Source: a phage
DNA length: 64,000 bases
Strand: one strand, 5' to 3'
Sequence record: PV730299.1
Shown: piece by piece, positions 1 to 64,000 of the stretch
Position numbering within the stretch: the stretch's first letter is position 1
How the letters are laid out: every line of letters starts with the position of its first letter
Made by a program: the position numbers and the translations under genes
The notes under the pieces: generated by a model
Database searches by the model: none
The model's input: the letters and a program-made list of their open reading frames with translations, nothing else
Told to the model about the DNA's origin: nothing

Positions 1-1050
1 GATGAGTCCAACAGCTCGTCCAAGAAAGCATTCTGGTTGCACATGGTGACCACCGATGCCTATAAGGACAGCATGATCCGATGCTCCCTCGGTCTTGACG
101 GTTCGTACTCTGACATGGCAAAGACAATCTTCAATCAGTTGGAGTCGCGCACCAAGTTCGAAGACATCGACCCGTCGTATGGAATTCAAGAGCGGTTCGC
201 CACCCCGCTCTGGCCTGTGCTGCGATCTATTGATTATATGGCGAGCCGTTCTTATGACGAATTGTTCATGCCATTCGTGTTCTATGAAGACTTCAATGGC
301 TATCACTTCAAGAGCCTGACGACGTTGTTCAACCAGGGTAGCCAGTCATTGACAGCAGAAGAGAAGCAGGAACTAGCTCAGCAGAACAAGTTGTTCCGTG
401 ATCCTCAGGACGCGCCGCTCATGCAGGATAACAACTTCAATTCTGAGCGCTTTATGCGCACGATCATCAAGGCAGAGAAGAAGCTGGCGCGTGACCAGTT
501 CATGGCAAACTACCGCGATGTCCTGGCGGTGAACGAGCGCGTCTACGACTTTGAGACCAAGACAGTCACCCCAACACAGCGCATCTATACTGAGTGGTTT
601 GCAGAGACGGCTCACCTTGATCCGTTCCCGATGTTCTCAGATGAATTCAATCGTCAGAACGTCCGTTACATTGAAGCCCAGCCGGATGGAGCGGAGCAGA
701 TTGATTATGCTCGTCGTGTTATCAACTTCAGTCTTGCCAGCACTGTGATGCGCGTGTTGCTCGTTGGTGATAACCGCCTGAACGTCGGTCAGGTGTTCTA
801 CGTCGAAGACCAGTCCAACCGTCCTAAGAAGAACGAAAACCTGGCAGAGTTAAGTAAGCTATCGACAGGCCACTATATCGTGACCAAAGTGCGTCACAAG
901 ATTTCCCGCCTGACCAAAGATTATCAGTGCATCGCTGAGATTGCCAAGGACAGTTTGCTGGAGCAGGTGCTTCCACCTCAGACCAATCAGACAACTGCTT
1001 CCACCACTACTCCTCAGGCGATTGAGAAAGGCCAAGCACAGAAGGTTTAA
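1..1050 (+). CDS. virion structural protein, putative tail/baseplate component (5' end outside window)
   Basis: Frame-1 ORF open from base 1 (first Met at 37), stop at 1048-1050; followed 11 nt later by the tape-measure-like gene on the same strand; no catalytic motif recognised. Confidence 0.45.
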   Translation, partial: DESNSSSKKAFWLHMVTTDAYKDSMIRCSLGLDGSYSDMAKTIFNQLESRTKFEDIDPSYGIQERFATPLWPVLRSIDYMASRSYDELFMPFVFYEDFNGYHFKSLTTLFNQGSQSLTAEEKQELAQQNKLFRDPQDAPLMQDNNFNSERFMRTIIKAEKKLARDQFMANYRDVLAVNERVYDFETKTVTPTQRIYTEWFAETAHLDPFPMFSDEFNRQNVRYIEAQPDGAEQIDYARRVINFSLASTVMRVLLVGDNRLNVGQVFYVEDQSNRPKKNENLAELSKLSTGHYIVTKVRHKISRLTKDYQCIAEIAKDSLLEQVLPPQTNQTTASTTTPQAIEKGQAQKV

Positions 1051-1061
1051 CGAGGTGACCC

Positions 1062-3008
1062 ATGGCACAGGAAGCAACGAACAATGATGTTGTCAAAGTT
1101 CTAGACAAGATCAAGGCGGAGATGATGCAGCGCAAACAACTCCGCGCTCAGAATGAAACCAACAGACAGCTTGACCGGATGAACAAGAATCTGGCCAAGC
1201 TGGAATCTGCCACTAAACAGGGCACCAAGGCCGAGTCCAAGCCATTTGAAATCCGTATCCCGACAGTCAATGAGATCGTCATGGGATTCGCTCGCATGTC
1301 TCCGATCTTCACCCGCGACTTCAGCGTATGGATGAAGGATACTGTCGATGTGGGTAACGAAGGCAATCGGGAACTGGAGAATATCGCAGGCAAGATTGAC
1401 CGCCTCGGTGAGATCACCCGCATGCCAACAGATGACACGTCCCTGGAGTATCTTAACCTGATCTCAGACCAGCTGAAGTCTGCCAATGATGACACCCTCA
1501 AGCGCATGGACGAGCAGAGTGTGTCTCTGGTCCGCGTGGGATCATTCTTGAACATGATCGACGGAGTGATGATCGAGGTTCGTGACGATGTTGCTGAACT
1601 GAAAAAGAACTCCGATGACACCCTTACTCGCTTGTCTAGCATTGAAAACAAGATTGGACGCACGGGCGGTCATATCGTTGGAGTGTTGACACGCATCTTT
1701 GATGAAGACCAGAAGTGGCGTGAGAAGGACGAGATGCGCCGTGGGGAAACCGACAAAGAAACGGGTGGTCATCCTCAGGCGGGTTCTGTTATACCCAAAG
1801 ACGATGACCAGAAAGACGATTCCTCCGGTATCGGGGCTGCTGTGGCGGCCATGCTTGGCCTGAATGCACTGAAGGGCTTCTTGCTCAAGCCGTTCAAGAT
1901 CATCGGTGGTGTTGTCGGGACTTTCCTCGGCATGTTTTCCAAGCTGGGAGAAGGTATCACCAAACTTCTGGGTCCATTTGGGAAGGTGTTTAAGTTCCTG
2001 AAAGTCGGCCCACTGGCTCTCCTGTCTATGATCTGGGACTTCGGTAAAGGCTTCATTGATGCGAAGGAGATCCTGGGTAAAGGTGCTGTCACGATAGTTG
2101 ACCGAGTACGGGCGGGGATATCAGAACTGGTTGGTGGATTTGGTGATCTATTTGACTGGGTGTCCAAGATCTTTGGCTTTGATACCGAGGCGGGTGAAAC
2201 CCTGCGCAAATACACCCTCATGATCACTGAGGCTCCCTCTCGTTGGCTGAATGGTATTATCGACTGGATTAGCAACGACTTGTTTGCAGGGATCGGGAGA
2301 GACACGTCTCTTACGGATATCCCTGGCAAGTTAGCAGACAACCTACAGTCCGAGTTGATAAAGCTGGTAGACTGGATCACAGGGGGTATCAGTAGTGTGA
2401 TCGACGAGGGCATGGGTGTGGCCAACAAGGTCATTGACGATATCAAGAAGGGATTTGCCGAAAATGTGAAGAAACCTTTCTTCAACATGCTGAACACAAT
2501 CACCAATGCGATGTTCGATATCGTTGACAAGTTCGTCAGCATCATCCCTGACGCTCTGGGTGGACAGGCTGCGAAGCAGAAGATGGATGAGGCTCGCCAG
2601 TCTATGCTGATTGACACTGATGAGAATCCATCTCCTAATGTGACAGAGACCCAGCAGCCACAGACGCCAGCACAACCGAACATCGATCCACAAACGCTGA
2701 CTCCAATACCTTCTGGTGCGTCTTCGGATGACAAGAATATGACTAATGACCGCACCTCTCAGCTGAAAGCTGCGTATGGTTCTATCGGGGGTGGTACTCT
2801 GGGCGGGGCGATGCCATCACAAGGGAGGGCGCTGTCTAATATTGAACAAGTACAAGGCGGCTATTCACCGCCTCCAGCCAGCGTCGTGATGCCAGTACAG
2901 CAGAATGTGGATGCTTCTAAGAGGATCAACACGACCAATAACTTCAACAGCTCATATCTTGAGCCTGAGAACAAAACAGATAATTCCCGCATCCTGTGGG
3001 AATGGTAA
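1062..3008 (+). CDS. tape-measure-like / internal virion protein
   Basis: 648 aa; N-terminal coiled-coil-like region, central Gly-rich hydrophobic block (GIGAAVAAMLGLNALKGF...GGVVGTFLGMF), Pro/Gln-rich C-terminus; RBS GAGGTGA upstream of ATG. Confidence 0.5.
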   Translation: MAQEATNNDVVKVLDKIKAEMMQRKQLRAQNETNRQLDRMNKNLAKLESATKQGTKAESKPFEIRIPTVNEIVMGFARMSPIFTRDFSVWMKDTVDVGNEGNRELENIAGKIDRLGEITRMPTDDTSLEYLNLISDQLKSANDDTLKRMDEQSVSLVRVGSFLNMIDGVMIEVRDDVAELKKNSDDTLTRLSSIENKIGRTGGHIVGVLTRIFDEDQKWREKDEMRRGETDKETGGHPQAGSVIPKDDDQKDDSSGIGAAVAAMLGLNALKGFLLKPFKIIGGVVGTFLGMFSKLGEGITKLLGPFGKVFKFLKVGPLALLSMIWDFGKGFIDAKEILGKGAVTIVDRVRAGISELVGGFGDLFDWVSKIFGFDTEAGETLRKYTLMITEAPSRWLNGIIDWISNDLFAGIGRDTSLTDIPGKLADNLQSELIKLVDWITGGISSVIDEGMGVANKVIDDIKKGFAENVKKPFFNMLNTITNAMFDIVDKFVSIIPDALGGQAAKQKMDEARQSMLIDTDENPSPNVTETQQPQTPAQPNIDPQTLTPIPSGASSDDKNMTNDRTSQLKAAYGSIGGGTLGGAMPSQGRALSNIEQVQGGYSPPPASVVMPVQQNVDASKRINTTNNFNSSYLEPENKTDNSRILWEW

Positions 3009-3668
3009 TCAGATTCCGTGGGCTTGTATTAGCTCACGGAGTCTCTGTTTTGAATATGTGGTATCCTCATCCGGAACCACAGCATTCGTCTTCCTGAGCA
3101 AGAACGCCTCTGAGTTCCAGTAGATGTCATCACGCAGAATCGTATCGTATAGATGAATGAACCCAACGATCTTGTTCAGACCGACAAGGAACCAAATCGG
3201 GAACTTCTTGATGATGATGTCTGTCAGCAACGGTGGATGGCCTGTACCCGTCCCCTTGATGTACTCAATGAAGGTGCAGTTGCGCTCCCTTATGGCAGGG
3301 ATCATCTCCCGCTCGAACTCCTCAAGGAAGTTATATGTGAAGTTCTCGTACAGCTTACGGTATTCATCATAATTGGCCTGAGCCTGGCGTGTAAGCAATG
3401 TCGTCACCCAGGTCTTGGGTGATTTGATGAAGTTGGCAATGATGTAGTTCTCTACCACTTCACCCTGTGTTGACTCGAACCGACGGGCAAGGCGAGCAAA
3501 CTGTTTGCACACGGCCTCCTTCGCCAAGAACGTCTCGAACTTGTAATTCATAGGTCCATACAAGCTGTAATCGAAGTCCTTAGTGGTGAAGTGCAGCTTG
3601 ATCGCCATGAAGACACAGTAAACGTTGAACGCCCGCTCGAACTCCATCTTCTGCCACTCTGTTAGCAT
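3009..3668 (-). CDS. helicase-loader-like protein (T4 gp59-like, tentative)
   Basis: 219 aa; pattern resemblance to T4 gp59 recalled from memory, not verified by search. Confidence 0.35.
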   Translation of the reverse strand: MLTEWQKMEFERAFNVYCVFMAIKLHFTTKDFDYSLYGPMNYKFETFLAKEAVCKQFARLARRFESTQGEVVENYIIANFIKSPKTWVTTLLTRQAQANYDEYRKLYENFTYNFLEEFEREMIPAIRERNCTFIEYIKGTGTGHPPLLTDIIIKKFPIWFLVGLNKIVGFIHLYDTILRDDIYWNSEAFLLRKTNAVVPDEDTTYSKQRLRELIQAHGI

Positions 3669-3916
3669 TTGCGTTCCTCTTCTTTAATAAATTGCAATAA
3701 CTCTTCCATCAGCCCTTTCTTCTTGATGAACTGTAACACTAGGATGAAGCGACGGAAGGAGCGGGGGACAACACGATAACCCTTCGCCCAGTAGTTCACA
3801 ACATTAGAACAATCCAATAAACGAGCCAGCCCAGATTGTGACACCCCGAGGCTCAGTAGAACCTTGTACATGTACTTCTTGTCATTTACCGGAAGTTCTT
3901 TCATTCTTAAACTCAT
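3662..3916 (-). CDS. small helix-turn-helix-like protein
   Basis: 84 aa; segment LSLGVSQSGLARLLDCSNVVNYWAKG resembles an HTH; start codon uncertain. Confidence 0.35.
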   Translation of the reverse strand: MSLRMKELPVNDKKYMYKVLLSLGVSQSGLARLLDCSNVVNYWAKGYRVVPRSFRRFILVLQFIKKKGLMEELLQFIKEEERKC

Positions 3917-4139
3917 GATACTTGTCCGCTAATGTCTTGTAATATTTGTTAGGATTATACTCCTGTTTGGAATAGTGAAGAGTAAGGGAAGCACTCAGAC
4001 CTAGGATAATCACGACAACGAGCGCCTTGTGGTTATTGATCTCGGGAATAGCTATCCACACCAGCAACAACACAAGCGAGCTGATAATCAAGGACAGTAA
4101 GAACGTTAATGCAATCACCAATGCGAATAGCTCGTCCAT
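3882..4139 (-). CDS. small membrane protein
   Basis: 85 aa with long hydrophobic stretch ALVIALTFLLSLIISSLVLLLVWIAI. Confidence 0.4.
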   Translation of the reverse strand: MDELFALVIALTFLLSLIISSLVLLLVWIAIPEINNHKALVVVIILGLSASLTLHYSKQEYNPNKYYKTLADKYHEFKNERTSGK

Positions 4140-4143
4140 CAGA

Positions 4144-4377
4144 TCACACCTCTTTGTGTTTCTTCATCTTGCGGACAGTGCCCACAAACCCAAGATCCTT
4201 CCCGCAATGGGTGCAGATAGCATGGCAAGCATGGTTCTCACGATAGGTGCTGTGTTTGCAGCGCCATTGCTTGAACGCCGAACGGGCAACTAGGATCACG
4301 GCGATCAAGAAGACGATACCGGATATCTGAAGTTCAACCAAGAACTTCGCCCACCAGAAACTCATATACTCACCCAT
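4144..4377 (-). CDS. small membrane/Cys-rich protein
   Basis: Start moved to internal ATG (MGEY...) preceded by GGAG; one TM-like segment plus CxxC-containing tail; 8-nt overlap with ligase gene end. Confidence 0.4.
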   Translation of the reverse strand: MGEYMSFWWAKFLVELQISGIVFLIAVILVARSAFKQWRCKHSTYRENHACHAICTHCGKDLGFVGTVRKMKKHKEV

Positions 4378-5800
4378 TACTCTTCTCCAACAGGAATGCG
4401 ATGTTTTCGATGTACGCTTTCTGTATCGCATAGACTTCATCCAGTGTGTTGGCCACTTTCTTGTCAATGCGGACTTCTACAAGGCGAGGCAGGAACAAAG
4501 ACTTCATCGCATCATCTGTCTTATCCTGTACGCCATTGGAGAGCACTGCGGCGATCTTGCCAATGTAGTCGCCCTGGTTCTCCCACATATGGCGTCTCAG
4601 CTCATCTGAGATCCCTGATACGCCAACAACAAGCAGGCTGTCGGAAGTTTTACAAATCAGTGAGCCAAAAGTCTTGGCGTGTTTACCCTTCTTGTCAGCC
4701 TCGTTGAAGCCCACGATTTCAAGGTCACACTCAACCTCCATCTTCAGCTTCAGACCTTCAGAAGAAGTCCCATCTTCCCAAGGCATGTCGGCGGCCTTAC
4801 ATATCGTGCCTTCTTCTTTGCGAGCCAGCGCGTCTTTGAAGTGGTCGACGGCTTCGGCAAATGAGTGAACAACGCGGGTTTCTTGAACCTGAACCAGACC
4901 GTCGTCTTCATCAAACAGTTGCTGGATAATATCGAAGCGGCGCTCATACGGGATATCCACGCGCTGGGCGTTGAACCAGTTGTCGTACGGGATAACATCC
5001 CACACCCGGTAGATCACCCGATAACGATCTTCCAGGGGTTCTCCTGTCTGAATCACGCTGTTGAGTTTACCGTTACCGACAGCACGAGGCAGGATGGTAT
5101 TCGACTTGAGGTCAACAACGAGAAGTTCACCATGGAACACACTCTCACCAATCCCCGCATCGTAGATCAGGTCTTTGAACACCAGTGAAAGGTTATCAAC
5201 CGAACCACCTGCGATAAGGGAACCGGAGCGAGAGCGAATCTCAGGCTCTTTATTGTACCGACATATGATGTTGGCGAACATACCGTCTGACTTCAGCTGG
5301 CTGTAGACGCCGCGCTTGAAGTCCATCTTCTTCAGCAGGTCAATCGTCATGTTGTCGTAACGATGATACGGAAGAATGTTGATCAGGCGTCCAGTGCCTC
5401 CGGCGGCGTTGAATGCAGCGTTGATGCCCTTCTCAGCGATACCCGCCTTGATATCACGGTCTAGGATCATCTGAATGAGTTCGTGGTATTGGGGATCCAT
5501 CTTCAGGGCGACAGAGGCCAACAGGGCATCAGCCTTTTGGCCACCGACAAGACGCTGCGCCATCTGGTCGAGGACGTCATAGACTTCGCTGATGTCATCA
5601 GTCTTCTCACGGACGAGCATGCGAGGATACGCGCTGAGCTTCAACTCAGTCCGATAGAACGACGTCATTGGGTCATAGACATACTGCAGGAAGTCTGCCA
5701 AGTCTGGGTTGTTCTTGAATGCTTCGGTCAGCACGGCTTTCTTCGCATTGCTGCCTTTGGTTTCGCGAAGTCGGTGGACTATTTCAAGGATAGGGATCAT
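4370..5800 (-). CDS. ATP-dependent DNA ligase
   Basis: 476 aa; adenylation motif KSDG (QLKSDGMFANI); ATG preceded by GGAGG. Confidence 0.85.
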   Translation of the reverse strand: MIPILEIVHRLRETKGSNAKKAVLTEAFKNNPDLADFLQYVYDPMTSFYRTELKLSAYPRMLVREKTDDISEVYDVLDQMAQRLVGGQKADALLASVALKMDPQYHELIQMILDRDIKAGIAEKGINAAFNAAGGTGRLINILPYHRYDNMTIDLLKKMDFKRGVYSQLKSDGMFANIICRYNKEPEIRSRSGSLIAGGSVDNLSLVFKDLIYDAGIGESVFHGELLVVDLKSNTILPRAVGNGKLNSVIQTGEPLEDRYRVIYRVWDVIPYDNWFNAQRVDIPYERRFDIIQQLFDEDDGLVQVQETRVVHSFAEAVDHFKDALARKEEGTICKAADMPWEDGTSSEGLKLKMEVECDLEIVGFNEADKKGKHAKTFGSLICKTSDSLLVVGVSGISDELRRHMWENQGDYIGKIAAVLSNGVQDKTDDAMKSLFLPRLVEVRIDKKVANTLDEVYAIQKAYIENIAFLLEKSNG

Positions 5801-5808
5801 GTGGTGCC

Positions 5809-5843
5809 TCCAGGGTTATATGTGCTGCTATTATAACCCTGGA
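5809..5843 (-). promoter_or_regulatory. perfect 12-bp stem-loop overlapping the Shine-Dalgarno region of the DNA ligase gene
   Basis: TCCAGGGTTATA-11 nt loop-TATAACCCTGGA; 3' arm on mRNA strand runs into GGAGG SD; no U tract. Confidence 0.4.
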
Positions 5844-5923
5844 GACTTCAATATATTATCAGGGAACGAATCTCAGCACTCAGCGACGGTATACAGAACA
5901 ACCAGTTGATAAACTTTATCATG

Positions 5924-6136
5924 TCACTTCCTCATCAGTGAGAGCAGATTGACCGTAGCCGGGCGCGCATCAGGGGCGTAGAAGACGTCCTGAGAGTGCC
6001 TCTTACAGCACGGGCAATCCTTCGTGGCGATTACACAGGGAGCCTTGTCCACGGCAAATCCAGCGGCTTCGGCTTCCTTCACAGTGGTGAATGGCATGTA
6101 GGCACTTGTGCCCTGCCCTCCGCATGAACATTCCAT
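5924..6136 (-). CDS. small Cys-rich protein
   Basis: 70 aa with CSCGG...C...CPCC cysteine cluster; ORF-track start is TTG, taken here from following ATG with AGAGGAAA RBS. Confidence 0.35.
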   Translation of the reverse strand: MECSCGGQGTSAYMPFTTVKEAEAAGFAVDKAPCVIATKDCPCCKRHSQDVFYAPDARPATVNLLSLMRK

Positions 6137-6248
6137 CAACGTTTCCTCTTAAAGGGGATGACCAGGGCTATGATGAGAAGCATAGCTGTAATCATCCCAC
6201 ATGCTATCAGACCAAAGGCGAACGACTTCAGAACAAACTCAATCAAAT

Positions 6249-7442
6249 TCATAATTTCCTCAATTTGGCTCTAGTGACCTGAGTTTGTTTAACGCCGTTG
6301 TACTCAGTCAGTTCTTTGACACGACCACGGATGATCATATCGCCCTGCAAGAACTCTGTATCCATATAAGAGGTCTTCCAGGTAATTGTATTGCCTTCTG
6401 CTGTTTTGAAAGTAAACAGGTAACTATCACCATATTCATTGGAGAAGAGAAAGGTGCGCTTGTCGAACCTGACTTGCACTTCCAGCATTTCACCGACTTC
6501 ACCCACCCATTTGTTCTCCACCTTGCGGTCAGTACGAGGACGATGGATGTAATCGTAATACTTCTTGGCACCCCAGCGGACTGTGTTGTTATCCTTGATG
6601 AGGTGATAGCCGGGTTCACACATGCGTTTCAGGCGAACATTGAACTCATTAGATTCAGACAGCGCACTGATGAAAAGCTTCATATGGTACATTTCCGACT
6701 CGGCATCTTCACGGTATTCGTGTGCCTTGTTTACGAAATACTCTTCATCGGAACCTGCTTTTGGTTTCTGGTGAGACCGGACATAGCCCAGTACTTTGTC
6801 AAACAGTTCAGACTTGATATCCACGCCTGCCAGCATCACCTGGAAGCATGCGCGCAGGTAACTGTGGGTGTCGACGAAGTGCTCATTTTGGACGCGATAT
6901 ATACCCTCTGGGTCGTCCTCGTCTGGCATGAAGAACTCTTGGATTTCCAGATAGTAAGACATAATCGCGTCAAGGGACTTCTGATGAGGCACATAATGAT
7001 GCATACAGGTGCTACCAATCAGCATCTGGGTATGCGTTTCCTCATTTTCAATCACATACGTGTTCTTGCGACGGATGGCTAGATTGCAATGCTGACACCA
7101 AGAGACGTTCTCTGTCTCGAAGCGACGGATGAAGTCAGGATTGATGTTGTCGGACAGGCGGTTAAGAATAACCTTTGGATATTCGTGATTGAACTGACCG
7201 ATGATCTTCCAGCCACCATAAGAGATGGGGCGGTCAATGCCTTCGCCTTCGAGAGTAACAGGTTTCCACCAGTGAGTAAGGATCCCACCAGTGAAGTCGC
7301 GGGTGTGGGTTTTGAAGGGTTCACCATAAGTCACAGTCGGAAACGGAACACCCAACCTTTCGGCAGTGCGCTCGAGCTTCTTCAGTCGCTCAACTACCAA
7401 CCCTTCATTGTCGATCGGAATATTGAATGTTTTGACGTTCAT
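6249..7442 (-). CDS. hypothetical protein with Cys/His cluster
   Basis: Start moved to MNVK (RBS GAGG); contains CQHC...C.HH cluster; no family recognised. Confidence 0.45.
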   Translation of the reverse strand: MNVKTFNIPIDNEGLVVERLKKLERTAERLGVPFPTVTYGEPFKTHTRDFTGGILTHWWKPVTLEGEGIDRPISYGGWKIIGQFNHEYPKVILNRLSDNINPDFIRRFETENVSWCQHCNLAIRRKNTYVIENEETHTQMLIGSTCMHHYVPHQKSLDAIMSYYLEIQEFFMPDEDDPEGIYRVQNEHFVDTHSYLRACFQVMLAGVDIKSELFDKVLGYVRSHQKPKAGSDEEYFVNKAHEYREDAESEMYHMKLFISALSESNEFNVRLKRMCEPGYHLIKDNNTVRWGAKKYYDYIHRPRTDRKVENKWVGEVGEMLEVQVRFDKRTFLFSNEYGDSYLFTFKTAEGNTITWKTSYMDTEFLQGDMIIRGRVKELTEYNGVKQTQVTRAKLRKL

Positions 7443-7521
7443 TTCCAGCCTCATGATGTAGTTGTAACTCTTCAATACAGATTAAATATTAGGCGATTAT
7501 TTCTTGAAAGTAAAGTTATTG

Positions 7522-7550
7522 AAGTAAAAAGCCCAGTACTTGACTGGGCT
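7522..7550 (-). terminator. rho-independent terminator
   Basis: Hairpin GCCCAGT-acttg-ACTGGGC followed on minus strand by TTTTTAC; downstream of gene 7569..7883. Confidence 0.6.
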
Positions 7551-7568
7551 TCTTGGTGTTCGATTGAC

Positions 7569-7883
7569 TTATTCGCCACTGACATTCGGGTCTCGATCGG
7601 GCTTGGCGTTCGGGAATAAAGACTCGTATAAGTCTTGATATTTCTCGCTCGTTTCGATCGTCTTATGGTAAGTTCCATTGGCGCGGTCGGATACAACCTT
7701 GCGCAAGTCGCTGGCCTTGATACCCGTGTCTTTCGCCAGCTCGGCCAGAGTCTCAGTAATGAAAGTCTGTTCCGACTTGATGCGGACCTGGGCGGCACGA
7801 CAGTTTTCAATTGCACCTATCAGCTTGCGACGGGATTCAGGATCAGATGGTAGTACATAAAAACCGATTTGTTCTACAGACAT
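7569..7883 (-). CDS. hypothetical protein
   Basis: 104-aa ORF; followed on minus strand by a hairpin terminator; no motif recognised. Confidence 0.4.
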   Translation of the reverse strand: MSVEQIGFYVLPSDPESRRKLIGAIENCRAAQVRIKSEQTFITETLAELAKDTGIKASDLRKVVSDRANGTYHKTIETSEKYQDLYESLFPNAKPDRDPNVSGE

Positions 7884-7898
7884 TTGGTGTTCCTCTTG

Positions 7899-8234
7899 TT
7901 AAGATCTCATACCTCGTGGGATCAGATTAGTCCCGCAACGGCGTAAAAAGAAGTTTACGATTGAGTGATACTGGAACTTCGGGATGATCTCTACACCATC
8001 TTCCGTCGTATACCATTCCACTGTGTTGGTGCGCACTGGAAGGGGAAATGACGGCAGATCCAGCTGTACGAGTTCACCCTCTTGGCATATCATACCAATT
8101 CCATATTCCTCCCAGATTTTACGATTGTTGAAGAACTCCAGAGTCTGCTCCGGACTCAGCTCAATCGCTTGTTTGGTGTGGCACACCTGTTTGGCGGCCT
8201 GCACCAGGCCAGCCATAAAATCATTGTGTGACAT
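7899..8234 (-). CDS. hypothetical protein
   Basis: 111-aa ORF; sigma70-like TATAAT box upstream; no motif recognised. Confidence 0.4.
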   Translation of the reverse strand: MSHNDFMAGLVQAAKQVCHTKQAIELSPEQTLEFFNNRKIWEEYGIGMICQEGELVQLDLPSFPLPVRTNTVEWYTTEDGVEIIPKFQYHSIVNFFLRRCGTNLIPRGMRS

Positions 8235-8298
8235 GATGTGCTCCTAGTTTACATTCAGATCATAGAATTATACCCTATGACCCGCTTTATTGAATTGC

Positions 8299-9723
8299 CT
8301 AGAATTTCCAATTATTGACTGTTTGGGCTTTCTGCTCATCGCTGGCAGTAGCCCCGGACTTGTTGAGGTCATGTTTGATGTGTACGTTTTCGACATATTT
8401 GGCCTCAGCCTCAGTCAGGTCCTTCTTAACTTCATTCCAGTCCAGGTCAAACAGGATCTGTTTGTCTTGGTCCATACCAAACAGGAATGATTTCAGCTTC
8501 TGCTTGTTGGCATAACGGTTCTTGAGTATTGAGGCTCGGGCTTTCTTGACCGCCGCCAGTTCGTCAGGAGCATAGAATGCCATGATGAAGTCGGCCACCT
8601 TCGGAATACCGATAGCATCTGCCAAATCACTGATTCCACCATCAGTGCTATTCTGATTCTCACGATTGAACTGCATACCAGTCCATACAGGGACATCAAA
8701 CTCAAATCCCAGCGCACGAAACTCACGAGCCACAGACGTGTAATAGACGTTCGTGTTCTGCATCAGGTGGGCAGGCAGGCGCGAGGAAGCAGCTTCGCCA
8801 AGATAGTCAATAACGATAACATCAGGAGCACGACCAGTTGCCTGGATGTACTCAAGGATATCGCGGCGGAATAAACCTGTGTGTCCAGTACCGGAAGGAT
8901 ATTCCTTGATGACGATATCACCCTTGGGCGCACCATCTTGGCGACTGCGGAGCTTCTCTATCGTTGCAATATACTCGTGCCTTGTGAGTTTCTCTAAAGA
9001 CTCAAAGTCGCGTCGCATGATACGGGCATCAAGACGGTGTCGCCAGACGTTCTCGGCCACTTCGAGGGTGAAGACAAAGACGTTCAGCCCCTGCTCCGAG
9101 TACCCTGCGGTCAGGTCAATCAGCGTTGTGGTCTTACCTGCGTTGATCGCACCTGTTACGATGTTCAGTGTCTTCTTACCAACGCCACCACGTGTCGCCT
9201 TATTGAAGATCTCAACTGCGAACGGGATCTTGGCCTCGTTGGAGTTCATGTGGTCATACTGCTCTGCCGCCATCTCCCAATAGATGTGACCGAGGTATGA
9301 ATCAAACCGGATCGCCAGGGCTTCCTGCAACATGGTCGGGATGTTGTTCATCTCGTCCTTGCGCTTCTCGTCACCGTAGATGTTAACGGCGGTCTTGATT
9401 GCGTTGTGTACGGCCTTTTGCCGTGCCCAAGCCTCGGTTTCCTTCGCCAGCCACTCTTCATTGAAGGTGTTGTCGTTGATGTTCTCCAGGGCAGATACCG
9501 CCTGGTCAAACACATATTCGTTCAGCTTTGTCCGTTCAAGAATTATAGATAGTGCTTCGACAGACGGGCGGGCATTGTACTCTGAGGTATAACTGTCAAT
9601 CAGACCAAAGATGACCTTTTCGCCTTCGTTGTCAAAATAATCGGCTTTCAGGTACGGCAGGATCTTTCTTTGGTAATCTTCATTGTAAATCAACTGTGAA
9701 AGCACGACAGATTCGAGTAACAT
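8299..9723 (-). CDS. DnaB-family replicative DNA helicase (T4 gp41-like)
   Basis: 474 aa; Walker A GAINAGKTT; DnaB-like N-terminal region and RecA-fold ATPase core. Confidence 0.85.
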   Translation of the reverse strand: MLLESVVLSQLIYNEDYQRKILPYLKADYFDNEGEKVIFGLIDSYTSEYNARPSVEALSIILERTKLNEYVFDQAVSALENINDNTFNEEWLAKETEAWARQKAVHNAIKTAVNIYGDEKRKDEMNNIPTMLQEALAIRFDSYLGHIYWEMAAEQYDHMNSNEAKIPFAVEIFNKATRGGVGKKTLNIVTGAINAGKTTTLIDLTAGYSEQGLNVFVFTLEVAENVWRHRLDARIMRRDFESLEKLTRHEYIATIEKLRSRQDGAPKGDIVIKEYPSGTGHTGLFRRDILEYIQATGRAPDVIVIDYLGEAASSRLPAHLMQNTNVYYTSVAREFRALGFEFDVPVWTGMQFNRENQNSTDGGISDLADAIGIPKVADFIMAFYAPDELAAVKKARASILKNRYANKQKLKSFLFGMDQDKQILFDLDWNEVKKDLTEAEAKYVENVHIKHDLNKSGATASDEQKAQTVNNWKF

Positions 9724-9729
9724 TGGCCA

Positions 9730-10059
9730 CTACCCCACCAAAAATTTATTATATTCCTGAGCATTACGCTGCATGATGTCTACAAGGATATCCCCTGACA
9801 CCTCAGTGAACAAGTCATTTTCTTTCAAATTCACAAACATCAGACGCAATGGTTTCTTCAATATATCAGTCACGAAAGACAGGCGGGGTTCGCCGTCCAC
9901 TTCGTTGATGGCCACCTTGCCGAACCGGAATTGAACACCACGGAATTTGCCAGAAGTGATCTTGATGATCGCCAGCTGATCAGCACCAGGGTCGATGATT
10001 GTGTAGTTATTGGGGGAGTCTCCTCCCCCTCCACTGTTATTCGCTTGTGTTGATAACAT
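9730..10059 (-). CDS. hypothetical protein (position equivalent to T4 gene 40)
   Basis: Start moved to MLSTQ... (GGAG upstream); lies between UvsX and helicase genes as gene 40 does in T4. Confidence 0.35.
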   Translation of the reverse strand: MLSTQANNSGGGGDSPNNYTIIDPGADQLAIIKITSGKFRGVQFRFGKVAINEVDGEPRLSFVTDILKKPLRLMFVNLKENDLFTEVSGDILVDIMQRNAQEYNKFLVG

Positions 10060-11122
10060 GGTCCATTTGCTCCAGCATGTTAGCAGGCATAACAGTACCG
10101 TTAGAAACACCGAACATTTTCTTCACGTCATCGGCGAAGTTGACATTCTCCAGCAGCGGATACCAGAAATCATCACCCATCTGACGCTTCTGATATTTCT
10201 TTTCCTTCTCAGGATCGAAACCACCCTTGGCTGTACGCACATACCAGCCGGAAGACGGCATATCAACATAACCCAGAGCACGAGCGATCTCAAGCAGGCC
10301 GCTCCAGCGATCAATACCACCGTTGTACAGTACCGTCACAGGGAGCTTGGCTTTCTCTTTGACATGGCGACCTTTCATGATGCTTATGTTGAAGTTCCAG
10401 CCCAGCAGATCTTTGTCTTCCTTCACCTGAGAACGGGTGATAAACCAGATCAAGTTGGAGGATAAGAAGCCCTGTTTGCCACCTTTGATGTTAGGCTCGG
10501 CATATTGGTTGCCGATCTCATCGTAATAAGAGTTGATCCAAACACACACGAGATTTTTGCTGTTGATTTCGGGAGTCATGACACGCCAGAAGCTGTTAAG
10601 GGCACGGGCGCGGGTCATGTCCTGAGTGTCGTTCCCTTTGATCGCATCTTCAACTTCCTTGGTGGAGGGAAGTTGGCTGATAGAGTCGATGAAGATTATA
10701 ACATGGTCGCCTTTCTTGACTTCCTGTAGGATCTGCAGCAAGCGGATCTTGGTCTGTTCAACGTTGTCGATCGGTACGTACAGGACGCGGTCCATGTCAA
10801 TGCCCATAGAGGTCCAGTAATCGGCGTTGGCACCCTTTTCTGAGTCCGCAAAGACGCAGATAGCATCAGGGAACTTGTCCATGTACGCCTTGACGTCTAC
10901 CAGACCGAACATCGTTTTGAAGGTACGGGAATCACCCACCATCATCTTGATACCGGAGATCAGACCGCCGTCAATACGCCCAGACCATGCGATATCGATC
11001 AGGGGAATACCAGTAGAACAGATGATAGACGGTTCCAGAGCGTCGGATTTGGACAGCACTGAAGCCTGGTCATCGTGTTTCTTAGCAACCTTCAGCATGC
11101 GGTCCATTAATGAACTGGCCAT
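10037..11122 (-). CDS. uvsX: UvsX RecA-like recombinase
   Basis: 361 aa RecA-fold ATPase with P-loop (GDSRTFKT); RBS AGAGGAAG upstream of ATG. Confidence 0.85.
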   Translation of the reverse strand: MASSLMDRMLKVAKKHDDQASVLSKSDALEPSIICSTGIPLIDIAWSGRIDGGLISGIKMMVGDSRTFKTMFGLVDVKAYMDKFPDAICVFADSEKGANADYWTSMGIDMDRVLYVPIDNVEQTKIRLLQILQEVKKGDHVIIFIDSISQLPSTKEVEDAIKGNDTQDMTRARALNSFWRVMTPEINSKNLVCVWINSYYDEIGNQYAEPNIKGGKQGFLSSNLIWFITRSQVKEDKDLLGWNFNISIMKGRHVKEKAKLPVTVLYNGGIDRWSGLLEIARALGYVDMPSSGWYVRTAKGGFDPEKEKKYQKRQMGDDFWYPLLENVNFADDVKKMFGVSNGTVMPANMLEQMDHVINTSE

Positions 11123-11649
11123 TTCACTTCCTCTTTATTGTTGATCGTCGTTAATAATTCTACACCCATAACCTTCTGGGACAAAATGTTAACCGCCTCT
11201 TGGATGCTCTTCAGGGACATTGTCTCAACAAGCGACGATGCGTCATTATGCCGGTCGGTTAGGTACATATTGCGCAGATTGTTGTAGTTCGTGCGGTTGA
11301 TGCACGCAGTGTTCAGTGCTATATTCAGGATATACATCATCTGTTCAATGGTTACATCCTTTGGCATAGCGTGGATGTAATAGATCGAGCCTTCAAAATA
11401 GACGTCTACCAGTTCATCTGGTATCTTGATGCCACCACCGGCATACTCTTCGATCATCCTGAACAGAGACTCTGGTTGCTCGCTGGCGATTTTATGCGTA
11501 ACAGTCGCCGAAAGACCGTCGCCCGGTTTAACAGGCCTGTTGTATTCAGTAAGGAATACATTATGTCCGCCGCCGATGATGTGCTCGGCGAATTTGGAAG
11601 ATGCCTGAGCAGCGTTCTCCGCATGGTATGAAACGACGACTGTAAACAT
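11107..11649 (-). CDS. hypothetical protein
   Basis: 180-aa ORF overlapping neighbours by a few nt (translational coupling); no motif recognised. Confidence 0.45.
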   Translation of the reverse strand: MFTVVVSYHAENAAQASSKFAEHIIGGGHNVFLTEYNRPVKPGDGLSATVTHKIASEQPESLFRMIEEYAGGGIKIPDELVDVYFEGSIYYIHAMPKDVTIEQMMYILNIALNTACINRTNYNNLRNMYLTDRHNDASSLVETMSLKSIQEAVNILSQKVMGVELLTTINNKEEVKWPVH

Positions 11650-12203
11650 TAGAACTCCAGGGTCAGAGGGGTTTCTGCGGACTTATCGTAATCCGCGCCA
11701 CCAGCAGCACGCAGGCGATTGCGATCGTTCTTGCGTTTGTGTGCCAGTATGTAAGTCTCGATGTCGATCTCCATATAAGAACACGCAGACGACAGGAAGA
11801 ACATGAGAGTCTCAACGCAAGGATCGTTCATGAATTGCCCAAGGCGGTACGTAACATTGCGATGCCCTACAACACCCAAAGCAGATGGGGTGAATTCGCG
11901 ATTACTAAGGACTTCAAATTCTTCTTCGATCTCACCTTTGGTGCGGTCCACAAGGATGAAGCACAACATGAAGTGTACCACGTCCACCAGTTCATAAACT
12001 GCGTTCGTATGGTCAAACCCGATGTCGTTGCCATAGACCTTCCAGTCACGGGTGGTTTCATCAAGGAACTCTGCCCACTCACGATAGATAGAGTTGATGA
12101 CTGCGTTCTGACTCCATACATTCTTCCACTCTTCCCCAAAGTAGGCCACGTTAGTGGCCTTTTGGAGTTCGAGCAGGCTTTTGATATGCCCTGCTGTGAT
12201 CAT
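11649..12203 (-). CDS. all-alpha NTP pyrophosphatase (dimeric dUTPase/dCTPase-like, T4 gp56-like, tentative)
   Basis: 184 aa; acidic/aromatic pattern (EEWKNVWSQN..., VDVVHFMLCF) resembling MazG/dimeric-dUTPase enzymes; sits directly upstream of dNMP kinase and TS-family genes. Confidence 0.45.
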   Translation of the reverse strand: MITAGHIKSLLELQKATNVAYFGEEWKNVWSQNAVINSIYREWAEFLDETTRDWKVYGNDIGFDHTNAVYELVDVVHFMLCFILVDRTKGEIEEEFEVLSNREFTPSALGVVGHRNVTYRLGQFMNDPCVETLMFFLSSACSYMEIDIETYILAHKRKNDRNRLRAAGGADYDKSAETPLTLEF

Positions 12204-12769
12204 TTACGTTCTCCGTAGAATTTAACGAACGGCTCCCAACCATCAAATGGATTGAGGAATTCGTAGTCCACTTTCATTTGGTCAATGAAAGCCTCTATAT
12301 CGTCCTCTATGATACCAGCACGGTCGGCCTTTGAAATACGGGTGATAGGACATTTCGTACTCAGCGCCCATTCATATTCCTGAGGGGTACGCAGATCGCT
12401 CACGATATAATGGACGTGGGGGTTCTGCTCTACCAGAGGAAGCTGGAAGCGCTTGAAGAATGCCAGGAACAGATCGGGTTGTACGTAACGCAAGCCCGTA
12501 TCGCTGCCTAGATGAAGCCAGATCTGCCGTGGAGTTAAGCCCTTGGGGTTATCAGGGTGCACGTAAGGAACGTCCTTCACGGCATCCTCTACCTCCGCTG
12601 GGAGCCATGGGTAGATGTAGTTGGCTACACGGCGCAGTTCATCCGAGAACGAAAGGCGCTGGATGTCCATATCACCCTGTAAGTGGTGATAACTGATCAG
12701 GGACTCCAAACAGAAGTCCTTACCGGAGCGCTTGCGCCCCGTAAAGAATTCAAGATTTGGATACATCAT
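12200..12769 (-). CDS. deoxynucleoside monophosphate kinase (T4 gp1-like)
   Basis: 189 aa; P-loop FTGRKRSGKD matches the T4 gp1 GVKRSGKD signature; ATGA overlap with neighbour. Confidence 0.7.
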   Translation of the reverse strand: MMYPNLEFFTGRKRSGKDFCLESLISYHHLQGDMDIQRLSFSDELRRVANYIYPWLPAEVEDAVKDVPYVHPDNPKGLTPRQIWLHLGSDTGLRYVQPDLFLAFFKRFQLPLVEQNPHVHYIVSDLRTPQEYEWALSTKCPITRISKADRAGIIEDDIEAFIDQMKVDYEFLNPFDGWEPFVKFYGERK

Positions 12770-13812
12770 ACTACACCTTCCAGGAACTTAGGATCAATGA
12801 TCTTGCGGTCAACCGGGGAATGGGTGAGCGCGGTGTTCAAGCCATGATCCTGAATCAGGTCCAGGTTAATGAGCTTTTCGTTCAGTTTGCAGTGCAGACA
12901 GTACGCCATCTGTACAATCAGGCCGCGATCCGCATCGTATTCCTTCAGGTGAGCAACCACAGTTTCCCACGGGCTACCGATATCACAGTGATGAAGCACA
13001 CCAGTGAACAGATTGCGGATATGGTTCTGGTTGGTCACGTTCGTGAAGTGAATCATGGAGTTGATGAACCCAGCTTCTACTTTGGTGTCCTTCGTGATCT
13101 TGCCCAGCTGCTTCTGGCTGACTTCATTGTTGTAGTAATGAAGATTGTTAGAGAATAGCTTGTACTGACCGACATCAACACCCAGCACCCGAGCAATCAC
13201 TTCCTGAAGAATAGAGAACTCAATGAAGTTAATTGAACTCATCCCCCACAGAACATCCTGTGAGCGATTGATGACCGTCAGGTTCAGACGACCTTCAACG
13301 ATGGCGAATAACAGAGCCAGGTTACACACCATGTCCTTGGTCTTCGCTTCGCCGCTCTCGCTGAACTTCGCCAGACCAGCATCCGAATCTAGAGCCGGGT
13401 CATAGATGGTGAGGTACGCCTGGCGAGTGTTTGGGTTCTTACGCAGGCGGTTGATAACGCTATCCAGCTGGTCATGGGCGTACAGACGCGGACCATAAGC
13501 AGCTCGCCATGTTACCCCATCATCCGAAAAGTTAGCAGCGCGAGGCAATACGCGTGACAGGAACTTTATGTCGTTGCGGCCTGACAACACCCAGAAGGTC
13601 TCGCCGATGGCAGCGATAGCCGATGAGTTGCGACCTTCAACGGAGAGCCAGCGGTCACGGATGTCGGCGACGGTTATGGTCACGCCATCAAGGAAGCGGG
13701 TGCTATCAGTATTGATTTCAGCATTACCAGGATCAGATTCGATCCCGAATTCACGGATAGCCAAGACAGCCTGCTTCAGCATGTCATTGTTGTTAATTGC
13801 TTTGATTTCCAT
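12766..13812 (-). CDS. thymidylate synthase-family enzyme (pyrimidine hydroxymethylase/methylase homolog)
   Basis: 348 aa; TS-fold signatures: DMVCNLALLF (aligns to TS LPPCHAL catalytic Cys), RQAYLTIYDP, NRSQDVLWGMSSINFIEFSIL; about 90-aa C-terminal extension; stop/start overlap (TGATG) with kinase gene. Confidence 0.7.
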   Translation of the reverse strand: MEIKAINNNDMLKQAVLAIREFGIESDPGNAEINTDSTRFLDGVTITVADIRDRWLSVEGRNSSAIAAIGETFWVLSGRNDIKFLSRVLPRAANFSDDGVTWRAAYGPRLYAHDQLDSVINRLRKNPNTRQAYLTIYDPALDSDAGLAKFSESGEAKTKDMVCNLALLFAIVEGRLNLTVINRSQDVLWGMSSINFIEFSILQEVIARVLGVDVGQYKLFSNNLHYYNNEVSQKQLGKITKDTKVEAGFINSMIHFTNVTNQNHIRNLFTGVLHHCDIGSPWETVVAHLKEYDADRGLIVQMAYCLHCKLNEKLINLDLIQDHGLNTALTHSPVDRKIIDPKFLEGVV

Positions 13813-14471
13813 CAGATACTCCCAAAATCACGACAGAGGAATGCCATCACAGCCTGGTCTACTGTTAGGCCGTGAGACTTCATCATACCCGCAGCCACCG
13901 TAGGGAACAAGCCTTTATGTCGTTGACGATGGTCATGAACTCTCTCCCACTTCTCGACCACCAGACTTTCATTGAAGTCCACACCACCGTTACGTGATTT
14001 AACGCGGGAGATACACGTTTCAAGGGGAGTGTCCATAAAGAGCACAACCAATTCACGTGGTGGGCGTGTCAGACGGGGGATCCAAGAACTCAATAATGTG
14101 GATGGAATGATACCTTCGAAAATCACATCATATTTCAAGTATTCTGGTTGGTCAGCAATAGACAACGCGAACAACATCTGCTCAGTGTCCTTCAGGGAAT
14201 CAACCCCCTTGGACTTCGACTTGTCATATTTACCGATACAGACCACGTTGAACGAAGGACAGACAGTCAGCATGACCTTGCCGTTATGGGTCACGACATA
14301 CGCCTGAGGATCCCTCTCCGCCAGCTGAGACGGCACAGTGGATTTACCGCTACCATTGGAGCCTTTGACGTAGTAGATTTGCCCTCGTGCTGGGTAGATC
14401 CCCTTTACGACGGGTGGTTTAAAGAATGTGTGGACGGGGCGCTTCATCAGCCCCTTCAGGGAGTAGGACAT
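13812..14471 (-). CDS. P-loop nucleotide/nucleoside kinase
   Basis: 219 aa; Walker A GSNGSGKST and LID-like DTPLETCISRVKSR. Confidence 0.55.
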   Translation of the reverse strand: MSYSLKGLMKRPVHTFFKPPVVKGIYPARGQIYYVKGSNGSGKSTVPSQLAERDPQAYVVTHNGKVMLTVCPSFNVVCIGKYDKSKSKGVDSLKDTEQMLFALSIADQPEYLKYDVIFEGIIPSTLLSSWIPRLTRPPRELVVLFMDTPLETCISRVKSRNGGVDFNESLVVEKWERVHDHRQRHKGLFPTVAAGMMKSHGLTVDQAVMAFLCRDFGSI

Positions 14472-14492
14472 AAACTGCTCCGATAAACAAAA

Positions 14493-14515
14493 GGAGCTGC
14501 TATTATAGCAGCCCC
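14493..14515 (-). terminator. rho-independent terminator
   Basis: About 10-bp stem (GGGGCTGCTAT / ATAGCAGCTCC, one G-U) followed by TTTTGTTTATC; TATAAT within loop; directly upstream of kinase gene RBS. Confidence 0.55.
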
Positions 14516-14546
14516 TTCATCTATTGAACAGTTTCTGAACTTAAAT

Positions 14547-15383
14547 TTACACAGCTTTCGCTTCAGCCAGAGCCTGTGGAAGCCATTCATTGATCGCCTT
14601 AACCAGAGACTCAGCATCAGACTCTTTGATCTTCTGACGTTTGGTGAAGGACTTGCCGTTCACGTACAGACTGAAGCCCCAGCCACCGGAAACGATAGGC
14701 GCAACGTCGACATACGTATTGGTGCGGGCGTGAAGGTTTTCAGGGTTAGCCAGTTCGGTGACCGGGAACTGGAACCAACGCATGTCTGGGTTCACGTAGC
14801 TCAGGAACACGCCGGGGACAACACCAGATTCAATCGCCGCCAAGACCGGACCGTGATTAGAAGCGCGAGCCAAGTCAACCATTTCCTCACGTTTGGTGTG
14901 ACGGCGTTTACGCTCTACCAGCGCTGCCTGCGGGGTCAGGGTCTTACCCTTCGATGCTTCTTTCAGCATAGAAGACGCCAAGGAACCGATTTTCGCGTCG
15001 GACGGCTGATTGCCTTCTTCCAGCGCCGCGTTGACTGCATCTTCAACCGCGTCTACCGGGGCGTCGGACACTGGGGCTTCACATGCATCGGCAGAGATCA
15101 GTGCTTCAACATCAACGGTTTCAGCGACTTTCAGGGATACTTCAGCTTGGGCTTGCTCTTGGGCTTGCGCCAGAGCCTGCTGAGTTTCTTCCTTCTCTTC
15201 GGCGCTCAGACCTTCAATCAGTTCGAAGCCGTTGGCAGCCTGAAGAACACCTTCAACCATACGGCGTAGGGTAACGTTTCCGATGATCAGACCTGCTTCT
15301 TTGATTTCAGCCTGGATAGCCGCAACGTCTTTGCCTTCAATTTCAATTTTGGTTCCAGAATCCACATGAAGAATATATGACAT
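14547..15383 (-). CDS. hypothetical acidic protein
   Basis: 278 aa; central Ala/Glu-rich low-complexity region; Trp/Gly-rich C-terminal domain; sigma70-like promoter candidate upstream. Confidence 0.45.
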   Translation of the reverse strand: MSYILHVDSGTKIEIEGKDVAAIQAEIKEAGLIIGNVTLRRMVEGVLQAANGFELIEGLSAEEKEETQQALAQAQEQAQAEVSLKVAETVDVEALISADACEAPVSDAPVDAVEDAVNAALEEGNQPSDAKIGSLASSMLKEASKGKTLTPQAALVERKRRHTKREEMVDLARASNHGPVLAAIESGVVPGVFLSYVNPDMRWFQFPVTELANPENLHARTNTYVDVAPIVSGGWGFSLYVNGKSFTKRQKIKESDAESLVKAINEWLPQALAEAKAV

Positions 15384-15451
15384 AATAAAAACCCTTTCGT
15401 TATTAAGACCGTATCCGCGGCATATTGTTGTTCTGACTGTGTAGTGAGAAC

Positions 15452-15480
15452 ATAATATACTGCATTTTCATAGATGTAAA
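15452..15480 (-). promoter_or_regulatory. sigma70-like promoter candidate (TTTACA-17 nt-TATTAT)
   Basis: Read on minus strand in AT-rich intergenic region upstream of gene 14547..15383. Confidence 0.35.
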
Positions 15481-15572
15481 CTACTTTTTATTGAAAAGAA
15501 AGTTAACACCTTAGTGTTATAAGGTGCGCGACCAAGCGGAGCGCGAACTTGCGTGAATATTAACTTTCTACG

Positions 15573-15848
15573 TCAATATAGAAAAACCATTTCCGGCGGC
15601 CAACAATTTGTTAGCTCGACTTTTGCGAACCGTGGTTGGCAGTACGCATCAACCGACTCATCAAACAGACAGTGTTCTACATTTGCAATCATCAGATCAT
15701 CATCCACCACTTCAACAGAATGGACAATGATCTTGTGGTCATACGTCAGGCAACCGTCTAAATGCATGTTGTCGGCGCGGAGGTGTTGCATGATGAAATA
15801 CTCTATGATCGACTCAAGGACAGTCGTCAGCTTCAGATAACGTTTCAT
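15573..15848 (-). CDS. hypothetical protein
   Basis: Start at MKRY... with GAGAGGTG RBS. Confidence 0.4.
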   Translation of the reverse strand: MKRYLKLTTVLESIIEYFIMQHLRADNMHLDGCLTYDHKIIVHSVEVVDDDLMIANVEHCLFDESVDAYCQPRFAKVELTNCWPPEMVFLY

Positions 15849-15868
15849 ACACACCTCTCACAGTGGAG

Positions 15869-16618
15869 TTATTTGGACAAGTAGAAGTTTGGAACTTCAG
15901 GGAAATACTCTGGTGGATATTCCCCTAGAACATCCTGTTTCACCTTCCCTTCGATATCTTCGCGGATACGACGAATCACTTCTTCCTGTTGTTCTGCTGC
16001 CATCACTTCTTCCATGGCTGAGTACAAGTTTTCTAGAATGACACCTACGTAGTTGTGGATGGCACGACAGGAGTTCTGATCATACTCCATATCCGGATGA
16101 ATCGCCAGGTCGACCTGATCACGCCCTACCAGCAGATGCCCAGACACCAGATTTATCGGGTATTTGAATACTTCACTAGATTTGACAGCAACTCCGTCGG
16201 CTTGCTTCAGCAGGAATTCGGTTTCAGAGAAGCGTTCAAGCAGTTCCGATGGGAATACCATATCGAGATTCTGACGCTTGCGACCAAAGAAGTACAGACA
16301 ATGCGCCAGTTTCAGGCATGCATCGGTGGCCATCTTCATGTGTGCTTTAGCGTGTTCATAACCAGCGATCACATCACGGACATAATCGTACAGGTCGGAA
16401 TGACCAAAACGGATGTCCTCTTCGAAGCGGATTGCTGTTTCACTGTCCGGTTTCACACCCAGAACATCGAAAATATTTTGTTCACGAACTGATCTTCCGT
16501 TTCGATCGAAACCCAGAACGCAACCGACTTCGAATCCACTCTTTTCAAAATTTGGGAGTTTCATATCAAGGCGAGCTGGGGTAAACTCTAACCCGAACAT
16601 ACGATAAATTTGTGACAT
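15869..16618 (-). CDS. hypothetical protein
   Basis: 249-aa ORF; no motif recognised. Confidence 0.45.
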   Translation of the reverse strand: MSQIYRMFGLEFTPARLDMKLPNFEKSGFEVGCVLGFDRNGRSVREQNIFDVLGVKPDSETAIRFEEDIRFGHSDLYDYVRDVIAGYEHAKAHMKMATDACLKLAHCLYFFGRKRQNLDMVFPSELLERFSETEFLLKQADGVAVKSSEVFKYPINLVSGHLLVGRDQVDLAIHPDMEYDQNSCRAIHNYVGVILENLYSAMEEVMAAEQQEEVIRRIREDIEGKVKQDVLGEYPPEYFPEVPNFYLSK

Positions 16619-16680
16619 GTTATAGCCTCATCATTTAGGATTACCTGTTCACGAATTATCCCTCGGAACGGGTTATAGAA

Positions 16681-17385
16681 CTATTTCTTCTTATGCATAC
16701 GACGTGCATCTTTCCACACAGACATCTGGCTCTGTTTCTGGAAGCGGGCAGTGCGCATGAAGAGAACGATCTCCCAGTACTGTGGCTCAATCTCGTAAAG
16801 CTGTGAACGGAACTGATCGGCGCGGTACAGCTTCACACAGTGATTGTACAGCGGATGGTTGGCGAAGCGCTTCAGGGCTTCCCAGGTGAGCTTCAGACGC
16901 GTCTTTGAGCGGTATGCCCGTTCGTTACGCAACTTGATCAGATCCTCAAACACCAACAGCCTGAGCTTCGGTGGCAGGTAGTGCATGTTGAGCCCCCAGA
17001 GGTATGTCACACCCTTCTCTCCAAAGGTGATACCATCACCCTTGACAAAGTTGAAGAAGAACACCAGAGGGTACATATCCCAGTAGGGTAGTTCATTCTT
17101 CGTCAGAGCATCATATTTGAAATAGAACATACGCCCGACTATATACCGCACACCTTGTACCGGACGTTTGTGATCAGCAAACGCCTGTTTCATATGGTTG
17201 GGGCTCAGGTTGGCGTCCTTAGACACACGCTCCATGAACCACACATGCGAACGGCGGATGTTACGCTTCGCCTCTGGACCGAAGTGTTGACGGTACTTGC
17301 GGATGTAACGCTTGACCAGCTCGGGGGCGTCCATCTCGGCCGGAAACAGCAACGGATCTTCTTCGCCAGCTGCATTCTTTGCCAT
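16681..17385 (-). CDS. hypothetical protein
   Basis: 234-aa ORF, basic C-terminus; GGAG RBS. Confidence 0.45.
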   Translation of the reverse strand: MAKNAAGEEDPLLFPAEMDAPELVKRYIRKYRQHFGPEAKRNIRRSHVWFMERVSKDANLSPNHMKQAFADHKRPVQGVRYIVGRMFYFKYDALTKNELPYWDMYPLVFFFNFVKGDGITFGEKGVTYLWGLNMHYLPPKLRLLVFEDLIKLRNERAYRSKTRLKLTWEALKRFANHPLYNHCVKLYRADQFRSQLYEIEPQYWEIVLFMRTARFQKQSQMSVWKDARRMHKKK

Positions 17386-17396
17386 TTGTCAACTCC

Positions 17397-17404
17397 TATA
17401 AATA
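17397..17404 (+). promoter_or_regulatory. T4-type late promoter-like box TATAAATA
   Basis: Exact TATAAATA 34 nt upstream of GTG start of gp54-like gene. Confidence 0.45.
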
Positions 17405-17438
17405 ATAACAGTTATTTTATTTAAGTGGAGTCCTCACC

Positions 17439-18383
17439 GTGGAAGACTATCGCAATTTTATCACACAGATATTACAGCGGGGCTTGTCGCGCAAGAACCG
17501 CTTCAGAGTGACCATCCCTCTACCACCAGGGATCTTTGACTCCAATGCCACTCTGGCTAATGACGGAAAGGCGTACAGAACCAATTCATCTTTTGGTGAC
17601 TTGTTTAAGCAGTCAGCCCGTATTGTAAACGCTTTCTTTGGAGGGACAAACCAGACGTCCCGTTCCCTTCAGATGATGTGTATGGTTGCCTCATTGCCAG
17701 GGGTTGGTATCGACACCACTCCAATGACAAACAACGGTAATCACATCAAGATGCCGAACAACAAGTCCAACGTCGACCTCGACTTGTCATTCTTATTAGC
17801 CAATGACTATTATGAGAAGTCTGTGATGGACAAGTGGAAGAGTCTGATCTTTGATCCACACACCACCAAAATGGGATATTACGAAGACTTCGTGACTGAC
17901 ATATGCATTGAACAGCTTGACACCGAAGATCAAGTGGTCCACCGCGTCTACATCGTCGAGGCTCACCCAATAAATTTCAGTTCTATTGAGCTGGATAAAG
18001 GCGCCACAGACCAGTTCAACCAATACAACATTTCTTTCTCTTACAATAAAGTGCTTTCGGAGACAGAATATGAAACACGCAGCCTTTCCAGCGATTTTCT
18101 TCCTCTCGGCATTGCTGACGCTCTTACCAGTGGTGACTGGGAAACTGCGGCCTCAAAAGCTGGACAGCTTTATCGCAAGGTGAAAGAAGGGAACTTCACA
18201 GGAGAGGCTCTCCTGGCTTACAAACAGCTTGACCAACTTGTAAACAACCTGGCTGGGATAAGCATACAGGACTTCGAGCGCATCTCGGTAGGTATCTCTC
18301 GTGACATCATGGGTAACGATAACCTGACGGCGGCGGAGAAGACAAGCCTGTTGGGAATATTACAAGACGTGATGGGGAAATAA
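17439..18383 (+). CDS. tail tube-family protein (gp19/gp54-like, baseplate tube initiator candidate)
   Basis: 314 aa; N-terminal RKNRFRVTI and CMVASLPGVGIDT...WKS pattern matching T4 gp19/gp48/gp54 tube fold; GTG start with GGAG RBS; TATAAATA box 34 nt upstream. Confidence 0.6.
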   Translation: MEDYRNFITQILQRGLSRKNRFRVTIPLPPGIFDSNATLANDGKAYRTNSSFGDLFKQSARIVNAFFGGTNQTSRSLQMMCMVASLPGVGIDTTPMTNNGNHIKMPNNKSNVDLDLSFLLANDYYEKSVMDKWKSLIFDPHTTKMGYYEDFVTDICIEQLDTEDQVVHRVYIVEAHPINFSSIELDKGATDQFNQYNISFSYNKVLSETEYETRSLSSDFLPLGIADALTSGDWETAASKAGQLYRKVKEGNFTGEALLAYKQLDQLVNNLAGISIQDFERISVGISRDIMGNDNLTAAEKTSLLGILQDVMGK

Positions 18384-18386
18384 AAA

Positions 18387-18404
18387 AGCCATCCGAAGAT
18401 GGCT
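18387..18404. terminator. bidirectional rho-independent terminator between convergent genes
   Basis: Hairpin AGCCATC-cgaa-GATGGCT flanked by AAAAA on one side and TGTTGA on the other. Confidence 0.6.
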
Positions 18405-18410
18405 TGTTGA

Positions 18411-19421
18411 TCAGTTAGACTTGAGATACCGCTCGAATTCGTCAATGGAAGCCGTGTTTCTGGCATTCGGTTGAGCCTGAGCCTGCGACGGCGCGGCCTG
18501 TTGCTGTTTCAGGCTGTCTTGAGCAGTTGGCTGATGTGTAGTCTGGGTGCTAGGAGCATGAGCCATCGTGGCTGCACCACCTTCAACCAGAGGCTGGTCA
18601 TCAGGGATTGCCAAAACTTTGCGCAGGCGCTTTTCCAGGGAGTCGTAGTCTTTGAAGTTAGCCGGATTGAAGAATTCAAACAGGCTGTGCTCGCGAGACC
18701 AGACGTCTTCCATATACGCTTCGTCATCACTCAGCGGGGCAGGGTTCTCCCACACCACCTTACTGAAGTTTGCCACCAGACCTTCCCAGTTCCCAAACTT
18801 CTTCTGCTCGCCAAAGAGCTTCAGGTTCAGGTTGGCACCTTCCCACAGATCGAACGGATCGAATTTAGGGTCGGTTGGGAACTTAGGATTCTGCGCCTGA
18901 TCCAGGATTTTCTTGATGGCGTTACCAAATTCCAGCAGGAAGACCTTGCCGTTGTTTTCCGGTACGTTGACATCTTTGATCACCAGGATGTTAGCGTAGT
19001 ATTTGGTGTCGGGTAGACGTTTCTTCAGGATGTCCTTCAGCTTTTCGTCGTTCGTTTCTTTCTGCTGCGCCCACAGCGGACGGTCATGGTCGCGCACCGG
19101 ATCGTCGTTGCCGAACGTCTGAGGTGAGTTCTCAATGTACCAACCACCAGGTCCCTGGAACTGATGCTTCATGATCATGGCACAAGGGGTGAGGATCTGA
19201 TCTTTATCGATCGTTCCTTCTTCCTGTGCCTTGAGGTCTACCAGCGGGACTGGCAGGAAGCGGATGATGTTCTCGGAGATACCATCTTTGTTCCAAGTCC
19301 ATTTCCAGATGCGAGGATCCTTCTGGAAACCGGACTTCTGGCCTTGCTGTGCAAGACGCGCCTGCATTGCTTCAGTTTGCTGACCACGGGACGCTTTCAG
19401 ACGATCGAATAAATTACCCAT
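18411..19421 (-). CDS. ssDNA-binding protein (T4 gp32-like)
   Basis: 336 aa; shares T4 gp32 blocks IRFLP, YANILV, PENNGKVF, WEGANL; acidic C-terminal tail. Confidence 0.8.
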   Translation of the reverse strand: MGNLFDRLKASRGQQTEAMQARLAQQGQKSGFQKDPRIWKWTWNKDGISENIIRFLPVPLVDLKAQEEGTIDKDQILTPCAMIMKHQFQGPGGWYIENSPQTFGNDDPVRDHDRPLWAQQKETNDEKLKDILKKRLPDTKYYANILVIKDVNVPENNGKVFLLEFGNAIKKILDQAQNPKFPTDPKFDPFDLWEGANLNLKLFGEQKKFGNWEGLVANFSKVVWENPAPLSDDEAYMEDVWSREHSLFEFFNPANFKDYDSLEKRLRKVLAIPDDQPLVEGGAATMAHAPSTQTTHQPTAQDSLKQQQAAPSQAQAQPNARNTASIDEFERYLKSN

Positions 19422-19488
19422 TTCTTAATTTCCTCTGTTTCCGCCCCTCAGGGCTATTCTGTTACATGTATTTTCAGTTTGCTACAAA

Positions 19489-19507
19489 GCGGGGTAATTA
19501 TACCCCG
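19489..19507 (-). terminator. hairpin terminator candidate
   Basis: GCGGGGTA-atta-TACCCCG(C) downstream of gene 19521..19760; weak U tract. Confidence 0.4.
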
Positions 19508-19520
19508 ATCTTACATTGAA

Positions 19521-19760
19521 TTAACCTTTAAGCACTTGATTTGCTGGGTCAATTTCAATAATGTCGAACACGTCCGAAAACGTCTTCTTACCTTCGTCGT
19601 GCGTGTGATACTCAACGACATATGAGCGACCATCAGGGGTAACGTAACGAATACGATCCGTCTGGTCAGCATTCTCGTTCAGGCTACCCACACGCCAGCG
19701 CATTGCGCCAGGAAGAAACTCGGCAGCTTTCATTGCGCTGTAAATTGATTCTTTGCTCAT
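19521..19760 (-). CDS. hypothetical protein
   Basis: 79-aa ORF followed by hairpin terminator. Confidence 0.4.
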   Translation of the reverse strand: MSKESIYSAMKAAEFLPGAMRWRVGSLNENADQTDRIRYVTPDGRSYVVEYHTHDEGKKTFSDVFDIIEIDPANQVLKG

Positions 19761-19767
19761 AATAGAC

Positions 19768-20013
19768 CTACACTAATTTCTTGGACTTTAGCGCGTCTTT
19801 GATCAGGCGCGCATCGGAGCACTCAGCTGTCAGTCGTGACAACAATGGTGCTGTAATCATCTTTTTGACTTTGGTCTCGTCTATGTCGTTCTCTTCACAG
19901 ACAGCTGCCAGAGTCTCAAGGATACTATCCTTGGTTTGGGCGGCGCGTAGTAGGACGATTTCAGAAAATAATTCTGGTGTCATCACAAGCGCTGGCTGTT
20001 TTTCGTCAGACAT
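19768..20013 (-). CDS. hypothetical protein
   Basis: 81-aa ORF, overlaps next gene by 8 nt. Confidence 0.4.
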   Translation of the reverse strand: MSDEKQPALVMTPELFSEIVLLRAAQTKDSILETLAAVCEENDIDETKVKKMITAPLLSRLTAECSDARLIKDALKSKKLV

Positions 20014-20251
20014 CGATTGTGTTCCCCTTACCCGAACCCTTCTTTATCGTACGCAAGACGTCCTTGAAGCCGTCTGGAGCTGATTGTGGTCCCTTCACCC
20101 CAGAGACAATCTTGGGAGCACCCACGACCATTTTAATCTCCCCTCCGCACTCAGTGCAGGGGTTGGATTCAGGCTCATGGCGATCTGCAATAGATTTACG
20201 CAGTATCATCGCGTTACCACAGCCCTTGCATTGATAATCATACAGCGGCAT
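20006..20251 (-). CDS. FmdB-family zinc-ribbon protein
   Basis: 81 aa; MPLYDYQCKGCG...CTECGG zinc ribbon. Confidence 0.5.
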   Translation of the reverse strand: MPLYDYQCKGCGNAMILRKSIADRHEPESNPCTECGGEIKMVVGAPKIVSGVKGPQSAPDGFKDVLRTIKKGSGKGNTIDV

Positions 20252-20552
20252 GGAACACCCCCACGGTTGTCAGTACGAAACGTACCATAATGATAACCAG
20301 CAACATCACTGTAGAAAACACTACACGCTTGATCATTTTATCGCGCATGTGGATGAACTGATATGAGAGGATAGCCTCGGCCTGTTGATCGGCACGAACG
20401 TTCGTGTCACGATGTGGGGATAGTGTGTAGAAGTTGATCTGGTACACATACGCATGAACCAGAGTGAAGAACGACTTCACCCAGACCAAGACAACCACTA
20501 ACAACAAAGCGAACGTCAGGAAGTTCGCCAACAACCAATAATCGACCATCAT
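20238..20552 (-). CDS. membrane protein
   Basis: 104 aa with two hydrophobic helices. Confidence 0.4.
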   Translation of the reverse strand: MMVDYWLLANFLTFALLLVVVLVWVKSFFTLVHAYVYQINFYTLSPHRDTNVRADQQAEAILSYQFIHMRDKMIKRVVFSTVMLLVIIMVRFVLTTVGVFHAAV

Positions 20553-21139
20553 ATACCTCTGTTGAAGTCTGGATTATTCTCAATGAAGTAAGAGCCACAA
20601 GCCATTATCGCAAACGAATCCACGAGGTCATCGATTGGCTTAGGATCCTTAACTTCCAACATATCCATTATACCGCGCATGCTAACATTGAACAGTGACT
20701 CGAAGTGAGCGATCATGGCGTGTTTATCCGCGTTGCCCTTGTCGGTGAACATCTTCTTCACATGGGATGGCGTCACGATCTGGAAGTCAAAATTGTTACG
20801 GCGCAGGGCTTGCTTCAACAGTGAGGTATTCTCTGCGGTCTGGCATATGTTGTTGGAGTTCTTAGAGTTGCCCATAGCATACCCTTCAAGAGTGATCACA
20901 TCCGGCTTCTCAGTCAACAGGACAGCCTCAGCCCATTTACAAATGTTATAGAAGCGTTCTTCTGGGGTCTCCCACTTCGGTTGCTTCATGATAAGGATAT
21001 TCTGACGAATCTGAGTGCAGTACTTCTCCACAGTATAATATGCGTAGAAGCGCAGATGATCAAAATCAAGAGGGTCTTTGTCATCCCAGAAGCACAGGGA
21101 TGGACAGCCATAGGAGTAGTCGATTCCGCAATATTTCAT
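20549..21139 (-). CDS. RuvC-like Holliday junction resolvase (tentative)
   Basis: 196 aa; N-terminal CGIDYSYG, ITLEGY and C-terminal DDLVDSFAIMACGSYF resemble RuvC/RNase-H-fold resolvase catalytic blocks. Confidence 0.5.
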   Translation of the reverse strand: MKYCGIDYSYGCPSLCFWDDKDPLDFDHLRFYAYYTVEKYCTQIRQNILIMKQPKWETPEERFYNICKWAEAVLLTEKPDVITLEGYAMGNSKNSNNICQTAENTSLLKQALRRNNFDFQIVTPSHVKKMFTDKGNADKHAMIAHFESLFNVSMRGIMDMLEVKDPKPIDDLVDSFAIMACGSYFIENNPDFNRGI

Positions 21140-21140
21140 G

Positions 21141-21183
21141 TAAATAGCCCATAACGAAGTTTCATTGGTGTATGGGCTATTTA
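21141..21183 (-). promoter_or_regulatory. 13-bp stem-loop immediately upstream of RuvC-like start codon
   Basis: TAAATAGCCCATA-17 nt loop-TATGGGCTATTTA ending 1-2 nt before ATG; no obvious SD. Confidence 0.35.
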
Positions 21184-21190
21184 CGCCGGG

Positions 21191-21682
21191 TTAACGGGTG
21201 ATGATTTTGCTATCAGGCAGGATCAGACCAGGGTGGTCCAGGTTCTTCTGCATCTGTTGGATACTCTGCAGGATCACGGTAGTGTCGATGTGGCGTTTCA
21301 CTTTGCGCGCTTCATCACCGTAGGAGATCTGCCCCTGAGGATCGATGTAGTGGGCTGTCACAACCTGCAGATCATAACCACACTTGATCAGGTACTTGGC
21401 AATGTTGCTAACTTCGAGAGACAGGGACTCACCGTCCACACCGATGTTGGCTGAGTAGACGATTACGCCATTTTCTACTGCTTTTGGTTCAAACAAAACC
21501 ATACCAGCGATCGTCTGGATCAAAGGAACTCCCTCGGTATCGAAAGCCACCTGATCGAACGCACCGATGAACTCATCCGGCACTTTACCTTCGGCATCAG
21601 AAACTGTGTGTTTCATAAGGTCCAGGACGTGTTGTTGTACTTCCTCAATCGGAGCACGTTCAACGGGTTTTTCGTTTTGCAT
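21191..21682 (-). CDS. hypothetical protein
   Basis: Start moved to MQNEK (GGAG RBS, 8-nt spacing). Confidence 0.4.
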   Translation of the reverse strand: MQNEKPVERAPIEEVQQHVLDLMKHTVSDAEGKVPDEFIGAFDQVAFDTEGVPLIQTIAGMVLFEPKAVENGVIVYSANIGVDGESLSLEVSNIAKYLIKCGYDLQVVTAHYIDPQGQISYGDEARKVKRHIDTTVILQSIQQMQKNLDHPGLILPDSKIITR

Positions 21683-22190
21683 TACTTTTCTCCAGTTCAT
21701 AATCGCGCTCCACAACGTATTGGTAGACACGCATCTTAATATAGTCAGCACTGCCTGCTGAAGACAGTACCATCCATCCACTACTAAGGGCATTCATCTT
21801 ATATTGACCAACACCCTCTTGAAAATAACTTTTAATCTGTTCCAGCTTTCGCCCACGATGATAATACGAGATGAGTTCGCCGATGACAATACAATCTGGA
21901 TAATGCTTTTCCAATGTATTGATGTTGCGGTGAACATATACGGGTAGAACTTCTTCATCGTCGATAGGGCTGTAGTATGGGTCTACGATGACCACTTGTA
22001 GACCATAACGCAGCAGGTCTTTGACACCCAGCCGACAGAACTTATAATCTTCGTGTTTCATTGCCACATGGAGGATATTCTCTTTCTTGGCATAATCGGT
22101 CAGGAAGATAAAGAAGTCTGTGTTGGGATCGGGATATTGTATAGACAGTTCTTTGCCTATTTCACTAAAACAAAATCCGCGCATTTTCAT
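21660..22190 (-). CDS. hypothetical protein
   Basis: 176-aa ORF; no motif recognised. Confidence 0.4.
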   Translation of the reverse strand: MKMRGFCFSEIGKELSIQYPDPNTDFFIFLTDYAKKENILHVAMKHEDYKFCRLGVKDLLRYGLQVVIVDPYYSPIDDEEVLPVYVHRNINTLEKHYPDCIVIGELISYYHRGRKLEQIKSYFQEGVGQYKMNALSSGWMVLSSAGSADYIKMRVYQYVVERDYELEKSNAKRKTR

Positions 22191-22197
22191 TCCTCGT

Positions 22198-22205
22198 TAT
22201 AATTA
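22198..22205 (+). promoter_or_regulatory. late promoter-like box, variant TATAATTA (or sigma70 -10)
   Basis: 28 nt upstream of ATG at 22234. Confidence 0.25.
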
Positions 22206-22233
22206 CTCTTACAATATACCGTGGAGATACATT

Positions 22234-23040
22234 ATGAATTTACCATCATTGCCCAGAACAGAAAAGACATATAAAAGCGACTTTTGGCCTACTGTGATCA
22301 AATATCGCGCCTTTACTGCGGGGCAACAAACTTTATTACTTCAGGTGTCAGATCCGCAAACGCCGATTGAAGAACGCGCGGCCATGATGGAGAGTCTCTT
22401 TAGCGAGTGTGTAAATGCAGGCGCACCTTTCAGTAAACTGCCAATCGGCGTTGTTGAGGAAGTGTTCATCCGCATGCGCATGATCTCCATCGGTGAATTG
22501 ATGAAGATTCGTTATAAGTGCAATAATCAGATTGAAGAAACGATCGATCTGGGAGATGGTCAAGAAAAGCACCAGATGGTTCCCTGTGAGCAGGAACTGA
22601 CTCTACCTATCCCGTTGAACAATGTCAAATGCATTGCTCAGGACGGCTTCCGGGAAACATTTGACCTGCCAGGTGGATATCACCTCAAGATGCGCCAACC
22701 TTCCTTCTCGGACGCTACGGCACTGTCTGATGCTGCAAGTGTTGAGATGATGCTGGCCACCTTTATCGACTGTCTGTACGATGATGACGGTCAGGTGTGG
22801 AAGGTTGAGAATCCTGAAGAAATCGGAATCACTCCAGAAGAGGCTACTGAGCGCCGCCGTGTGAAAGAAGCGTTTGTTGAGTGGGTGAAGGATAACATCG
22901 AATCAGATGTTATTGACAGCATTACGAAGAACTTCTTCCACAAAATACCGCGCATCCACTACAAGAGTTCGATCAAGTGTCCGAAATGTGGTAAGGAGCA
23001 CAAAATCGAATTCAATAGTATTAATGAAATTTTCATTTAA
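22234..23040 (+). CDS. hypothetical protein with C-terminal zinc ribbon (possible baseplate-associated)
   Basis: Start moved to MNLPSL (GGAG RBS); C-terminal CPKCGKEH; first gene of plus-strand block ending with gp5-like and gp25-like genes. Confidence 0.45.
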   Translation: MNLPSLPRTEKTYKSDFWPTVIKYRAFTAGQQTLLLQVSDPQTPIEERAAMMESLFSECVNAGAPFSKLPIGVVEEVFIRMRMISIGELMKIRYKCNNQIEETIDLGDGQEKHQMVPCEQELTLPIPLNNVKCIAQDGFRETFDLPGGYHLKMRQPSFSDATALSDAASVEMMLATFIDCLYDDDGQVWKVENPEEIGITPEEATERRRVKEAFVEWVKDNIESDVIDSITKNFFHKIPRIHYKSSIKCPKCGKEHKIEFNSINEIFI

Positions 23041-23189
23041 TGTTTGAAACTGATTTATTATCCTACTTCGTGATGTGTGATGAATTGAAGTTACACGGCT
23101 ATAGCATATTTGAAATCAACGAGTCGATGCCATGGCATCTTGACTTGTTAACCGAAGCCCTCAAGGTCAGGTTGTCTAAGAAACAGTAA
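23040..23189 (+). CDS. small ORF (49 aa)
   Basis: ATG overlapping stop of upstream gene (TAATG); ends just before a strong terminator. Confidence 0.25.
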   Translation: MFETDLLSYFVMCDELKLHGYSIFEINESMPWHLDLLTEALKVRLSKKQ

Positions 23190-23213
23190 TCCCGCTTCGG
23201 CGGGATTTTTATT
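23188..23213 (+). terminator. rho-independent terminator
   Basis: ATCCCGC-ttcg-GCGGGAT followed by TTTTTATT, after plus-strand genes ending at 23040/23189. Confidence 0.65.
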
Positions 23214-23510
23214 GGCTTAACTGCAAAATAGGTTAACACGCGTTCTCTTTACCTAAAATTGTTATAATGGGCTTGTTCCCGAGTCATTTGTTGGTGTTTG
23301 TCTGTTTTGAATCAGATTGTCAGTAAAATACCATTTTTCAAGGAGTGTTCTGGGGTGTACAGTTATTGCCTCGCCCTTATGCCTCCATGGCATTGGAATG
23401 GTGCTGCCCGCATAGGGCGGTTTGATGAGCGAAGCGAATAGGATCGAATAAAACAAATAAAATGAACGGAAGCAGAGCTTCCTATAGTATATAAGGCAAA
23501 ATCAGCTGCG

Positions 23511-23518
23511 CATAAATA
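23511..23518 (+). promoter_or_regulatory. late promoter-like box, variant CATAAATA
   Basis: 34 nt upstream of gp5-like ATG, same spacing as the exact boxes. Confidence 0.35.
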
Positions 23519-23552
23519 CCTTCAAATCCTTGTTTGACAACCGGAACTCAAT

Positions 23553-25163
23553 ATGTTAGACAATATGAGATGGTTTTACGGCACCGTTGAAGATGTCAAC
23601 GATCCAGACCAAAACGGGCGCGTCGCCGTCCGCATATATGGCGTACACACCGACGATCCCGTCCTCCTGCCTACAGACAAACTCCCATGGGCGAAGGTAC
23701 TGATGCCTGCTTCTAACGCCTCCTCTGCTGGTTTAGGTTGGTCTCCAACGGGTATCATTCCTGGTACTGAGGTTATGGGGTTCGCCCTTGACGAAGCATA
23801 CCAGAATTTACGCATCACCTGGACTTGGACTGGTTCAAGCCCTACTGATGGCGCCGACACAAACCCGCTGGCTCTCGGGCAGGTCGTTCAATCTGTAGAA
23901 CGTCAGGCGTACAACGCTGTCACTGACGTTCCTGTGAAACAAGAAGACGAACCACAACCAGATCCACAACCACCTGTTGGTGGGTATGATCCAGAGAAGT
24001 GGATGACAATCGCTCGTGGCGAATTGGGTATCAAGGAGTACGCCGGAAAGTTCAATAACAACCCGCGCATTATAGAATATCACAAGACAACCTCCCTTGG
24101 TGCTTCTGAAGATGAAGTGTCGTGGTGTGCGGCGTTCGTGGGTTGGGTTATGATACAGGCTGGATACACGTCTACACGCTCCGCTCTTGCCCGATCTTAC
24201 CTTACATGGGGCACTGCACTGTCAGCACCACAATATGGCGCTATCGTAGTCTTCCGGCGTGGTAACAACCCTACATTTGGACACGTAGCGTTTGTGCAGA
24301 AGTTCGATGCAAACTATGTCTGGTGTATTGGTGGCAACCAATCCGATTCAGTGAAGGTCAGTCGTTTCAGACGTTCTTCGGTCTTGGGATATCGTTGGCC
24401 TGGTCCTGCTAACACAGCCACAGCCGCGCCTGCGCAGCAGAATGGTAAATGGTCAGAACCTATCCCAGATCGTACTCCAAAGGAACAACCGACTCCGGCT
24501 CCTACTGGGCGAGTACAGGATATTGACAACACTGGAGAAACCATGGTTCCGGCTGCGGGTGGCTCTAAATACCCGTACAATAACGTCATGGTGTCCCGAG
24601 CTGGGCATATTATGGAAGTGGATGACACCCCTGGTGGTGAACGTCTTCATTGGATGCATAAGTCTGGGTCTTACAAGCAAATGTTGCCGGATGGTGATGT
24701 GGTCAACAAGTCCGTCAAAGACCACTATGACCTGACGATGTTCAACAAGCGTTATTATGTCGGCGGGGACCACAACCTGACGGTCAAAGGAACTGAAGTT
24801 CAGCGCAAGACAGGTGAGGTCTATCATTTGCATTCCAACAATTACTCCAACGTGGTTGCGGGCACAGCGCTGATGAAATTCAGTGACCTAGCCGAGTTTC
24901 AAGCGCAGAATATTCTGCGCATTATCTGCGAGACTCTGGAGGTCGGTGGGACATTGAAGGTTCCTAAGATTCTAACGACTGAGATCATCGCTGACAAACT
25001 GACTGTCGCTCAGACGATCAATGGTAACATCATATATGCCGAAGGTGCTGGTCGCGCTTCTTCTCTGTCAGGTGCAACCCCTGCATCCCCTACGGGTCCG
25101 GGTGAGATTGACATCAAGGCAGAATTAAAAGACAATGGTGGTAATTTCGGCACCAAAGAGTAA
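23553..25163 (+). CDS. baseplate central spike/hub protein with CHAP peptidase domain (gp5-like)
   Basis: 536 aa; N-terminal OB-like YGTVEDVNDPDQNGRVAVRIYGVHTD; central Cys/His amidase pair (SWCAAFVGW ... FGHVAFV) typical of CHAP/NlpC-P60; C-terminal beta-helix-like region. Confidence 0.7.
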   Translation: MLDNMRWFYGTVEDVNDPDQNGRVAVRIYGVHTDDPVLLPTDKLPWAKVLMPASNASSAGLGWSPTGIIPGTEVMGFALDEAYQNLRITWTWTGSSPTDGADTNPLALGQVVQSVERQAYNAVTDVPVKQEDEPQPDPQPPVGGYDPEKWMTIARGELGIKEYAGKFNNNPRIIEYHKTTSLGASEDEVSWCAAFVGWVMIQAGYTSTRSALARSYLTWGTALSAPQYGAIVVFRRGNNPTFGHVAFVQKFDANYVWCIGGNQSDSVKVSRFRRSSVLGYRWPGPANTATAAPAQQNGKWSEPIPDRTPKEQPTPAPTGRVQDIDNTGETMVPAAGGSKYPYNNVMVSRAGHIMEVDDTPGGERLHWMHKSGSYKQMLPDGDVVNKSVKDHYDLTMFNKRYYVGGDHNLTVKGTEVQRKTGEVYHLHSNNYSNVVAGTALMKFSDLAEFQAQNILRIICETLEVGGTLKVPKILTTEIIADKLTVAQTINGNIIYAEGAGRASSLSGATPASPTGPGEIDIKAELKDNGGNFGTKE

Positions 25164-25236
25164 GTTGGTATAAGTTTAGTGGCAGAGGGACAGCACGTCT
25201 CTCTGCTCCTTATAGGCATCCTGAGAGGATCGCGAA

Positions 25237-25617
25237 ATGAAAGAGTATAAAGATGTCGATCTGAAGTTCGGCATGCATCCGGTGACCAAAGACGTCACTA
25301 TGAAATCAGGTGTGTATGCTGTCTTACAATCCGTGCGGAATATCGTCATGTCTTCAGTCGGGGACTGGCCCACTTATCCTGGGATCGGCGCGGGGCTTTA
25401 TGGGCTGTTGGGTGAAAACACGACACCGACTATCCAGGTAGATGTGAAGAACAAAGTAGAGGACGCTATCGCCCTGTATGAACCCAGAGCAGAGGTAGAA
25501 GAAGTCACGGTGAGTCTGTCAGAGGATTACCATTCTCTGGGCGTGACCATCACATTCTATGTGGTCAACAATCCAGATCCAATAACAGACACCGTGTGGT
25601 TGAAAAGGACGAATTAG
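25237..25617 (+). CDS. baseplate wedge protein (gp25/GPW family)
   Basis: 126 aa; typical gp25-like size and pattern. Confidence 0.75.
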   Translation: MKEYKDVDLKFGMHPVTKDVTMKSGVYAVLQSVRNIVMSSVGDWPTYPGIGAGLYGLLGENTTPTIQVDVKNKVEDAIALYEPRAEVEEVTVSLSEDYHSLGVTITFYVVNNPDPITDTVWLKRTN

Positions 25618-25964
25618 AATTTCGTCCTGAATGCCGGAGCCACGACTAACATGAAGTGGCTCAATAACCTGAACATCTCTTTACCGTTGAATTGGTAGAG
25701 GATAATCATCGGCCTGACGTCAACCACTGATCCCTCCAGCTTCTTGTTCAACACAAATCTGGAACCCACACTGACCTGTCCGCGCTCTTCGTCTCCTGGT
25801 TTGTCGTAGACCACGCAACTGGTGGCATAACCGATTTGAGATCCATCCTCAGACCGCAAGGGCAGCATATGCCCTTCAGACATCAGATGATGCAGGTTCT
25901 GGTATAAACCTTTGTCTGGTATGGGGACTGCCAGCTGCATTCTCAACTCTTTGTAATCTTGCAT
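25614..25964 (-). CDS. hypothetical protein
   Basis: 116-aa ORF convergent with gp25-like gene. Confidence 0.4.
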   Translation of the reverse strand: MQDYKELRMQLAVPIPDKGLYQNLHHLMSEGHMLPLRSEDGSQIGYATSCVVYDKPGDEERGQVSVGSRFVLNKKLEGSVVDVRPMIILYQFNGKEMFRLLSHFMLVVAPAFRTKF

Positions 25965-25969
25965 GAGGA

Positions 25970-26431
25970 CTACTCCGCCAGGGTGATCACAACCATATTT
26001 AAGACTGTGTCGATAGCTCGGCCTGTTTCCTCTTCATGGAGGGTTTCGGCTCGGAGGTGCACGTCGGTGATGAAATTGTCGATGTGCATTGAAGTCAGAT
26101 ACGGGCGGTGTTGACTGACCGGGCGGTTGACCAGAACATAATTGCGCAATGTGTTGAAGTCCTGATGAGAGCACCCCGTTGTATCGATACGAAGGAAGCG
26201 TTCGTTGTGACTTGTCTTCAACTCAGTCACCTTGCCAAGGTAGACCAGAGGTCCATTGCGACCGATACGGAACATGACATCAACAACAGACTTGAAGATT
26301 TCGCGTTCAATCAGTGCGGTGGGTGACCAGCAGATCTCTTCTTTGTCGTCGGCGTACAGGGTGTCGATCACCAGAGGGAGTTGAATGTAACCGAAGTTGT
26401 GCAGTGGGTTGGTGAGTACTTTGTTTGTCAT
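25970..26431 (-). CDS. hypothetical protein
   Basis: 153-aa ORF; start carries conserved AGGAACTATATC-ATG initiation motif. Confidence 0.4.
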   Translation of the reverse strand: MTNKVLTNPLHNFGYIQLPLVIDTLYADDKEEICWSPTALIEREIFKSVVDVMFRIGRNGPLVYLGKVTELKTSHNERFLRIDTTGCSHQDFNTLRNYVLVNRPVSQHRPYLTSMHIDNFITDVHLRAETLHEEETGRAIDTVLNMVVITLAE

Positions 26432-26499
26432 GATATAGTTCCTGCTTTTAATTTGTGGCGAATGCCAATGAATTACTGGGAAGTATAAGCGCAGGGATT

Positions 26500-26530
26500 A
26501 TAGAAGTAAAGCCCCTCAATGAGGGGCTTC
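26500..26530 (-). terminator. rho-independent terminator
   Basis: 9-bp stem AAGCCCCTC/GAGGGGCTT followed on minus strand by TTACTTCTA; downstream of NrdH-like gene. Confidence 0.55.
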
Positions 26531-26536
26531 GGCTTG

Positions 26537-26761
26537 TCAGCGTTTAAGGCTGGCGGCGAGTCCATTAACGTCGGTCACGGTCTGGTCAGCGAGGACGATT
26601 ACAGGCATCGACACGCGCGGCTTACCCGTCAACTGCTGAAGTTCTTCCAGCCGGTAATCTTTGTCCAGCTTGAGGATCTTGTGTTCCAGCCCTTTCATTT
26701 TGCACAGATTTTCGGCTGTTACACACTGAGCGCAACCTTGTTTGGAATAGATCGTAATCAT
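26537..26761 (-). CDS. glutaredoxin/NrdH-like redoxin
   Basis: 74 aa; redox motif CAQC near N-terminus; adjacent to nrdB/nrdA. Confidence 0.65.
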   Translation of the reverse strand: MITIYSKQGCAQCVTAENLCKMKGLEHKILKLDKDYRLEELQQLTGKPRVSMPVIVLADQTVTDVNGLAASLKR

Positions 26762-26770
26762 TTCTCACCT

Positions 26771-27874
26771 TTAAGCGAATTTGAGGCCATCGGATACCGA
26801 ACCAGTCAGTACACCCATCAGATAATCAGGAGCTTCCGCTTCCTGCAACGCGTACTGCATTGCCTTATTATCTAGCCAGTCATTAATCCATGGGACTGGG
26901 TTCTCCTTGCGAGGTTCACCGGGATATGGATGCCCGATAGCGCCCATCCGGTGGGTTGCCAGCCAGTCTACCATCTGATGAAGGATCTTGGCGTTCAGCC
27001 CCAGGATGGAACCGTCTTTGAATAGGTAGTTCGCCCACTCCTTCTCCTGATGGACCACGTCCAAGAACATCTGGGTCATCTCACCACGCAGTTCCTCACG
27101 GATGATTGCAAAGTCGGGGTCCATACCAGGCAGGCGGTTTAGCAGCGTCTGGGTCAGGATCAGGTGATCCTGCTCATCACGGGCGATCTGTCGAATGATT
27201 TTGGCATTGCCTTCCATCTTCTTCTGAAACTGTGTGAATGCCCAAGAGCATGCAAAGGACACGTAGAAGCGGATGCCTTCCAGTGTGTTGGCAGCAAACA
27301 GAGCACGCCAGAATGCGCGTTTGGCATTCATCAGATCTTCTCGGGTGAAGATGCGTCCGGCCATACGCATGCCACTGTACTGTACCATGTCATCGTAGTA
27401 CACACTGATCTGGTGAGCACAGTCCACGATCTCCACAACATCCAGTACGTGGTCAAACACGATACCTGGATCGTTCACAGTATTGCGCAAAATGTGGGTG
27501 TACGATAAAGAGTGAATGGCTTCCTGGCGCGTCCATTCAAGGACAGCAAACTGCATTTCAGGGGTAGACGCCCATGGACCAAACGCCTCGAACGGAGCCG
27601 CACCCTGGATAGAGTCCAGCATGGTCTGGCGCTTCAGGTTGCTGAAGTAGACATGTTTCTCTGCTTCGTTCAGAGTAGCGAAGTCTGCCTTGTCCTTGGT
27701 GATGTCCACCTCTTCAGGACGCCAGAACTGACTGAGACCTTTCTCATACCACTTCTGTACGAATGGCCAGGCCACGACATCGTAACGCTGGATGCTCACT
27801 GGGTCACCGAAGAACGGTAGACCAGTGTTGTCCGAGCTTGGGTCGAATACGGAGAATTGTTTCTGTTCGCTCAT
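26771..27874 (-). CDS. nrdB: ribonucleotide reductase class Ia beta subunit
   Basis: 367 aa with ferritin-like diiron/tyrosyl radical fold pattern; adjacent to nrdA. Confidence 0.9.
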   Translation of the reverse strand: MSEQKQFSVFDPSSDNTGLPFFGDPVSIQRYDVVAWPFVQKWYEKGLSQFWRPEEVDITKDKADFATLNEAEKHVYFSNLKRQTMLDSIQGAAPFEAFGPWASTPEMQFAVLEWTRQEAIHSLSYTHILRNTVNDPGIVFDHVLDVVEIVDCAHQISVYYDDMVQYSGMRMAGRIFTREDLMNAKRAFWRALFAANTLEGIRFYVSFACSWAFTQFQKKMEGNAKIIRQIARDEQDHLILTQTLLNRLPGMDPDFAIIREELRGEMTQMFLDVVHQEKEWANYLFKDGSILGLNAKILHQMVDWLATHRMGAIGHPYPGEPRKENPVPWINDWLDNKAMQYALQEAEAPDYLMGVLTGSVSDGLKFA

Positions 27875-27880
27875 GTTTCT

Positions 27881-27912
27881 TTCCTGATTAATAAGGGGTG
27901 ATCTCTCACCCC
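27881..27912 (-). terminator. intercistronic hairpin/terminator between nrdA and nrdB
   Basis: GGGGTGA-tctc-TCACCCC followed on minus strand by TTATTAATCAGG, then nrdB RBS. Confidence 0.5.
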
Positions 27913-27944
27913 TGATGATATAACGGTAGTAGGTTTAGACCAAT

Positions 27945-30227
27945 TTATACAACACAGCTATCGCACTGAGTTTCCTCGGCCTGCTTCAGCTCTTCGTCTT
28001 CCTTGGCGTCCTTGTTTGTGTTGTAATACAGAGTCTTGCCACCCCACATATAGAACGACAGGATATCCTGCATCATCTTGGCGCGAGGGATCTTGCTGTC
28101 AGGGTACTTCTCTGGGTCATACCACGTGTTGGTACTGATGGACTGGTCAACCCAGCGCTGGATGACAGCAGCGGTCTTCAGGTACTCAATACAGTCCAGA
28201 TCCCACTTGAGGTCATACATCGGTCCAAGGGTCTCAACGTCCGGGACGACCTGCTTATAAGTGCCGTCCTTGCTACCCTTGATGCTCACCAAGCCCTTCG
28301 GTGGCTCAATGCCGTTCGTTGCGTTGAGGACCTGTGAGGAGCTTTCGGTAGGGGCTACTGCCAGCAGGGTGGCGTTGCGGATACCATAGGTCTTCAGATT
28401 ATCCTTCAACCCATCCCAATCCAGCCCGTATGCCATCCCTTCTGGCTTCTTGCCATTTGGTAGGATATCAAGTGGAAGCGGCTGAAGGTCGGCGGTGACC
28501 TGCCCATTATTGTGGATGGTTCCGCGTTTACACGCCCCGAACTTCATAGCCAGACGGTTGGACGCCTTGACCAGATAGAAGTGCAGGTGTGCCATCCACG
28601 CATCCAGCATTTCAAGACCAGCTGGTGAGCCATAGCCCGTGAAGTTCTTGGCCAGGAAGTGAGCCACGTTCACGATACCAACACCCAGAGGACGATAGTC
28701 TTCAACAGCCTTGCGAGCCTGAATCGCTGGATAGTCCTGATATTCCAACAGCATGTCCAGCGCAGACACCAACACGAACGCCACGTCTTCCATTTCGGTC
28801 GGGTCTTCGAATGCTGTCAGGTTGAAGGAAGCCAGGGTGCACAGAGCCACGCGCCCGTTTTCATCGTTGTACTGCTCAAACTCACGGGTCGGCAGGGCGA
28901 TTTCTAAACAAAGATTTGAAGAATAAATCGTGTCTAGGTTGAATGGACTGTATTCATTCATGTGATCGACAAACGCGATGTAGATGCGGCCTGTGTCTGA
29001 ACGCTGGTCTAACAGCATCTGGAACACCTCTTCTGCCTGCAACTTTTTAGCACGAACCAAACCAGCATCAGCGGCCTTGATCATGTTCTCATACAGAGTA
29101 CGGAACTTGTCAACGTCAGCGAAGTATGCTTCATACATTTCGCGGTTGTCTTTCGGGTCGAACAGATACAGAGGCTGCTTGGCAACCAGGCGCTCAAACA
29201 TCACGCGGTTGATCTGAATGCCATAGTCGATACGGCGTTCGCGGTTTTCTTCAGTACCACGGTTGTTCTTCAGAACAACGACGTCATCGAACTGGTAATG
29301 CCACAGAGGGATGTACGCTGTTGCTGCACCACCACGAATGCCGCCCTGAGAGCACGATTTGAGTGCCCCAGTGAGATACTTGATGAACGGGATCAGGCCT
29401 GTGTGAACCATCTCTCCGCCGCGAATAGGACTACCAATCCCACGGATTGCCCCGACGTCGAAGCCGATACCCGCACGTTTGGACACATAGTCAACGATGG
29501 TCTTGGCTGTTGCGTTGATAGAGTTCAGGGTGTCATCAGTCTTGATTAACACGCAGGAACTAAACTGACGAGTAGGAGTACGAACACCTGCCATAATCGG
29601 GGTGGGAAGACTGAACTTGCCTGTGCTGGCATATTCATAGAACTTTTTCACCATCTCCAGGCGGCTGTCTTTGTCCCAGTTAGAGAACAACGCCATGGCG
29701 ATGCCCATGTACATGACCTGAGGGGTTTCGTAGAAGATCTTGCTGTCTTTCTTGGAACGGTCGCGCAACAGGTACTTCTCAGTCAGCTGACCCATGGCCG
29801 CCCACGTGAAGTTCTTATCGCGTTTGTGATTGATGACATCGTTCAGCTCGTTGAACTCTTCGGTCGTGTAGAGATCAAGGAACTCACGATCATACACGCG
29901 CTGTTTGATGTTCTTGACGAAGATGTCCAGCAGGTGAGGCGGCTTGTACTGACCGTAGACAGCCTTGCGCAGATCATACGACTTCAGACGAGCAGCCACA
30001 TACTGGTAATTGGGTTTGTCTACAGAGATCAGTGAAGCCGCAGCCTGGATGAGGATATCCTGAATGCGATCTGTTCTCATGTTGTCGGTGAACTGAATCT
30101 TCGATGCAGCGATCACCTCTGACATTGACACACCAGACAGGCCATCACAGGCGCGGTCTACGACTGCGTGTAGTTTCTCAATATCAAATGGGACAGAAGA
30201 TCCGTCACGTTTTATAACGTTAATCAT
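27945..30227 (-). CDS. nrdA: ribonucleotide reductase class Ia alpha subunit
   Basis: 760 aa; N-terminal ATP-cone (VIKRDGSSVPFDIEKL), catalytic barrel; C-terminal CxxC pair (CDSCVV). Confidence 0.9.
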   Translation of the reverse strand: MINVIKRDGSSVPFDIEKLHAVVDRACDGLSGVSMSEVIAASKIQFTDNMRTDRIQDILIQAAASLISVDKPNYQYVAARLKSYDLRKAVYGQYKPPHLLDIFVKNIKQRVYDREFLDLYTTEEFNELNDVINHKRDKNFTWAAMGQLTEKYLLRDRSKKDSKIFYETPQVMYMGIAMALFSNWDKDSRLEMVKKFYEYASTGKFSLPTPIMAGVRTPTRQFSSCVLIKTDDTLNSINATAKTIVDYVSKRAGIGFDVGAIRGIGSPIRGGEMVHTGLIPFIKYLTGALKSCSQGGIRGGAATAYIPLWHYQFDDVVVLKNNRGTEENRERRIDYGIQINRVMFERLVAKQPLYLFDPKDNREMYEAYFADVDKFRTLYENMIKAADAGLVRAKKLQAEEVFQMLLDQRSDTGRIYIAFVDHMNEYSPFNLDTIYSSNLCLEIALPTREFEQYNDENGRVALCTLASFNLTAFEDPTEMEDVAFVLVSALDMLLEYQDYPAIQARKAVEDYRPLGVGIVNVAHFLAKNFTGYGSPAGLEMLDAWMAHLHFYLVKASNRLAMKFGACKRGTIHNNGQVTADLQPLPLDILPNGKKPEGMAYGLDWDGLKDNLKTYGIRNATLLAVAPTESSSQVLNATNGIEPPKGLVSIKGSKDGTYKQVVPDVETLGPMYDLKWDLDCIEYLKTAAVIQRWVDQSISTNTWYDPEKYPDSKIPRAKMMQDILSFYMWGGKTLYYNTNKDAKEDEELKQAEETQCDSCVV

Positions 30228-30310
30228 GGTGTTCCTCGGGTTTGTTTACGCAGGTTTTATTATACGCCACCCTCGTAGATTGAAGGCGGCGGGGAGGGTT
30301 GGCGAGTTAC

Positions 30311-31153
30311 TTAAATGTCGTACAGATCGTTGACTTCCAGCATCAGGCGGGTGAAGTCGCCGCGCCCGTTGCGGTCAGACTTGTCGAACTCGATGATACT
30401 GAACGGCTGAACCCATTCAGGGTACTCATCACCGACGCCAACACCATCGATCTTCAGGGTTCCGGCCTCCAGCTTGGCGTTGAAGTCGCGGAAGGAACTG
30501 ACGTACTTTTCAAGGGCGCTGTCGCGCAGGCGCTTGTTGGACTGTTTGATGTCACCGTTGACAAAGATGTAAGTCGAGTCAGATGCGCGGGTCAGTAGGT
30601 TCTTCAGCTGCTCCATATCACATTCCTGCGCTTCTTCAATGATCAGGAAGGTGTCGTCAAAGGTCATCCCCTTGATGGTCTCCAGATCCTGGATCTCAAT
30701 GATCCGCTTCTCCCACAGATAGTTGAAGAAACCGTCGCTACCTGTGTCAGTCTTCAGCACCTTCTTCAGCGTCTGAATCAGGGGCATCAGATATGGCATC
30801 AGCTTTTCGTATGTGTCGCCAGGGCGGAAGCCTGCAGTCTGGCCTGTTGGCAGCGGAGAGCGCGTGATGACGATCTTACTGACCACTTTATCGATCAGGA
30901 GCTTGGCGGCGGCTGAGGCACCGCAGTACGATTTACCTGTACCGGCAGGACCGATTGCGATAGTGAGGTTTTCTTCAAGAGCAGATTGATATGCGAGGTT
31001 CTGATTCTCTGAGAGGCCATTGAACGGAGCGATTCTGAAGTCACCTTTAGAGAACTTCATCCAGTCATCTTCTTTCTGAATTGTCTCTTTCTTACGTGCT
31101 GACTTGGTCTTGCCCGCTGGCTTCTTACTTACAACTTTGGTGGCAGATTGCAT
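30311..31153 (-). CDS. phoH: PhoH-like ATPase
   Basis: 280 aa; Walker A GPAGTGKSY. Confidence 0.8.
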   Translation of the reverse strand: MQSATKVVSKKPAGKTKSARKKETIQKEDDWMKFSKGDFRIAPFNGLSENQNLAYQSALEENLTIAIGPAGTGKSYCGASAAAKLLIDKVVSKIVITRSPLPTGQTAGFRPGDTYEKLMPYLMPLIQTLKKVLKTDTGSDGFFNYLWEKRIIEIQDLETIKGMTFDDTFLIIEEAQECDMEQLKNLLTRASDSTYIFVNGDIKQSNKRLRDSALEKYVSSFRDFNAKLEAGTLKIDGVGVGDEYPEWVQPFSIIEFDKSDRNGRGDFTRLMLEVNDLYDI

Positions 31154-31224
31154 GGGAACCTTCCTATATCTCAGGGTGTCATCACCTCTAATTAAGGTGA
31201 CAACCCCAGCATACCTGAGGATTG

Positions 31225-31250
31225 GATAAAGAAAAGGCCGTTTCCGGCCT
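31225..31250 (-). terminator. rho-independent terminator
   Basis: AGGCCG-tttc-CGGCCT followed on minus strand by TTTTCTTTATCC; downstream of endolysin gene. Confidence 0.65.
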
Positions 31251-31255
31251 TTGAG

Positions 31256-32050
31256 TTAACTGAAACTCTTGTATGCTGCTGCGAGCTTCTTGTCGTACTG
31301 GTTCTTGGCATACGCCGGACCATTATAGCGCCGTGCAAATTCAGACCAGTTCTTGTCCTTCAGAGCCTGCCAGAGCTTGGCGTCAGCCTTGATGAACTTC
31401 ACGAATGCCATCAAATGAGCACGTTCTCCTGTCAGGAAGTCGTTGAACATCTCCTTGGCGTTGGCATATCCACAGACCTGGCAGTTGAATCCCATGATCT
31501 GGAAGAGACCGTAAGAGGCGCTCTCGTACGCACAATCCTCATCGATGTTGATGGCCGCATGAAGTCGATCCAACTCCGCGTCGCCTCCCGTGTACCCGCC
31601 TGCAGAAGGGTTGACCAACGTCGGGTACATATGTCCCATGGCATTCGCCCGAGCCTGTCCGAACTTCGCCATCAACTTCTTATACATGATGTGGCGCTCA
31701 AATAATGTCTTGATCTTACCTGACTTGGTGAAGCCCGTGCCGCGCGACTCAACCTGATTCACCGCCTTGACAGAGGCAAGGTCAACACCCAGATCGTTAG
31801 CAGCATCAATCAGGTCTGACTCAGTTAGATGATCCTGATGGGCGTCTCCAGCGTTGCGAATAGCATAGGAGGTCTTTGGACCCACGATACCATCAATGAC
31901 AAGCCCCGCACCCGCCTGAACAGTCTTGACGGCGTTCTCTGTTGCCTTGCCAAAGATACCATCAGCGACGAGGGTGAAGCCGATTTTGTTGAGGCTATCC
32001 TGGAGTGCCTTCACTTCAGTGCCACGGTTGCCAAGTTTTAGAATGGCCAT
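31256..32050 (-). CDS. endolysin (peptidoglycan-binding domain + muramidase-like catalytic domain)
   Basis: Start moved to MAILKLG (GGAGG RBS); N-terminal PG-binding-like repeat (LKLGNRGTEVKALQ..., IDGIVGPKT); C-terminal block VESRG...YGLFQIMGFN; terminator downstream. Confidence 0.7.
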   Translation of the reverse strand: MAILKLGNRGTEVKALQDSLNKIGFTLVADGIFGKATENAVKTVQAGAGLVIDGIVGPKTSYAIRNAGDAHQDHLTESDLIDAANDLGVDLASVKAVNQVESRGTGFTKSGKIKTLFERHIMYKKLMAKFGQARANAMGHMYPTLVNPSAGGYTGGDAELDRLHAAINIDEDCAYESASYGLFQIMGFNCQVCGYANAKEMFNDFLTGERAHLMAFVKFIKADAKLWQALKDKNWSEFARRYNGPAYAKNQYDKKLAAAYKSFS

Positions 32051-32080
32051 AAGAAAATACCTCCACAATGAATGTAGAGG

Positions 32081-32088
32081 TATTTAAA
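32081..32088 (-). promoter_or_regulatory. late promoter-like box, variant TTTAAATA
   Basis: About 30 nt upstream of endolysin ATG. Confidence 0.3.
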
Positions 32089-32234
32089 GTGAAAGTGAAC
32101 TACTCGAGGAGCTGGGGGAGACTTTGTTCTGAATGTGTCAGCAACCCAGAGAGCGCCTAAAGAGGATTGAATGACTGTGATCTCCTCCCAAGACCTGATA
32201 GGGGGAGTTGCCTCCCCCATGTTACACGTCTGGA

Positions 32235-32723
32235 TTAGGCCAGTTTGCTCACCAGAGCTTCAACTGCGTCGGCGCTCAGTTTACCCATTTTGACGTACTG
32301 AGCTTTTGCTTCACCACCAGCCGCTTTCACGATGTCTTCGTTTGCGTAGCCTTTCTTAGGGAAGACCATCACAGAGAAGGAACCGTTGTTCAGCGGGTTC
32401 AGCTGGATGCGACCTTTACCGACTACGATGGTGCCGTAAGTTTCGGTGTTTGCTTCGACAATGTGGATGTCGTGACCCAGGTTTTTCAGCATACCAACTT
32501 TGTCGGCAGTCTTAGCAACCACAGCTTTGTCAACCACAACCTGCTCTACCAGGGTGAAGCCGTTTGTCGATTTCACTTTACCGTTCAGCAGGTTCATGAA
32601 GGAAGTTTTACCACCAGTGAAGCCAGCTGCCTGAGCGATGCGGAACATTTCAACTTTAGCAACTTCGGTGTTCAGTTCGAAAGAGATGGTGCCGTTGGTG
32701 ATCAGAGTTTTGGTAGTAGCCAT
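32235..32723 (-). CDS. hypothetical protein
   Basis: Start moved to MATTK (GAGGAA RBS); bracketed by terminator-like hairpins. Confidence 0.45.
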   Translation of the reverse strand: MATTKTLITNGTISFELNTEVAKVEMFRIAQAAGFTGGKTSFMNLLNGKVKSTNGFTLVEQVVVDKAVVAKTADKVGMLKNLGHDIHIVEANTETYGTIVVGKGRIQLNPLNNGSFSVMVFPKKGYANEDIVKAAGGEAKAQYVKMGKLSADAVEALVSKLA

Positions 32724-32834
32724 GATGTAATTCCTCATAATGTAGTTGGTGCGTTTCACTTTTCATTCGGCGGTGTGTTGTCGCCCTATGTGAACTATAA
32801 TAGTGCATCATTATTGAAGAGTAAAGTCTTTTTC

Positions 32835-32854
32835 AATAATTTTTAAAAATTATT
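32835..32854. repeat. perfect 20-bp AT palindrome AATAATTTTTAAAAATTATT
   Basis: Self-complementary in a 196-nt AT-rich intergenic region between a terminator and gene 32235..32723. Confidence 0.5.
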
Positions 32855-32861
32855 TTTGAAG

Positions 32862-32891
32862 TATTTTAAAAGGCCTCGTCGAATGAGGCCT
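32862..32891 (-). terminator. rho-independent terminator
   Basis: AGGCCTC-gtcgaat-GAGGCCT followed on minus strand by TTTTAAAATAC; downstream of gene 32920..33126. Confidence 0.55.
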
Positions 32892-32919
32892 GGAGGGAAG
32901 TGATGTGAATTAAAAAGTT

Positions 32920-33126
32920 TTAGTTCGGGCGAAATCTTACAAACTCGCGAGCCAATTCGGCCTGCTCATCACTGATGGGAACCCCATGGAAGTCCGCCTG
33001 ACCATTCTTCCAGCCGTGGATGAAACTCGGAGATTCTTCCCCAGATAAGACATACCCCTCACGAGATTTCAAGTACCCCCGCACGATCTCTCCGTCGTCC
33101 AGTTTGTTCAGTTCTTCTAACGTCAT
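32920..33126 (-). CDS. hypothetical protein
   Basis: 68-aa ORF with ATGA overlap to primase gene; terminator downstream. Confidence 0.35.
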   Translation of the reverse strand: MTLEELNKLDDGEIVRGYLKSREGYVLSGEESPSFIHGWKNGQADFHGVPISDEQAELAREFVRFRPN

Positions 33127-34181
33127 CGCACTTTCCTCAGTTCAGCGAATTGTAATGATGCGGCCATACCTTGGTAAACGTTCTTGGCGATTAGCTTCAG
33201 GAGGTCTTGTATGGACATGTTGCCCTTTGATGGCATGACCATGTCGTTGATATCCTTCCAAGGAACGTCTGGTGGGAACAGTACAACTTTGACACCTTTA
33301 TCTATCATCTTCTGAATACCGTCACACACCTGCGGGTTCCGGTACTGATTATCAGGGATATAAATGTCACCCTTCACGCTCAGTAGATCAGCATCGGCCG
33401 ATGCAAGACAGTTGGGTAGGAACAGGCTGTCAATCGGACCTTCCACAACCAGCTTGGTTTTGTGAATGTTCACCCGGTCTTCACCATACACCTTAGTGTC
33501 TTCATCCTTGGGCTTGACTGTTGCGTAGCGCAGTGTCGCATTCTTGTCGAATGCACGCCCCTGAACGATCTTCATGCGACCATCCTGAGTCCAGAACGGA
33601 ATCACCAGCCGCTCGTCATCGGGGATCTTCAGCTGCTTCTCAGGGTTCGTTTCGAACTGGAGTAGATCCTGGCGGAAGTGCTGTGTGTAATACAGGAGGG
33701 ACAAAGTGCTCTCCGGCAGTCCACGCCACTGTACGTACTGTCGAGCCTTATGGTCAGGCGGTAGCAGATCAAGCCGTAGCATATTGCCGAGGAGGCTCTC
33801 GTCGCGTTTCGCCGCCACCGAGCCAATACGGGCGGTCTGTGTCAGCTTTGGTAACGGCTTCAGGGAAGGAAGTGGTCTGCCCGACGTATCACCCAGCAGA
33901 CGGAACTTCTCCATGTTGTATTCTGTTGAGAGGCGCTCATCGAACTTCTTCAACCAGAACTCAAATGACCAGCCATTCATCTGGTTGCAGTTGTGGCACT
34001 TGAACCGGAAGCAGTCATGATCCCGATCATAGAAGAAGTATCCACGGCGCTTGTTAGCAGACTTCGTGGAGTCACCGCACAGAGGGCAACGGAAGTTCGC
34101 AACAGAACCCACGCGCTCCCACTTGAACTTGTCAAGGCGAGGTGACACGTTGTTGATAAATTGCTCGTCAAGAAATTTCAT
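33123..34181 (-). CDS. DNA primase (zinc ribbon + TOPRIM, T4 gp61-like)
   Basis: N-terminal zinc ribbon CPLCGDS...CHNC, TOPRIM-like VVEGPIDSLFL; start set at MKFLDEQ. Confidence 0.7.
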   Translation of the reverse strand: MKFLDEQFINNVSPRLDKFKWERVGSVANFRCPLCGDSTKSANKRRGYFFYDRDHDCFRFKCHNCNQMNGWSFEFWLKKFDERLSTEYNMEKFRLLGDTSGRPLPSLKPLPKLTQTARIGSVAAKRDESLLGNMLRLDLLPPDHKARQYVQWRGLPESTLSLLYYTQHFRQDLLQFETNPEKQLKIPDDERLVIPFWTQDGRMKIVQGRAFDKNATLRYATVKPKDEDTKVYGEDRVNIHKTKLVVEGPIDSLFLPNCLASADADLLSVKGDIYIPDNQYRNPQVCDGIQKMIDKGVKVVLFPPDVPWKDINDMVMPSKGNMSIQDLLKLIAKNVYQGMAASLQFAELRKVR

Positions 34182-34423
34182 TAGATCTTCTGCCTCTGGA
34201 ACACTTCGGTCACAGTATAGTCTACACCACGACTTTGAGCTATACACAGTTGTTGCCAAGCCCTATACAAAATATTTGTTTACCAGCCGTGTAGTGTTCG
34301 AAGTGGGCGAAGCTGTCCAAGAGATTCATGTAGCTGCGCATGTGACGGGATAAAGATTTTGCTCATTGTCCTTTCCTTTCGGTGAATAATGAGCAAAATT
34401 ATATGCCTTTATTTCGTATTGAC

Positions 34424-34777
34424 TTACGACAGCTGCTTCAGTTTGTAGATCGTCTGATAGCACAGTGTCTTGATATCGTCAAGAGTGCTCTGAAGGTGGG
34501 AGTCACACTGCTTGTAGATGCCATCGACGTCTATCACCACACTGTTAATATAGGAGATAGGGTCTGGGTTGTACAATTTGATATTCTCGAATGATGGAAC
34601 ATACTGACCACCCGCACCGATGTATGCTTCGGTAAACGTGTCCAGCAAGTCCTCTAGATCCCCGTAGAACTCCCCGAGTGCCTTGTGCTTGGCATAGGAC
34701 GTTGTAACGAAGTGTAAGGCATGAGAGTGGGCTATAGCAAGCAGTCCACGGTTGATGAAAATACTCGCATTGACCAT
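34424..34777 (-). CDS. hypothetical protein
   Basis: Start moved to MVNAS (AAGGAA RBS). Confidence 0.4.
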   Translation of the reverse strand: MVNASIFINRGLLAIAHSHALHFVTTSYAKHKALGEFYGDLEDLLDTFTEAYIGAGGQYVPSFENIKLYNPDPISYINSVVIDVDGIYKQCDSHLQSTLDDIKTLCYQTIYKLKQLS

Positions 34778-34871
34778 GATTTGTTTCCTTAGAAAAAGAA
34801 ATCCCCCTGTATTTAGGGGGATCCAGTTACAGACCAAGTTCTTTCGCCGTGGCGTCGTCTAGTGCAACCTT

Positions 34872-35441
34872 CTAGACAGGCTTAACACCGAGGAACTTGG
34901 CAATGTCAGCAGCCAGGTTTTTACCCTTGCTGATGTCGTGTTCTTTACCGCCGACAGTAACGATCACATACGGGTCATCTTCACCACCGAAGTTCACGGT
35001 GATCGCCTTGCCGATGCCAGGGATGCCAGAGTATTCGAACTCAGTGCGACCACTCTTGCGAGACTTGCCAGCACCCAGTGCTTTACCGATCATCTTGTCC
35101 ATGTTCGCCAGTTCCTGAGCATAGGATTCGGTCACTTGGCCTTTGTTGGCAGACTTGCCAAAGAAGAATTCGAAGCCGTCATGGACAGCAACGACTTCCT
35201 GACCTTGGGAGATACCGTGAGTCTGGTCTGGGGTCAGCTTCACCTTGATGGTGTTGCCGTTGGTTAACTCCAGGTTGTAGACATCCGCCTGATTGTCAGG
35301 GGTGATCTGGGTCACGGTAGCGCCGGAACACCACTGGGTGCCGTCAGCTTGCTTGGTGATGGATACGGTCTTACCTTGGACACCAGCGTGGGTCTGAGGT
35401 TTAGCGGCTTGTTCTTTAAAATATTCGATAAAAGGTTTCAT
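34872..35441 (-). CDS. hypothetical protein, probable late/structural gene
   Basis: 189 aa; GAGGAG RBS; TATAAATA box about 25 nt upstream of ATG. Confidence 0.45.
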   Translation of the reverse strand: MKPFIEYFKEQAAKPQTHAGVQGKTVSITKQADGTQWCSGATVTQITPDNQADVYNLELTNGNTIKVKLTPDQTHGISQGQEVVAVHDGFEFFFGKSANKGQVTESYAQELANMDKMIGKALGAGKSRKSGRTEFEYSGIPGIGKAITVNFGGEDDPYVIVTVGGKEHDISKGKNLAADIAKFLGVKPV

Positions 35442-35466
35442 TGGATCTCTCCTCGGGGATTTAAGT

Positions 35467-35474
35467 TATTTATA
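35467..35474 (-). promoter_or_regulatory. T4-type late promoter-like box TATAAATA
   Basis: Exact TATAAATA on minus strand about 25 nt upstream of ATG at 35441, immediately after terminator hairpin of the 986-aa gene. Confidence 0.45.
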
Positions 35475-35492
35475 AGCCCCCGAAGGGGCTTT
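35475..35492 (-). terminator. hairpin terminator candidate
   Basis: AGCCCC-cgaa-GGGGCT just downstream of 986-aa gene stop, abutting TATAAATA box. Confidence 0.45.
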
Positions 35493-35498
35493 CGATGA

Positions 35499-38459
35499 TC
35501 AGATCTTAATCTGCATGTTGCCACCCAGGGACTGCTCGTACTCGCTGTATGCGCCTTCCCCGTAGTCTCGTGCCCACTGGTCAGACTGCTGGGCACTATC
35601 CAGAGTCATCAGGTTTGGTTCAGTCGGGTTGTAACCCTTGGACTTCGCATCCCGGTACAGAGTCTGCAGGTACTGGTTGGCGCGGTCAATCTGAGCTTTG
35701 AACTCGCGATATGCCCCTTCAGTTGTGTTGCGGCGGAAGGTGATATCCCAGTCCACGTTCAGAGTCTGACCATCACGGCTTGCATAGATCTGCCAATCCA
35801 GGTCGCGACCTTTTGGTGCGTTGTCGCGGATGGAGTCGGCGTATGCCGCAAGGTCGTCCTTCGGATTGTGCGACGTGCTTTTCAGAAGTAGTGCATGACC
35901 CATACCACCGTTTGACTGAAGAGACCATTTTCCTGTTTCTCTTCCCAGGCGTTCTATGTTGTTGAGTTGGTTTATCGACAATTCAGAAGAGTCAAATAAT
36001 ACCACATCACGTTTTTTGGGGGTTCTCACATAAGGGGTGAGATCAATGTCGATCATCCGGTTTATAAATTCTACCACTTCAGCTTGTTTCTTTGGCAATG
36101 TGGTATTGATATCCGGCGTGTTTGCTACTTTCTCCAGGCGTTTGTTTTCTGCGCTTATCATGGATAGCATAATTTGTGTAACTTTGCCGTCAGACAAGTT
36201 GTAATCATTCCAAATCACTTCACCTTTATCCGTGATGGTTATATCGTTCAAGAACACCTGGTTTGGGTTGTATGACTGACTTTTCAACTGTTGGAGGTTT
36301 CTGGAAAGATATTCCATTTTTGATGAAATCTCATCAATCACACTCTGGACCATATCTTTGTTTAAAGGAAGTTCATATGTCTTTGGATTGTTCAGGGTAC
36401 GCCCTTTCTGAGAGACAATTGGGGTGAATGCAACTTTACCTTTGTCGTAGTAATAGGTCACGTTGGTTATCATAGAAGCACCGGCGTATTTTCCCGTTTC
36501 GGGGAAATTGACATCCCACCGAATGGACATACCGTTGACAGTCTCACCAAACACCATGGCGTTGCGTGGCATCTTCAGGGTTCCAGAGTTGACCAGATCA
36601 TCGCCTTGGGCATTCAGGTCGATAGAACCATAGATGGCCCCGGTAATACGATCTTTCAGCATCAGGGTCTTGTCGCCCTTCTCTGGGATGATTTCCAGCG
36701 GGTGCTTGCCACGCGGAGGCTCTTTGATGAGTTCCAGCAGAGCAGTGTTCCCAGGCTTCACACGATTCAGGACAGCGTCTGACACTGTCAGAGTCCAGTT
36801 TGCGGTTTCTACATAACCCCAGCCCCGAGAACGGCGAATGGCTTTGATAGGGTATGGAGCGCTTGTTGGCACTGCGCTAATTTCCCATTTCCCAGTGTAC
36901 TGGGTCTTGGCAACCTCAAAGATGGACGCAATTACCGCATTGGCGACGTCACGGGCGCTGCCTTTGGCCACGTTCTCCTCTTCAGCAATTTCGCTGAAAA
37001 CTGAGTATTGAATGAAACCAGCGAGGACGTTTGTGAAGTTGACAACGATAACCAACCCGCCTGCCGTCGTGTAACGACCAGCGCCCACACGACGGATGTT
37101 CTCACCAGGAAGAATAGAAGTGTCCAGCCCAACGTTGGTATCAATGATACCCAGAACACGAGCGATGAAACCGCTGTCACGTAATTGATCAACACTGGTT
37201 GCACCCTCGGTCGAATCCGATGCGGATTTAGACACTTTGTTCAACTTGATAGAGACAAGGGTTTCCCCGTTGACACCGATGATATCCCATTCAGTACCCT
37301 GCTCGTTCGAGATGCGGGCAATCTTGCGCTTTGAATTGATGGCACCTTCGTAACGCCCGTTTTTGACCACAACAGAGGCAGTGGCAGCATCAGTCGCACT
37401 TGCTGCATTTGAAAAGTCTGGGTCGGAAATACTGATGTCGACGTCACCGTTTTGAGAACGCATGCGAACACCGTTTTTGAATCGTTCCACGTTTACTTCT
37501 CGAGCACCAAGTCGTTTGGCATCAATAACAGCAGTTCCAGAACCGATAATGTTGGCTGGGTTATTTCTGTCTGAACTGTTTTGAGAACCTTTCCAAAATT
37601 TTGTGGACGCCGTGGTGAAATCATTCAGGATACTGATAGGGACTTGCGGTAATTTCAACTGACGAGCAATGAAATCAGCACTTTGCCCACGCACAGGTTT
37701 CTCATTCATGTATGCGCCAACATACACACCCGGCTCATTGTAGTGGGGAGCGATATTTGCCGTGTTCATGCGGCCTCTCTCCTTACCAGCCCATAACAAC
37801 ATGGGCTGATCCCCGTTTGAAGTCAATTTCCATCCGTTGGAATTATCAGCAGAAGATGACACACCCACATCCGGAGTATTGTTCTGAACCGGAACGTCAC
37901 CGACCTTGTCTGGATCATCCCAGGTGATACCCTGCATCTTCGGACCGTCGAATACCTGAGCCGGATCTTTACCCTTGCGGACCAGCCACACATAACCACG
38001 GTCAGGGACAGGCGCGTAGGTCAGGTCCATGACATTCAGTTTCTGTTTCAGGCCGGACTGGCGGATGATCTTAGGAATCAGGGTCATACCGCGATCCAGC
38101 GCTTTCTTAGAGAAGTTGACAGCAAAGCCATCGATGGTCTTGCCCAGAGGAGTCGCCATGAATTGTTTGGTCGCTTCGATCATGGAAGCGATAACGCGCA
38201 TTGGGTTCTTGAAGCGAGCGATGGCGTCAGGATAGACGGAGCCGCGCTTCTGGCCGATGAAAACCTGACGAACGCTCTTGCCCAGCCCCTGAGGGGTATA
38301 GAACTGAATACGGTATTCCTTTTCATCTTCGTCGATGAAGGTGAAGAACACATCGCCTGCGTTCTTCTTACCCATGGTCAGCTCATACGGAGCGGAGTTG
38401 AACGCTTCGTCCAACTGATCTCTTTCCTGCATGAACTGGAGGAAACTTAGCTTTGACAT
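35499..38459 (-). CDS. large hypothetical protein (986 aa)
   Basis: Long uninterrupted ORF with AGGAG RBS; no polymerase, ATPase or nuclease motifs recognised; hairpin terminator downstream. Confidence 0.55.
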   Translation of the reverse strand: MSKLSFLQFMQERDQLDEAFNSAPYELTMGKKNAGDVFFTFIDEDEKEYRIQFYTPQGLGKSVRQVFIGQKRGSVYPDAIARFKNPMRVIASMIEATKQFMATPLGKTIDGFAVNFSKKALDRGMTLIPKIIRQSGLKQKLNVMDLTYAPVPDRGYVWLVRKGKDPAQVFDGPKMQGITWDDPDKVGDVPVQNNTPDVGVSSSADNSNGWKLTSNGDQPMLLWAGKERGRMNTANIAPHYNEPGVYVGAYMNEKPVRGQSADFIARQLKLPQVPISILNDFTTASTKFWKGSQNSSDRNNPANIIGSGTAVIDAKRLGAREVNVERFKNGVRMRSQNGDVDISISDPDFSNAASATDAATASVVVKNGRYEGAINSKRKIARISNEQGTEWDIIGVNGETLVSIKLNKVSKSASDSTEGATSVDQLRDSGFIARVLGIIDTNVGLDTSILPGENIRRVGAGRYTTAGGLVIVVNFTNVLAGFIQYSVFSEIAEEENVAKGSARDVANAVIASIFEVAKTQYTGKWEISAVPTSAPYPIKAIRRSRGWGYVETANWTLTVSDAVLNRVKPGNTALLELIKEPPRGKHPLEIIPEKGDKTLMLKDRITGAIYGSIDLNAQGDDLVNSGTLKMPRNAMVFGETVNGMSIRWDVNFPETGKYAGASMITNVTYYYDKGKVAFTPIVSQKGRTLNNPKTYELPLNKDMVQSVIDEISSKMEYLSRNLQQLKSQSYNPNQVFLNDITITDKGEVIWNDYNLSDGKVTQIMLSMISAENKRLEKVANTPDINTTLPKKQAEVVEFINRMIDIDLTPYVRTPKKRDVVLFDSSELSINQLNNIERLGRETGKWSLQSNGGMGHALLLKSTSHNPKDDLAAYADSIRDNAPKGRDLDWQIYASRDGQTLNVDWDITFRRNTTEGAYREFKAQIDRANQYLQTLYRDAKSKGYNPTEPNLMTLDSAQQSDQWARDYGEGAYSEYEQSLGGNMQIKI

Positions 38460-38534
38460 TTTATATCTCCTGACTGAATTAATGGCGGTTTCTTCTAATT
38501 AGCGAAACCAAAAGGGAGCGTCAGCCCCCTTATC

Positions 38535-38870
38535 TTATTTTTGAACTTGGGCTACAGACATCGCCCAGAGCGGGAGGGTGTGGGGGTCCAGGGCTTCCAG
38601 TAGATATTCGACGCGCTCTGACATGATACCTTCAGGGAAGTTTACTTCTTCTGGTTCGTTGTTGGCCGTCCAACCCAAGGTCAGTCCTTCAGCGTGATGG
38701 ATGATATAAACGAAGTCGTCTGGTTCGTAGTCCTTTTCCATCAGGTCGAAGAACGCTTCCATCTCTTCGTCGGAGAAGTAGTAGATGCGAGGTACGGAGC
38801 CGTCAGCAAAGTGCTCAGCACCCTGGAAGGCAAACATGTCATCGGCGGTGAAGTTCTTGAGTTGTGTCAT
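38535..38870 (-). CDS. hypothetical acidic protein
   Basis: Start at MTQLKNF with AAGGAACTATATC-ATG motif. Confidence 0.4.
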   Translation of the reverse strand: MTQLKNFTADDMFAFQGAEHFADGSVPRIYYFSDEEMEAFFDLMEKDYEPDDFVYIIHHAEGLTLGWTANNEPEEVNFPEGIMSERVEYLLEALDPHTLPLWAMSVAQVQK

Positions 38871-38892
38871 GATATAGTTCCTTCGGTTCAAA

Positions 38893-39168
38893 TTAACGGC
38901 GGAAAGGGCGGTTTGCGTTTTCGCGGTTAGACCAATTCTTTTCAGCCCGAGCGATAGCCGCTGGACTCCATTCGCGCTCCCACTCTTTGTCTACTTCAGC
39001 CTGGTTGGCAGGCTCTACCATTTCAACGCCAGGGAAGTCGCGTGACATGATTTCGCGCAGCTGGGCAGCTGGGGCGGTCTGGGCGTGGATCAATTCTTCG
39101 CCGTCGTAAACCTTGGCCATCAGGTATTTCTGACCGTGGCGGATATATGCGTCGAGAATAATTTTCAT
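38893..39168 (-). CDS. hypothetical protein
   Basis: Start at MKIIL with AGGAACTACACC-ATG motif. Confidence 0.4.
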   Translation of the reverse strand: MKIILDAYIRHGQKYLMAKVYDGEELIHAQTAPAAQLREIMSRDFPGVEMVEPANQAEVDKEWEREWSPAAIARAEKNWSNRENANRPFRR

Positions 39169-39239
39169 GGTGTAGTTCCTGCTTTTCAAGTTGGTGTTGT
39201 ACTGCTTATGGAATGAAGTATAGGGAAGGATATTGAAGA

Positions 39240-39262
39240 AGTAAAGGGGCGAAAGCCCCTTT
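39240..39262 (-). terminator. rho-independent terminator (possibly bidirectional)
   Basis: AGGGGC-gaaa-GCCCCT flanked by T-runs on both strands. Confidence 0.55.
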
Positions 39263-39275
39263 TATTGAATTATTT

Positions 39276-39914
39276 TTACGGCGTCGGATTCGCAACCGGA
39301 ATGTGGGATCGAATACCTGCGATGATATCCTTCAGCTGTGGTTTCCAGCCATTTACCAAACGGGGGAGAGCGATAGCGCCAGGCTGGACCAAAATGATGT
39401 CGCTGCCTGTGATATTGTGCTGAGGGAACTGGGCAAGGTACTGCTCCATGGTGACACCCTCATCAATCAGAACCGCACCGACGTCAGACGATGCGTAGGT
39501 TGCACCCAGACCGTCAACGCCCCACGCCAAAATACCCCAGTCAGGGATGTTGGCTTCAGATGTGATGGTGAATCCAAACACGGTGTTCAGTGAGGTAAAG
39601 GAATAGACATCGTGGGTGAGGTCATACACCAGATACCCCTTGGCCAGCATATCGGCAAAGATCGCGTCCGTATCGCCTGCAGCCGGAGTCGGTACAGTAA
39701 ACAACAACTCGCCCTCAGGAGGGGCAGGATACGTACCGAGGGCATAGAGGCACCATGCGTCAATACACTTCTTGATAAATGCCTCCGGTGCGACATAATC
39801 AGCAAGGCGAACCGTGCCTGAGTACTCGGATACGATGATGCCTTCCTTCGCACCCTGTAGAGCAATGAAGACCAAGATATGTTCATATCCGGCCTGAGAT
39901 GGAGTGATGTTCAT
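39276..39914 (-). CDS. hypothetical protein
   Basis: Start moved to MNITPS (TAATG overlap with upstream gene); terminator downstream. Confidence 0.45.
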   Translation of the reverse strand: MNITPSQAGYEHILVFIALQGAKEGIIVSEYSGTVRLADYVAPEAFIKKCIDAWCLYALGTYPAPPEGELLFTVPTPAAGDTDAIFADMLAKGYLVYDLTHDVYSFTSLNTVFGFTITSEANIPDWGILAWGVDGLGATYASSDVGAVLIDEGVTMEQYLAQFPQHNITGSDIILVQPGAIALPRLVNGWKPQLKDIIAGIRSHIPVANPTP

Positions 39915-40528
39915 TATCTTGTCCTCTTCAGTTTCTCTATCGTGTGCTTGTTCATGGCGATCACCCGAGGATCTACCTCGGAGATGGTCCGGCCTTTGAA
40001 GGACACACATTTCTGAAGATATTTAGCTTTCTTCACGACGTCAGCGGCATAAGCGTTCGATGCAGGATTACGGGCAAAGCCAGCATTGTAAGAGGAGAGG
40101 GATTTGCGGATATTCTGATTGTGATAGGTCAGCCAGAACTGCATCTCATCGAGGGCGGCTTGCGCGGCATATTCTTGGTCGGTCAGCAACTTTATGGCGA
40201 CATTGGCATAGCACTTGCGATTCTTACAACCTTCGCGATCACCAACTGTCTTCACCTTGTTCTGAAAGGCTCCCATGTTGGCCGCCTTGAGGCCGTATCG
40301 CATTGACACTACATCTTCACCAGCGCGGCTCTCTCGCCAAGATATGGCGGCCAGAGTGTAGCCAAGATCTTGTGTCTTGCCTACGTGATAGGCGGTTGCC
40401 ATCGTATTAAGTTGTTGCTCGGAGAAATTATAATCACATTGGGTGGTACTTTGGGAAGCGTGCACATTCCCGCTGGCAATGGTAAAGGTCACGGACAAGG
40501 CCATGGCCTTCAACGTTGTCATCGTCAT
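39914..40528 (-). CDS. secreted lytic transglycosylase-like (SLT domain) protein
   Basis: 204 aa; N-terminal signal peptide (MTMTTLKAMALSVTFTIASGNVHA); SLT-like catalytic context LAAISWRESRAG and NAGFARNPASNAY. Confidence 0.55.
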   Translation of the reverse strand: MTMTTLKAMALSVTFTIASGNVHASQSTTQCDYNFSEQQLNTMATAYHVGKTQDLGYTLAAISWRESRAGEDVVSMRYGLKAANMGAFQNKVKTVGDREGCKNRKCYANVAIKLLTDQEYAAQAALDEMQFWLTYHNQNIRKSLSSYNAGFARNPASNAYAADVVKKAKYLQKCVSFKGRTISEVDPRVIAMNKHTIEKLKRTR

Positions 40529-40582
40529 GATGGCGTTCCTTATGTTTTGTCGACTTGCAGCTCGCTTGAGCCTCCTGACAGG

Positions 40583-40620
40583 GGTTAAAAGATAAAGGGC
40601 ACGTGGTATTTAGTGCCCTT
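40583..40620 (-). terminator. rho-independent terminator
   Basis: 8-bp stem AAGGGCAC/GTGCCCTT with 10-nt loop, followed on minus strand by TTATCTTTTAACC. Confidence 0.5.
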
Positions 40621-40625
40621 CAGCC

Positions 40626-40910
40626 TCATTCGTAGATGAGGTGGTAGGATTCCTCGATGCACTCCAGCCAGCCATAGACGAACTGTAGAGGGTCATCCCA
40701 TGCCGTCTTGGTCGCGACGGTAAAGTTGCCGTCCAGGATCTGCATATCTTGGTACTTGTTGAAAGCGAGTACAGCATCAACCACAATCAGGCCGCCCTGC
40801 TCAAGATAACGATTCAGAGTGACGGTCACTTGGTAATGAGGATTCCTGCGATTCCATATCTCCACAGCAATGTCACAGGATTCCTGAATTTCATCTTTGT
40901 TTTCTGACAT
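40626..40910 (-). CDS. hypothetical protein
   Basis: 94-aa ORF; terminator downstream. Confidence 0.4.
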   Translation of the reverse strand: MSENKDEIQESCDIAVEIWNRRNPHYQVTVTLNRYLEQGGLIVVDAVLAFNKYQDMQILDGNFTVATKTAWDDPLQFVYGWLECIEESYHLIYE

Positions 40911-41220
40911 ACGTTTGTCTCAGATGTTCAGTAAAGGATTTACCCAGCTTGCGGAATAGTTTAATACGACCAATGACTTTGACGTAAACATCTCCGTGGC
41001 AGGGGCGCGGCTTACACCAGCACCCCAATACCTTCCCGTCAAGATCAAGGAGTTCATCCTCAGTGATATCCCCTTCAATCAGGCGCACATACAGGTCGTC
41101 CTCAAACAGTTCGATACAGACGCCTCGTCCATGGTCTTTGACCTCAAACGGGTTCCCCCATTTACCAGGCCGACCAATGTAGACGTCATATGGCTCCTTC
41201 TTGAAGTGGACGACTTTCAT
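40891..41220 (-). CDS. DUF4326-family protein
   Basis: 109 aa; signature YDVYIGRPGKWGNPF and GCWCKPRPCHGDV. Confidence 0.65.
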   Translation of the reverse strand: MKVVHFKKEPYDVYIGRPGKWGNPFEVKDHGRGVCIELFEDDLYVRLIEGDITEDELLDLDGKVLGCWCKPRPCHGDVYVKVIGRIKLFRKLGKSFTEHLRQTYVRKQR

Positions 41221-41382
41221 TTCAGGATTTGACCTGCAAGTAGATAACAGAACCAGACAGAGAACCCGAGATACCCCAGTGATTTCAGGTAGTTTTTCCT
41301 TTCGACTTCACGAGAAAACGCAACGATGTCAATGATGCATGCAAAGATCAGTATTGCGAGTTTAATTTGTTCGTAGTTCATG
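41219..41382 (-). CDS. small membrane protein (54 aa, not in ORF track)
   Basis: ATG preceded by AAGGA; hydrophobic core; stop overlaps next start (ATGA). Confidence 0.3.
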
Positions 41383-41383
41383 A

Positions 41384-43729
41384 TCAATCCTTCTTGATAA
41401 CTTCAGTCAGGCCGTTTCGCAGACCGTAGCGAATGTTGTGTTGGAAGTATTCCTGGAACTCCTGCTCACGCTGACTGATGACAAACAGGTTGTTCCCACC
41501 GAACTTATGCTTCAACATCTCAACAGATTCCTGCACCCCGCGCTCGCTCATGTTCTCAAGGATCTCGTCCAGCACGAACAGGTTACATTGTACAGACGCC
41601 TTGAGGTTAGCCACATCGCGCAGGGCTAATGTCACAGCCAGGTTCAGACGACTGCGCTGGCCAGTAGACAGGGAGAAGATACTCTGTCCTTTGCGACCTG
41701 CTGCGCTCATGGTGATCTCAAAGGTATCGTCAACAACGATGTCCAAGAACATGTTGAGGGCTTCAAGATACTCGTTGATCTTACTATTGAGGAATGGCAG
41801 ATACAGAGCGATGATACGCGCCTTGGTCTGGTCATCTTTCAAGAAGAACAGCAGGTGCTGTAAGTCCTGGAGTTCCTGGTCGGCATCCTCGCGGCGCTGG
41901 TATAGATCCTCCAGTTCACCTTCCAACGCAGCGATAGAGTTCTCTAGGTCGGTGGTAGGTGTTGGCTGTACAGCCAGTTTACGCTCCAGATCGGCAATAG
42001 ACGCCACGAGAGGAGCACGACGGGCTTTCAGCTCGGCGATCTTATCATCGACGACTTTAATCCCGCTGACGGCATTCTCTCGCGTCTGTTGCAGCGAAGC
42101 GGTGATGTCTTCAAAACGAACGTTCAGTGCCTTACGGATGTCAAGGATCTTCTGTTGGCATTCACGGTTCAGTGAATTACATTCAATCGTGGCGGTATCA
42201 TGAAAACCTTGAATATCACGGCGCAGCTGCTTGATGTTGTCAACGATTTCGTCGGCCTGCTTGCGCATTGCATCCAGTTCAGCATCCAACACAGCAATGT
42301 CAGCAACCAGCTTGTCGTCCTGAGCCTTGTGATCATCGATCAGGACATTGATATCGGCGGTAACTTTGTCCAGTTGATCTAACTTCGACTGTAGTTCCTG
42401 GATCTGAGGATTGTACTCACTCTCAATCCGCGCCTTGGTGTCATCAGACACCAGTTGGGTACATGTTGGGCAAGTCCCCATATCGTGGAAGCGCTTGATG
42501 GCCGACTGATGCCCCTCCATTTCAGTCTGGAACTTGATGCGGAAGTTCTCACCCTGTTGGCGACGCTGGATAGCAGCGTTCAGGGCGTCCAGATTTGTGT
42601 TGCGCTCGGTGAGCAGGGTGTTCTTGCGTTCGGCCACTGTAAAGGCGCGGTCACGCAAGACCTGAAGATCATGCTCCGCAGTAGACACTTCGATGCGCTC
42701 ATAATCGTCAGCCTTGTCCTGCGCGGCGTCCTTCACCGCCTGGATCTTGGTATCAAAGTCTTTCTTGACAGCCTCGATCTCTACCATGGATTCATCATGC
42801 AGGCGGCTTTCCACCGTCTTCATTTCCTGGGTGGCTTCAAACTCCACAGCCGTGAGGCGGGTGCGCTCTTCGTTCTGGGAAGCGATGTCGATATCCAGGG
42901 AATTCAGGGCTTCCTGTTGCTGTACAAGGATATCGGCCGATTGCTGTCGGATCAGGGCGTTGGATTGCTCGATCTGCTGAAGCTGCGTCTTCTTGTTGGT
43001 GTGGTCAACAACCTTCAGTGCGCATTCGTTAGATATAGAGTCCAGAGTTGCATTTGTCCTTTTGATGGCGGCCTTGACATCTTCGTTCATCAGGCTGAAG
43101 AAGCCCAAGTCCCAGATAGTCTCCACCATGGCGCGGCGGTCGGCTGTGTACATCTCCGTGAACGGAATGAACTTCTCTTTGCCCAGCACCAGAGAGTTCT
43201 CAAACATCTTCTGGTCCACGCCGATGAGGTTCACGATGTACTTGTTCATGTCGGCTTTGGCTGCTTCGTTATCGATCTTCAACCACTTGCCGTCCACCAT
43301 CTGGTATACTTCAACAAAGTCAGGTTTAATGCCACGGCGAACCTTCCATTCGCTACCACGGCAGGCAAACTCCACCTCACCCACACATTCCTTGCGGCTC
43401 TGTGAGTTAACCAGGCCTGCCTTCTTCTCCTTCTTGCTGTATGTGTCGTTGTACAGTACGAAAAACAGCAGCCATACCAGCATCGTGGATTTACCCGCGC
43501 CGTTGTCATCAGACGTGACAAGGGTGGCCGGGTTGCGCTGATAATCAATCTCCATGAACTGATTGCCGATGGAGCGGAAGTTCTTGGCGCGGCCTTTACG
43601 GAAGGTCAGTTTGTGTGTAACAACGTTACGCACTTCAAATGGGACTTCAACCTCGACCGGGGCGTCGGCTTCCTTCAAAAGATTACCAAATTTGGTCAAG
43701 ATATCTGTGCTCTGAGTCATGTTATGCAT
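41384..43729 (-). CDS. SbcC/Rad50-like recombination ATPase (T4 gp46-like)
   Basis: 781 aa; N-terminal P-loop (SDDNGAGKST), long coiled-coil with zinc hook CPTC, C-terminal signature/Walker B region. Confidence 0.85.
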   Translation of the reverse strand: MHNMTQSTDILTKFGNLLKEADAPVEVEVPFEVRNVVTHKLTFRKGRAKNFRSIGNQFMEIDYQRNPATLVTSDDNGAGKSTMLVWLLFFVLYNDTYSKKEKKAGLVNSQSRKECVGEVEFACRGSEWKVRRGIKPDFVEVYQMVDGKWLKIDNEAAKADMNKYIVNLIGVDQKMFENSLVLGKEKFIPFTEMYTADRRAMVETIWDLGFFSLMNEDVKAAIKRTNATLDSISNECALKVVDHTNKKTQLQQIEQSNALIRQQSADILVQQQEALNSLDIDIASQNEERTRLTAVEFEATQEMKTVESRLHDESMVEIEAVKKDFDTKIQAVKDAAQDKADDYERIEVSTAEHDLQVLRDRAFTVAERKNTLLTERNTNLDALNAAIQRRQQGENFRIKFQTEMEGHQSAIKRFHDMGTCPTCTQLVSDDTKARIESEYNPQIQELQSKLDQLDKVTADINVLIDDHKAQDDKLVADIAVLDAELDAMRKQADEIVDNIKQLRRDIQGFHDTATIECNSLNRECQQKILDIRKALNVRFEDITASLQQTRENAVSGIKVVDDKIAELKARRAPLVASIADLERKLAVQPTPTTDLENSIAALEGELEDLYQRREDADQELQDLQHLLFFLKDDQTKARIIALYLPFLNSKINEYLEALNMFLDIVVDDTFEITMSAAGRKGQSIFSLSTGQRSRLNLAVTLALRDVANLKASVQCNLFVLDEILENMSERGVQESVEMLKHKFGGNNLFVISQREQEFQEYFQHNIRYGLRNGLTEVIKKD

Positions 43730-44837
43730 CCAGTTTGTTCAGGCGTTGTTGGGCAGCATTATAGAAGTGCTCTGCTAGTTTACAGACATTGTCGGGGCGC
43801 TGAATGTTGTTCCCTGCGCGGATATCCTTCTTCAGGACTTCCACCGCATCGGTCGCCACCATCTCTTCGGTGACCTCAACCTTCTCGGCAGCAACAGTAA
43901 TCGTCCGGTCGATGAAGTTGTAGTCAATACACTTGCATCGCTTCATGGCATCACAGAACTTTTCATAATGCTTAGCATTGTCGCGGTTCTGTACAATAAC
44001 CTTAACGATTTGCCCTTCAATACCCAAGCCTGTGTTCAACCATTCCGGGTCGATCCAATTACCTTCTTCATCAGAGGACAACTTGGTGTAATCATATTCC
44101 ACATAGCGGAACAGCGTCTGGTGCTCGGCGTTCGGGATAAAGATCTCACCACCACGCATGTCGTCCACATAGAAGCCACGGTTAGTGCCGTCTTTGTAGT
44201 CTTCCCAGTTCAGGTGATACGGAGTCCCAATATATTGAATGTTACCTTCCATCGAACGGGTATGGAAATGCCCCGTGTCGACCCTGGTAAACTTGGAAAG
44301 CAGAGCAACGTCGATCTGACCGTGATCACAAGTAGAAGACTGGTACATTTTGAACCCCGCCAGCTCCAGATGCGCAAAACAGTACTCGGCGTCTGTATCT
44401 TGTATCGCTTTAATAGACGCATCATAGTTCTCCTTGTTGATCCAAGGCAGCAGCAGAGTCTTGACACCCTCGATCATCACTTCGGTCGGTTCGCTGTAAT
44501 AGCAGTACACATCCGGGTCGAGTTCGTTCAGGTAGGATGGCCAGTTGATGCGGTTGGACTCTTCCAGGGTGATATCATGGTTACCCACGATGCCATTCCA
44601 CTTGATACCAGCCGCTTTCAACGCAGGGGTGAGTTCATCCTTCAGCCAGTCTTTGTCACGACCGTACATGAATTTGCGGACATCAAACGTATCACCGAAC
44701 TGCCAGACCTCTTTGATATCAGAGTCGACAAGTTCAGGAATGAAATAATTGATGAGATAGTTCTTGATGAAGTCGCGAACGTATCGAGAACCATTACGGC
44801 TCCCGATATGCAGATCGCCAATTTTAGCAATCGCCAT
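43722..44837 (-). CDS. SbcD/Mre11-like nuclease (T4 gp47-like)
   Basis: 371 aa; calcineurin-like phosphoesterase motifs GDLHIG and GNHD; 8-nt overlap with SbcC-like gene. Confidence 0.85.
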   Translation of the reverse strand: MAIAKIGDLHIGSRNGSRYVRDFIKNYLINYFIPELVDSDIKEVWQFGDTFDVRKFMYGRDKDWLKDELTPALKAAGIKWNGIVGNHDITLEESNRINWPSYLNELDPDVYCYYSEPTEVMIEGVKTLLLPWINKENYDASIKAIQDTDAEYCFAHLELAGFKMYQSSTCDHGQIDVALLSKFTRVDTGHFHTRSMEGNIQYIGTPYHLNWEDYKDGTNRGFYVDDMRGGEIFIPNAEHQTLFRYVEYDYTKLSSDEEGNWIDPEWLNTGLGIEGQIVKVIVQNRDNAKHYEKFCDAMKRCKCIDYNFIDRTITVAAEKVEVTEEMVATDAVEVLKKDIRAGNNIQRPDNVCKLAEHFYNAAQQRLNKLDA

Positions 44838-45615
44838 TATTCTGTTTCTCCCGTTCTTCTAATCTTTGTTTGAGGGCTTCCCAATCTGGTTCCATCGCAC
44901 AGATATTATCTTCCAGATTGAATTGGGTTTTGCCGAAGTCCTGATCTGAATTGTCTTCGGCCTGCGCTGTTACCGTATTCTTAGCCTGCGCCATGTATTG
45001 AAGTATGCCTTTCGCAATCTTTTTATTCGATTCTGCGAGACGAGCTGCCTCCACCTTCTCTCGTTCCTTCTGCCTTTGAGCGTCCTTTTTGTTCTCAAAG
45101 TTGCCGATACGTTCACGGAAGTCCATGCCAATTCCTGTAGCATCAACAAAGATCTCTTGTTGGAAGTCGGGATCGTCTGCCAGGCCTGCGAACCCACCCG
45201 CCTCTTCAAATGAGCGCAATTTGATGTACGTATGTTCTTCTTCGATATTCAGTTTACGAGCAAATGAGCGATCCGCACACATGGTCACCCAAGAAAAGAA
45301 GTTGATCTTCCCTTTCTTTCCAATATGGTCGACGTCAAAGGTGTGGAGGTAACGCAGGATGTTGACGATTGCTTCAGAGACCATGTCTTCACGGAAGGGA
45401 TAATCGCGATAGTTGTAGCGGGTACTCATCTTGGTGATGATGCGCTGGACCTGCAGAGCAACATAGTTGGGGATCTTTGGAAGCCTGGTGCCCTCAGCAA
45501 GTGCTTTCTTGCGAGCAGGGATCCAATCACGAAGGATACTAATGACACGCTCGTTGTCTTCGTCCGTGAAATATTTGACGACATTCTCCCCTCTGTCCAC
45601 GAAGTTCATTCCCAT
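44824..45615 (-). CDS. late-transcription sigma factor candidate (T4 gp55-like)
   Basis: 263 aa; N-terminal region resembles T4 gp55 as recalled; lies upstream of the SbcD/SbcC-like pair as gene 55 lies near 47/46 in T4; TATAAATA boxes present in window. Confidence 0.45.
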   Translation of the reverse strand: MGMNFVDRGENVVKYFTDEDNERVISILRDWIPARKKALAEGTRLPKIPNYVALQVQRIITKMSTRYNYRDYPFREDMVSEAIVNILRYLHTFDVDHIGKKGKINFFSWVTMCADRSFARKLNIEEEHTYIKLRSFEEAGGFAGLADDPDFQQEIFVDATGIGMDFRERIGNFENKKDAQRQKEREKVEAARLAESNKKIAKGILQYMAQAKNTVTAQAEDNSDQDFGKTQFNLEDNICAMEPDWEALKQRLEEREKQNNGDC

Positions 45616-45626
45616 TATGATAGCCC

Positions 45627-46154
45627 TCAGATACCGATAAATTCATCAAAAGATCCAACAACCTTCTTCACCGAGATATTGTCATTCTCAATCAGGAAGT
45701 TGCTGTCGTTTTTGGCTGCTGTAGCCCAGTCATCGGCAAGTTCGTTGCCTTCGTGTCCCGCATGACCCTTAACCCATTTTAGTTCAACATCACAAATTGA
45801 ACAAACGAGATCATAGATTCTGAACAGATCTTTGATGAGTTCAACGTTCTTTTCTGGGAACCCCTGATACTCCCACTTCGTTCGCCATTCGGTGACACTC
45901 TTGATGGCATATTGGCTGTCAGACCAAATTGTTGCCTTTGGTATTCTGCGCTCACCCTTTCCTGAGAATGCCCACAGTAGCTTCAATGCGTTGGTCACAC
46001 CCAACAACTCGGCGATGTTGTTAGTGGACGGGGGAGGTAGATGACCGAAGAACACCTTCCATTGCATACCCGTTATTGGCCTGATGACAAATGCCCAGCC
46101 TGCGGCCTGGTTGGTCTTCGGGTTAGAACCCCCGTCAGAATAAATTTCTATCAT
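45627..46154 (-). CDS. ribonuclease H (RNase HI-like)
   Basis: Start at MIEIYSDGG; RNase H catalytic blocks YSDGGS, NNIAELLGV, IWSDSQYAI, GHAGHEGNELAD. Confidence 0.85.
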   Translation of the reverse strand: MIEIYSDGGSNPKTNQAAGWAFVIRPITGMQWKVFFGHLPPPSTNNIAELLGVTNALKLLWAFSGKGERRIPKATIWSDSQYAIKSVTEWRTKWEYQGFPEKNVELIKDLFRIYDLVCSICDVELKWVKGHAGHEGNELADDWATAAKNDSNFLIENDNISVKKVVGSFDEFIGI

Positions 46155-46156
46155 GA

Positions 46157-46164
46157 TATAAATA
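46157..46164 (+). promoter_or_regulatory. T4-type late promoter-like box TATAAATA
   Basis: Exact TATAAATA 35 nt upstream of ATG at 46200; overlaps RNase H start region on opposite strand. Confidence 0.45.
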
Positions 46165-46199
46165 TCCCAAACTGGTTTTATAGAAAGAGGAATGAAACT

Positions 46200-46967
46200 A
46201 TGGCACCCCGCGCATATCGTTTCAGTCTCACCGCCCCGCAGATTGAGCAATTGCTCCTCTCTATCTATGATGCTATCAAGTCAGAAGATATCATCTATGA
46301 TTATGCTGCAGGTGGGACTGCTGGACAAGTCGCAGCAGCGTCTGCTGTCAAGAACATGTGGTTGAAGCTCAACGAGATGGTGACAGGCCAAGGTCTCAAA
46401 GATGCCATCAACGATGCAGAAGACAGCAACGTGTTCACCGACTATTATAAGTCTTTACTGGATCGCGAAGGCTGGAAATTTATTGGATCTCCAGCAGATG
46501 AACTTCAGCGAGGCGACATCGATACTTCGAACTTCAAAGGTGGTGAGGTCATTCTACTTCAGAAGAACGCTTCGGGCAACCCAGAATTCCAATACTGGAA
46601 GCGAACCCCTGTTGCTGGGGGTGATCCTACCTTTGCATGGGCTTCGGTCTATGAAGGGAACTCCAATGATTCCAGCATAGAGATTCCCGTGGTTGGCACC
46701 AGCGTACTCAAGGACATCCCCAAGGCACTCTTCCATATGATCGAGTTCAGAGTGCATGTGTACGATGAGACACTGGGTCATTGGCAAGACACCGACGGGA
46801 AGGTGGGGTATCGTGGCGAGGATCTGATCTACAGTGTATACAACCATATTCAGACCAAACCTCTCGCCACCATTGACTTCAGCCAAGATACGGACAATAT
46901 GACGGTTTCTGTGACGTCGTTGGAACCGAATGTCAAGTGCCATCTGTCCTTCGTTGCGGGTTACTAA
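46200..46967 (+). CDS. hypothetical protein, probable late gene
   Basis: Start at MAPRAY (AGAGGAA RBS); TATAAATA box 35 nt upstream; plus-strand gene between minus-strand RNase H and helicase genes. Confidence 0.5.
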   Translation: MAPRAYRFSLTAPQIEQLLLSIYDAIKSEDIIYDYAAGGTAGQVAAASAVKNMWLKLNEMVTGQGLKDAINDAEDSNVFTDYYKSLLDREGWKFIGSPADELQRGDIDTSNFKGGEVILLQKNASGNPEFQYWKRTPVAGGDPTFAWASVYEGNSNDSSIEIPVVGTSVLKDIPKALFHMIEFRVHVYDETLGHWQDTDGKVGYRGEDLIYSVYNHIQTKPLATIDFSQDTDNMTVSVTSLEPNVKCHLSFVAGY

Positions 46968-48682
46968 ACCTCAAACACGGCATCAGTGAACCAAGCGGGG
47001 AAGAACTCTGGGTTGCGCATCATCAGTGATTCAAAAGAAGAATCAAGGATGTACGTCGCAGCCCAGTCATTCACGCCCCTGACCGAACGCCCACACATCT
47101 GAACGATACGCAGTACCGCCATCCTGAAGTACGCCGATGGGTCCACACTGTTGACGTGGGCCACCAGAGGATCACCAAGGTAATCGTATGGCACCTTGAT
47201 CAAGATCTGAAATCGACTATAATCGCCTTTGAAGTCATACCCCTCTTCCATGGCCGGACTGGCGATGACACAAGGCGTCTTCGTCCTGAACGCGTGTTCC
47301 ATGATGTCCATCAGAGCCTTACGAGTACGAGGAACGTGAATCATATTCCGGTACTTACTGAACTTTTGTAGAGCCAGGGCGCGGTCATAACTGACTGTGT
47401 GAATGATGCCAGACTGCCCAGGGTGGAACGCGATAATTTCATCCACGTATTCAGCCAGCTTCTTCATCTCGTAGTCGCCCATGTTCGCTGTCATCTTCAT
47501 GATGGGCATGTAGTTGACTTTCCGGTTCTCAATCGGGATAGGGTTGCCGATCTGTATCTTGTGGTACTCACCCTCGCGGATACCCAGTGACCGGGCGTAC
47601 GAGTCAATCCCACAAATGGTAGCCGACATGTGAACGTGGTAGTCACCCTTGCGGAACAGGCCGAACTGGGATACATCAGAGGCGATGACAGGCTTGAACT
47701 GAATCATGCCCTTGTCCTTCTCCTGTACGATGAAAGTGCTGGCGTTGGTCTGCCCCATGATACCACAGTAGTCGCTGAGGTTGTGAAGATTATCAATAAT
47801 ATCAGACAGCTTCATCACCTGGGCTTCAGTCAGGCGCTCATCCTCTACCAGTTCCTCAAGAGTTTCCAACAGGGCTTCAACCTTGCCGTGTAGTTCATCA
47901 AATATCGCATGCATCTCACCAGACAGGGAATACAGCTTGCCCAATTCATAGTTCTCTGTGCGGGTGATGATATCCTTGATGGTCTCCACGATAGGCACTC
48001 CCTCGGGGATCGTAAGCAACCCTTCCACAGCCTTTATGTTGTATTCCATGATCGTGTGCTCTAGGAGCGTAGAGGGCATTTTATGACACTCGTCAAGGAT
48101 CAGCATATCGGCACGGTTTTCCGGCTTCATACAAATCGTCGTACACATCTCCACCATCATGGCGGCGTTGGTGCAGCGCAGGGAGGAGACGTCGGTCCAC
48201 TGTCTACGCGCCTGAACATATGGGCAACGATTCTTACTACAGTGGCCATCACGGCATGCCATACGACACTGAATGGCGTTGTAGTATAGGTCGGGACTGA
48301 TGTGGCAACGATAGTTCTTCTTGCCCTTCAGGATGTCTATCGCCACGGCTTTCTCTGCTGCATACTGATCCTGTAAACCTTTGGTCGGCGTCGTGATAGA
48401 CGTGCGGAACTGACCATACGGGTTGTGCTCAAGAACCAAATGGCGAAGCACGTTATGGATGGTAGTGCCGATGAGGGATTTACCTACACCAGTCGGAGCC
48501 TCGATGATCACGTGTTTGAATTTCTTATTCACAAGGGCATCAATGGCTTCAACGATGCATTCCATCTGGCCGGGGTTGGCGGTGTCATACGGGAAGAACT
48601 CAGTGGCAAGAGACTTGATGCGGTCTATGCTGACTGGTCCGACGCCGTTAAGCGCCTTGGTATATTGGTTGAATGCTGTCAC
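46964..48682 (-). CDS. DinG/XPD-like Fe-S DNA helicase
   Basis: 572 aa; Walker A EAPTGVGKS, DEAH-like LILDECH, Cys cluster (CRMACRDGHCSKNRCP) between them. Confidence 0.7.
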   Translation of the reverse strand: MTAFNQYTKALNGVGPVSIDRIKSLATEFFPYDTANPGQMECIVEAIDALVNKKFKHVIIEAPTGVGKSLIGTTIHNVLRHLVLEHNPYGQFRTSITTPTKGLQDQYAAEKAVAIDILKGKKNYRCHISPDLYYNAIQCRMACRDGHCSKNRCPYVQARRQWTDVSSLRCTNAAMMVEMCTTICMKPENRADMLILDECHKMPSTLLEHTIMEYNIKAVEGLLTIPEGVPIVETIKDIITRTENYELGKLYSLSGEMHAIFDELHGKVEALLETLEELVEDERLTEAQVMKLSDIIDNLHNLSDYCGIMGQTNASTFIVQEKDKGMIQFKPVIASDVSQFGLFRKGDYHVHMSATICGIDSYARSLGIREGEYHKIQIGNPIPIENRKVNYMPIMKMTANMGDYEMKKLAEYVDEIIAFHPGQSGIIHTVSYDRALALQKFSKYRNMIHVPRTRKALMDIMEHAFRTKTPCVIASPAMEEGYDFKGDYSRFQILIKVPYDYLGDPLVAHVNSVDPSAYFRMAVLRIVQMCGRSVRGVNDWAATYILDSSFESLMMRNPEFFPAWFTDAVFEV

Positions 48683-48731
48683 TTTCTTCCTCCTATGGGA
48701 TTCGCCTTTAGTTTACCCGATCCCCAAGAAC

Positions 48732-48768
48732 GAAAAAGCCGGAGCATTGTACTCCGGCTTTCTCTTTG
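48732..48768. terminator. rho-independent terminator downstream of HU gene (bidirectional potential)
   Basis: 8-bp stem AGCCGGAG/CTCCGGCT, loop cattgta, T-runs on both sides. Confidence 0.7.
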
Positions 48769-48810
48769 CCATGCCCTGTAATGCAGAGCCTGGCCGCGCG
48801 TCAGATAGAA

Positions 48811-49089
48811 TTACTTGCCGTTGGCAGCGTTCTTCAGACCTTCGCCCACTTTGAATTTCACAACGTTTTTCGCCGCGATCTGAATGGTCTGGCCGTTCAG
48901 AGGGTTGCGACCTTCACGCGCTTCTTGGTGTTTCACTTCGAACGCACCGAAGCCGACCAGCTGTACAGATGCGCCTGCAGCAACTGCAGTTTTAACACCG
49001 TCGATAAAGGATGCCACTACTTTCTCCGCTTCGCCTTTGGTGATATTCTGGGTCGAAGCAATGTGGGCAACAAATTCAGTACGATTCAT
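48811..49089 (-). CDS. HU/IHF-family DNA-binding protein
   Basis: 92 aa; HU pattern (MNRTEF...GFGAFEVKHQEAREGRNPLNGQTIQIAAKNVVKFK); GGAG RBS; strong terminator downstream. Confidence 0.85.
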   Translation of the reverse strand: MNRTEFVAHIASTQNITKGEAEKVVASFIDGVKTAVAAGASVQLVGFGAFEVKHQEAREGRNPLNGQTIQIAAKNVVKFKVGEGLKNAANGK

Positions 49090-49214
49090 CTGGATTTCTC
49101 CGTTGGGTTAATGTTTACTTTCATGTTCACTACAAGAGGACTACAGTTTAACTAACAAATTTTATTGAATAAAGCGGAATTAATAGCCTTTCACCACGAT
49201 TACAGTCTTTGTGC

Positions 49215-49655
49215 TCATATTTGCTCCGTTTGTTTCTCAACGCCCAGTGCGGCGGCATAGATACCACGAGCCATGCGATCATCACAAAATCCATGCGTAA
49301 ATAATCCAGCAATGGCATCAAGGCGTTCCTGTGTTGGTGCGACAGGCACAGACACCGTTTGAACTTCAGTCTTTTCGGTGCCTTCCGGTTTCATCAAGAC
49401 CTCCATTTCTTGACGGCTAACCATAATGGTTTCTACCTTATCTTCATCGATCAACATTTCGTTCAGAAGATCGTATCCCAACACTTGTGTATCGCCGATA
49501 TATGTCTTCGCGTTCAGTTCTGCTTCGATACTTAACACCCTCTGAGCTGTAAGGCCACCAGAGGAGAACGGTACTGGATAGAAGGCGGAACGAACTTGGG
49601 CACACCCATTTACGCTGTAACGAACCAGCAAGACATCACACCATACGCCAGCCAT
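49215..49655 (-). CDS. hypothetical protein
   Basis: 146 aa; GGAGG RBS lies in 3' end of upstream gene. Confidence 0.45.
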   Translation of the reverse strand: MAGVWCDVLLVRYSVNGCAQVRSAFYPVPFSSGGLTAQRVLSIEAELNAKTYIGDTQVLGYDLLNEMLIDEDKVETIMVSRQEMEVLMKPEGTEKTEVQTVSVPVAPTQERLDAIAGLFTHGFCDDRMARGIYAAALGVEKQTEQI

Positions 49656-49656
49656 A

Positions 49657-50319
49657 TTACACCTCCACCGCGTGAGACTTCAGGAGTTCATCAATCTCTT
49701 TCTGCCCCATGTATGAGAACGGGGTGCGCTGGTAGAACGCCCAGAGTACTAACTGGACAACAGCACGGGAACGGGTTTCGGCCGTCATTACCAGGCCACT
49801 GAAATGAGGAGACTCAGCTGTCCATTGTATCTCTTCGCCCAGGTCTTGATTACAGGTCACCGAGATGCGGAACTTGTTGCACAGATTGTCGACTTCTTTG
49901 TATGCATCGGTAGACACACGAAGTTGTTCCGAATGTGCCCACGGAGTTGTGATGATTCTTTCACCCATCACTTTATCAGAGATAAACCAATCAATACATT
50001 CGGTAAACTCACTAAAATGGTCGATACGATAAATGCAGTCTCCCCCTTCCATAGAACGCATGGCATGATAGCGAGCGTCAATTTCGTTGTTGTGCATAGC
50101 GTTGAAGTCGATGAACACGCGACGCGCCAACACAACATCTTCTGGTTGAAGTGCCAGGAAATCGTTCAGGCGGCTATAATGGAGGATATTGGAACCGTCG
50201 TGGCCACGTGTGAAATATGCGTAATAGCTACCGATACGGGCGTGGGCAATATAAGACAACGGGGCGAAGAATAATCCGTCAGGATCAGGACCGACGATAA
50301 TAGAATAAAGTTTTTCCAT
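49657..50319 (-). CDS. hypothetical protein
   Basis: Start moved to MEKLY with ACTATATC-ATG motif; hairpin upstream. Confidence 0.45.
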   Translation of the reverse strand: MEKLYSIIVGPDPDGLFFAPLSYIAHARIGSYYAYFTRGHDGSNILHYSRLNDFLALQPEDVVLARRVFIDFNAMHNNEIDARYHAMRSMEGGDCIYRIDHFSEFTECIDWFISDKVMGERIITTPWAHSEQLRVSTDAYKEVDNLCNKFRISVTCNQDLGEEIQWTAESPHFSGLVMTAETRSRAVVQLVLWAFYQRTPFSYMGQKEIDELLKSHAVEV

Positions 50320-50375
50320 GATATAGTCACTCAAATGAAAGGGCAGCTTTATGATAAGCCGCCCGAGGTTATTGA

Positions 50376-51314
50376 TTATTGGAAATCGCCAACATACATG
50401 TTCAGCTTGTCGTCCCAATTCAGAACGACACGGATCGTTCCGGTGTCTTCTGGGAAGGTCAGTTTGTCACACATGGCGCGATTAACATAAGTCCCGCTCT
50501 GGTTGACGTTGTAGTCCTTGCCTTGCATGATACCAAAACGCTTGAAGTCGCGAGTGACCATCATGTTCAGAGTTGTCCAAGGGATTGCATCGCGCAGGGC
50601 TTTGCACAGGACGATCTTGCCATCCGACCTGAACGACACAAACAGCTCGTTGGCGACACGGCGGCGAGTAGGCGGTTCAAGTTCACGCAGGGAAATAAAT
50701 TCAGAGGGATCGTCCAATGCACCCAGGGCGACCATGTCTTCGCGAACTTTACTGACAACTTCAGTTACTGCTGAAACGACTTCAACAGCTGATTTTGAAG
50801 AATTTTTAAAGGGTTCTACAGTCTTGTCGGTCTTGACAATTGCGTGGCCATTCTCTGTTTTCACCAGACGTTGTGATTCCATAACCACACCCTTGCGCTT
50901 CTCCGCATATTGTTCAACAGACTTTTCGCTCACCGGAGGCAGTTTGGTGGCCGGGTTTGCATCTGGCTTCGCCTTTGGGGTACTCCGAGCCGCACGCAGC
51001 TTTTCCTGGGCTTCCAGAATGCGCTCTTGACGAGAAAGCGGAGCCTTTGGGGTGATCTTCGTACTGAAGTCAGAAACGCCGACCCAGTCACCCTGGTCAT
51101 TACGCTTGGCCACCAGAGTCAGTTTGTGGATGATACCCTGAAGTTTGCTCTCACGTAAGTTGTCGGCATACCAGAACTTCGCGCCCATCTCGAACTTCTC
51201 GGCGAAGATCACGCGAGCGTCTTCGTGTACCAACATAACTTTGGCTGCGTTGGGGGCAAAAGCCTTATTCTTTTCGATAATCGCCGCAGCGATTGTTTTG
51301 GTCAGGAGCATCAC
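50376..51314 (-). CDS. hypothetical protein
   Basis: 312-aa ORF; Lys/Ala-rich central region. Confidence 0.45.
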   Translation of the reverse strand: MMLLTKTIAAAIIEKNKAFAPNAAKVMLVHEDARVIFAEKFEMGAKFWYADNLRESKLQGIIHKLTLVAKRNDQGDWVGVSDFSTKITPKAPLSRQERILEAQEKLRAARSTPKAKPDANPATKLPPVSEKSVEQYAEKRKGVVMESQRLVKTENGHAIVKTDKTVEPFKNSSKSAVEVVSAVTEVVSKVREDMVALGALDDPSEFISLRELEPPTRRRVANELFVSFRSDGKIVLCKALRDAIPWTTLNMMVTRDFKRFGIMQGKDYNVNQSGTYVNRAMCDKLTFPEDTGTIRVVLNWDDKLNMYVGDFQ

Positions 51315-51350
51315 AGTGTATTCCTTCAGTTCACAATGTAGGGCTAAATT

Positions 51351-51680
51351 TTAACCCGAAACTTTATTTTGAAATCCGACAAAGTCCTGGGCAATCCCCC
51401 GACAATACATCAGGTCTTTCTTCGTTTGTGGACTGTTATCAGCCGCAGTCAGCATCATGGGAAGATCCAGCGCATTCTCTATCTGATCAACACTGAACAG
51501 ATCAAGGCGCTTCAGCTCCCCCTCGAAGTCGGACAGGAGGATAGATGTGTCTTTGTCATCTGGGTGGAACTGCTGATACGTCTCCATCCATGCCACACAT
51601 GTGTTCAGTTTGGACGGTGGCGCGGCGTTTACACACCCGGCTATCAGTACCAACAAGAGCAGGATTTTACATTTCATCAC
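51351..51680 (-). CDS. secreted protein (signal peptide)
   Basis: 109 aa; N-terminal MMKCKILLLLVLIAGCVNAA signal peptide. Confidence 0.45.
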   Translation of the reverse strand: MMKCKILLLLVLIAGCVNAAPPSKLNTCVAWMETYQQFHPDDKDTSILLSDFEGELKRLDLFSVDQIENALDLPMMLTAADNSPQTKKDLMYCRGIAQDFVGFQNKVSG

Positions 51681-52363
51681 TCGTTCTCCTTCATCATATT
51701 GTCGCAGTCAACACGAGTCTGCTGGAGTTCGCGCGACATGCGGGGATCATCAAGGTTCACGCTCAGATTCGTAGCCAGGTCTTTCAGACCGTTCTGAACC
51801 CTGTCTTCAAAGTAATAATCGTTCTCAACCAGCCAGGCTCTGAGACCAAGAGCGCGGGTGCGCCATTCCTTCTTCAGGACGCGATCAGAGGTCTGTGTAG
51901 CGCTGTATTCGAATACTTTGATGCACTGGTTGCCATCGTTGATAAGGTTCAGGTGGCGGCGACCAACCTGCACACCCTTCTGTAATGCCGGAGAAGGGAG
52001 CGAACGGCACTGTCTTACGGTCATTCGGCCTTGGGTGCCCATACGCCCAGTCATGATCAAATCGCCAGCCTCCATGCCTCCACGGTTAAATTCGTCGTCA
52101 TTGAGGTAGCCTTTGAGGTTATAGGCTCCCTGTTTGTAACGGTTGAACTCAATTCCGGCATTGACGACAGCAGTGGAGACGTTGCCTGTGTTCCAGAGTT
52201 CAGCGAAGTTCTCTATGGAACCAGACTTGTCGATGGCAACCGCCTGGGAGAACCCAGCGCAATAGGAAAGGTCGGACCACAGTTTATCACCTGTGGAGTT
52301 CAGCTTGGCAGCGGCGGGTAATGCCAGACCAACCAGCACAACCCCGAGGATTAAACGTTTCAT
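51677..52363 (-). CDS. secreted protein (signal peptide)
   Basis: Start moved to MKRLILGVVLVGLALPAAA with AAGGAG RBS; ORF-track N-terminal extension lacks RBS. Confidence 0.5.
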   Translation of the reverse strand: MKRLILGVVLVGLALPAAAKLNSTGDKLWSDLSYCAGFSQAVAIDKSGSIENFAELWNTGNVSTAVVNAGIEFNRYKQGAYNLKGYLNDDEFNRGGMEAGDLIMTGRMGTQGRMTVRQCRSLPSPALQKGVQVGRRHLNLINDGNQCIKVFEYSATQTSDRVLKKEWRTRALGLRAWLVENDYYFEDRVQNGLKDLATNLSVNLDDPRMSRELQQTRVDCDNMMKENE

Positions 52364-52442
52364 GGCGATTCTCCTTATTTCATTGGATGAAATGATAGGC
52401 GGCTCACCATGATGAGTAAAGGGATTCAATAAACTATCGTAT

Positions 52443-52892
52443 TCAGAAACGGGTATCACTGACCGTTCTGTATCGCACACCCTGAAACTGTTTAGCGAGT
52501 TTAACAAATTCCATCGCTGGCAAATCAACTTTGTAGACCTTCATGCGCTGTTTGCCGTCCATGTTCAACGCAGCGACAAATCGGTGAGAACCGTCAACAA
52601 CGTAATTGTCAGAAGACACCCAAACTCGACCCATAGGTTTCTTATTTCTGATGTTCTTCATGATCTTCCAGACCTTCATCTTGTTGATTTCGTTCTGGGT
52701 AAGACGAAGCATTTTGATGGGCACTTGCACAGCATCTATGGACACGCCGTTGTCTTCAAGATATTTGTGAAAATCTTCTTGTTTGTCGGCATCGATTTGC
52801 GGCATAGAAGAACGAGAAAGCCCGAGGTTCCCAACAGGAATCCTCAGGCCGTTAATGATGTTCAACCAGTCAATAAAAGATGTAAGGAACAT
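52443..52892 (-). CDS. ParB-like nuclease-domain protein
   Basis: 149 aa; ParB N-terminal domain signatures LRLTQNEINKMKV and VVDGSHRFVAAL. Confidence 0.5.
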   Translation of the reverse strand: MFLTSFIDWLNIINGLRIPVGNLGLSRSSMPQIDADKQEDFHKYLEDNGVSIDAVQVPIKMLRLTQNEINKMKVWKIMKNIRNKKPMGRVWVSSDNYVVDGSHRFVAALNMDGKQRMKVYKVDLPAMEFVKLAKQFQGVRYRTVSDTRF

Positions 52893-52924
52893 GACACACC
52901 TCGGGATATAGGGTTATCCCTTAG

Positions 52925-53116
52925 TTAGCGCATCCATCGATCCTTTCTCTCTTTCTCCTTGCGTTCGCGACGTTTCTGGTCGGATCGGAATAACCAATAG
53001 AAGAAGTTCCCACCCAAGATGAAAACCACCGCGATTATTACTAGGACACCCTTCACAATTTCCCAAACCAATTCTTTATCCAAATTATACCTCGTCTTCT
53101 TCAGGTCCACCGTCAA
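52925..53116 (-). CDS. small membrane protein
   Basis: 63 aa; single TM (VLVIIAVVFILGG) followed by highly basic tail. Confidence 0.35.
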   Translation of the reverse strand: MTVDLKKTRYNLDKELVWEIVKGVLVIIAVVFILGGNFFYWLFRSDQKRRERKEKERKDRWMR

Positions 53117-53372
53117 TCAGGATACGAGCGGCGTCGAAAGTTTCCCCGCCCGTGTTCAGCAGCTTGGTCAGATCGTCAAGATATCGGACCGTGCCAAGAT
53201 CAGACGACCGCGATATAAACTCCAGCATGCCATACAACGCTGTTTGGAATCGGCTGTTGTCGATATCGTTCTTTATTACCATCAGGCGCAAGATGTTCTC
53301 TGACTGAGTATGGCCAACACACGCCTTGTCTCTGATCATCTCCTTGATAGAACTTCTCTCTGATGGTGTCAT
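53085..53372 (-). CDS. hypothetical protein
   Basis: 95-aa ORF with ATGA overlap to next gene. Confidence 0.4.
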   Translation of the reverse strand: MTPSERSSIKEMIRDKACVGHTQSENILRLMVIKNDIDNSRFQTALYGMLEFISRSSDLGTVRYLDDLTKLLNTGGETFDAARILIDGGPEEDEV

Positions 53373-53743
53373 AACGTACCCCCGACAGAGATCAAGAACT
53401 CTTCTTGCATGGTCTTGACCGGGTGGTGGTTGCGGGTTTCGAACATGAAGCCCCAGCCACCGTCGGCGACGTTGCCAAAGGTCTTGACGCCAAAGGACTT
53501 CGTCCCGTTGGAGCAGGAATAGATGTCCAGGACGTATGGGCTACCCTGATTGTCGATCCCACGATTCACGTCGTCTGATACGCAGCGCTCAATCATCTTC
53601 CCGTTCTTATACAGAACGAGGTCTTGGCCATACGCCTTGAAAGCATAAACACCGTTGGTAGACACTCCGGTGATGACAGGAGGGGCGGAAACAGCAGCAA
53701 AGGAAGCGCCCAGCAGGGCAACAGCGAGGATTAACTTTTTCAT
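53369..53743 (-). CDS. secreted protein (signal peptide)
   Basis: Start at MKKLILAVALLGASFAAVSA with ACTATATC-ATG motif. Confidence 0.5.
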   Translation of the reverse strand: MKKLILAVALLGASFAAVSAPPVITGVSTNGVYAFKAYGQDLVLYKNGKMIERCVSDDVNRGIDNQGSPYVLDIYSCSNGTKSFGVKTFGNVADGGWGFMFETRNHHPVKTMQEEFLISVGGTL

Positions 53744-53802
53744 GATATAGTCTCTTGGTTTCAAATAGACGGGGTAATCATACCCCGCCCAAAGTTATAG
53801 AA

Positions 53803-54042
53803 TTAACTGATGTGCTTCAGAAGAGCGAAGAGGATCACGGCCTTGGCCTTTACCTTTCCTACGATGCCTGTCTCGACATCAACTTCTTCAGCAACCCACT
53901 CTTTGCCTTTCTTGCTGATGATAACGTCACGACGCTGTGCGTAGACTTCTTTGGTCGCATACACACGGCGGAACCCTTTAGCGCGGAGCAATCCCCAATT
54001 GCGATCAATCTCTACTGAAGTTTCGACCATTTTGTTCTTCAT
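53803..54042 (-). CDS. hypothetical basic protein
   Basis: 79-aa ORF; hairpin downstream. Confidence 0.4.
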   Translation of the reverse strand: MKNKMVETSVEIDRNWGLLRAKGFRRVYATKEVYAQRRDVIISKKGKEWVAEEVDVETGIVGKVKAKAVILFALLKHIS

Positions 54043-54127
54043 GATATAATCTTACCTTTCAACCCGGTGAACCCATCGTTCGCCAGTTATTGAATAATAG
54101 GACATTCCTTAGAGGAAGTAAACCCCT

Positions 54128-54160
54128 AAAAGTAAAAATCCCCAACAAAACGTTGGGGAC
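54128..54160 (-). terminator. rho-independent terminator
   Basis: 8-bp stem TCCCCAAC/GTTGGGGA, loop aaaac, followed on minus strand by TTTTTACTTTT; downstream of ACP-like gene. Confidence 0.7.
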
Positions 54161-54165
54161 TTCTG

Positions 54166-54489
54166 TTATTTGCGCAGGGCAACCACGAGTTCAGCGAGTT
54201 CACCCATGGTCGGGTCATCGCCTTTACTACCCAGCCAACCGTCGTCGATTTCGACCTGAAACTCTTCTTCTAGTTCCATTACGATTTCGATGGCATCCAG
54301 TTCATCACCGCCGAGGTCTTTCTTGGTACGGAGGCCAGCCAGCTTGTCCAGGGCGTCCTCGTTCTGAGATGCCACGTCGTCCAGCAATTTACGCTTGTCA
54401 TCGTCACGCCACAGATCCATATTCAGATTGTCAGTGGCGTACTGAGCCAGATGACGCATGACTTCAACATATGTTGGTTTACTGCTCAT
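54166..54489 (-). CDS. acyl carrier protein-like protein lacking the phosphopantetheinyl serine (DEL instead of DSL)
   Basis: 107 aa; DLGGDELDAIEIVMELEEEFQVEIDD aligns with ACP helix II ([27 protein letters not shown]) but the Ser is Glu; GGGAG RBS; terminators on both sides. Confidence 0.6.
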   Translation of the reverse strand: MSSKPTYVEVMRHLAQYATDNLNMDLWRDDDKRKLLDDVASQNEDALDKLAGLRTKKDLGGDELDAIEIVMELEEEFQVEIDDGWLGSKGDDPTMGELAELVVALRK

Positions 54490-54498
54490 GCTACTTCT

Positions 54499-54526
54499 CC
54501 CAAAGAAAGGCGGGTTGCCCCGCCCG
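54499..54526 (-). terminator. rho-independent terminator/attenuator between vWA and ACP-like genes
   Basis: GGCGGG-ttgc-CCCGCC followed on minus strand by TTTCTTTGGG then ACP-like RBS. Confidence 0.6.
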
Positions 54527-54531
54527 TTGGA

Positions 54532-56733
54532 TTAGATTTTGATTTCTTTCTCTGTCAGTTCGGCAGTGACCTTGTACTTCACGCCATCCACTTCAACTTC
54601 CATGGTGGACTCTTCCAAGTCGAGGTCGGTGAACCAGCCATGGCCAGCAACGATACCATAAACCACTTTAGACAGCGTCTTGTTCAGGGCACGGACTTCG
54701 GTGATGGCCGCCTTGGCAGCAGCGTCGATCCAGTTTTCGATCAGATGTTTCTGTAAGGCTTCAGGCACGGCAGTGATCATAGGAGACTTCACGAATGCTT
54801 CGTACTCCTTCAGCGCATTGGCGATGAACAAGTCACCAGCATTGAGTTTCTTGTTCTCGGCAATCTTCTTCTGTACCGCTGCGATAGACGGTAGAGAAGA
54901 AGCGCCAGCGATCTTCACGTTCAGCTCACGGCTCATGTAGAAGTCGGTAGACTCTTTGGTCTCAGTCTTCGGTGAGAATCCGTAATCGCGGATGCCGTAG
55001 GAGGACAGGAACTCGGCCGCCTCAGCGCCGTACTGTACTGCCAGGCCTTTGGCGTTACCCTTACCAACCAGGGCGTCTCGATAGAACTTCAGCACCTTCT
55101 GCTTGCCTTTCAGGGCTTCCAGACGGACATTATCCGCAAAGAACTGAGCAGCACTGATGTTCTTGACCATGGCGCGGTTGACCAGTGGTACACTTTCCAG
55201 GTTCAGGACAAACACTTCTGGACCACCAAACACGTGGACACCCATTTCGATCAGCTTATGCACGACTTCGATATCAGCCTTGAACGGCAGAGTCTTCACG
55301 TTAATGATACCGTCTTTGACGATCGTGTAGTTGCGCCACTGGAAAGTATCCAGTTCTTCAGGCAGGCCGAACTTCTTCTGTGCGAATTCAGGCACAGCCA
55401 CAGTACCGTGTTGAATTGTACGCACACTGATGTTCGGGCGCTCGGAGTTATAGACCAAATCGCTGATTGGCACAACACCCAGGTCGTTGGTAGGTTCGAA
55501 CGTCGGGTTCCACTCTTCGTGCTCTGCCAGCTTGAGAGCCAGGGCTTTACGCTCTTCTTTGGACTGAGCATTCGCGATCTGTTCTGCCAGCTTGTCTTCG
55601 GTGTCGTCGGTTTTCTGCACAGTACCGCGCCCGATACTCTTATAGGAGAACATCGGATGCTTGGTAGCAACAGGCACACCAGCTTCAGCCAGGTACGTCA
55701 GCACATCAACAACGGTGGTCGCGTCTTCGGCCGGAACCAGGTCATAGTCAATACCGTCAACGCCGCGCAGCTGGTCGTCAACAATCGCCTGAACCAGATC
55801 GTTCTTGATGTTGGAGTAGTCCTGCTTGGTGAAGCAGTTGCTGTACTGTTTGATGAAGCGAACGTCACCCGTTTTCTTCAGTGCAGCCCACACCAGGTCC
55901 GCGTCCATGATGTGTACGCCGTAGAACGCCAGCACGTATGCCGCCTGGATATCCGTCAGACTATCCATCTGGTCGATCATGTTAGGGTTTACAACCCACA
56001 GCTTGGTGACGCTCTCAGGGATGCTCACATAGCCGACCGGGTGAGAGTCATCGTCCTGCACCGCCAGTACTGTTGCCACACCGTTTTCGACGTAGATGGC
56101 ATGGGTGTAGATGACTGGGACATCAACTTTCACCTTCGGCACTGATGACTTCAGCACGTTTTCCAGTTCGGTCTGGTATTCGGTCTGACCTTCGGCAAAC
56201 ACATGAGTCGCGCCAGAGCGCTCGGACATCAGAGCCAGCAGTTCGCGGTTACAGTGCCAGCCGTATTCGATGAAAGTAATGTTATCGAACACAGAAGGCA
56301 AGGTTTCGGCGACGGCCAGGATTTCGTTTGAGCGCCAGCAGTTGTCATAACCATCGGTCATGAATGCCAGGTTGTTGACGTAACCAGGTTTCTTCAGGTC
56401 ACGCGCAGTATCCATCGCCAGTTTCAACGGCTCAACGAAGCCAGTACATCCGGACGGTTGCAGGAAGCGATCGATCAGTTTGTTCAGCTCGCTCAGGTCA
56501 GACGCAGCACTAACCTGGCGGCCAGCGAACACAGTACCAAAGTCGCCTTTGGAGGAGAAATACAGAACGCTCACAGTGTCTTCCGGTTTCACCAGGGAAG
56601 GCAGGTTCTCCTTCAGATGCTTACGGACTTCAGGGAGCGCACGGTACATAGAGCCGGAAATGTCTACAACGATTACATGGTTGGACGGGGCAGCAGTCGC
56701 AACCGCATTCTTAAATTCTAATGATTCAATCAT
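54532..56733 (-). CDS. von Willebrand factor A (vWA) domain protein
   Basis: Start set at MIESLEF; MIDAS-like VIVVDISGSM near N-terminus followed by vWA-like fold; about 500-aa C-terminal region without recognised motifs. Confidence 0.6.
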   Translation of the reverse strand: MIESLEFKNAVATAAPSNHVIVVDISGSMYRALPEVRKHLKENLPSLVKPEDTVSVLYFSSKGDFGTVFAGRQVSAASDLSELNKLIDRFLQPSGCTGFVEPLKLAMDTARDLKKPGYVNNLAFMTDGYDNCWRSNEILAVAETLPSVFDNITFIEYGWHCNRELLALMSERSGATHVFAEGQTEYQTELENVLKSSVPKVKVDVPVIYTHAIYVENGVATVLAVQDDDSHPVGYVSIPESVTKLWVVNPNMIDQMDSLTDIQAAYVLAFYGVHIMDADLVWAALKKTGDVRFIKQYSNCFTKQDYSNIKNDLVQAIVDDQLRGVDGIDYDLVPAEDATTVVDVLTYLAEAGVPVATKHPMFSYKSIGRGTVQKTDDTEDKLAEQIANAQSKEERKALALKLAEHEEWNPTFEPTNDLGVVPISDLVYNSERPNISVRTIQHGTVAVPEFAQKKFGLPEELDTFQWRNYTIVKDGIINVKTLPFKADIEVVHKLIEMGVHVFGGPEVFVLNLESVPLVNRAMVKNISAAQFFADNVRLEALKGKQKVLKFYRDALVGKGNAKGLAVQYGAEAAEFLSSYGIRDYGFSPKTETKESTDFYMSRELNVKIAGASSLPSIAAVQKKIAENKKLNAGDLFIANALKEYEAFVKSPMITAVPEALQKHLIENWIDAAAKAAITEVRALNKTLSKVVYGIVAGHGWFTDLDLEESTMEVEVDGVKYKVTAELTEKEIKI

Positions 56734-56941
56734 TGTTCTCTTCGCCTTGTGCGTAAGGGTTAAGTTCAGACTCATCAGCGGCTTCGATGCGCGTCTTTAC
56801 AGAGTCCAGCATATTGTTGATAAATTCACGAGACTGCTCCAGCTGAGCCAAGAGCACATCCTTTGGAGCATAGTTCTGAATGCAAGCCGGAATACTTTCA
56901 GACGTCGCCTTCAGGTCGGTAAAACATTCTTTCAGTATCAT
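56726..56941 (-). CDS. hypothetical acidic protein
   Basis: 71-aa ORF overlapping vWA gene start by 8 nt. Confidence 0.35.
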   Translation of the reverse strand: MILKECFTDLKATSESIPACIQNYAPKDVLLAQLEQSREFINNMLDSVKTRIEAADESELNPYAQGEENND

Positions 56942-57009
56942 TTGATCTCACTTAACAGAGACGAAGCCCTGTTGGGATTTAATAGCGGTCTTCACAGACA
57001 TCAGGTTTC

Positions 57010-57036
57010 CCTCAAAACAGGGGAGTCTCCTCCCCT
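57010..57036 (-). terminator. rho-independent terminator downstream of NAMPT-family gene
   Basis: GGGGAG-tctc-CTCCCC followed on minus strand by TGTTTTGAG. Confidence 0.55.
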
Positions 57037-57043
57037 TCGGTTA

Positions 57044-58708
57044 TCAGATTTGTGAGGCCAGTTCTGTCACCAGAGGAGCGGCACGAACACGCGCATCTTC
57101 CAGTGTTTGAGTATTGAAGAACTCGCCATCACGATACACCAGCTGGTGCTGGTTGTCGGCGTCTTGCACCTGATCAAAGGTGATACCGTCAACCAACACT
57201 AGTTTACCCTGAGAGTCTTTAATGACTTTAAGGAAACCACGCGCAGACTTTTTAGTCCCGCCTTTATCGGTCTTCGGCTCTTTGAAGATCTCACGGAATT
57301 CGCCGTTCACTTTACCAGCCGTGGCTTTCACCGCCGTGCCAGTACTGTCACGGGTGTTCATCTGGTAGGTGTAGGAACCGATACCGAACACCACGTTGAT
57401 GGAAGCGAAGTTCCGGTCAGCCAGACGGCTAAAGATCTGGTCTTCACGCGACAGGGTGATAGAATCACCGTAGATCAGGCCGATGTGCTCATCCAACAGG
57501 AAGTGCCCAGTTTCAGTCTGGGTGCCACCAAAGATCTCCCACAGGCGCTGGATAGAGCCGACCGCTTCTGAACGGCTGATGATATTACGGTCATCTGCCA
57601 TCAGAGAGTTGATCGTGCCTTCGCCTGTAATCAGGTGGTAGGTGTTCGTCTCTTCGATGTGAATAACTTCTGTGTCGCTAGACACACCGCTAATGTTCAG
57701 CGTGGCACGGTCTTTGAACCCCTCGATGCGGTAGCCGCCAACAATGTGTACAGGGTCGCCCGAGTCGGGGCGGATCACGACTTTACCATTGCGCGCCATG
57801 ATAATGTCTTTCAGGCGAGGGAGATAGTCGTCGATGACCTGCCAGTAATCCCATGCATCAGACACGATGCTGACGGTGCCATCAGGATACACGTCCTGCA
57901 CCAGGCGGCGGAAGGTTTCGAATTCGCCATCCTTCGTGCCCATACACATCACGGCGTGTTCGGTAGCCGCAACAGAACCAGCAACGACATAATCTTCGTC
58001 GATGTCTGCGCCATAATACTCTTCTACGAAGTCTAGGGCAGGGTTGGTATCGGTGCCTTTGAAGAACACCAGATGACCGGAACCGGAAGACGCCGCGTCA
58101 TGCCACCCGCTCATACCACGGAAGGAGAAGTCGTGGCCTTGGTAGTCGATGAACCAATGGTCCGGCGACACGCCTGTAGCGAGGGCAGCTTTCACCATCA
58201 GTGCCTTGTAATGCAGAGCTATGGTGGCGTTCGTCATCGGCTTCCATATCTCAGAGCTGAACACGGTCTCCAGATAGTTGGTCAGCCAGTAGAACTCCGG
58301 CAGGGTATTGAACATCACATACACCGGAACGCCATACGGGCACATGGTGCCTTCAGGCAGCGCACGGACTTCGATAGGAAGGTAGCCGAGGTCATGCAGG
58401 GCTTCAATATGCTCTGTGCCGACGCGGCCTGGACCCAGGACTTTGTTCATGCGACGGGCATACTTCTTCAGCACCTTGGCCTTCGGGCACTGGAAGAATG
58501 CTTCGTCAAACAGTTCGTGGAACCAGGTCATGAAGCCCTGGATGCCCCAGACCACCACTCCGTTCTTCGGCAGGTGAGAGTTGAACAGTTTGTTAGAGCG
58601 CGGAGTTCCGTTGGAGAACACCAGCTCACTGCCTTCAGGGAACTGATAGATGTGCCCCGATTTGTAGAAGTCGATTGCATGGATTGGGTCTAAGTGGCGC
58701 ATGCTCAT
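57044..58708 (-). CDS. nicotinamide phosphoribosyltransferase-family protein (NadV/Namat-like)
   Basis: 554 aa; NAMPT-family pattern along full length; ATGA overlap with Prs-family gene; terminator downstream. Confidence 0.8.
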   Translation of the reverse strand: MSMRHLDPIHAIDFYKSGHIYQFPEGSELVFSNGTPRSNKLFNSHLPKNGVVVWGIQGFMTWFHELFDEAFFQCPKAKVLKKYARRMNKVLGPGRVGTEHIEALHDLGYLPIEVRALPEGTMCPYGVPVYVMFNTLPEFYWLTNYLETVFSSEIWKPMTNATIALHYKALMVKAALATGVSPDHWFIDYQGHDFSFRGMSGWHDAASSGSGHLVFFKGTDTNPALDFVEEYYGADIDEDYVVAGSVAATEHAVMCMGTKDGEFETFRRLVQDVYPDGTVSIVSDAWDYWQVIDDYLPRLKDIIMARNGKVVIRPDSGDPVHIVGGYRIEGFKDRATLNISGVSSDTEVIHIEETNTYHLITGEGTINSLMADDRNIISRSEAVGSIQRLWEIFGGTQTETGHFLLDEHIGLIYGDSITLSREDQIFSRLADRNFASINVVFGIGSYTYQMNTRDSTGTAVKATAGKVNGEFREIFKEPKTDKGGTKKSARGFLKVIKDSQGKLVLVDGITFDQVQDADNQHQLVYRDGEFFNTQTLEDARVRAAPLVTELASQI

Positions 58709-59559
58709 TTTACACGTCCTGTATTTTCAGTTTTGAAAGGAAGCCCGTCGGCGGTGATGTTCTCCCACCAGACAGTGTCGGCATACACAGCATCATAGAT
58801 CCCGTCGAAAACAGAGAGACCTTTGCTGAAGATGCCATGGGTAACGAAGAGTGTCATGTGCTTAGGCTTGTGCTTCTGAAGCTCTTTGCCTAACTCAACG
58901 AAAGTGCGCCCGCCGTCGCAGATATCATCAACCACAACCAGATAGCGGTCTTTGATCAGTTCAGGGTTCGTAATACTCACCCCAATGATCTCACCAGTCT
59001 TGGTGTCACGGTTCTTGTGACCGTAGACAATAGGAACACCGTCCAACGACAGGCTGAGGGCTTCGGTCTTCTTAGCCGCGCCGCCGTCAGGGGCCACCAA
59101 CACAGCGTTGTTCCCACGGATGAACCAACCCAGATACTGACGCACGATGTAATCTTGCGGGACAACATGGACGTTGTTGATCAGAGAAGACACAACATGG
59201 CTGTGAGGATCTTTGATCGCCACGCGGTCAAAGTTCATGCTATTGATGAACTCAGCCGCCCACTTCACAGACAGAGGCTCACCGAAGTCACAATGGCGGT
59301 CCTGGCGAGCATACGGGAAATAAGGGATATACGCATGGAATGTCGTCAGACGGTCCACGTTACCCAGACCACGAACGGCGTTTACCAGAAGCGCCAGCTC
59401 AATGAAGTCAGCCGATGATTTGATGTGAGCATCAATCACCACGTTCTGAACGTGGCCGATAGGGATACCAGACTTTTGAATCTTGATATGTTCCTCACCA
59501 CCTGGGAAGGTGAAGTGTTTGTAGAACACATCTTGGTCGTTCAATTTCAAACGAAACAT
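58705..59559 (-). CDS. ribose-phosphate pyrophosphokinase-family protein (Prs/Adps-like)
   Basis: 284 aa; phosphoribosyl-binding block VVVDDICDGGRTF and N-terminal Prs-like domain; GAGG RBS. Confidence 0.8.
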   Translation of the reverse strand: MFRLKLNDQDVFYKHFTFPGGEEHIKIQKSGIPIGHVQNVVIDAHIKSSADFIELALLVNAVRGLGNVDRLTTFHAYIPYFPYARQDRHCDFGEPLSVKWAAEFINSMNFDRVAIKDPHSHVVSSLINNVHVVPQDYIVRQYLGWFIRGNNAVLVAPDGGAAKKTEALSLSLDGVPIVYGHKNRDTKTGEIIGVSITNPELIKDRYLVVVDDICDGGRTFVELGKELQKHKPKHMTLFVTHGIFSKGLSVFDGIYDAVYADTVWWENITADGLPFKTENTGRVK

Positions 59560-59615
59560 AATGCAGCCTCATGGTGTATTGTACAGCCGTATTATACTGT
59601 GATGCACAAATTGAA

Positions 59616-59639
59616 ACGTCCAGCATTTACGCTGGACGT
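59616..59639 (-). terminator. hairpin terminator candidate
   Basis: 9-bp stem ACGTCCAGC/GCTGGACGT downstream of gene 59668..59901 and upstream of Prs/NAMPT pair. Confidence 0.45.
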
Positions 59640-59667
59640 TATTGATATTGAAAAGGTTTTGACAAAC

Positions 59668-59901
59668 TCAGGATTTGGAGGAAGCGCCCTTCCATGTCTG
59701 ACGTTTGTAGTGGGAAGCCATGGCCATCGACCCGGCGTATTGTGTTTCACCCCTGACTACCACAGCCACAACCAGCTTATGTCGCAACAGGAAGTCCAGA
59801 CCTGACTTAGACGGGATATCGCCAATGCTCAGTGGACCACGATTGTACAGGGCATACATGGTGTCAAGCGCCGCCCCGGTAAAGATAATCTCTTTAGACA
59901 T
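59668..59901 (-). CDS. hypothetical protein
   Basis: Start moved to MSKEII; terminator downstream. Confidence 0.35.
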   Translation of the reverse strand: MSKEIIFTGAALDTMYALYNRGPLSIGDIPSKSGLDFLLRHKLVVAVVVRGETQYAGSMAMASHYKRQTWKGASSKS

Positions 59902-59908
59902 GGCGGTC

Positions 59909-60214
59909 TCACTTAAACGAGTCAACGATGGATGTAAGAATTTCGGGGGTGGGTTTGGCGTCTTGTGGTTCACGGAAACCCACCTTTGCGATGCGACCCA
60001 AGACATTGTACACTTCGCGCGGAAGGGTGTCTACGACCGTGTCCGACATGAACGCCACGTCTTCTTGGATGGCGTTGTATTCGGCCAGTTTAGCCAGTTC
60101 TGATTCTACCAGGGACTTCAGCTTTTGCAATGGGTCGTTGCAATAGTTGAGACGGTTGCAGTTGGTGAGCGCCTGGGTTAGATTCTCAAACGCTTCTTGT
60201 ATTTCCTTTGACAT
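59909..60214 (-). CDS. hypothetical protein
   Basis: ORF-track start is TTG; internal ATG (MSKEIQ) used. Confidence 0.35.
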   Translation of the reverse strand: MSKEIQEAFENLTQALTNCNRLNYCNDPLQKLKSLVESELAKLAEYNAIQEDVAFMSDTVVDTLPREVYNVLGRIAKVGFREPQDAKPTPEILTSIVDSFK

Positions 60215-60301
60215 TGATATGTGCCTCGTATTGTTGACAGACAACAACTACTTTACGGCACATGTCGATATCGAACAAGCCAATATGACACTCACGCTTC
60301 T

Positions 60302-60595
60302 TTATCCCCAGCTTATGCGCCAGCCAACTGTAAGCGTCGCTCCTGCTCCTCTCTCCGTTTTCCATAATGGGTCAAACGATCTATGGGCTTTTTGCTTCTC
60401 GGCACGGAGAGCGGCATTCGCCATCCTTCCCAGAGGCTGTCTGCCGTCGCCATGGGCATGGCAACCGACACGGGCATCACACGGGGTGCATATCCAGAAC
60501 TTCAGATTGCGGAGGTCAGGGCGATGAGGGTAGAGAACATCACCACCGACGAATTCGGCTGGGAGGCCACAGTAATCACATATAACATGTTTCAT
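60302..60595 (-). CDS. DUF3268-like zinc-ribbon protein
   Basis: Start at MKHVICDYCG; CxxC...CxxC with PLG and FDPLWK blocks typical of this phage zinc-ribbon family. Confidence 0.55.
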   Translation of the reverse strand: MKHVICDYCGLPAEFVGGDVLYPHRPDLRNLKFWICTPCDARVGCHAHGDGRQPLGRMANAALRAEKQKAHRSFDPLWKTERGAGATLTVGWRISWG

Positions 60596-60655
60596 ATTCT
60601 TTGTCCAAAAGAAACCCCGCACATGGCGGGGTTGCTCAGGCTGAGGTCAGACAGA

Positions 60656-61027
60656 TTATTTCAGGAGTGCTTCCAGTTCTTCAACAGATTTGCTTTCCAG
60701 CTCTTGCTGTTTCTTACGCTGGATCAGCTCCAGGATAATCTGGTTGTTCGCCTTACGCTCTGCCGCTTCTCTGCTGTCGTCACGTTCTTTCAGCTTAACG
60801 CCGATGATGTGCTTGACAACGTCGAAGCGCAGCTGCAGTTCGGAGTCAACGTTGCTTTTGGTGCCAATGAAATCTTCTTCATCGGTTTCTGCTGCTTTCA
60901 CCTGACGGCTCAGACCTTTCGCCATTTCGTTCAGGGCAGTCAGGCTCAGGTCCCAGACCTGCTCAACAGACAGCAGACCTTTGTTAGACTCGAAGCGCAG
61001 TTTCATACGGGTTGCTTTATCAAACAT
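60656..61027 (-). CDS. hypothetical protein
   Basis: 123-aa charged, helical-looking ORF. Confidence 0.4.
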   Translation of the reverse strand: MFDKATRMKLRFESNKGLLSVEQVWDLSLTALNEMAKGLSRQVKAAETDEEDFIGTKSNVDSELQLRFDVVKHIIGVKLKERDDSREAAERKANNQIILELIQRKKQQELESKSVEELEALLK

Positions 61028-61071
61028 TTTACTATCCTCAATGATGAATGGGTTACAATTTCAAATCAGGT

Positions 61072-63090
61072 TTAGAACACAACTTTCACAGTGCGGTTGA
61101 ACGAACCGCTCACCTTCACGAACACGTGGTTACGTTGGGTGGTAGAGAAGCCCAGACCGGACAGCTGCTCAGTGCTTGGCTGTACTTTAATCTTACCACC
61201 TAACATTTCAAAAACCTTGCGGTGTTTATCAAGTTCCGGCTTCAGATATTCGTTATAGAAACCACGGGTGCCGACAGGGTTAGCACAACCTTCCAGGATG
61301 AAGAACACGTGCTTGTTGCCCGTCTGCTCGCCGTCCCAATGGTTTGGTGAGTTCAGAACCAGCTGTACCTTCTGGAAGACGGAGGTCTTGATGCCCCAGA
61401 TTTCCTGAGAGCGAGCGTCGTCTTTCAGGGTAGAACTGATGTCAACCACCTGACCAGCGCGAACCTGAACCACAACAGCCAACGTGCGATCTTTGTTACC
61501 CAAGCCAGGGTGTGAGAAGCGCTTAGTCTGACCTTTGTATTCAACTTCGATTTCGAAACCAACGTCACAGGTTTCACGCTTGTTGAAGTTGGTGACATAG
61601 AACTCATAATTCCCGTCGCGCAGCTTGCTTTCATCGCTAAAGAAGATGTTCTCCACCGGACGGCGGTTTGGATCAATGCCGTCCATACCGTTCATGTCGA
61701 TGTCCAGAGTTGCGCCAGTTGACGAACGACGGTTGCGAAAATATACGTGGTTGTGAAGAGGATCGTTCATGCTCAGATCCAGGTCGTCGTTGTTATGCCA
61801 AGCCAGTGACACACGGAGGAAACTGTCGACATTACCACCTGCGGTCTTCACGCGCTCTTTGATGGAGTCGGCCACTTCGCCATTGTACGACCAGCTGAAG
61901 CCGTTGTTCCACTTGAACAGGTTAGGAGCGCCTGCGGTGGCCGGAGCGATCAGGGACATCAGGTTGCCAATGTGAGAGTTTTCGACCAGCACTTCCAGGG
62001 AATGCGCCTTTGGCAACACGTTTGTCAGGAAGTCGTCGATCGTGATCTCTTCAACCTTGTCCAGGGACTTGGTCGGAGTCTTCACTTCAGACGCCAGCTG
62101 AGCAAACGGGTCCATCTTCTTCTGAGCTGCCAGATCGGCGAACAGAACGTTGTTGATGGTCAGATCGTCATACACGGCATAACGGCGACCCAGTGAATCA
62201 GTCAGACCCAGCGCTTCGACTTCTTTCTGCGCGTTTTCAATCATCGACTTCGTGACCAGCGCGGTTGGGCGCTTGTAGTTCGTCGGAGCGACTTTGGCTT
62301 CAAAGGACTTCACGGCGGTTTCCAGATCCCGGCCTTCATTGAGGTCTACCAGCAGAGAGCCAATCACGGTATTACGAATGCCGTGAGGGGTATGACCGTT
62401 TGCACGGTAGCCAGTGCGCCAAGCCCACAGAGCGCGTTTCTCTTCTGCAGTTTGTTCGTACATGGTCTTGTTCACCACGAACGCCTGCACTGCCGCTTTG
62501 TGCTCTTCACCGCGATACAGAGAATTCTGGTCAATCAATTCCAGAACGATTTCAGCCGATTCCAGAGACAGTTCACGCAGGCCGCGCTCAAACACTTCAA
62601 TCGCCTGGCGGATTTCACCCTTCTTAGAAGCGATGGTATCTGCCCGCAGAACATAGCTGCCCAGCAGGTCGGTGTGGAAGTGGTTGTAGGTGCGGACAAT
62701 ACCATCTTTCATTTCGTGATTCGACTCAACACCAACTTTCTTGGTGTCGTTGAAGTACACGTCGACGATTGCGTGCTGCTTAACATACGCTGACAGCGCC
62801 GCAGCGACAACGTCGTATTCGTTACCCAGCTGAATGTTATCCCAGATAGAGATCACGTTCAGGTCGGCGTCGATGGTGACCACACCGCCGATGTTACGGA
62901 TGAATTGTTTACAGCAGGTGCAGTCGTGCTCGGTACGCTCACGGTAGAGCGGGTTGGTACCAGCAGGAAAAGAAGACAGATACAGATCCCACAGAGCATC
63001 TTTATCGATGTTGGTCATGAACAGACCAGTTGCTGACATGGCTAGCACGTTGTTGTTAACAGCTACTGCGAAGGGCTTAAATTCTGACAT
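61072..63090 (-). CDS. large hypothetical protein with N-terminal Cys motif
   Basis: 672 aa; HDCTCC motif near N-terminus; AGGAAGACTACACC-ATG initiation motif; no family recognised. Confidence 0.55.
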   Translation of the reverse strand: MSEFKPFAVAVNNNVLAMSATGLFMTNIDKDALWDLYLSSFPAGTNPLYRERTEHDCTCCKQFIRNIGGVVTIDADLNVISIWDNIQLGNEYDVVAAALSAYVKQHAIVDVYFNDTKKVGVESNHEMKDGIVRTYNHFHTDLLGSYVLRADTIASKKGEIRQAIEVFERGLRELSLESAEIVLELIDQNSLYRGEEHKAAVQAFVVNKTMYEQTAEEKRALWAWRTGYRANGHTPHGIRNTVIGSLLVDLNEGRDLETAVKSFEAKVAPTNYKRPTALVTKSMIENAQKEVEALGLTDSLGRRYAVYDDLTINNVLFADLAAQKKMDPFAQLASEVKTPTKSLDKVEEITIDDFLTNVLPKAHSLEVLVENSHIGNLMSLIAPATAGAPNLFKWNNGFSWSYNGEVADSIKERVKTAGGNVDSFLRVSLAWHNNDDLDLSMNDPLHNHVYFRNRRSSTGATLDIDMNGMDGIDPNRRPVENIFFSDESKLRDGNYEFYVTNFNKRETCDVGFEIEVEYKGQTKRFSHPGLGNKDRTLAVVVQVRAGQVVDISSTLKDDARSQEIWGIKTSVFQKVQLVLNSPNHWDGEQTGNKHVFFILEGCANPVGTRGFYNEYLKPELDKHRKVFEMLGGKIKVQPSTEQLSGLGFSTTQRNHVFVKVSGSFNRTVKVVF

Positions 63091-63209
63091 GGTGTAGTCT
63101 TCCTGTTTCAGTTCAAATGTGCGCCCCGTTTGCCAGGGCGCTTCGTTTAAGTGAGGTCAATAATACGTTGAAAAGAGTTATTGAAGAACGAAGTAAAGGG
63201 AATCTTTAT

Positions 63210-63434
63210 TCAGACGATCTTACCGCCGTCACAAGGCCGAGTATCACCGGAGTTGTATGCCAACATCCCCTGCATCAACAAACGTCTTGGCCCAGAAACT
63301 GATTTCTGTTTCCTCAACGTACTACAAAACCGAGTAGTGCCTGGGTAAGGAGTGTACACGAGACGTCCTTCCATACGGGCTTTCAGAAGAAACTCATCAG
63401 TCGCTTTACGCAGTTTGAACAATTTCCAGCTCAT
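63210..63434 (-). CDS. hypothetical basic protein
   Basis: 74-aa ORF directly downstream of the NUMOD3-containing ORF. Confidence 0.3.
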   Translation of the reverse strand: MSWKLFKLRKATDEFLLKARMEGRLVYTPYPGTTRFCSTLRKQKSVSGPRRLLMQGMLAYNSGDTRPCDGGKIV

Positions 63435-64000
63435 TTCTCACCCTTGTATCTTTTTAACCATTTGACGCATTTTAATGGTTCCCACCCTTTATTGAAACGT
63501 TCGATTATCCCACTGGTGGCATTAAACGCCTTCAGATCTTTTGTTCCGTACACATGCATGAGGGCTTCTGAACGTTTCATCGTTTTCAGGGCTTCAAGGA
63601 ATTGATCAGCTTTCTCCCAATATACGTCATTGTCGGGGTTCCATTTACCCTTCTCCCAAGGCATCTTAGCCAACATGCCTTTCTGAGCGTTTTCTTTCTG
63701 TTTGGCGCGTTGCTCTGGTGTGAATGAGTTGGTTAAGTCCTTCCCATAATTGGGATTGAGTTCCCCCAGTTTAGCTTTCCTGGCACATTCAGAAAATTGT
63801 TCTAAATCCATGTTGGCGCGGCGTTTCTCTAAAACCCGCCTTTTATATTCAGGATCAGAAGCCATCCTTTCATGGATTTTCATCAATCCTTTGGTAATTT
63901 TCTTGACTTGCTCTGGGGTTCTCTTATACCCATATTGGGGATTATTCTTTCCTCTTCTCCCATACATTGGGTTGTCTTTACCCACAAACCGAGAAACCCC
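63431..64000 (-). mobile_element. homing endonuclease-like gene, C-terminal NUMOD3 DNA-binding region (N-terminus beyond window edge)
   Basis: Tandem NUMOD3-like motifs (GKDNPMYGRRGKNNPQYGYKRTPEQ) typical of GIY-YIG/HNH homing endonuclease DNA-binding domains; reading frame continues to window end; catalytic domain not visible. Confidence 0.45.

Follow-up and report, generated by a model that had tools for sequence, protein, structure and literature searches.

Interleaved baseplate genes of an Agtrevirus-like phage follow the known ViI-like layout and include a conserved structured element before the gp5-like spike gene

Within a 64,000-nucleotide stretch of phage DNA (PV730299.1; hereafter the window), baseplate genes run in the opposite orientation to the replication and recombination genes among which they lie. 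We are confident that this arrangement is real, but that it is the standard, published and family-wide layout of the ViI-like phages (Ackermannviridae); the new item of the region is a conserved structured element before the gp5-like gene. Judged by its sequence, the source phage is an Agtrevirus-like member of this family: over 9 kb (17000-26000) its identity is 98.8% with Enterobacter phage fGh-Ecl02 and 93.6% with Shigella phage AG3 (phiSboM-AG3, Agtrevirus), and Escherichia phages PC3, A221 and RPN242 also fall within 93.6-98.8%. Gene order, strands and the positions of terminators and late promoters in this group are identical to those of the window, with point differences only; the AG3 annotation uses a shorter gp26 start and, in place of the window's full 81-aa Zn-ribbon gene, lists a 41-aa ORF. 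The genes and signals of the interval, together with a late sigma factor further along, are as follows.

16681..17385, minus strand: gp2-like DNA end protector (phrog_429 E=1.6e-67), so annotated in AG3 and fGh-Ecl02, divergent from the gp54-like gene
17397..17404, plus strand: T4-type late promoter TATAAATA, exact match, intergenic, 34 nt before the gp54-like start codon
17439..18383, plus strand: gp54-like baseplate tail-tube initiator, island 2 (phrog_3629 E=4.8e-177; phrog_45, tail tube, E=1.5e-24)
18386..18405, no strand assigned: hairpin at the convergent gp54-like/gp32 junction (dG -11.3/-11.7 kcal/mol, z about -4.2)
18411..19421, minus strand: gp32 single-strand DNA-binding protein (PF08804 E=1e-56)
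19768..20013, minus strand: gp33 late-transcription co-activator (PF16805 E=8.5e-18; phrog_254)
20006..20251, minus strand: Zn-ribbon (FmdB-like) putative regulator (PF09723 E=3e-8, 34.0 bits, just short of the curated cut-off of 34.4 bits; phrog_385)
20549..21139, minus strand: RuvC-like Holliday junction resolvase (PF02075 E=6e-5; phrog_159 E=1.4e-53)
22198..22205, plus strand: late-promoter-like TATAATTA, 28 nt before the gp26-like ATG
22234..23040, plus strand: gp26-family baseplate hub protein with a C-terminal CxxC knuckle (PF12322 E=1.5e-46; phrog_150)
23040..23189, plus strand: conserved 49-aa ORF (phrog_9633 E=2.9e-39; weakly phrog_634, 'baseplate hub assembly catalyst', E=4.4e-4)
23188..23207, plus strand: intrinsic terminator closing the gp26-like/49-aa unit, an 8-bp GC-rich stem followed by UUUUUAUU (dG -15 kcal/mol)
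23511..23518, plus strand: late promoter CATAAATA, 34 nt before the gp5-like ATG, invariant in four genera
23553..25163, plus strand: gp5-like central spike (PF06714, Gp5_OB, E=1.9e-12; PF05257, CHAP, E=6e-11; phrog_430 E=2e-154)
25181..25207, plus strand: stable hairpin between the gp5-like and gp25-like genes (dG -19.1 kcal/mol, z=-4.25)
25237..25617, plus strand: gp25 baseplate wedge protein (PF04965 E=3e-8; T4 gp25 chain 5iv5_T E=1e-11)
25606..25628, no strand assigned: hairpin over the overlapping stop codons of gp25 (plus) and a 116-aa gene (minus) (dG -15.6/-12.5 kcal/mol)
44824..45615, minus strand: gp55-like late sigma factor (phrog_234 E=6.3e-52)

The original prediction of a gp54/gp19-family tube protein at 17439..18383 holds in coordinates, strand and family: besides its two phrog matches, the protein resembles T4-type gp54 in BLASTP (E=1e-5), a Pfam search gave no match, and its calculated mass (35.15 kDa) lies close to that of LIMEstone1 ORF50, a 35.06-kDa protein detected in virions (PMC3296691). 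The first gene of the second plus-strand block had been called an unknown zinc-ribbon protein; the strand and the CxxC knuckle stand, but the protein belongs to the gp26 hub family, and its knuckle, CPKCGKEH, aligns with CPECGKTH of T4-type gp26. A GGAG Shine-Dalgarno sequence supports the start at 22234, as do the annotations of related phages, and the protein's 30.69 kDa compares with 30.56 kDa for its LIMEstone1 counterpart, ORF59 (PMC3296691). The 49-aa ORF that follows may encode a small gp51-like hub assembly factor, a reading that draws on the phrog_634 match; BLASTP against T4-type gp51 gave no similarity. The Gp5_OB domain and phrog_430 bear out the predicted spike, which has an N-terminal OB domain, a central CHAP peptidase in place of the lysozyme of T4 gp5, and a C-terminal gp5-like region; it matches T4 gp5 chains in the PDB over two stretches (E about 1e-30), and its CHAP domain was described earlier in CBA120 (PMC3184105). 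PF04965 likewise supports the predicted wedge. Because the 49-aa gene, the strong terminator at 23188-23207, which is kept across genera, and a 345-bp non-coding gap before gp5 all lie within 22234..25617, that block comprises at least two transcription units. As to the expectation that these products are virion components, mass spectrometry detected the gp54, gp26, gp5 and gp25 orthologues in virions of LIMEstone1 (PMC3296691), with a similar outcome for Sajous1 (PMC10892097), and the calculated masses of the window's proteins agree with the LIMEstone1 table.

The plus-strand islands are indeed separated by minus-strand genes for a gp32-like protein, a RuvC-like resolvase and others, as PF08804, PF02075, phrog_159 and PF16805 attest. 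Describing these surroundings as an early-gene block fits the replication and recombination genes; they are not purely early, because gp2 (16681-17385), which flanks gp54, is a late, virion-type gene. Moreover, the main late structural module of AG3 (gp23 to gp6) shares its strand with the replication genes, and strand is therefore no clean divider between early and late. The flanking 'bidirectional terminators' were also only partly right: stable hairpins occur at both convergent junctions, but the U-tracts lie on the minus-strand side only. The one at 18386-18405 is a minus-strand terminator with a UUUUUUAUUU tail and, on the plus strand, a hairpin alone; its counterpart in the AG3 record is annotated as a terminator on both strands. 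The hairpin at 25606-25628 has a U-run only on its minus side, and AG3 annotates its counterpart as a minus-strand terminator.

Comparison across genomes speaks directly to whether the layout could be an assembly or orientation artefact of this one sequence, an explanation to which we give practically no credence. With 17000-26000 as a 9-kb query and coverage of at least 80% required, 44 independently sequenced, complete phage genomes are colinear, and 20 IMG/VR contigs, each about 150-160 kb long, show the same order and strands. Four genera are represented: order and strands are as in the window in Kuttervirus Se-G, and Taipeivirus and Limestonevirus keep them in the gp26-gp5 segment. Even the distant Vibrio phage K476 retains both the gp2, gp54, gp32...gp33...RuvC module, with gp54 antiparallel to its neighbors, and the gp26-gp5-gp25 island, the two modules being inverted relative to each other. 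As the layout recurs in independent assemblies, the artefact is rejected. Previous studies had also placed the baseplate genes of AG3 in three separated regions and listed its late promoters, including that of gp5 (PMC3121705), and had found one core gene order shared by Vi01-like phages (PMC10892097).

The contrast originally drawn with a contiguous baseplate cluster in T4 is overstated. In T4 the baseplate genes fall into two clusters, with a divergent 26/25 pair: the hub cluster (25-26-51-27-28-29-48-54) is itself split by orientation in a T4-type genome, with 51, 27, 28, 29, 48 and 54 read one way and 26, 25 and uvsY the other, and gene 5 lies in a separate 53-5-6...12 cluster (T4-type phage ACG-C40), about 36 kb from gp25 in the T4-type record MZ234025. 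The two systems share homologous gp54, gp26, gp5 (OB domain and C-terminal region) and gp25, the late promoter TATAAATA with gp55 and gp33, and a possible gp51-like gene after gp26; in both, baseplate genes are spread over more than one site or strand, and gp26/gp25 in T4 abut a recombination gene, uvsY. They differ in that gp54 ends the 51-to-54 operon in T4 but stands alone between gp2 and gp32 in the window, that gp5 sits between gp26 and gp25 in the window, and that gp48, gp53, gp27 and the tape measure make up a third island there.

Sinorhizobium phage phiM7 (Emdodecavirus) and T4-like cyanophages, in contrast, carry the same inner-baseplate genes contiguously on one strand, with gp25 adjoining the gp5-position peptidase and gp6, whereas in the window's family this cluster is broken into islands amid replication and recombination genes. 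These islands could be recently acquired, moron-like modules, making the mosaic recent and lineage-specific; like mobile cassettes, they have their own promoters and terminators, and GC content dips slightly (to 0.455) at 22-24 kb. We consider this most improbable: the islands carry genes for essential baseplate hub proteins, the dip in GC falls at the 345-bp non-coding gap, and island position is kept in Agtrevirus, Limestonevirus, Kuttervirus, Taipeivirus and a Vibrio phage whose gp5 is only ~40% identical. Such wide positional conservation, together with the contiguous, one-strand gp48-gp53-x-hub-peptidase-gp25-gp6 cluster of phiM7, suggests that one cluster was split and rearranged long ago rather than that the islands were gained recently.

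How late genes might be expressed from such positions is suggested by their promoters. Exact TATAAATA occurs three times in the window, always intergenic and with a start codon 25-35 nt downstream; if up to one mismatch is tolerated, 6 of 19 occurrences precede same-strand genes, intergenic DNA being ~6% of the window. The motif positions are kept across genera: that before gp54 in AG3 and Kuttervirus Se-G, and that before gp26 as exact TATAAATA in Kuttervirus, Taipeivirus and Limestonevirus, where the window has TATAATTA. The gp5 promoter CATAAATA is Porf084 of the AG3 study (PMC3121705); none was found between the gp5-like and gp25-like genes, leaving gp25 without its own, and the hairpin there (25181-25207) shows compensatory differences in AG3 and Se-G. 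Hub genes that are contiguous in some relatives are here divided among small late-gene islands (gp48/gp53/gp27-like/tape measure; gp54; gp26/49-aa/gp5/gp25) running against a long minus-strand stretch of replication, recombination and nucleotide-metabolism genes. Each has a short late promoter of the T4 type, which lies 28-35 nt ahead of the start codon and is either TATAAATA or a variant with one mismatch, and would be a self-contained transcription unit. Host RNA polymerase presumably reads these promoters together with the gp55 sigma factor and gp33 co-activator, whose genes are in the window, and the gp45 clamp, whose gene lies in another part of the genome. Late promoters being minimal and position-independent, island genes could function at any location. 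Late timing and promoter use are carried over by analogy from T4, as a literature search found no Ackermannviridae expression data. Each island would end at a hairpin on meeting converging minus-strand genes, although termination of its transcripts is only putative because the plus-strand sides lack U-tracts. More speculatively, hairpins and opposite orientation might shield the islands from early and middle read-through; the co-oriented late module of AG3 indicates that opposite orientation is not required for late expression.

Finally, the gap before gp5 contains a group of conserved features.

23260..23268, plus strand: conserved extended -10-like element TGTTATAAT, its TATAA core invariant in four genera; possibly a host-type promoter
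23346..23441, plus strand: conserved, unannotated RNA-like structured element, from alignments, pair counts and a covariance model
23346-23361, plus strand: hairpin P0 of the element
23379-23401, plus strand: H-type pseudoknot of the element
23403-23421, plus strand: hairpin P-b of the element
23425-23439, plus strand: hairpin P-c of the element, with tandem G.A pairs
23468..23482, plus strand: small conserved hairpin GGAAGC-AGA-GCUUCC, 3' of the element (dG -8.1 kcal/mol), an A-U pair becoming U-A in Taipeivirus

All 342 of 342 pair cells of the element are paired (100%), against 25-54% in slid controls, although the same sequences served both to derive and to test the structure. Compensatory changes affect 6 of 19 pairs across all four helices, and P-b has a compensatory C-G pair in the window's clade that sets it apart from AG3; with no more than three or four clades represented, independent events are few (about 7-8). 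A covariance model matches 23378-23441 at 86.6 bits, and Rfam yielded no match. Another full copy precedes gp6; it has a stem-extending insertion in P-c, and a similar late promoter and leader come after it. A partial copy lies upstream of gp45; the more distant relatives lack the element. The element's G-U pairs favor the gp5 strand, and it contains no conserved small ORF, ATG codons being lost in Taipeivirus or the gp6-upstream copy and 1-nt indels shifting the frame. The T4 gene 32 leader contains a pseudoknot, and T4 e, soc and 49 have late promoters nested inside structured early leaders. These offer a working analogy, in that an H-type pseudoknot or structured leader precedes the gene with a late promoter nested downstream; the element, however, has no sequence or Rfam similarity to them, lies >110 nt from the ribosome-binding site and shows no conserved pairing with the gp5 translation initiation region. 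The pairing, strand bias, additional copies and upstream -10-like element would fit a cis-regulatory leader or small RNA that coordinates the split baseplate genes, in which case the element, rather than gene order, would be what most sets the interval apart functionally, a proposal whose chances we rate as evenly balanced. Against it, late mRNAs would not contain the element because the late promoter sits downstream, and the conservation may instead reflect a DNA-level role, such as a protein-binding site or origin-like element. For these phages the interleaved layout is thus ordinary and already known, and the sole new item is this conserved, unannotated RNA-like structure upstream of the tail-spike gene.

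The interleaving of baseplate genes with genes of the opposite strand in this interval is ordinary for the Ackermannviridae and has already been published; what is new there is a non-coding element only, and this is the sole part worth follow-up. The original prediction of interleaved plus-strand islands is confirmed in part, with corrections, and its interpretation is partly supported.

Genes and exact copies of the late-promoter octamer in the window.
1-3008, plus strand: gp27-like and tape-measure-like genes
17397, plus strand: exact TATAAATA, 34 nt upstream of gp54
17439-18383, plus strand: gp54-like tail-tube initiator (profile search)
18411-19421, minus strand: gp32 (profile search)
19768-20013, minus strand: gp33 late co-activator (PF16805)
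20006-20251, minus strand: Zn-ribbon FmdB-like protein (profile search)
20549-21139, minus strand: RuvC-like resolvase (profile search)
22234-23040, plus strand: gp26-family hub protein (PF12322)
23040-23189, plus strand: conserved 49-aa ORF (weak PHROG match)
23553-25163, plus strand: gp5-like protein (profile search)
25237-25617, plus strand: gp25 (PF04965)
34872-35441, minus strand: 189-aa gene (start codon at 35441), 20.23 kDa
35467-35474, minus strand: exact TATAAATA, 5' of the 189-aa gene
44824-45615, minus strand: gp55-like late sigma factor (phrog_234)
46157-46164, plus strand: exact TATAAATA, 5' of the 255-aa gene
46200-46967, plus strand: 255-aa gene, 28.27 kDa

Profile searches bore out the predicted minus-strand genes between the islands (gp32, gp33, FmdB-like and RuvC-like) and most of the predicted baseplate genes. 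The gp54/gp19-family tube protein matches phrog_3629 (E=4.8e-177) and phrog_45 'tail tube' (E=1.5e-24), and is similar to gp54 of the T4-type genome used for comparison (BLASTP E=1e-5 over 90 aa); Pfam and PDB sequence searches returned no match for it. The gp25-like wedge is recovered by PF04965 (33.7 bits, cut-off 27.2) and by the T4 gp25 chain 5iv5_T (E=1e-11), and the predicted gp5-like protein by the OB domain PF06714 (48.1 bits, cut-off 25), its residues 1-93 aligning to the N-terminal OB-fold of T4 gp5 PDB chains. The centre of this protein matches no lysozyme family, and thus shows no T4-lysozyme-type domain; residues 187-262 instead match the CHAP domain PF05257 (E=6e-11), in agreement with the CHAP-for-lysozyme swap described earlier for CBA120 gp5 (PMC3184105). 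A beta-helix needle like that of T4 gp5 may form its C-terminal part, where a second stretch matched T4 gp5 chains and PHROG matches cover residues 325-500, with no match to Pfam Gp5_C. Among PDB structures, the baseplate proteins found only T4 and other remote homologues, and none solved from the Ackermannviridae. What had been taken for an unknown zinc-ribbon protein at 22234-23040 is clearly a gp26-family hub protein (PF12322; 159.2 bits, curated cut-off 24.5; E=1.5e-46), with its C-terminal CxxC motif, IKCPKCGKEH, aligned to IKCPECGKTH of T4-type gp26. The predicted block at 22234-25617 is not uniform: it holds, in this order, the 49-aa ORF, a strong terminator (23188-23207) and a 345-bp gap. 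The 49-aa ORF, directly 3' of gp26 and so placed like gene 51 of T4, gives a weak match (E=4.4e-4) to the PHROG 'baseplate hub assembly catalyst' (gp51), and has no BLAST similarity to T4-type gp51.

Comparison of 17000-26000 with phage genomes by megablast yielded full-length matches, with identities of 98.8% to Enterobacter phage fGh-Ecl02 and Escherichia phages PC3 and PH4, 98.7% to Escherichia phages A221 and RPN242, and 93.6% to Shigella phage phiSboM-AG3 (AG3; Agtrevirus, Ackermannviridae). The 60-80% identity band comprises 230 records, taking in Kuttervirus, Taipeivirus and most other matching records, while the Dickeya phages (Limestonevirus) are closer to the window (93.3% over the gap region, which is matched by 272 phage records). 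In 44 records the query is colinear over 80% of its length or more. The window, with its high nucleotide identity to and colinearity with type genomes, is an Agtrevirus-like Ackermannviridae genome. The GenBank taxonomy line of fGh-Ecl02 (ON212266.1) reads Cvivirinae; Kuttervirus. In this region, fGh-Ecl02 and the window share 93-94% identity with AG3, most Kuttervirus records falling at 60-80%, and by this comparison the Kuttervirus label is probably wrong.

Gene order and strands are annotated identically in AG3, fGh-Ecl02 and the Kuttervirus genome Se-G, and the same layout is seen in Taipeivirus and Limestonevirus over the segment compared (gp26 to the start of gp5). Since the full-length matches are colinear and the layout recurs in many independent genomes, the window is a segment of a ViI-like phage genome and an assembly artefact is ruled out as the cause of the interleaving. 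The distant Vibrio phage K476, whose gp5 is ~40% identical, likewise has an island of gp26, small ORFs, gp5 and gp25 antiparallel to its flanking genes, and a gp54 likewise antiparallel and wedged between gp2 and gp32; there, the entire gp2|gp54|gp32...gp33...RuvC module has been turned round with respect to the gp5 island. The local interleaving is thus old and conserved. K476 has a short gp5 homologue of 295 aa, with a separate 168-aa ORF behind it (the regions concerned being K476 segment positions 8977-10379 and 12872-17546). Recent horizontal acquisition of the islands is rejected on account of their retention in this Vibrio phage and the contiguity of the same genes in Sinorhizobium phage phiM7 (Emdodecavirus). 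In phiM7, gp48-gp53-x-hub-peptidase-gp25-HNH-gp6-gp7 lie contiguously on one strand, and in a cyanophage gp25 adjoins gp6; from these gene orders, it looks as if a contiguous cluster of this kind was split to give the Ackermannviridae layout.

The contrast originally drawn with a contiguous baseplate cluster of classical T4 proves oversimplified. The hub cluster of the T4-type genome is itself split by orientation (54<-48<-29<-28<-27<-51 | ->26->25->uvsY), and its gp5 lies ~36 kb from gp25. Nor does strand separate early from late genes: the full AG3 map has a third plus-strand island (gp48, gp53, gp27-like, tape measure), and its gp6 wedge gene is the end of a main structural module that is co-oriented with the replication genes.

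Whether the baseplate products occur in virions, the check proposed with the original prediction, is answered by published mass spectrometry of relatives. LIMEstone1 virions contain gp48, gp27, tape measure, gp54, gp26, gp5 and gp25, with 7 peptides from the gp54 orthologue ORF50 (PMC3296691), and Sajous1 virions gave 24 spectra for 'baseplate tail tube' in a 2024 study that also reports the same core gene order (PMC10892097). As both layout and virion content are in the literature, the finding is real but already known. Masses computed from the window's sequence were set against the table of the LIMEstone1 paper and agree with it.

Masses of virion proteins, window and LIMEstone1.
gp54-like: window 35.15 kDa, LIMEstone1 35.06 kDa (ORF50)
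gp26-like: window 30.69 kDa, LIMEstone1 30.56 kDa
gp5-like: window 58.39 kDa, LIMEstone1 58.18 kDa
gp25-like: window 13.98 kDa, LIMEstone1 14.04 kDa
tape-measure-like: window 71.07 kDa, LIMEstone1 70.95 kDa

The 255-aa and 189-aa products (28.27 and 20.23 kDa) similarly match two LIMEstone1 'unknown structural proteins', ORF93 (28.32 kDa) and ORF80 (20.28 kDa), so both are likely virion proteins. All real plus-strand genes of the window, namely those for the gp27-like, tape-measure-like, gp54, gp26, 49-aa, gp5, gp25 and 255-aa products, are known virion genes or likely to be such.

The 64-kb window has three exact copies of the T4 late-promoter octamer, against 0.67 expected by chance, and every copy is intergenic, 25-35 nt 5' of a start codon. 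The other islands have one-mismatch versions: TATAATTA lies 28 nt before gp26 (exact TATAAATA in Kuttervirus, Taipeivirus and Limestonevirus), and CATAAATA, invariant in four genera, 34 nt before gp5. In the AG3 paper, TATAAATA-type late promoters are listed before gp2, gp5 and gp6 (PMC3121705). The late factors gp33 and gp55-like are encoded in the window, and gp45 appears in the AG3 annotation, at a place beyond the window's span. The best-supported mechanism would be that small self-contained late-gene islands are transcribed by T4-type late transcription, their position and orientation being free because the late promoter is minimal. Expression of the islands would be late (replication-coupled); a literature search found no transcriptome of an Ackermannviridae phage. 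A further TATAATTA at 19495-19502 on the minus strand, 73 nt before the gp32 start, falls in the loop and stem of a terminator hairpin (CGGGGTA-TAAT-TACCCCG) that precedes gp32; this octamer may have arisen by chance or may drive late expression of gp32.

No late promoter was found for gp25 itself, and a stable hairpin lies between it and gp5, so the two are probably co-transcribed. That hairpin (25181-25207) is very stable (dG -19.1 kcal/mol), shows compensatory differences in AG3 and Se-G, and may serve in attenuation, processing or RNA stability within a gp5-gp25 transcript. Each of the two convergent junctions likewise has a stable GC-rich hairpin (18386-18405 and 25606-25628; z between about -3.8 and -4.2), as expected of the bidirectional terminators predicted there; the U-tract, however, is confined to the minus side, and the plus-strand tails, GUUGAUCAG and GAAUGCCGG, have no U-run.

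The 345-bp gap 5' of gp5 is annotated in no GenBank record, save for a 64-aa CDS in Klebsiella phage May, which is not conserved. We aligned the gap across four genera (Agtrevirus, Limestonevirus, Kuttervirus and Taipeivirus). It reads, 5' to 3', terminator, an extended -10-like TGnTATAA (23260-23268), a conserved core, a small hairpin (23468-23482) with an A-U to U-A swap among the genera, and the late promoter, which sits 3' of the structured element in the core.

Unannotated element in the gap.
23346-23441, upstream of gp5: conserved structured element (pseudoknot and hairpins)

Conservation of the core exceeds what would be possible at synonymous sites, and the core holds a 22-nt stretch, TTATGCCTCCATGGCATTGGAA, with one variable position across genera. 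A full paralogue lies outside the window 5' of gp6, in gp6 orientation and with a late promoter and leader much like those of gp5 behind it, and a partial copy, also outside, 5' of gp45 (in AG3, paralogues at segment L005 29801-29875 and segment L004 ~37880-37960, both on the minus strand). When the gp5- and gp6-upstream copies were merged in one alignment of 18 distinct sequences, 342 of 342 cells showed standard pairs for an H-type pseudoknot (helices S1 and S2) and the hairpins P-b and P-c, the latter flanked by tandem G.A pairs, for a structure derived from the same sequences, which come from few clades. Compensatory changes fall at 6 of the 19 pairs and touch all four helices, and a control with slid 3' partners is only 25-54% paired. 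In the gp6-upstream copies of Kuttervirus and the window's clade, an insertion lengthens P-c from 2 to 7 base pairs. The gp5- and gp6-upstream copies of one genome sometimes share an identical P-b helix sequence, which suggests concerted evolution.

With a covariance model of the element, the window yields a single copy (23378-23441, 86.6 bits) and AG3 two; there is none in Vibrio phages VP-1 and K476, the T4-type genome, the cyanophage, phiM7 or 45 distant gp5 loci. No host homologue was matched in E. coli genomes, and among bacterial genome loci with the pattern, the 80 that were scored reach at most 26.6 bits under the model, where true copies reach 66-88 bits; these are chance matches. Rfam covariance models gave nothing with E <= 1 over 16000-27000 except one spurious lncRNA match elsewhere, and no match on the gp6-upstream paralogues. 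Near the gp6-upstream region of a Kuttervirus IMG/VR contig (L044, ~600-900, minus strand), weak Rfam tmRNA matches (E 0.16-0.57, well below gathering scores) include a stretch resembling a tag-reading frame; these are probably due to chance.

Several other readings of the gap were rejected. A small-peptide gene (MPPWHWNG... or MALEW...) fails because its ATG is absent in Taipeivirus or the gp6-upstream copy and 1-nt indels change the frame; a hammerhead ribozyme, suggested by the string UGAUGAGCGAAGCGAA, because its core is not kept in Kuttervirus and Rfam gives no match; and a MotA-type middle promoter because the GCTT boxes, as read from the aligned sequences, are wrongly spaced. The element might alternatively act at the DNA level instead of as RNA; its G-U pairs favour the gene strand. 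Our best guess is that the element serves either as a small RNA or as the structured leader of pre-late transcripts. We hold it an even bet that the element is an undescribed structured RNA motif, made up of the pseudoknot, the two hairpins and a further hairpin upstream, and duplicated 5' of gp6 and in part of gp45, which would serve as a phage-specific cis-regulatory leader or small RNA coupling the expression of baseplate genes parted by genome rearrangement.

As the documented architecture of ViI-like phages, the arrangement carries little weight as a discovery. It exemplifies how minimal, position-independent T4-type late promoters let essential structural genes scatter among replication genes. 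Should the pseudoknotted element that precedes gp5 and gp6 prove to be a functional RNA, it would represent a new class of phage regulatory RNA and offer a handle on how the expression of dispersed baseplate genes is coordinated in the Ackermannviridae, a family in wide use for biocontrol and phage therapy.

What the first reader, a model, noticed from the sequence alone, without database searches (positions are those of the whole stretch)
23553..25163. gp5-like central spike carrying a CHAP (Cys/His amidase-peptidase) domain
The N-terminal OB-like region and C-terminal beta-helix-like region resemble a baseplate puncturing protein, but the enzymatic insert has the CHAP/NlpC-P60 Cys-His signature (SWCAAFVGW ... 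FGHVAFV) rather than a lysozyme fold. That implies peptide cross-link cleavage rather than glycan cleavage during entry.
Basis: partly seen in the sequence, partly recalled or inferred. Interest (0 to 1): 0.5.

Follow-up and report, generated by a model that had tools for sequence, protein, structure and literature searches.

The report
Phage tail spike carrying cysteine peptidase
This gene encodes the needle at the tip of an Ackermannviridae (ViI/CBA120-like) phage tail, with a cysteine peptidase-type cell-wall enzyme where phage T4 has a lysozyme.

Summary

The gene lies between gp26-like and gp25-like baseplate genes. Its LIMEstone1 and ViI orthologues were found in virions. The phage has a separate muramidase endolysin.

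"Cross-link cleavage" is over-specific, because the bond cut is unknown. The beta-helix claim is only partly supported.

It is not new. Kutter et al. 2011 reported the same CHAP/TIGR02594 insert at aa 150-282 in CBA120 gp5, which is 85% identical. I found no biochemistry and no solved structure for this domain.

In passing, I found a conserved, possibly structured RNA element upstream of the gene.

The parts
23553..25163 (+). gp5-like baseplate central spike gene (536 aa plus stop codon)
   Evidence: ORF. PHROG 430 E 2.3e-154. 99.6% aa identity to Escherichia phage vB_EcoM-RPN242 gp068. 85% identity to CBA120 orf092 gp5.
23553..23837 (+). N-terminal OB-fold domain (residues 1-95), the predicted gp27-binding base of the spike
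   Evidence: Pfam Gp5_OB E 1.9e-12, or 1.1e-13 on the fragment, plus a weak Phage_base_V match. phmmer to T4 gp5 residues 6-101. AF2 pLDDT 79-90 with a beta-barrel strand pattern.
23838..23987 (+). Linker 1 (residues 96-145), rich in Pro, Gln, Asp and Val
   Evidence: Composition. pLDDT below 50 for residues 96-139. The second half is poorly conserved in A1.
23988..24407 (+). TIGR02594 domain (NlpC/P60-CHAP superfamily cysteine hydrolase), residues 146-285
24126..24128 (+). Codon of Cys192, the predicted catalytic nucleophile at the start of helix 192-202
   Evidence: TGT codon. Invariant in 23 orthologues and in the 73-sequence TIGR02594 alignment. Helix position.
24282..24284 (+). Codon of His244, the predicted general base on strand 243-251
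   Evidence: CAC codon. Invariant in A1 and A3. It aligns with the conserved His of the phi812 hub C51 domain.
24336..24341 (+). Codons of Asn262 and Gln263 (GGNQ motif), the predicted third polar residue(s) of the triad
   Evidence: Invariant in A1 and A3. The role is inferred from the spacing after the His, not tested.
24408..24560 (+). Linker 2 (residues 286-336), rich in Ala, Pro and Thr
   Evidence: Composition. pLDDT below 50 for residues 293-340.
24561..24962 (+). gp5C-like trimerisation/needle segment (residues 337-470)
   Evidence: phmmer aligns residues 337-430 to T4 gp5 385-475 (stretch E about 3e-13) and to the KP1 spike. The same stretch aligns to P0124, where Pfam Gp5_trimer_C matches. 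A few VxGxxxxx-like octads lie at residues 403-442, but there is no significant period-8 signal.
24963..25160 (+). C-terminal tail (residues 471-536) with no T4 counterpart; conserved NGGNF near the end
   Evidence: No Pfam match. Conserved within Ackermannviridae. pLDDT 40-50. P0125 and P0127 match residues 333-533.
23511..23518 (+). CATAAATA, a 7/8 match to the T4 late-promoter box TATAAATA, 35 nt upstream of the ATG
   Evidence: Sequence. An ATAAATA box is kept upstream of gp5 in all seven Ackermannviridae aligned. The exact TATAAATA box occurs 35 nt upstream of the tail-tube gene at 17439. Function is inferred.
22234..23040 (+). gp26-like baseplate hub gene upstream
   Evidence: Pfam T4_baseplate E 1.2e-46 and PHROG 150 'baseplate hub'. 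The same gene order is found in CBA120, phiEa2809 and Serratia 3M.
25237..25617 (+). gp25-like baseplate wedge gene downstream
   Evidence: Pfam GPW_gp25 E 3.1e-08 and PHROG 261.
1..1050 (+). 3' part of a hub/tail protein gene cut by the window start; the likely gp27-like partner of the spike
   Evidence: PHROG 350 'tail protein' E 2.5e-65, matching profile positions 110-434 of 436. In LIMEstone1 a gp27 homologue sits next to a 71-kDa tape-measure protein, as does the 648-aa ORF here at 1062-3008. Assignment is by synteny and no Pfam gp27 model matched.
31256..32068 (-). The phage's separate endolysin (PG_binding_1 plus N-acetylmuramidase)
   Evidence: Pfam Muramidase PF11860 E 6e-59 and PG_binding_1 E 1.4e-14. 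It shows that host lysis uses a glycosidase unrelated to the spike enzyme.

Best explanation
The gene encodes the central cell-puncturing spike of an Ackermannviridae (Aglimvirinae, Agtrevirus-like) myovirus. It is the orthologue of CBA120/ViI gp5.

By homology with T4 gp5, three copies should form the tip of the tail tube. The N-terminal OB domains would sit under a gp27-like hub trimer. The C-terminal segments (from about residue 337) would intertwine into a short needle. Three enzymatic domains would hang on flexible Pro-rich linkers between the two.

The enzymatic domain is not a lysozyme. It is a TIGR02594-type papain-like cysteine hydrolase of the NlpC/P60-CHAP superfamily, with Cys192 as nucleophile, His244 as base and Asn262/Gln263 as the third residue.

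After the tailspikes digest O-antigen or capsule and the sheath contracts, the spike would carry these domains through the outer membrane into the periplasm. There they would locally cut the peptide part of peptidoglycan. The most likely target is the stem peptide (gamma-D-Glu-mDAP). The D-Ala-mDAP cross-link or the MurNAc-L-Ala amide bond are less likely. This would open a hole for the tail tube.

Shown here: domain composition, fold class, conservation of the catalytic residues and baseplate gene context. Shown in published proteomics: orthologues are present in virions. Inferred: trimeric assembly with gp27, delivery to the periplasm, catalytic activity and bond specificity.
Against: I found no enzymatic data for this protein or for any TIGR02594 member. 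No solved structure of the family is detectable by sequence. The AF2 monomer cannot model the trimeric needle (pLDDT 40-80 after residue 337). Pfam Gp5_C and Gp5_trimer_C do not match directly, and residues 431-536 have no T4 counterpart. The gp27 partner is assigned only by PHROG match and synteny. No T4 gp5.4-like PAAR cap was detected, so the tip architecture may differ from T4. A catalytic cysteine exposed on a virion can be oxidised. Activity in the particle is therefore assumed, not shown.
Confidence: 0.8

Rival explanations
1. The architecture is the same, but the domain is an N-acetylmuramoyl-L-alanine amidase that strips whole stem peptides from the glycan, rather than an endopeptidase.
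Confidence: 0.12
2. The domain cuts the D-Ala-mDAP cross-link as a DD-endopeptidase, like MepS or Tae2/Tae3.
Against: Endopeptidases whose entries carry DL/D,L annotation score slightly higher and are more numerous among the top hits. Fold similarity does not determine bond specificity in this superfamily.
Confidence: 0.2
3. The domain is retained mainly as a structural or assembly module. Its catalysis is dispensable for infection under ordinary conditions, as reported for several virion-associated lysins.
For: The review PMC6116005 states that virion lysins are often not required under laboratory conditions and help mainly on cells with thick or highly cross-linked walls.
Against: The strict invariance of C192, H244 and N262/Q263 across orthologues down to 59% identity, and across the wider family, indicates selection for catalysis.
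Confidence: 0.15
4. The protein is a soluble endolysin or lysis accessory mis-called as a baseplate protein.
For: Stand-alone TIGR02594 proteins look like endolysins. Examples are ICP1 gp207 (PG_binding_1 plus CHAP) and Pseudomonas phage ZC01_075, which lies next to holin and Rz genes.
Against: This protein has the gp5 OB domain and a gp5C segment and lies between baseplate genes. Orthologues were detected in virions. A separate muramidase endolysin is encoded at 31256-32068.
Confidence: 0.02

Closest known systems
gp5 of Escherichia phage CBA120 (orf092) and its ViI, PhiSH19 and LIMEstone1 orthologues (Ackermannviridae)
   Same: It is an orthologue: 85% identity over 535 aa, the same length and the same gp26-gp5-gp25 gene order. 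Kutter et al. 2011 reported a CHAP/TIGR02594 domain at aa 150-282, flanked by T4 gp5-like regions at 3-109 and 334-437. These are the boundaries found here. The GenBank note for PhiSH19 reads 'Gp5 OB family & CHAP domain'. LIMEstone1 ORF61 was detected in virions.
   Different: It differs only at the sequence level, being an Aglimvirinae copy rather than a Cvivirinae one. Some genera (Serratia 3M, Erwinia phiEa2809 and relatives) carry an extra C-terminal extension of about 70-80 aa that is absent here.
Bacteriophage T4 gp5 (tail-associated lysozyme, cell-puncturing device)
   Same: The N-terminal OB domain and the first part of the C-terminal needle are homologous (E 2.7e-30 overall). It is the Foldseek top hit. 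The position among baseplate genes is the same, and so is the presumed role as a trimeric spike that carries a wall-degrading domain into the periplasm.
   Different: The T4 GH24 lysozyme domain is replaced by an unrelated papain-like cysteine hydrolase. The needle is shorter and its distal part is unrelated. The T4 spike lysozyme is related to the T4 endolysin (stated in PMC3184105), whereas here the spike enzyme and the endolysin (PF11860 muramidase) are unrelated. No gp5.4-like PAAR protein was detected. T4-type self-cleavage was not assessed.
TIGR02594 family proteins (stand-alone phage endolysin-like proteins and T6SS effectors)
   Same: The catalytic domain scores 129 bits against a cut-off of 70.6 and is 40-57% identical to bacterial and phage members. 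The invariant Cys, His and GGNQ are shared.
   Different: Those proteins are soluble. They are fused to PG_binding_1, LysM, or GH108 plus PG_binding_3 modules, or are delivered by T6SS. Here the domain is inserted into a virion spike.
Hub-borne NlpC/P60 or CHAP hydrolases of contractile systems that target Gram-positive cells: diffocin Hub-Hydrolase CD1368 and the Staphylococcus phage phi812 hub protein C51 domain
   Different: The scaffold proteins and target cell envelopes differ. The sequence relation is weak or undetectable: a 0.09-0.16 E-value match restricted to the His strand of the phi812 domain. The review PMC6116005 says endopeptidase-type virion lysins occur almost exclusively in phages of Gram-positive bacteria.
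Other gp5-scaffold spikes with swapped enzymatic modules (metagenomic)
   Same: All have the Gp5_OB N-terminus. Several carry the same TIGR02594/CHAP domain: P0128 and Rhizobium phage RHph_Y68 have OB plus CHAP only, and P0121 and P0124 have OB plus SLT plus CHAP plus gp5C.
   Different: Modules and order vary. Examples are SLT plus CHAP double enzymes, NlpC/P60 PF00877 (P0026), a VgrG3-like/GH46 domain (P0029), Amidase_2 with an S74 chaperone (P0125), CHAP after the Gp5_C repeats (P0126) and no enzyme at all (P0127).

Membership tests
T4 gp5-type baseplate central spike | N-terminal OB-fold domain (Pfam Gp5_OB) | tested here: met
   E 1.9e-12 at 48 bits, above the 25-bit cut-off. phmmer to T4 gp5 residues 6-101.
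T4 gp5-type baseplate central spike | Central GH24 lysozyme domain | tested here: not met
   No Phage_lysozyme match. T4 gp5 does not align to residues 94-336. The domain folds as NlpC/P60-CHAP. The common annotation 'tail lysozyme' is therefore a misnomer.
T4 gp5-type baseplate central spike | C-terminal trimeric beta-helix (gp5C) | tested here: inconclusive
   Residues 337-430 are homologous to T4 gp5 385-475 and to a stretch of P0124 that matches Pfam Gp5_trimer_C. However, neither Gp5_C nor Gp5_trimer_C matches directly. There is no period-8 signal. The monomer model cannot show a trimeric helix.
T4 gp5-type baseplate central spike | Encoded among baseplate hub and wedge genes | tested here: met
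   gp26-like gene at 22234-23040 and gp25-like gene at 25237-25617. The synteny is conserved in seven other Ackermannviridae.
T4 gp5-type baseplate central spike | Present in the virion as a trimer bound to a gp27 trimer; maturation cleavage between the enzyme domain and gp5C | not testable with these tools
   Orthologues were found in virions by mass spectrometry. Stoichiometry, gp27 binding and cleavage cannot be computed here.
NlpC/P60-CHAP superfamily (papain-like peptidoglycan cysteine hydrolases) | Alpha+beta papain-like fold | tested here: met
NlpC/P60-CHAP superfamily (papain-like peptidoglycan cysteine hydrolases) | Catalytic Cys at the N-terminus of a helix, His on a following beta-strand, and a third polar residue | tested here: met
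   C192 starts helix 192-202. H244 lies on strand 243-251. N262/Q263 follow strand 255-261. All are invariant.
NlpC/P60-CHAP superfamily (papain-like peptidoglycan cysteine hydrolases) | Hydrolysis of a peptidoglycan peptide or amide bond | not testable with these tools
   This needs sacculus digestion and muropeptide analysis. I found no published data.
TIGR02594 (NCBIfam subfamily) | Score above the curated cut-off over the full model | tested here: met
   129.3 bits against 70.55, covering model positions 2-132 of 132.
Classical CHAP (Pfam PF05257 / MEROPS C51) | Pfam CHAP score above the gathering threshold; closest structures are C51 CHAP domains | tested here: inconclusive

The most novel reading that the evidence does not exclude
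TIGR02594 is a branch of the NlpC/P60-CHAP superfamily for which I found no biochemistry and no solved structure. In this spike it might have a bond specificity, or an activation mechanism, unlike both the T4 lysozyme paradigm and the characterised C40/C51 enzymes. One example would be cutting the D-Ala-mDAP cross-link or the Lpp-peptidoglycan link. Another would be release or unmasking of the domain only after needle dissociation. That would make Ackermannviridae a tractable model of peptidase-driven wall penetration by a myovirus of Gram-negative bacteria. A 2018 review treats that class as almost exclusive to phages of Gram-positive bacteria.
Probability: 0.15. Interest if true: 0.45.

Novelty: already known. 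Interest (0 to 1): 0.2.

Why it matters
The finding shows that the enzymatic 'warhead' on the T4-type spike scaffold is exchangeable. It also shows that the routine annotation 'tail lysozyme' is chemically wrong for about 280 sequenced Ackermannviridae phages, many of which are used for biocontrol or therapy. The spike enzyme is a candidate Gram-negative-active peptidoglycan peptidase whose bond specificity and structure are still undetermined. As a discovery it adds nothing to the 2011 description of CBA120 gp5. Its value lies in confirming that description and correcting annotation.

Tried and rejected
2. T4-like octapeptide beta-helix periodicity in residues 340-500. Fourier analysis of hydrophobicity gave no period-8 signal (z -0.3 and -0.9). 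Pfam Gp5_C and Gp5_trimer_C gave no hit even at E up to 10.
3. A solved structure of a TIGR02594 relative. phmmer with the domain and hmmsearch with the 73-sequence profile found only a marginal match to the phi812 hub C51 domain (E 0.09-0.16). The other hits belonged to GH108 or PG-binding modules of the bacterial homologues.
4. Published biochemistry of TIGR02594 or of the Ackermannviridae spike. Six papers mention TIGR02594. The four I opened mention it only as an annotation. No paper links CHAP to the modern genus names. No paper combines Ackermannviridae, cryo-EM and central spike.
5. A gp5.4-like PAAR cap. tblastn with T4-type gp5.4 found 1422 phage records. Salmonella, the commonest first word among Ackermannviridae-like records, was not among the ten commonest names in that result. 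Nothing matched in the window. This is only a weak negative.
6. A Pfam gp27 assignment for the cut ORF at 1-1050. No match, only PHROG 350.
7. For the upstream RNA-like element: Rfam gave no match over the element. Single-sequence folding z-scores were not significant on either strand. There is no second copy in the window. MAFFT alignment to more distant genera was too unreliable to extend the structure.

Full report
OBSERVATION. An ATG-to-stop ORF of 536 aa occupies exactly 23553..25163 on the + strand. The ORFs that overlap it on the opposite strand are short, were not examined, and are taken to be spurious. Pfam finds Gp5_OB (39-96, E 1.9e-12) and CHAP (187-262, E 6e-11), both above their curated cut-offs, and no lysozyme family. 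NCBIfam places residues 150-282 in TIGR02594 (E 1.1e-37, 129 bits against a cut-off of 70.6). [quoted passage not shown] Against PDB sequences, T4 gp5 and the Klebsiella phage KP1 central spike align to residues 1-93 and 337-430 but not to the middle.

SOURCE AND CONTEXT. The window is from an Ackermannviridae phage of subfamily Aglimvirinae. The 10 kb around the gene is 98-99% identical to Enterobacter phage fGh-Ecl02 and to Escherichia phages YX22, A221, RPN242 and AV101. The protein is 99.6% identical to RPN242 gp068. About 280 phage records carry a full-length homologue.

The gene order is as follows:
- a gp26-like hub gene at 22234-23040;
- a 49-aa ORF at 23040-23189;
- a terminator at 23188-23207;
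- a 345-bp spacer;
- gp5;
- a gp25-like wedge gene at 25237-25617;
- then, on the other strand, two unknown genes, glutaredoxin, nrdB and nrdA.

The gp26-gap-gp5-gp25 arrangement is kept in CBA120, Klebsiella phage Magnus, Serratia phage 3M, Erwinia phage phiEa2809 and two metagenomic relatives. The window starts inside a hub/tail protein gene (PHROG 350), followed by a 648-aa tape-measure-like gene. By synteny with LIMEstone1 this is the gp27-like partner. The phage's endolysin is a separate PG_binding_1 plus PF11860 muramidase at 31256-32068 on the - strand.

ANATOMY. The protein divides into six regions:
- Residues 1-95: OB domain.
- Residues 96-145: Pro/Gln-rich linker with low model confidence.
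- Residues 146-285: TIGR02594 domain.
- Residues 286-336: Ala/Pro/Thr-rich linker.
- Residues 337-470: gp5C-like segment.
- Residues 471-536: a family-specific tail ending in a conserved NGGNF motif.

In 23 orthologues of 59-87% identity, C192, H244, N262 and Q263 are invariant. They are at least 90% conserved in 119 relatives and invariant in a 73-sequence alignment of the domain family.

The AlphaFold model of the domain is confident (pLDDT 85.4, pTM 0.83). C192 opens a helix. H244 lies on the next long strand. N262/Q263 follow the strand after that. This is the canonical order for papain-like NlpC/P60-CHAP enzymes.

The C-terminal claim is weaker. Only residues 337-430 are homologous to T4 gp5 (385-475). 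The same stretch aligns to a metagenomic spike, P0124, in which Pfam Gp5_trimer_C matches. Pfam does not match this protein directly. I found no period-8 signal.

MECHANISM. By homology with T4, the protein should trimerise on a gp27-like hub at the tube tip. Sheath contraction would drive it through the outer membrane, delivering three tethered cysteine hydrolase domains to the periplasm. There they would cut the peptide moiety of murein locally. The architecture, fold class, catalytic residues and gene context are shown here. Virion location is shown for orthologues: LIMEstone1 ORF61 in PMC3296691 and ViI as cited in PMC3184105. Assembly, delivery, activity and bond specificity are inferred.

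The top structural neighbours include enzymes annotated as DL-endopeptidases, so cleavage within the stem peptide is my first choice. MepS-like cross-link cleavage and CHAP-type amidase activity cannot be excluded.

COMPARISON WITH WHAT IS KNOWN. The architecture is already published. Kutter et al. [quoted passage not shown] They reported instead a putative CHAP domain at aa 150-282 belonging to TIGR02594 of the NlpC/P60 superfamily. They also reported that it is flanked by regions 3-109 and 334-437 shared with T4 gp5, and that the ViI orthologue is a virion protein. The window protein is 85% identical to it without gaps. The GenBank record of PhiSH19 carries the same note.

I found nothing beyond this in silico description. 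The four TIGR02594 papers I opened mention it only as an annotation. No paper links CHAP with the current Ackermannviridae genus names. No baseplate cryo-EM paper turned up. No solved structure of a family member is detectable by sequence. A 2018 review states that endopeptidase-type virion lysins occur almost exclusively in phages of Gram-positive bacteria (PMC6116005). So the case is under-appreciated, but it is not new.

WIDER FAMILY. In the library clustered at 50% identity, only one representative covers the full length, so the Ackermannviridae form one tight group there. The gp5 scaffold, however, carries many different enzyme modules:
- OB plus CHAP without a needle (Rhizobium phage RHph_Y68, P0024, P0025, P0128);
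- OB plus SLT plus CHAP plus gp5C (P0121, P0124);
- OB plus NlpC/P60 PF00877 (P0026);
- OB plus a VgrG3-like/GH46 domain (P0029);
- OB plus gp5C plus Amidase_2 plus an S74 chaperone (P0125);
- CHAP placed after the Gp5_C repeats (P0126);
- no enzyme at all (P0127).

VERDICT. It is a routine member of a known, already described kind. Interest is low (0.2). The open questions are biochemical: which bond is cut, how the domain is activated, and what its structure is.

SIDE OBSERVATION. The 345-bp spacer upstream of gp5 is unusually conserved between subfamilies. The blocks at 23346-23425 and 23462-23490 are nearly identical to CBA120, while the flanks diverge. About 270 phage records share the spacer. 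It starts after a TTGTTATAAT box at 23259-23268. It contains three hairpins, at 23379-23393, 23403-23421 and 23468-23482. Two of these show compensatory changes between genera, and conserved G-U pairs favour the + strand. On a named structure, 98% of cells pair and 5 of 26 pairs change on both sides. The covariation score is 0.218, against 0.114 for shuffles (0 of 500 reach it) and at most 0.069 for slid controls.

Several cautions apply. Only six sequences from three clades were used, and the structure was derived from them. Folding z-scores are not significant. Rfam has no match. One-base indels inside the conserved block argue against a coding function. It may be a small RNA or a 5' regulatory element, and it remains unresolved.

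Noticed in passing
window 23259-23500 (+), between the terminator at 23188-23207 and the gp5 start: This is a conserved non-coding element upstream of gp5. It has a TTGTTATAAT box and three hairpins (23379-23393, 23403-23421, 23468-23482). Two hairpins show compensatory base changes between Agtrevirus/Limestonevirus, Kuttervirus and Taipeivirus, and conserved G-U pairs favour the + strand. The covariation score is 0.218 against 0.114 for shuffles (0 of 500 reach it). However, only 6 sequences were used, folding z-scores are not significant and Rfam has no match. It is a candidate small RNA or leader element.
   Followed up: partly
L002 3752-4468 (Vibrio phage ICP1 gp207, MW794173.1): [quoted passage not shown] It is in fact a 238-aa PG_binding_1 plus CHAP/TIGR02594 protein with no OB or gp5C part. 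That is an endolysin-like architecture, probably mis-named by similarity to the Ackermannviridae spike. It sits between nrdAB and phoH, a neighbourhood resembling the one in this window.
   Followed up: partly
window 31256-32068 (-): The phage's endolysin is a PG_binding_1 plus N-acetylmuramidase (PF11860) protein next to phoH (30311-31153). The 2011 CBA120 paper said that no lysis enzyme had yet been identified in that phage.
   Followed up: partly
Proteins P0014-P0020, P0022 and P0023 (gp5 orthologues of Serratia 3M, Erwinia phiEa2809 and relatives): These orthologues carry an extra C-terminal extension of about 70-80 aa. A low-complexity Ser/Thr/Ala stretch is followed by a conserved block similar to 'VIILRQxGSKPxMMLSNGxTWE'. 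The extension is absent from the window protein and from Kuttervirus. Its function is unknown; it could be a tip or chaperone module.
   Followed up: no
Proteins P0121, P0124, P0125, P0126 and P0026 (metagenomic gp5-like spikes): The gp5 scaffold carries combinatorial enzymatic modules. Examples are SLT plus CHAP double-enzyme spikes, Amidase_2 with an S74 intramolecular chaperone, CHAP placed after the Gp5_C repeats, and NlpC/P60 PF00877.
   Followed up: partly
window 22021-22048 (+): A perfect sigma-70 consensus promoter (TTGACA, 16 nt, TATAAT; 12 of 12 positions) lies upstream of the gp26-like baseplate gene, inside the 5' end of the divergent gene 21660-22190. This is unexpected for a structural gene in a phage with T4-like late-promoter boxes (TATAAATA at 17397 upstream of the tail-tube gene; CATAAATA at 23511 upstream of gp5).
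   Followed up: no
whole window; phage collection: No T4 gp5.4-like PAAR protein is detectable in the 64-kb window. Salmonella, the commonest first word among Ackermannviridae-like records, is not among the ten commonest names in the gp5.4 tblastn result. The spike tip may therefore be capped differently or not at all. This is only a weak negative.
   Followed up: partly

Follow-up and report, generated by a model that had tools for sequence, protein, structure and literature searches.

An Ackermannviridae virion protein family with an Alt-type N-terminal domain and a mosaic body: a probable internal head protein

The gene and its neighbourhood

We analysed a stretch of 64,000 nucleotides of phage DNA (record PV730299.1; the window) around an uninterrupted open reading frame of 986 codons that starts with ATG and is encoded on the minus strand (Table 1). 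As a sequence-only reading of this DNA had claimed, no frame in the window is larger; the next ones have 781, 760, and 747 residues. The predicted precursor has a mass of 109 kDa and the predicted mature form, described below, of 107 kDa with a pI of 8.8. That reading was also right in giving the gene its own ribosome-binding site (AGGAG, 7 nt ahead of the ATG). Its terminator hairpin at the 3' end stands in part: the hairpin exists (AAGCCCC-UUCG-GGGGCUU; dG -13.1 kcal/mol), but it lacks a U-tract, its z-score is only -1.9 (7 of 200 shuffles were equally stable), and it abuts the late promoter of the next gene. The terminator scan made no call at this hairpin because AUAAAUAACUU stands in the place of the U-tract. 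We rejected it as an intrinsic terminator and consider it more likely to be an RNA-end stabiliser or a weak terminator. Its last base (position 35474) is the first of TATAAATA, an element whose equivalent was marked as a late promoter by the annotators of LIMEstone1, and relatives have an annotated gp55-like late sigma factor.

The idea that the gene forms an independent transcription unit is weak, since no promoter of its own is visible and the 3' hairpin lacks a U-tract, though there are hairpins on both sides. The 75-nt spacer upstream contains no promoter consensus and holds only a weak hairpin. A late promoter of its own was considered and rejected, because the candidate TATAAAAT overlaps the start codon and is too near the ATG to serve the gene. 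The closest element that resembles a promoter is TATACT (39217-39222), which precedes two small genes and is a 'middle promoter' in the annotation of LIMEstone1. The gene sits, with no late promoter of its own, amid early/middle replication genes, with the gp46/47 recombination genes on one side and the primase/RNR genes on the other. Together with the downstream 189-aa gene it belongs to a cluster, separate from the structural module, whose products have been detected in virions: orthologs of the 189-aa protein were found in particles of LIMEstone1 (ORF80) and Sajous1 (gp215, 32 spectra, 86% identical), and the same cluster in relatives encodes a 79-aa protein with the N-terminus MKGF(Q/P)DFL(L)KE↓A. 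No paralog of any module of the 986-aa protein occurs elsewhere in the window.

Table 1. Features of the 986-aa gene, its product, and its flanks, in coordinates of the window.
Feature	Position	Strand	Basis
Neighbouring 189-aa gene, T4 capsid-targeting-like N-terminus MKPFIEYFKE	34872..35441	-	Sequence; orthologs in virions
TATAAATA, T4-type late-promoter consensus, serves downstream 189-aa gene	35467..35474	-	Sequence and LIMEstone1 annotation
3' hairpin, UUCG loop, no U-tract	35474..35491	-	Folding and sequence reading
Complete CDS, 986 aa, stop codon included	35499..38459	-	ORF call and near-identical orthologs
Acidic C-terminal module, aa 866-986, 'TFRRNT' motif	35502..35864	-	Shared with small proteins
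Ip9-like internal-head-protein module, aa 788-860	35880..36098	-	phrog_7673, tblastn, BLASTP
Beta-rich core, aa 211-780	36120..37829	-	AF2 pLDDT 70-90; no relatives outside the family detected
Variable cassette, aa 301-415, inside core	37215..37559	-	In about half of orthologs (coverage map)
Disordered linker, aa 181-210	37830..37919	-	pLDDT below 50 in both models
Alt-N-type domain, aa 19-180, predicted GNAT-like alpha/beta fold	37920..38405	-	Alt homology
Leader (predicted propeptide), aa 1-18 (MSKLSFLQFMQERDQLDE), ends L-D-E	38406..38459	-	Conservation and Alt alignment
Shine-Dalgarno AGGAG, 7-nt spacer to ATG	38467..38471	-	Direct sequence reading
Upstream hairpin and UUUGGUUU, between preceding small gene and 986-aa gene	38512..38531	-	dG -12.4, z -1.5

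Conservation and presence in virions

The protein had been called an ORFan, which it is not: it matches phrog_3867 (PHROG 3867) with E=0, tblastn gave matches in 357 phage records, and further searches matched 271 database proteins and 137 cluster representatives at 50% identity. The family is conserved across Ackermannviridae, and the gene was found in every member examined. The closest orthologs (P0001 and P0002) are 98% identical, and Escherichia phage vB_EcoM-ZQ1 shows 97.9% nucleotide identity.

Virion proteomics had been proposed as a check, and orthologs have indeed been found in particles. The virion proteome of LIMEstone1 contains the ortholog split in two (ORF81/82), with 23 + 4 unique peptides and a coverage of 55% for the C-part; according to the same paper, all unknown structural proteins of LIMEstone1 have structural counterparts in ViI. 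In virions of Sajous1 purified on CsCl, the ortholog (gp214, E 7e-156) accounted for 196 spectra, a number exceeded only by those of the major capsid protein and VriC (PMC10892097). Two independent proteomes, both of orthologs and not of the present isolate, thus place the family in mature virions, and few proteins are more abundant in Ackermannviridae particles.

Modular architecture of the protein

The N-terminal leader is predicted to be removed by the prohead protease after E18 (L-D-E↓A). This glutamate is the sole invariant column of the family (51/51 diverse members), flanked by L or I at P3 in 46 of the 51, a variable P2, and A or S at P1' in 49, and profile-profile comparison aligns it with E6 of T4 Alt. 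In Alt, the removal of six residues at ITE-6, a gp21 cleavage site, is experimentally established. Leaders vary between 4 and 43 aa across the family and contain extra [LIVM]-x-E motifs in 37 of 75 cases. A protease of the gp21 type is present in the family as well (Peptidase_S77, E 1.5e-30), as are a T4_CASP scaffold carrying 16 L/I/V-x-E sites and a propeptide-bearing Gp23 capsid protein. Folding constraints could be a partial cause of the invariance of E18 and of the following AFN/D-x-x-PY. Across the predicted site, the uncut protein would give the tryptic peptide QLDEAFNSAPYELT[M/F]GK and the cut one the semi-tryptic AFNSAPYELT[M/F]GK. A search for conserved L-x-E sites in the interior or at the C-terminus, such as would reflect C-terminal trimming like that of Alt, turned up none that was convincing.

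[quoted passage not shown] The hhalign match starts at the cleavage motif and spans 155 columns (probability 96.0%, E 4.1e-9), a second run with a dedicated tool gave 95.6% (E 1.1e-8), and reversed and shuffled controls remained at or below 0.5%. The matched region of Alt covers residues about 4-176 with a low identity of 16-17%, and the Alt-family profile is required for significance, the single sequence of T4 Alt scoring only 7 bits against the HMM of the domain. The AF2 model of the domain is confident (pLDDT 86.9), and Foldseek searches with it retrieved six Alt proteins, including predicted structures from phiAS5, HY03, SP18, CF1, and Henu6 (E 1.6e-6 to 4.6e-5, TM about 0.6). A homology search with the 195-aa N-terminal part alone gave only five truncated close relatives. 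The domain is basic (pI 9.8) and is the best-conserved part of the protein, with 97% mean identity within Ackermannviridae; Pfam and NCBIfam leave the N-terminal region of Alt unannotated.

Domains of the ADP-ribosyltransferase family PF03496 occur in 5 of 63 diverse family members and are matched by T4 Alt, P0189, P0190, P0200, and P0252. One of them, P0189, bridges the two groups, since it combines the N-terminal domain with a transferase domain that matches residues 410-588 of T4 Alt (E 5e-15). The 986-aa protein has no Pfam match to this domain (PF03496, R-S-E type) at E<=1, and therefore shares with Alt only the N-terminal domain and is neither an Alt ortholog nor an enzyme of this type. 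The payloads found behind the domain include ADP-ribosyltransferases, a deaminase-annotated protein, a ParB/Srx-annotated protein, and unknown domains. From its position and this combinatorial distribution we infer that the domain may act as a carrier.

The rest of the protein is less easily recognised. Pfam and NCBIfam found no domain in the full protein, which agrees with the earlier remark that polymerase, ATPase, nuclease, and fibre motifs are absent. Sequence and profile searches of the PDB gave only chance-level matches (gp5 beta-helix, E 0.12; FliL, E 0.13), and a Foldseek search of the PDB with the full-length AF2 model (pLDDT 66, pTM 0.36) gave nothing below E 1e-3. The suggested searches on predicted domains thus led from the N-terminal domain to Alt proteins and left the core without a PDB match below E 1e-3. 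For 80% of the protein, neither a catalytic nor a binding function could be assigned. Towards its C-terminal end, the Ip9-like module matches phrog_7673 'internal head protein' (E 5e-10) and, by tblastn, the ip9 and internal head protein genes of T-even phages; BLASTP aligns aa 799-860, a mere 6% of the protein, with residues 30-90 of RB15 Ip9 (45% identity, E 2e-13), whose own N-terminus is MKTYQEFISE↓A. The module is an insert that 19 of 42 orthologs carry. The C-terminal module is also found in about 44 clusters of small stand-alone proteins, which are enriched for capsid-targeting-like leaders: 26 of 44 have [LIVM]-x-E among their first 25 residues, compared with 24 of 100 ORFs taken as background (Fisher p=1e-4). 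The C-terminal module has no similarity to RB15 Ip5/7/8/9 or Alt.

An internal head protein and its alternatives

We regard it as fairly probable that this phage of the Ackermannviridae (Aglimvirinae) encodes an internal head protein built on the Alt-type plan, processed by the prohead protease, probably ejected, and endowed with a mosaic payload. Among the candidates raised by the sequence-only reading, this favours an injected internal protein, given the Alt-type domain and site, the Ip9 and C-terminal modules, and the two ortholog proteomes. In such a scheme, the precursor would enter the T4-type scaffolding core of the prohead by means of its leader and/or its Alt-type domain, and the gp21-family protease (Peptidase_S77) would cut after Glu18, at the equivalent of ITE-6 of Alt. 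Tens of copies or more of the basic mature protein would stay in the filled head and leave together with the DNA at infection. The ADP-ribosyltransferase of Alt would be replaced by a mosaic of roughly 800 aa (core, optional Ip9-type module, and C-terminal module), acting early in the infected cell. The mosaic would most plausibly serve host takeover or anti-defence and work by binding, not by catalysis. The candidate of a host-takeover enzyme finds no support here: a catalytic domain was not detected in this protein, although ADP-ribosyltransferase domains do occur in distant members of the family.

The abundance of the family (196 spectra; 23 peptides), which may exceed the ~40 copies of Alt per T4 head, would also suit a head-internal component of assembly or of the core (scaffold-associated, DNA-organising, or inner-body-type) that uses the Alt-type domain for entry but then remains in the capsid, or has a role in assembly alone, and is not an ejected effector. 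The basic character of the mature protein and of its N-terminal domain fits an association with DNA, the gene is universal among the family members examined, and no enzymatic payload is detectable. We nevertheless find this rather unlikely, because assembly can do without Alt and the T-even internal proteins, the characterised homologues of its modules, which are ejected, and because the payload is strongly mosaic, with cassettes that come and go between close relatives. Assembly scaffolds do not typically show such cassette mosaicism, whereas conflict-related proteins do. The nearest solved fold of the modelled N-terminal domain, that of phage Mu Mom, raises the question of whether the domain might itself be an active acyl/carbamoyl-transferase of the GNAT superfamily, i.e. 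a packaged modifying enzyme. This seems very unlikely. The CoA pyrophosphate-binding motif (Q/R-x-x-G-x-G/A) and conserved catalytic residues are absent, the near-invariant residues are structural only, and Pfam gives no GNAT match.

A location in the tail is what the literature proposes: the Sajous1 ortholog was labelled 'tail completion protein' within a gp214-217 'ferrojan horse' tail operon (PMC10892097), and the GenBank record of Klebsiella phage UPM 2146 uses the same label. Presence in virions alone would fit head or tail, and aa 589-677 show a weak, non-significant match to the gp5 beta-helix (E 0.12). We give this proposal the least credence of all. No tail family of Pfam, PHROG, or NCBIfam was matched, the GenBank record of Sajous1 itself reads 'hypothetical protein', and genes for tail completion and sheath stabilisation of the T4 gp3/gp15 type are annotated elsewhere in the genomes of relatives. 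The gene lies outside the tail/neck morphogenesis module, and all three recognisable modules indicate head-internal proteins. According to their abstract, moreover, the Sajous1 authors saw no dependence on the proposed iron pathway (PMC10892097). An identity as tail fibre or baseplate protein, clear homology to which had been named as what would overturn the sequence-only reading, was searched for and rejected, no such homology being found.

The closest parallel to the proposed internal head protein is T4 Alt (gpAlt), the capsid-packaged, gp21-processed, and ejected ADP-ribosyltransferase of Straboviridae. The two are large proteins of the virion whose genes lie apart from the main structural module, in phages with a T4-type prohead core and Peptidase_S77, and both have the homologous ~160-aa domain at the extreme N-terminus behind a short leader ending in L/I-x-E. 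Unlike Alt, the Ackermannviridae protein has an unrelated payload in place of the transferase, lacks a conserved C-terminal L-x-E such as LTE-619 of Alt, and belongs to a family of apparently higher abundance. T-even internal proteins (IPI-III, Ip5-Ip9 of RB15 and others) have propeptides of 10-19 aa with hydrophobic positions that end in L/I-x-E (PMC9026906), a range that includes the 18-aa leader MSKLSFLQFMQERDQLDE, and their body is represented here by aa 799-860, homologous to Ip9; the start of the neighbouring 189-aa protein (MKPFIEYFKE) also resembles that of the T4/RB15 proteins (MKTYQEFI(A/S)E). Yet those are single-module proteins of 8-20 kDa targeted by a 10-aa peptide, whereas the protein described here is a multi-module one of 109 kDa in which the Ip9 module is an internal, optional cassette with no targeting peptide of its own. 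MuF-domain head proteins, reportedly fused to variable effectors, and phage 'polyvalent proteins' (ascribed to Iyer et al. 2017, 2022) are alike in logic only: one end is conserved and brings the protein into the head, and the C-terminal payloads are exchangeable. No MuF or portal head-association domain was matched by Pfam in the 986-aa protein, whose putative carrier has a different, predicted GNAT-like fold and is linked to T4-type scaffold and protease assembly instead of being portal-associated. The ejection and inner-body proteins of phiKZ-like giant phages (e.g. SPN3US) are likewise large, abundant, and head-internal, and their N-terminal propeptides are cut at x-x-E by a T4-related protease, with multiple cleavage motifs also reported; we detected no sequence or fold relationship, and their motif is A/S-x-E in much longer propeptides.

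These results give a testable identity to an abundant, unannotated virion protein of Ackermannviridae, phages widely used in biocontrol of Salmonella, E. coli O157, Klebsiella, and Dickeya, and they correct the published reading as a tail completion protein of a 'ferrojan horse'. A broader view, which we advance tentatively and hold at somewhat less than even chances, is that the N-terminal ~160 residues of Alt are a separable capsid-delivery carrier with swappable payloads. The domain would always be N-terminal, behind a gp21-type cleavage site, with a GNAT-like fold. It would range over Straboviridae, Ackermannviridae, large Vibrio/Aeromonas phages, and many uncultured phages, and carry ADP-ribosyltransferases, deaminase- or ParB/Srx-annotated proteins, Ip9-type modules, and large unassigned folds. 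The Ackermannviridae version would be a highly abundant, injected anti-defence or host-takeover factor whose mosaic, rapidly exchanged payload has a novel fold, and its locus (the 986-aa gene, the capsid-targeting-like 189-aa and 79-aa proteins, and a Dps-like protein) would be an internal-protein locus misread as a tail operon. This suggests that the Alt N-terminal region, in the manner of MuF, is a module that phages of the T4 superfamily can reuse to load proteins into the head. If so, one could search for injected effectors and anti-defence proteins by their carrier domain, and the domain might serve the engineering of phage protein delivery as a substitute of larger capacity for the 10-aa capsid targeting sequence.

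Virion presence and distribution of the family

The product of the 986-codon gene belongs to a family of abundant virion proteins, as orthologs detected in the particles of two relatives attest. In Dickeya phage LIMEstone1 the ortholog corresponds to ORF082 and ORF081, both annotated as "confirmed structural proteins"; ORF81 gave 23 unique peptides (55% coverage), a number second only to that of the tail sheath, and ORF82 gave 4. The LIMEstone1 authors described the ORF78-ORF85 span as a cluster of structural proteins without known function, and stated that each of the unknown ones in their phage has a structural counterpart in ViI. The Salmonella phage Sajous1 ortholog, gp214 (BLASTP E 7e-156, three collinear segments), yielded 196 spectra from CsCl-purified virions, the third-highest number, with only the major capsid protein (924) and VriC (311) giving more (PMC10892097). 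Some older genome records break the ortholog into two or three ORFs, e.g., LIMEstone1 ORF082/ORF081 (4001-5597 of its record) and Shigella phage Ag3 orf00109/110/110.1. The LIMEstone1 break point lies inside the N-terminal domain, virion peptides nonetheless come from both parts, and in the related Dickeya phage RC-2014 the protein (531 aa) is intact; the split probably stems from a frameshift in sequencing or annotation and not from a true division of the gene.

The sequence-only reading had called the protein an ORFan, which does not hold. Its match to phrog_3867 spans the full length (E=0), tblastn matches occur in 357 phage records (infecting Salmonella, Klebsiella, Escherichia, Dickeya, Serratia, Erwinia, Vibrio, and Aeromonas), it is matched by 271 proteins of a 5.8-billion-sequence collection, and an exhaustive HMMER scan retrieved 137 cluster representatives. 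The window itself shares ~98% identity with vB_EcoM-ZQ1, an Escherichia phage of the Aglimvirinae (Ackermannviridae). The same reading was right that this is the largest gene of the window, that it has its own RBS (AGGAG, 7 nt 5' of the ATG), and that recognisable motifs are lacking: Pfam and NCBIfam gave no domain match, sequence and profile searches of the PDB gave none either, and Foldseek of the full-length AF2 model (moderate, pLDDT 66; core 70-90) found nothing in the PDB below E 1e-3.

Coverage and conservation maps, together with an exhaustive homolog search, delimited the modules of the protein (Table). Within the core lies a cassette (301-415) that only about half of the orthologs have. 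The N-domain alone also forms the N-terminus of diverse proteins, 300-1,439 aa long, in ~80 clusters.

Table. Protein modules (residues) and genomic features (window coordinates)
Feature	Position	Strand	Remarks
986-codon ORF	35499-38459	minus	uninterrupted
Leader	residues 1-18		18 aa
N-domain	residues 19-180		97% conserved within family
Disordered linker	residues 181-210
Beta-rich core	residues 211-780
Insert	residues 788-860		in 19/42 orthologs
Acidic C-terminal module	residues 866-986		also in 44 clusters, mostly small proteins
Dps/ferritin-like DUF5856 gene	34424-34837	minus	phrog_858 "starvation-inducible transcriptional regulator"
189-aa gene	34872-35441	minus	downstream neighbour, directly behind TATAAATA promoter
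TATAAATA	35467-35474	minus	T4-type late-promoter consensus, before the 189-aa gene
3' hairpin AAGCCCC-UUCG-GGGGCUU	35474-35491	minus	dG -13.1 kcal/mol
Weak upstream hairpin	38512-38531	minus	within 75-nt spacer 5' of the 986-aa gene
Strong hairpin AAAGGGGC-UUUC-GCCCCUUU	39238-39262	both	dG -13.5, z -4.0
DUF7270 gene	39276-39914	minus	starts at internal Met of ORF 39276-40010
204-aa gene	39914-40528	minus	signal-peptide-like N-terminus

The N-domain, T4 Alt, and the predicted processing site

By profile comparison and predicted structure, the N-domain is the N-terminal domain of Alt. A profile of 51 diverse N-domains aligned to one built from the Alt N-termini of T4 and ten divergent Straboviridae over 155 columns (hhalign probability 96.0%, E 4.1e-9; 95.6% and E 1.1e-8 with a dedicated tool), and Alt profiles reversed or column-shuffled as controls gave at most 0.5%. 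The AF2 model of the N-domain, made from a deep alignment, is confident (pLDDT 86.9, pTM 0.80), and its top Foldseek matches in BFVD beyond its own family are the Alt proteins of phiAS5, 50AhydR13PP, HY03, CF1, SP18, and Henu6 (E 1.6e-6 to 4.6e-5, TM about 0.6, 14-18% identity); the N-termini of deaminase- and ParB/Srx-annotated proteins are matched too. The PF03496 ADP-ribosyltransferase (ART) domain is found in 5 of 63 diverse N-domain proteins, and one bridging member, P0189, has besides the N-domain an ART part similar to residues 410-588 of T4 Alt (E 5e-15). Of T4 Alt itself, Pfam annotates residues 374-614 alone and NCBIfam nothing, and two comparative-genomics papers treat the Alt ART domain, and MuF as a carrier, but not the Alt N-terminal region.

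Cleavage after E18, the last leader residue, is strongly inferred because E18 falls on T4 Alt E6 in the profile alignment, the motif is conserved, and Ackermannviridae encode matching machinery. E18 is the sole invariant column of the 51-sequence alignment, in which identity goes down to 24%; L or I occupies P3 in 46/51 sequences, A or S occupies P1' in 49/51, and F occupies P2' in 44/51, whereas P2 varies freely. Leader length before this site ranges from 4 to 43 residues, with a median of 16, and 37/75 sequences have further [LIVM]-x-E motifs within the leader. In T4, gp21 removes six residues of Alt at ITE-6 (GenBank X15811 annotation; PMC5694885), and internal-protein propeptides have 10-19 aa, with L/I-x-E positions determining processing (PMC9026906). 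The Ackermannviridae have a Peptidase_S77 protease (E 1.5e-30), a T4_CASP scaffold in which 16 L/I/V-x-E sites occur within 290 aa, and a capsid protein matching Pfam Gp23 from residue 62 onward.

In large Vibrio phages, two or three Alt-N paralogs stand in tandem at the syntenic position after an SbcC-like gene, such as those of 737 and 999 aa in Vibrio phage D533 (2424-4637 and 4992-7991 of its record). Their separate leaders (LIAE/AF, LLTE/AF) and unrelated C-terminal regions suggest local duplication with payload swapping.

Flanking signals and neighbouring genes

The gene had been proposed to form an independent transcription unit ending in a terminator. The 3' hairpin is indeed present, but its advantage over shuffled sequence is marginal (z -1.9), it has no U-tract, and the 75-nt spacer upstream of the gene contains no promoter consensus; the claim is therefore weakly founded. 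The closest promoter-like element lies 5' of two small genes and follows, in the direction of transcription, the much stronger terminator hairpin 39238-39262. The 3' hairpin continues straight into TATAAATA; the identical element is marked as late promoter in the LIMEstone1 annotation, and a gene for a gp55-like late sigma factor is present in relatives. A terminator scan also called hairpin 39238-39262 on the plus strand; on the minus strand it is followed by a TATACT -10-like element, the two corresponding to LIMEstone1's annotated terminator and middle promoter. Exact copies of TATAAATA otherwise occur in the window at 17397-17404 (+) and 46157-46164 (+) alone, which makes 3 in 64 kb vs 0.67 expected (at least 3 in 3/100 shuffles); the former, 35 nt 5' of ORF 17439-18383 (+), may mark another late gene.

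The neighbours of the Sajous1 ortholog, gp215, gp216, and gp217, correspond to the genes downstream of the 986-aa gene, and their products were found in virions with 32, 20, and 10 spectra (PMC10892097). The 189-aa protein (gp215; LIMEstone1 ORF80, also in virions) is a probable small internal head protein: its sequence starts with MKPFIEYFKE, near the T4 capsid targeting sequence (CTS) MKTYQEFIAE, and is the only ORF of the window with such an N-terminal pattern. It has a weak TOBE-domain match (E 0.008, below cut-off). The 79-aa gene of relatives (LIMEstone1 ORF079, 6233-6472; Sajous1 gp216, 11659-11898 of their records) starts with MKGFQDFLLKE/A or MKGFPDFLKE/A. It has no counterpart in the window, where just 34 nt separate the flanking genes (34837 to 34872), and the gene content of this internal-protein-like locus thus varies among close relatives. 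The Dps-like protein (gp217; LIMEstone1 ORF78, 3 peptides), whose gene probably starts at an internal Met at about 34777, has no CTS-like leader.

On the other side, the 204-aa protein has a borderline SLT lytic-transglycosylase match (E 4e-4, 20.4 bits vs cut-off 21.3). Its Sajous1 ortholog gp211 (84% identical, 31 virion spectra) is labelled RegB/RNA endonuclease, which looks wrong; a secreted-type transglycosylase associated with virions would be unusual. The DUF7270 gene, whose start overlaps the stop of the SLT-like gene, has virion-detected orthologs (LIMEstone1 ORF85, 4 peptides) and is part of the same scattered virion-protein cluster outside the structural module.

A candidate carrier of a head-internal payload

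The insert adds a second tie to internal head proteins. Its residues 799-860 resemble phrog_7673, "internal head protein", and many T-even phages have matching genes annotated as ip9 or internal head protein; identity is 45% (E 2e-13) to RB15 Ip9, which starts with the canonical targeting sequence MKTYQEFISE/A. An N-terminal L-x-E leader is found in 26/44 small stand-alone C-module proteins vs 24/100 background ORFs (Fisher p=1e-4), typically MKTFKEFVKE/S or MKLTxLxE/MAAKK. Together with the presence of orthologs in virions, these homologies favour the earlier candidate of an injected internal protein, and we consider it fairly probable that the 986-aa protein is head-internal, processed by the prohead protease, and probably ejected, combining an Alt-type N-terminal carrier with a non-ART mosaic payload. 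The carrier would serve incorporation, the protease would cut after E18, and the protein would leave the head to act in the host.

A head protein retained for assembly or for organising DNA is a rather unlikely alternative to such ejection, and an active GNAT-type enzyme domain seems improbable. Slightly less credible still is the published reading of Sajous1 gp214 as a "tail completion protein" or "ferrojan horse": it has no homology support, GenBank lists gp214 as hypothetical, the canonical gp3/gp15-type genes are located elsewhere, and its authors observed no iron-uptake dependence. The ejected head protein that we favour would work in the manner of Alt and of T-even internal proteins while being a strict member of neither group, since the ART domain, by which Alt counts as an enzyme, is absent from it and its size exceeds that of an internal protein five- to tenfold; the parallel to MuF-fused effectors is conceptual.

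We tentatively suggest that Alt-N might serve phages of the T4 superfamily in general as a carrier domain whose payloads can be swapped, and that the 986-aa locus might be an internal-protein locus. Packaged, protease-trimmed, and ejected proteins are already well established as a principle, and the result here would be the re-annotation of a major virion protein in a biotechnologically important phage family.
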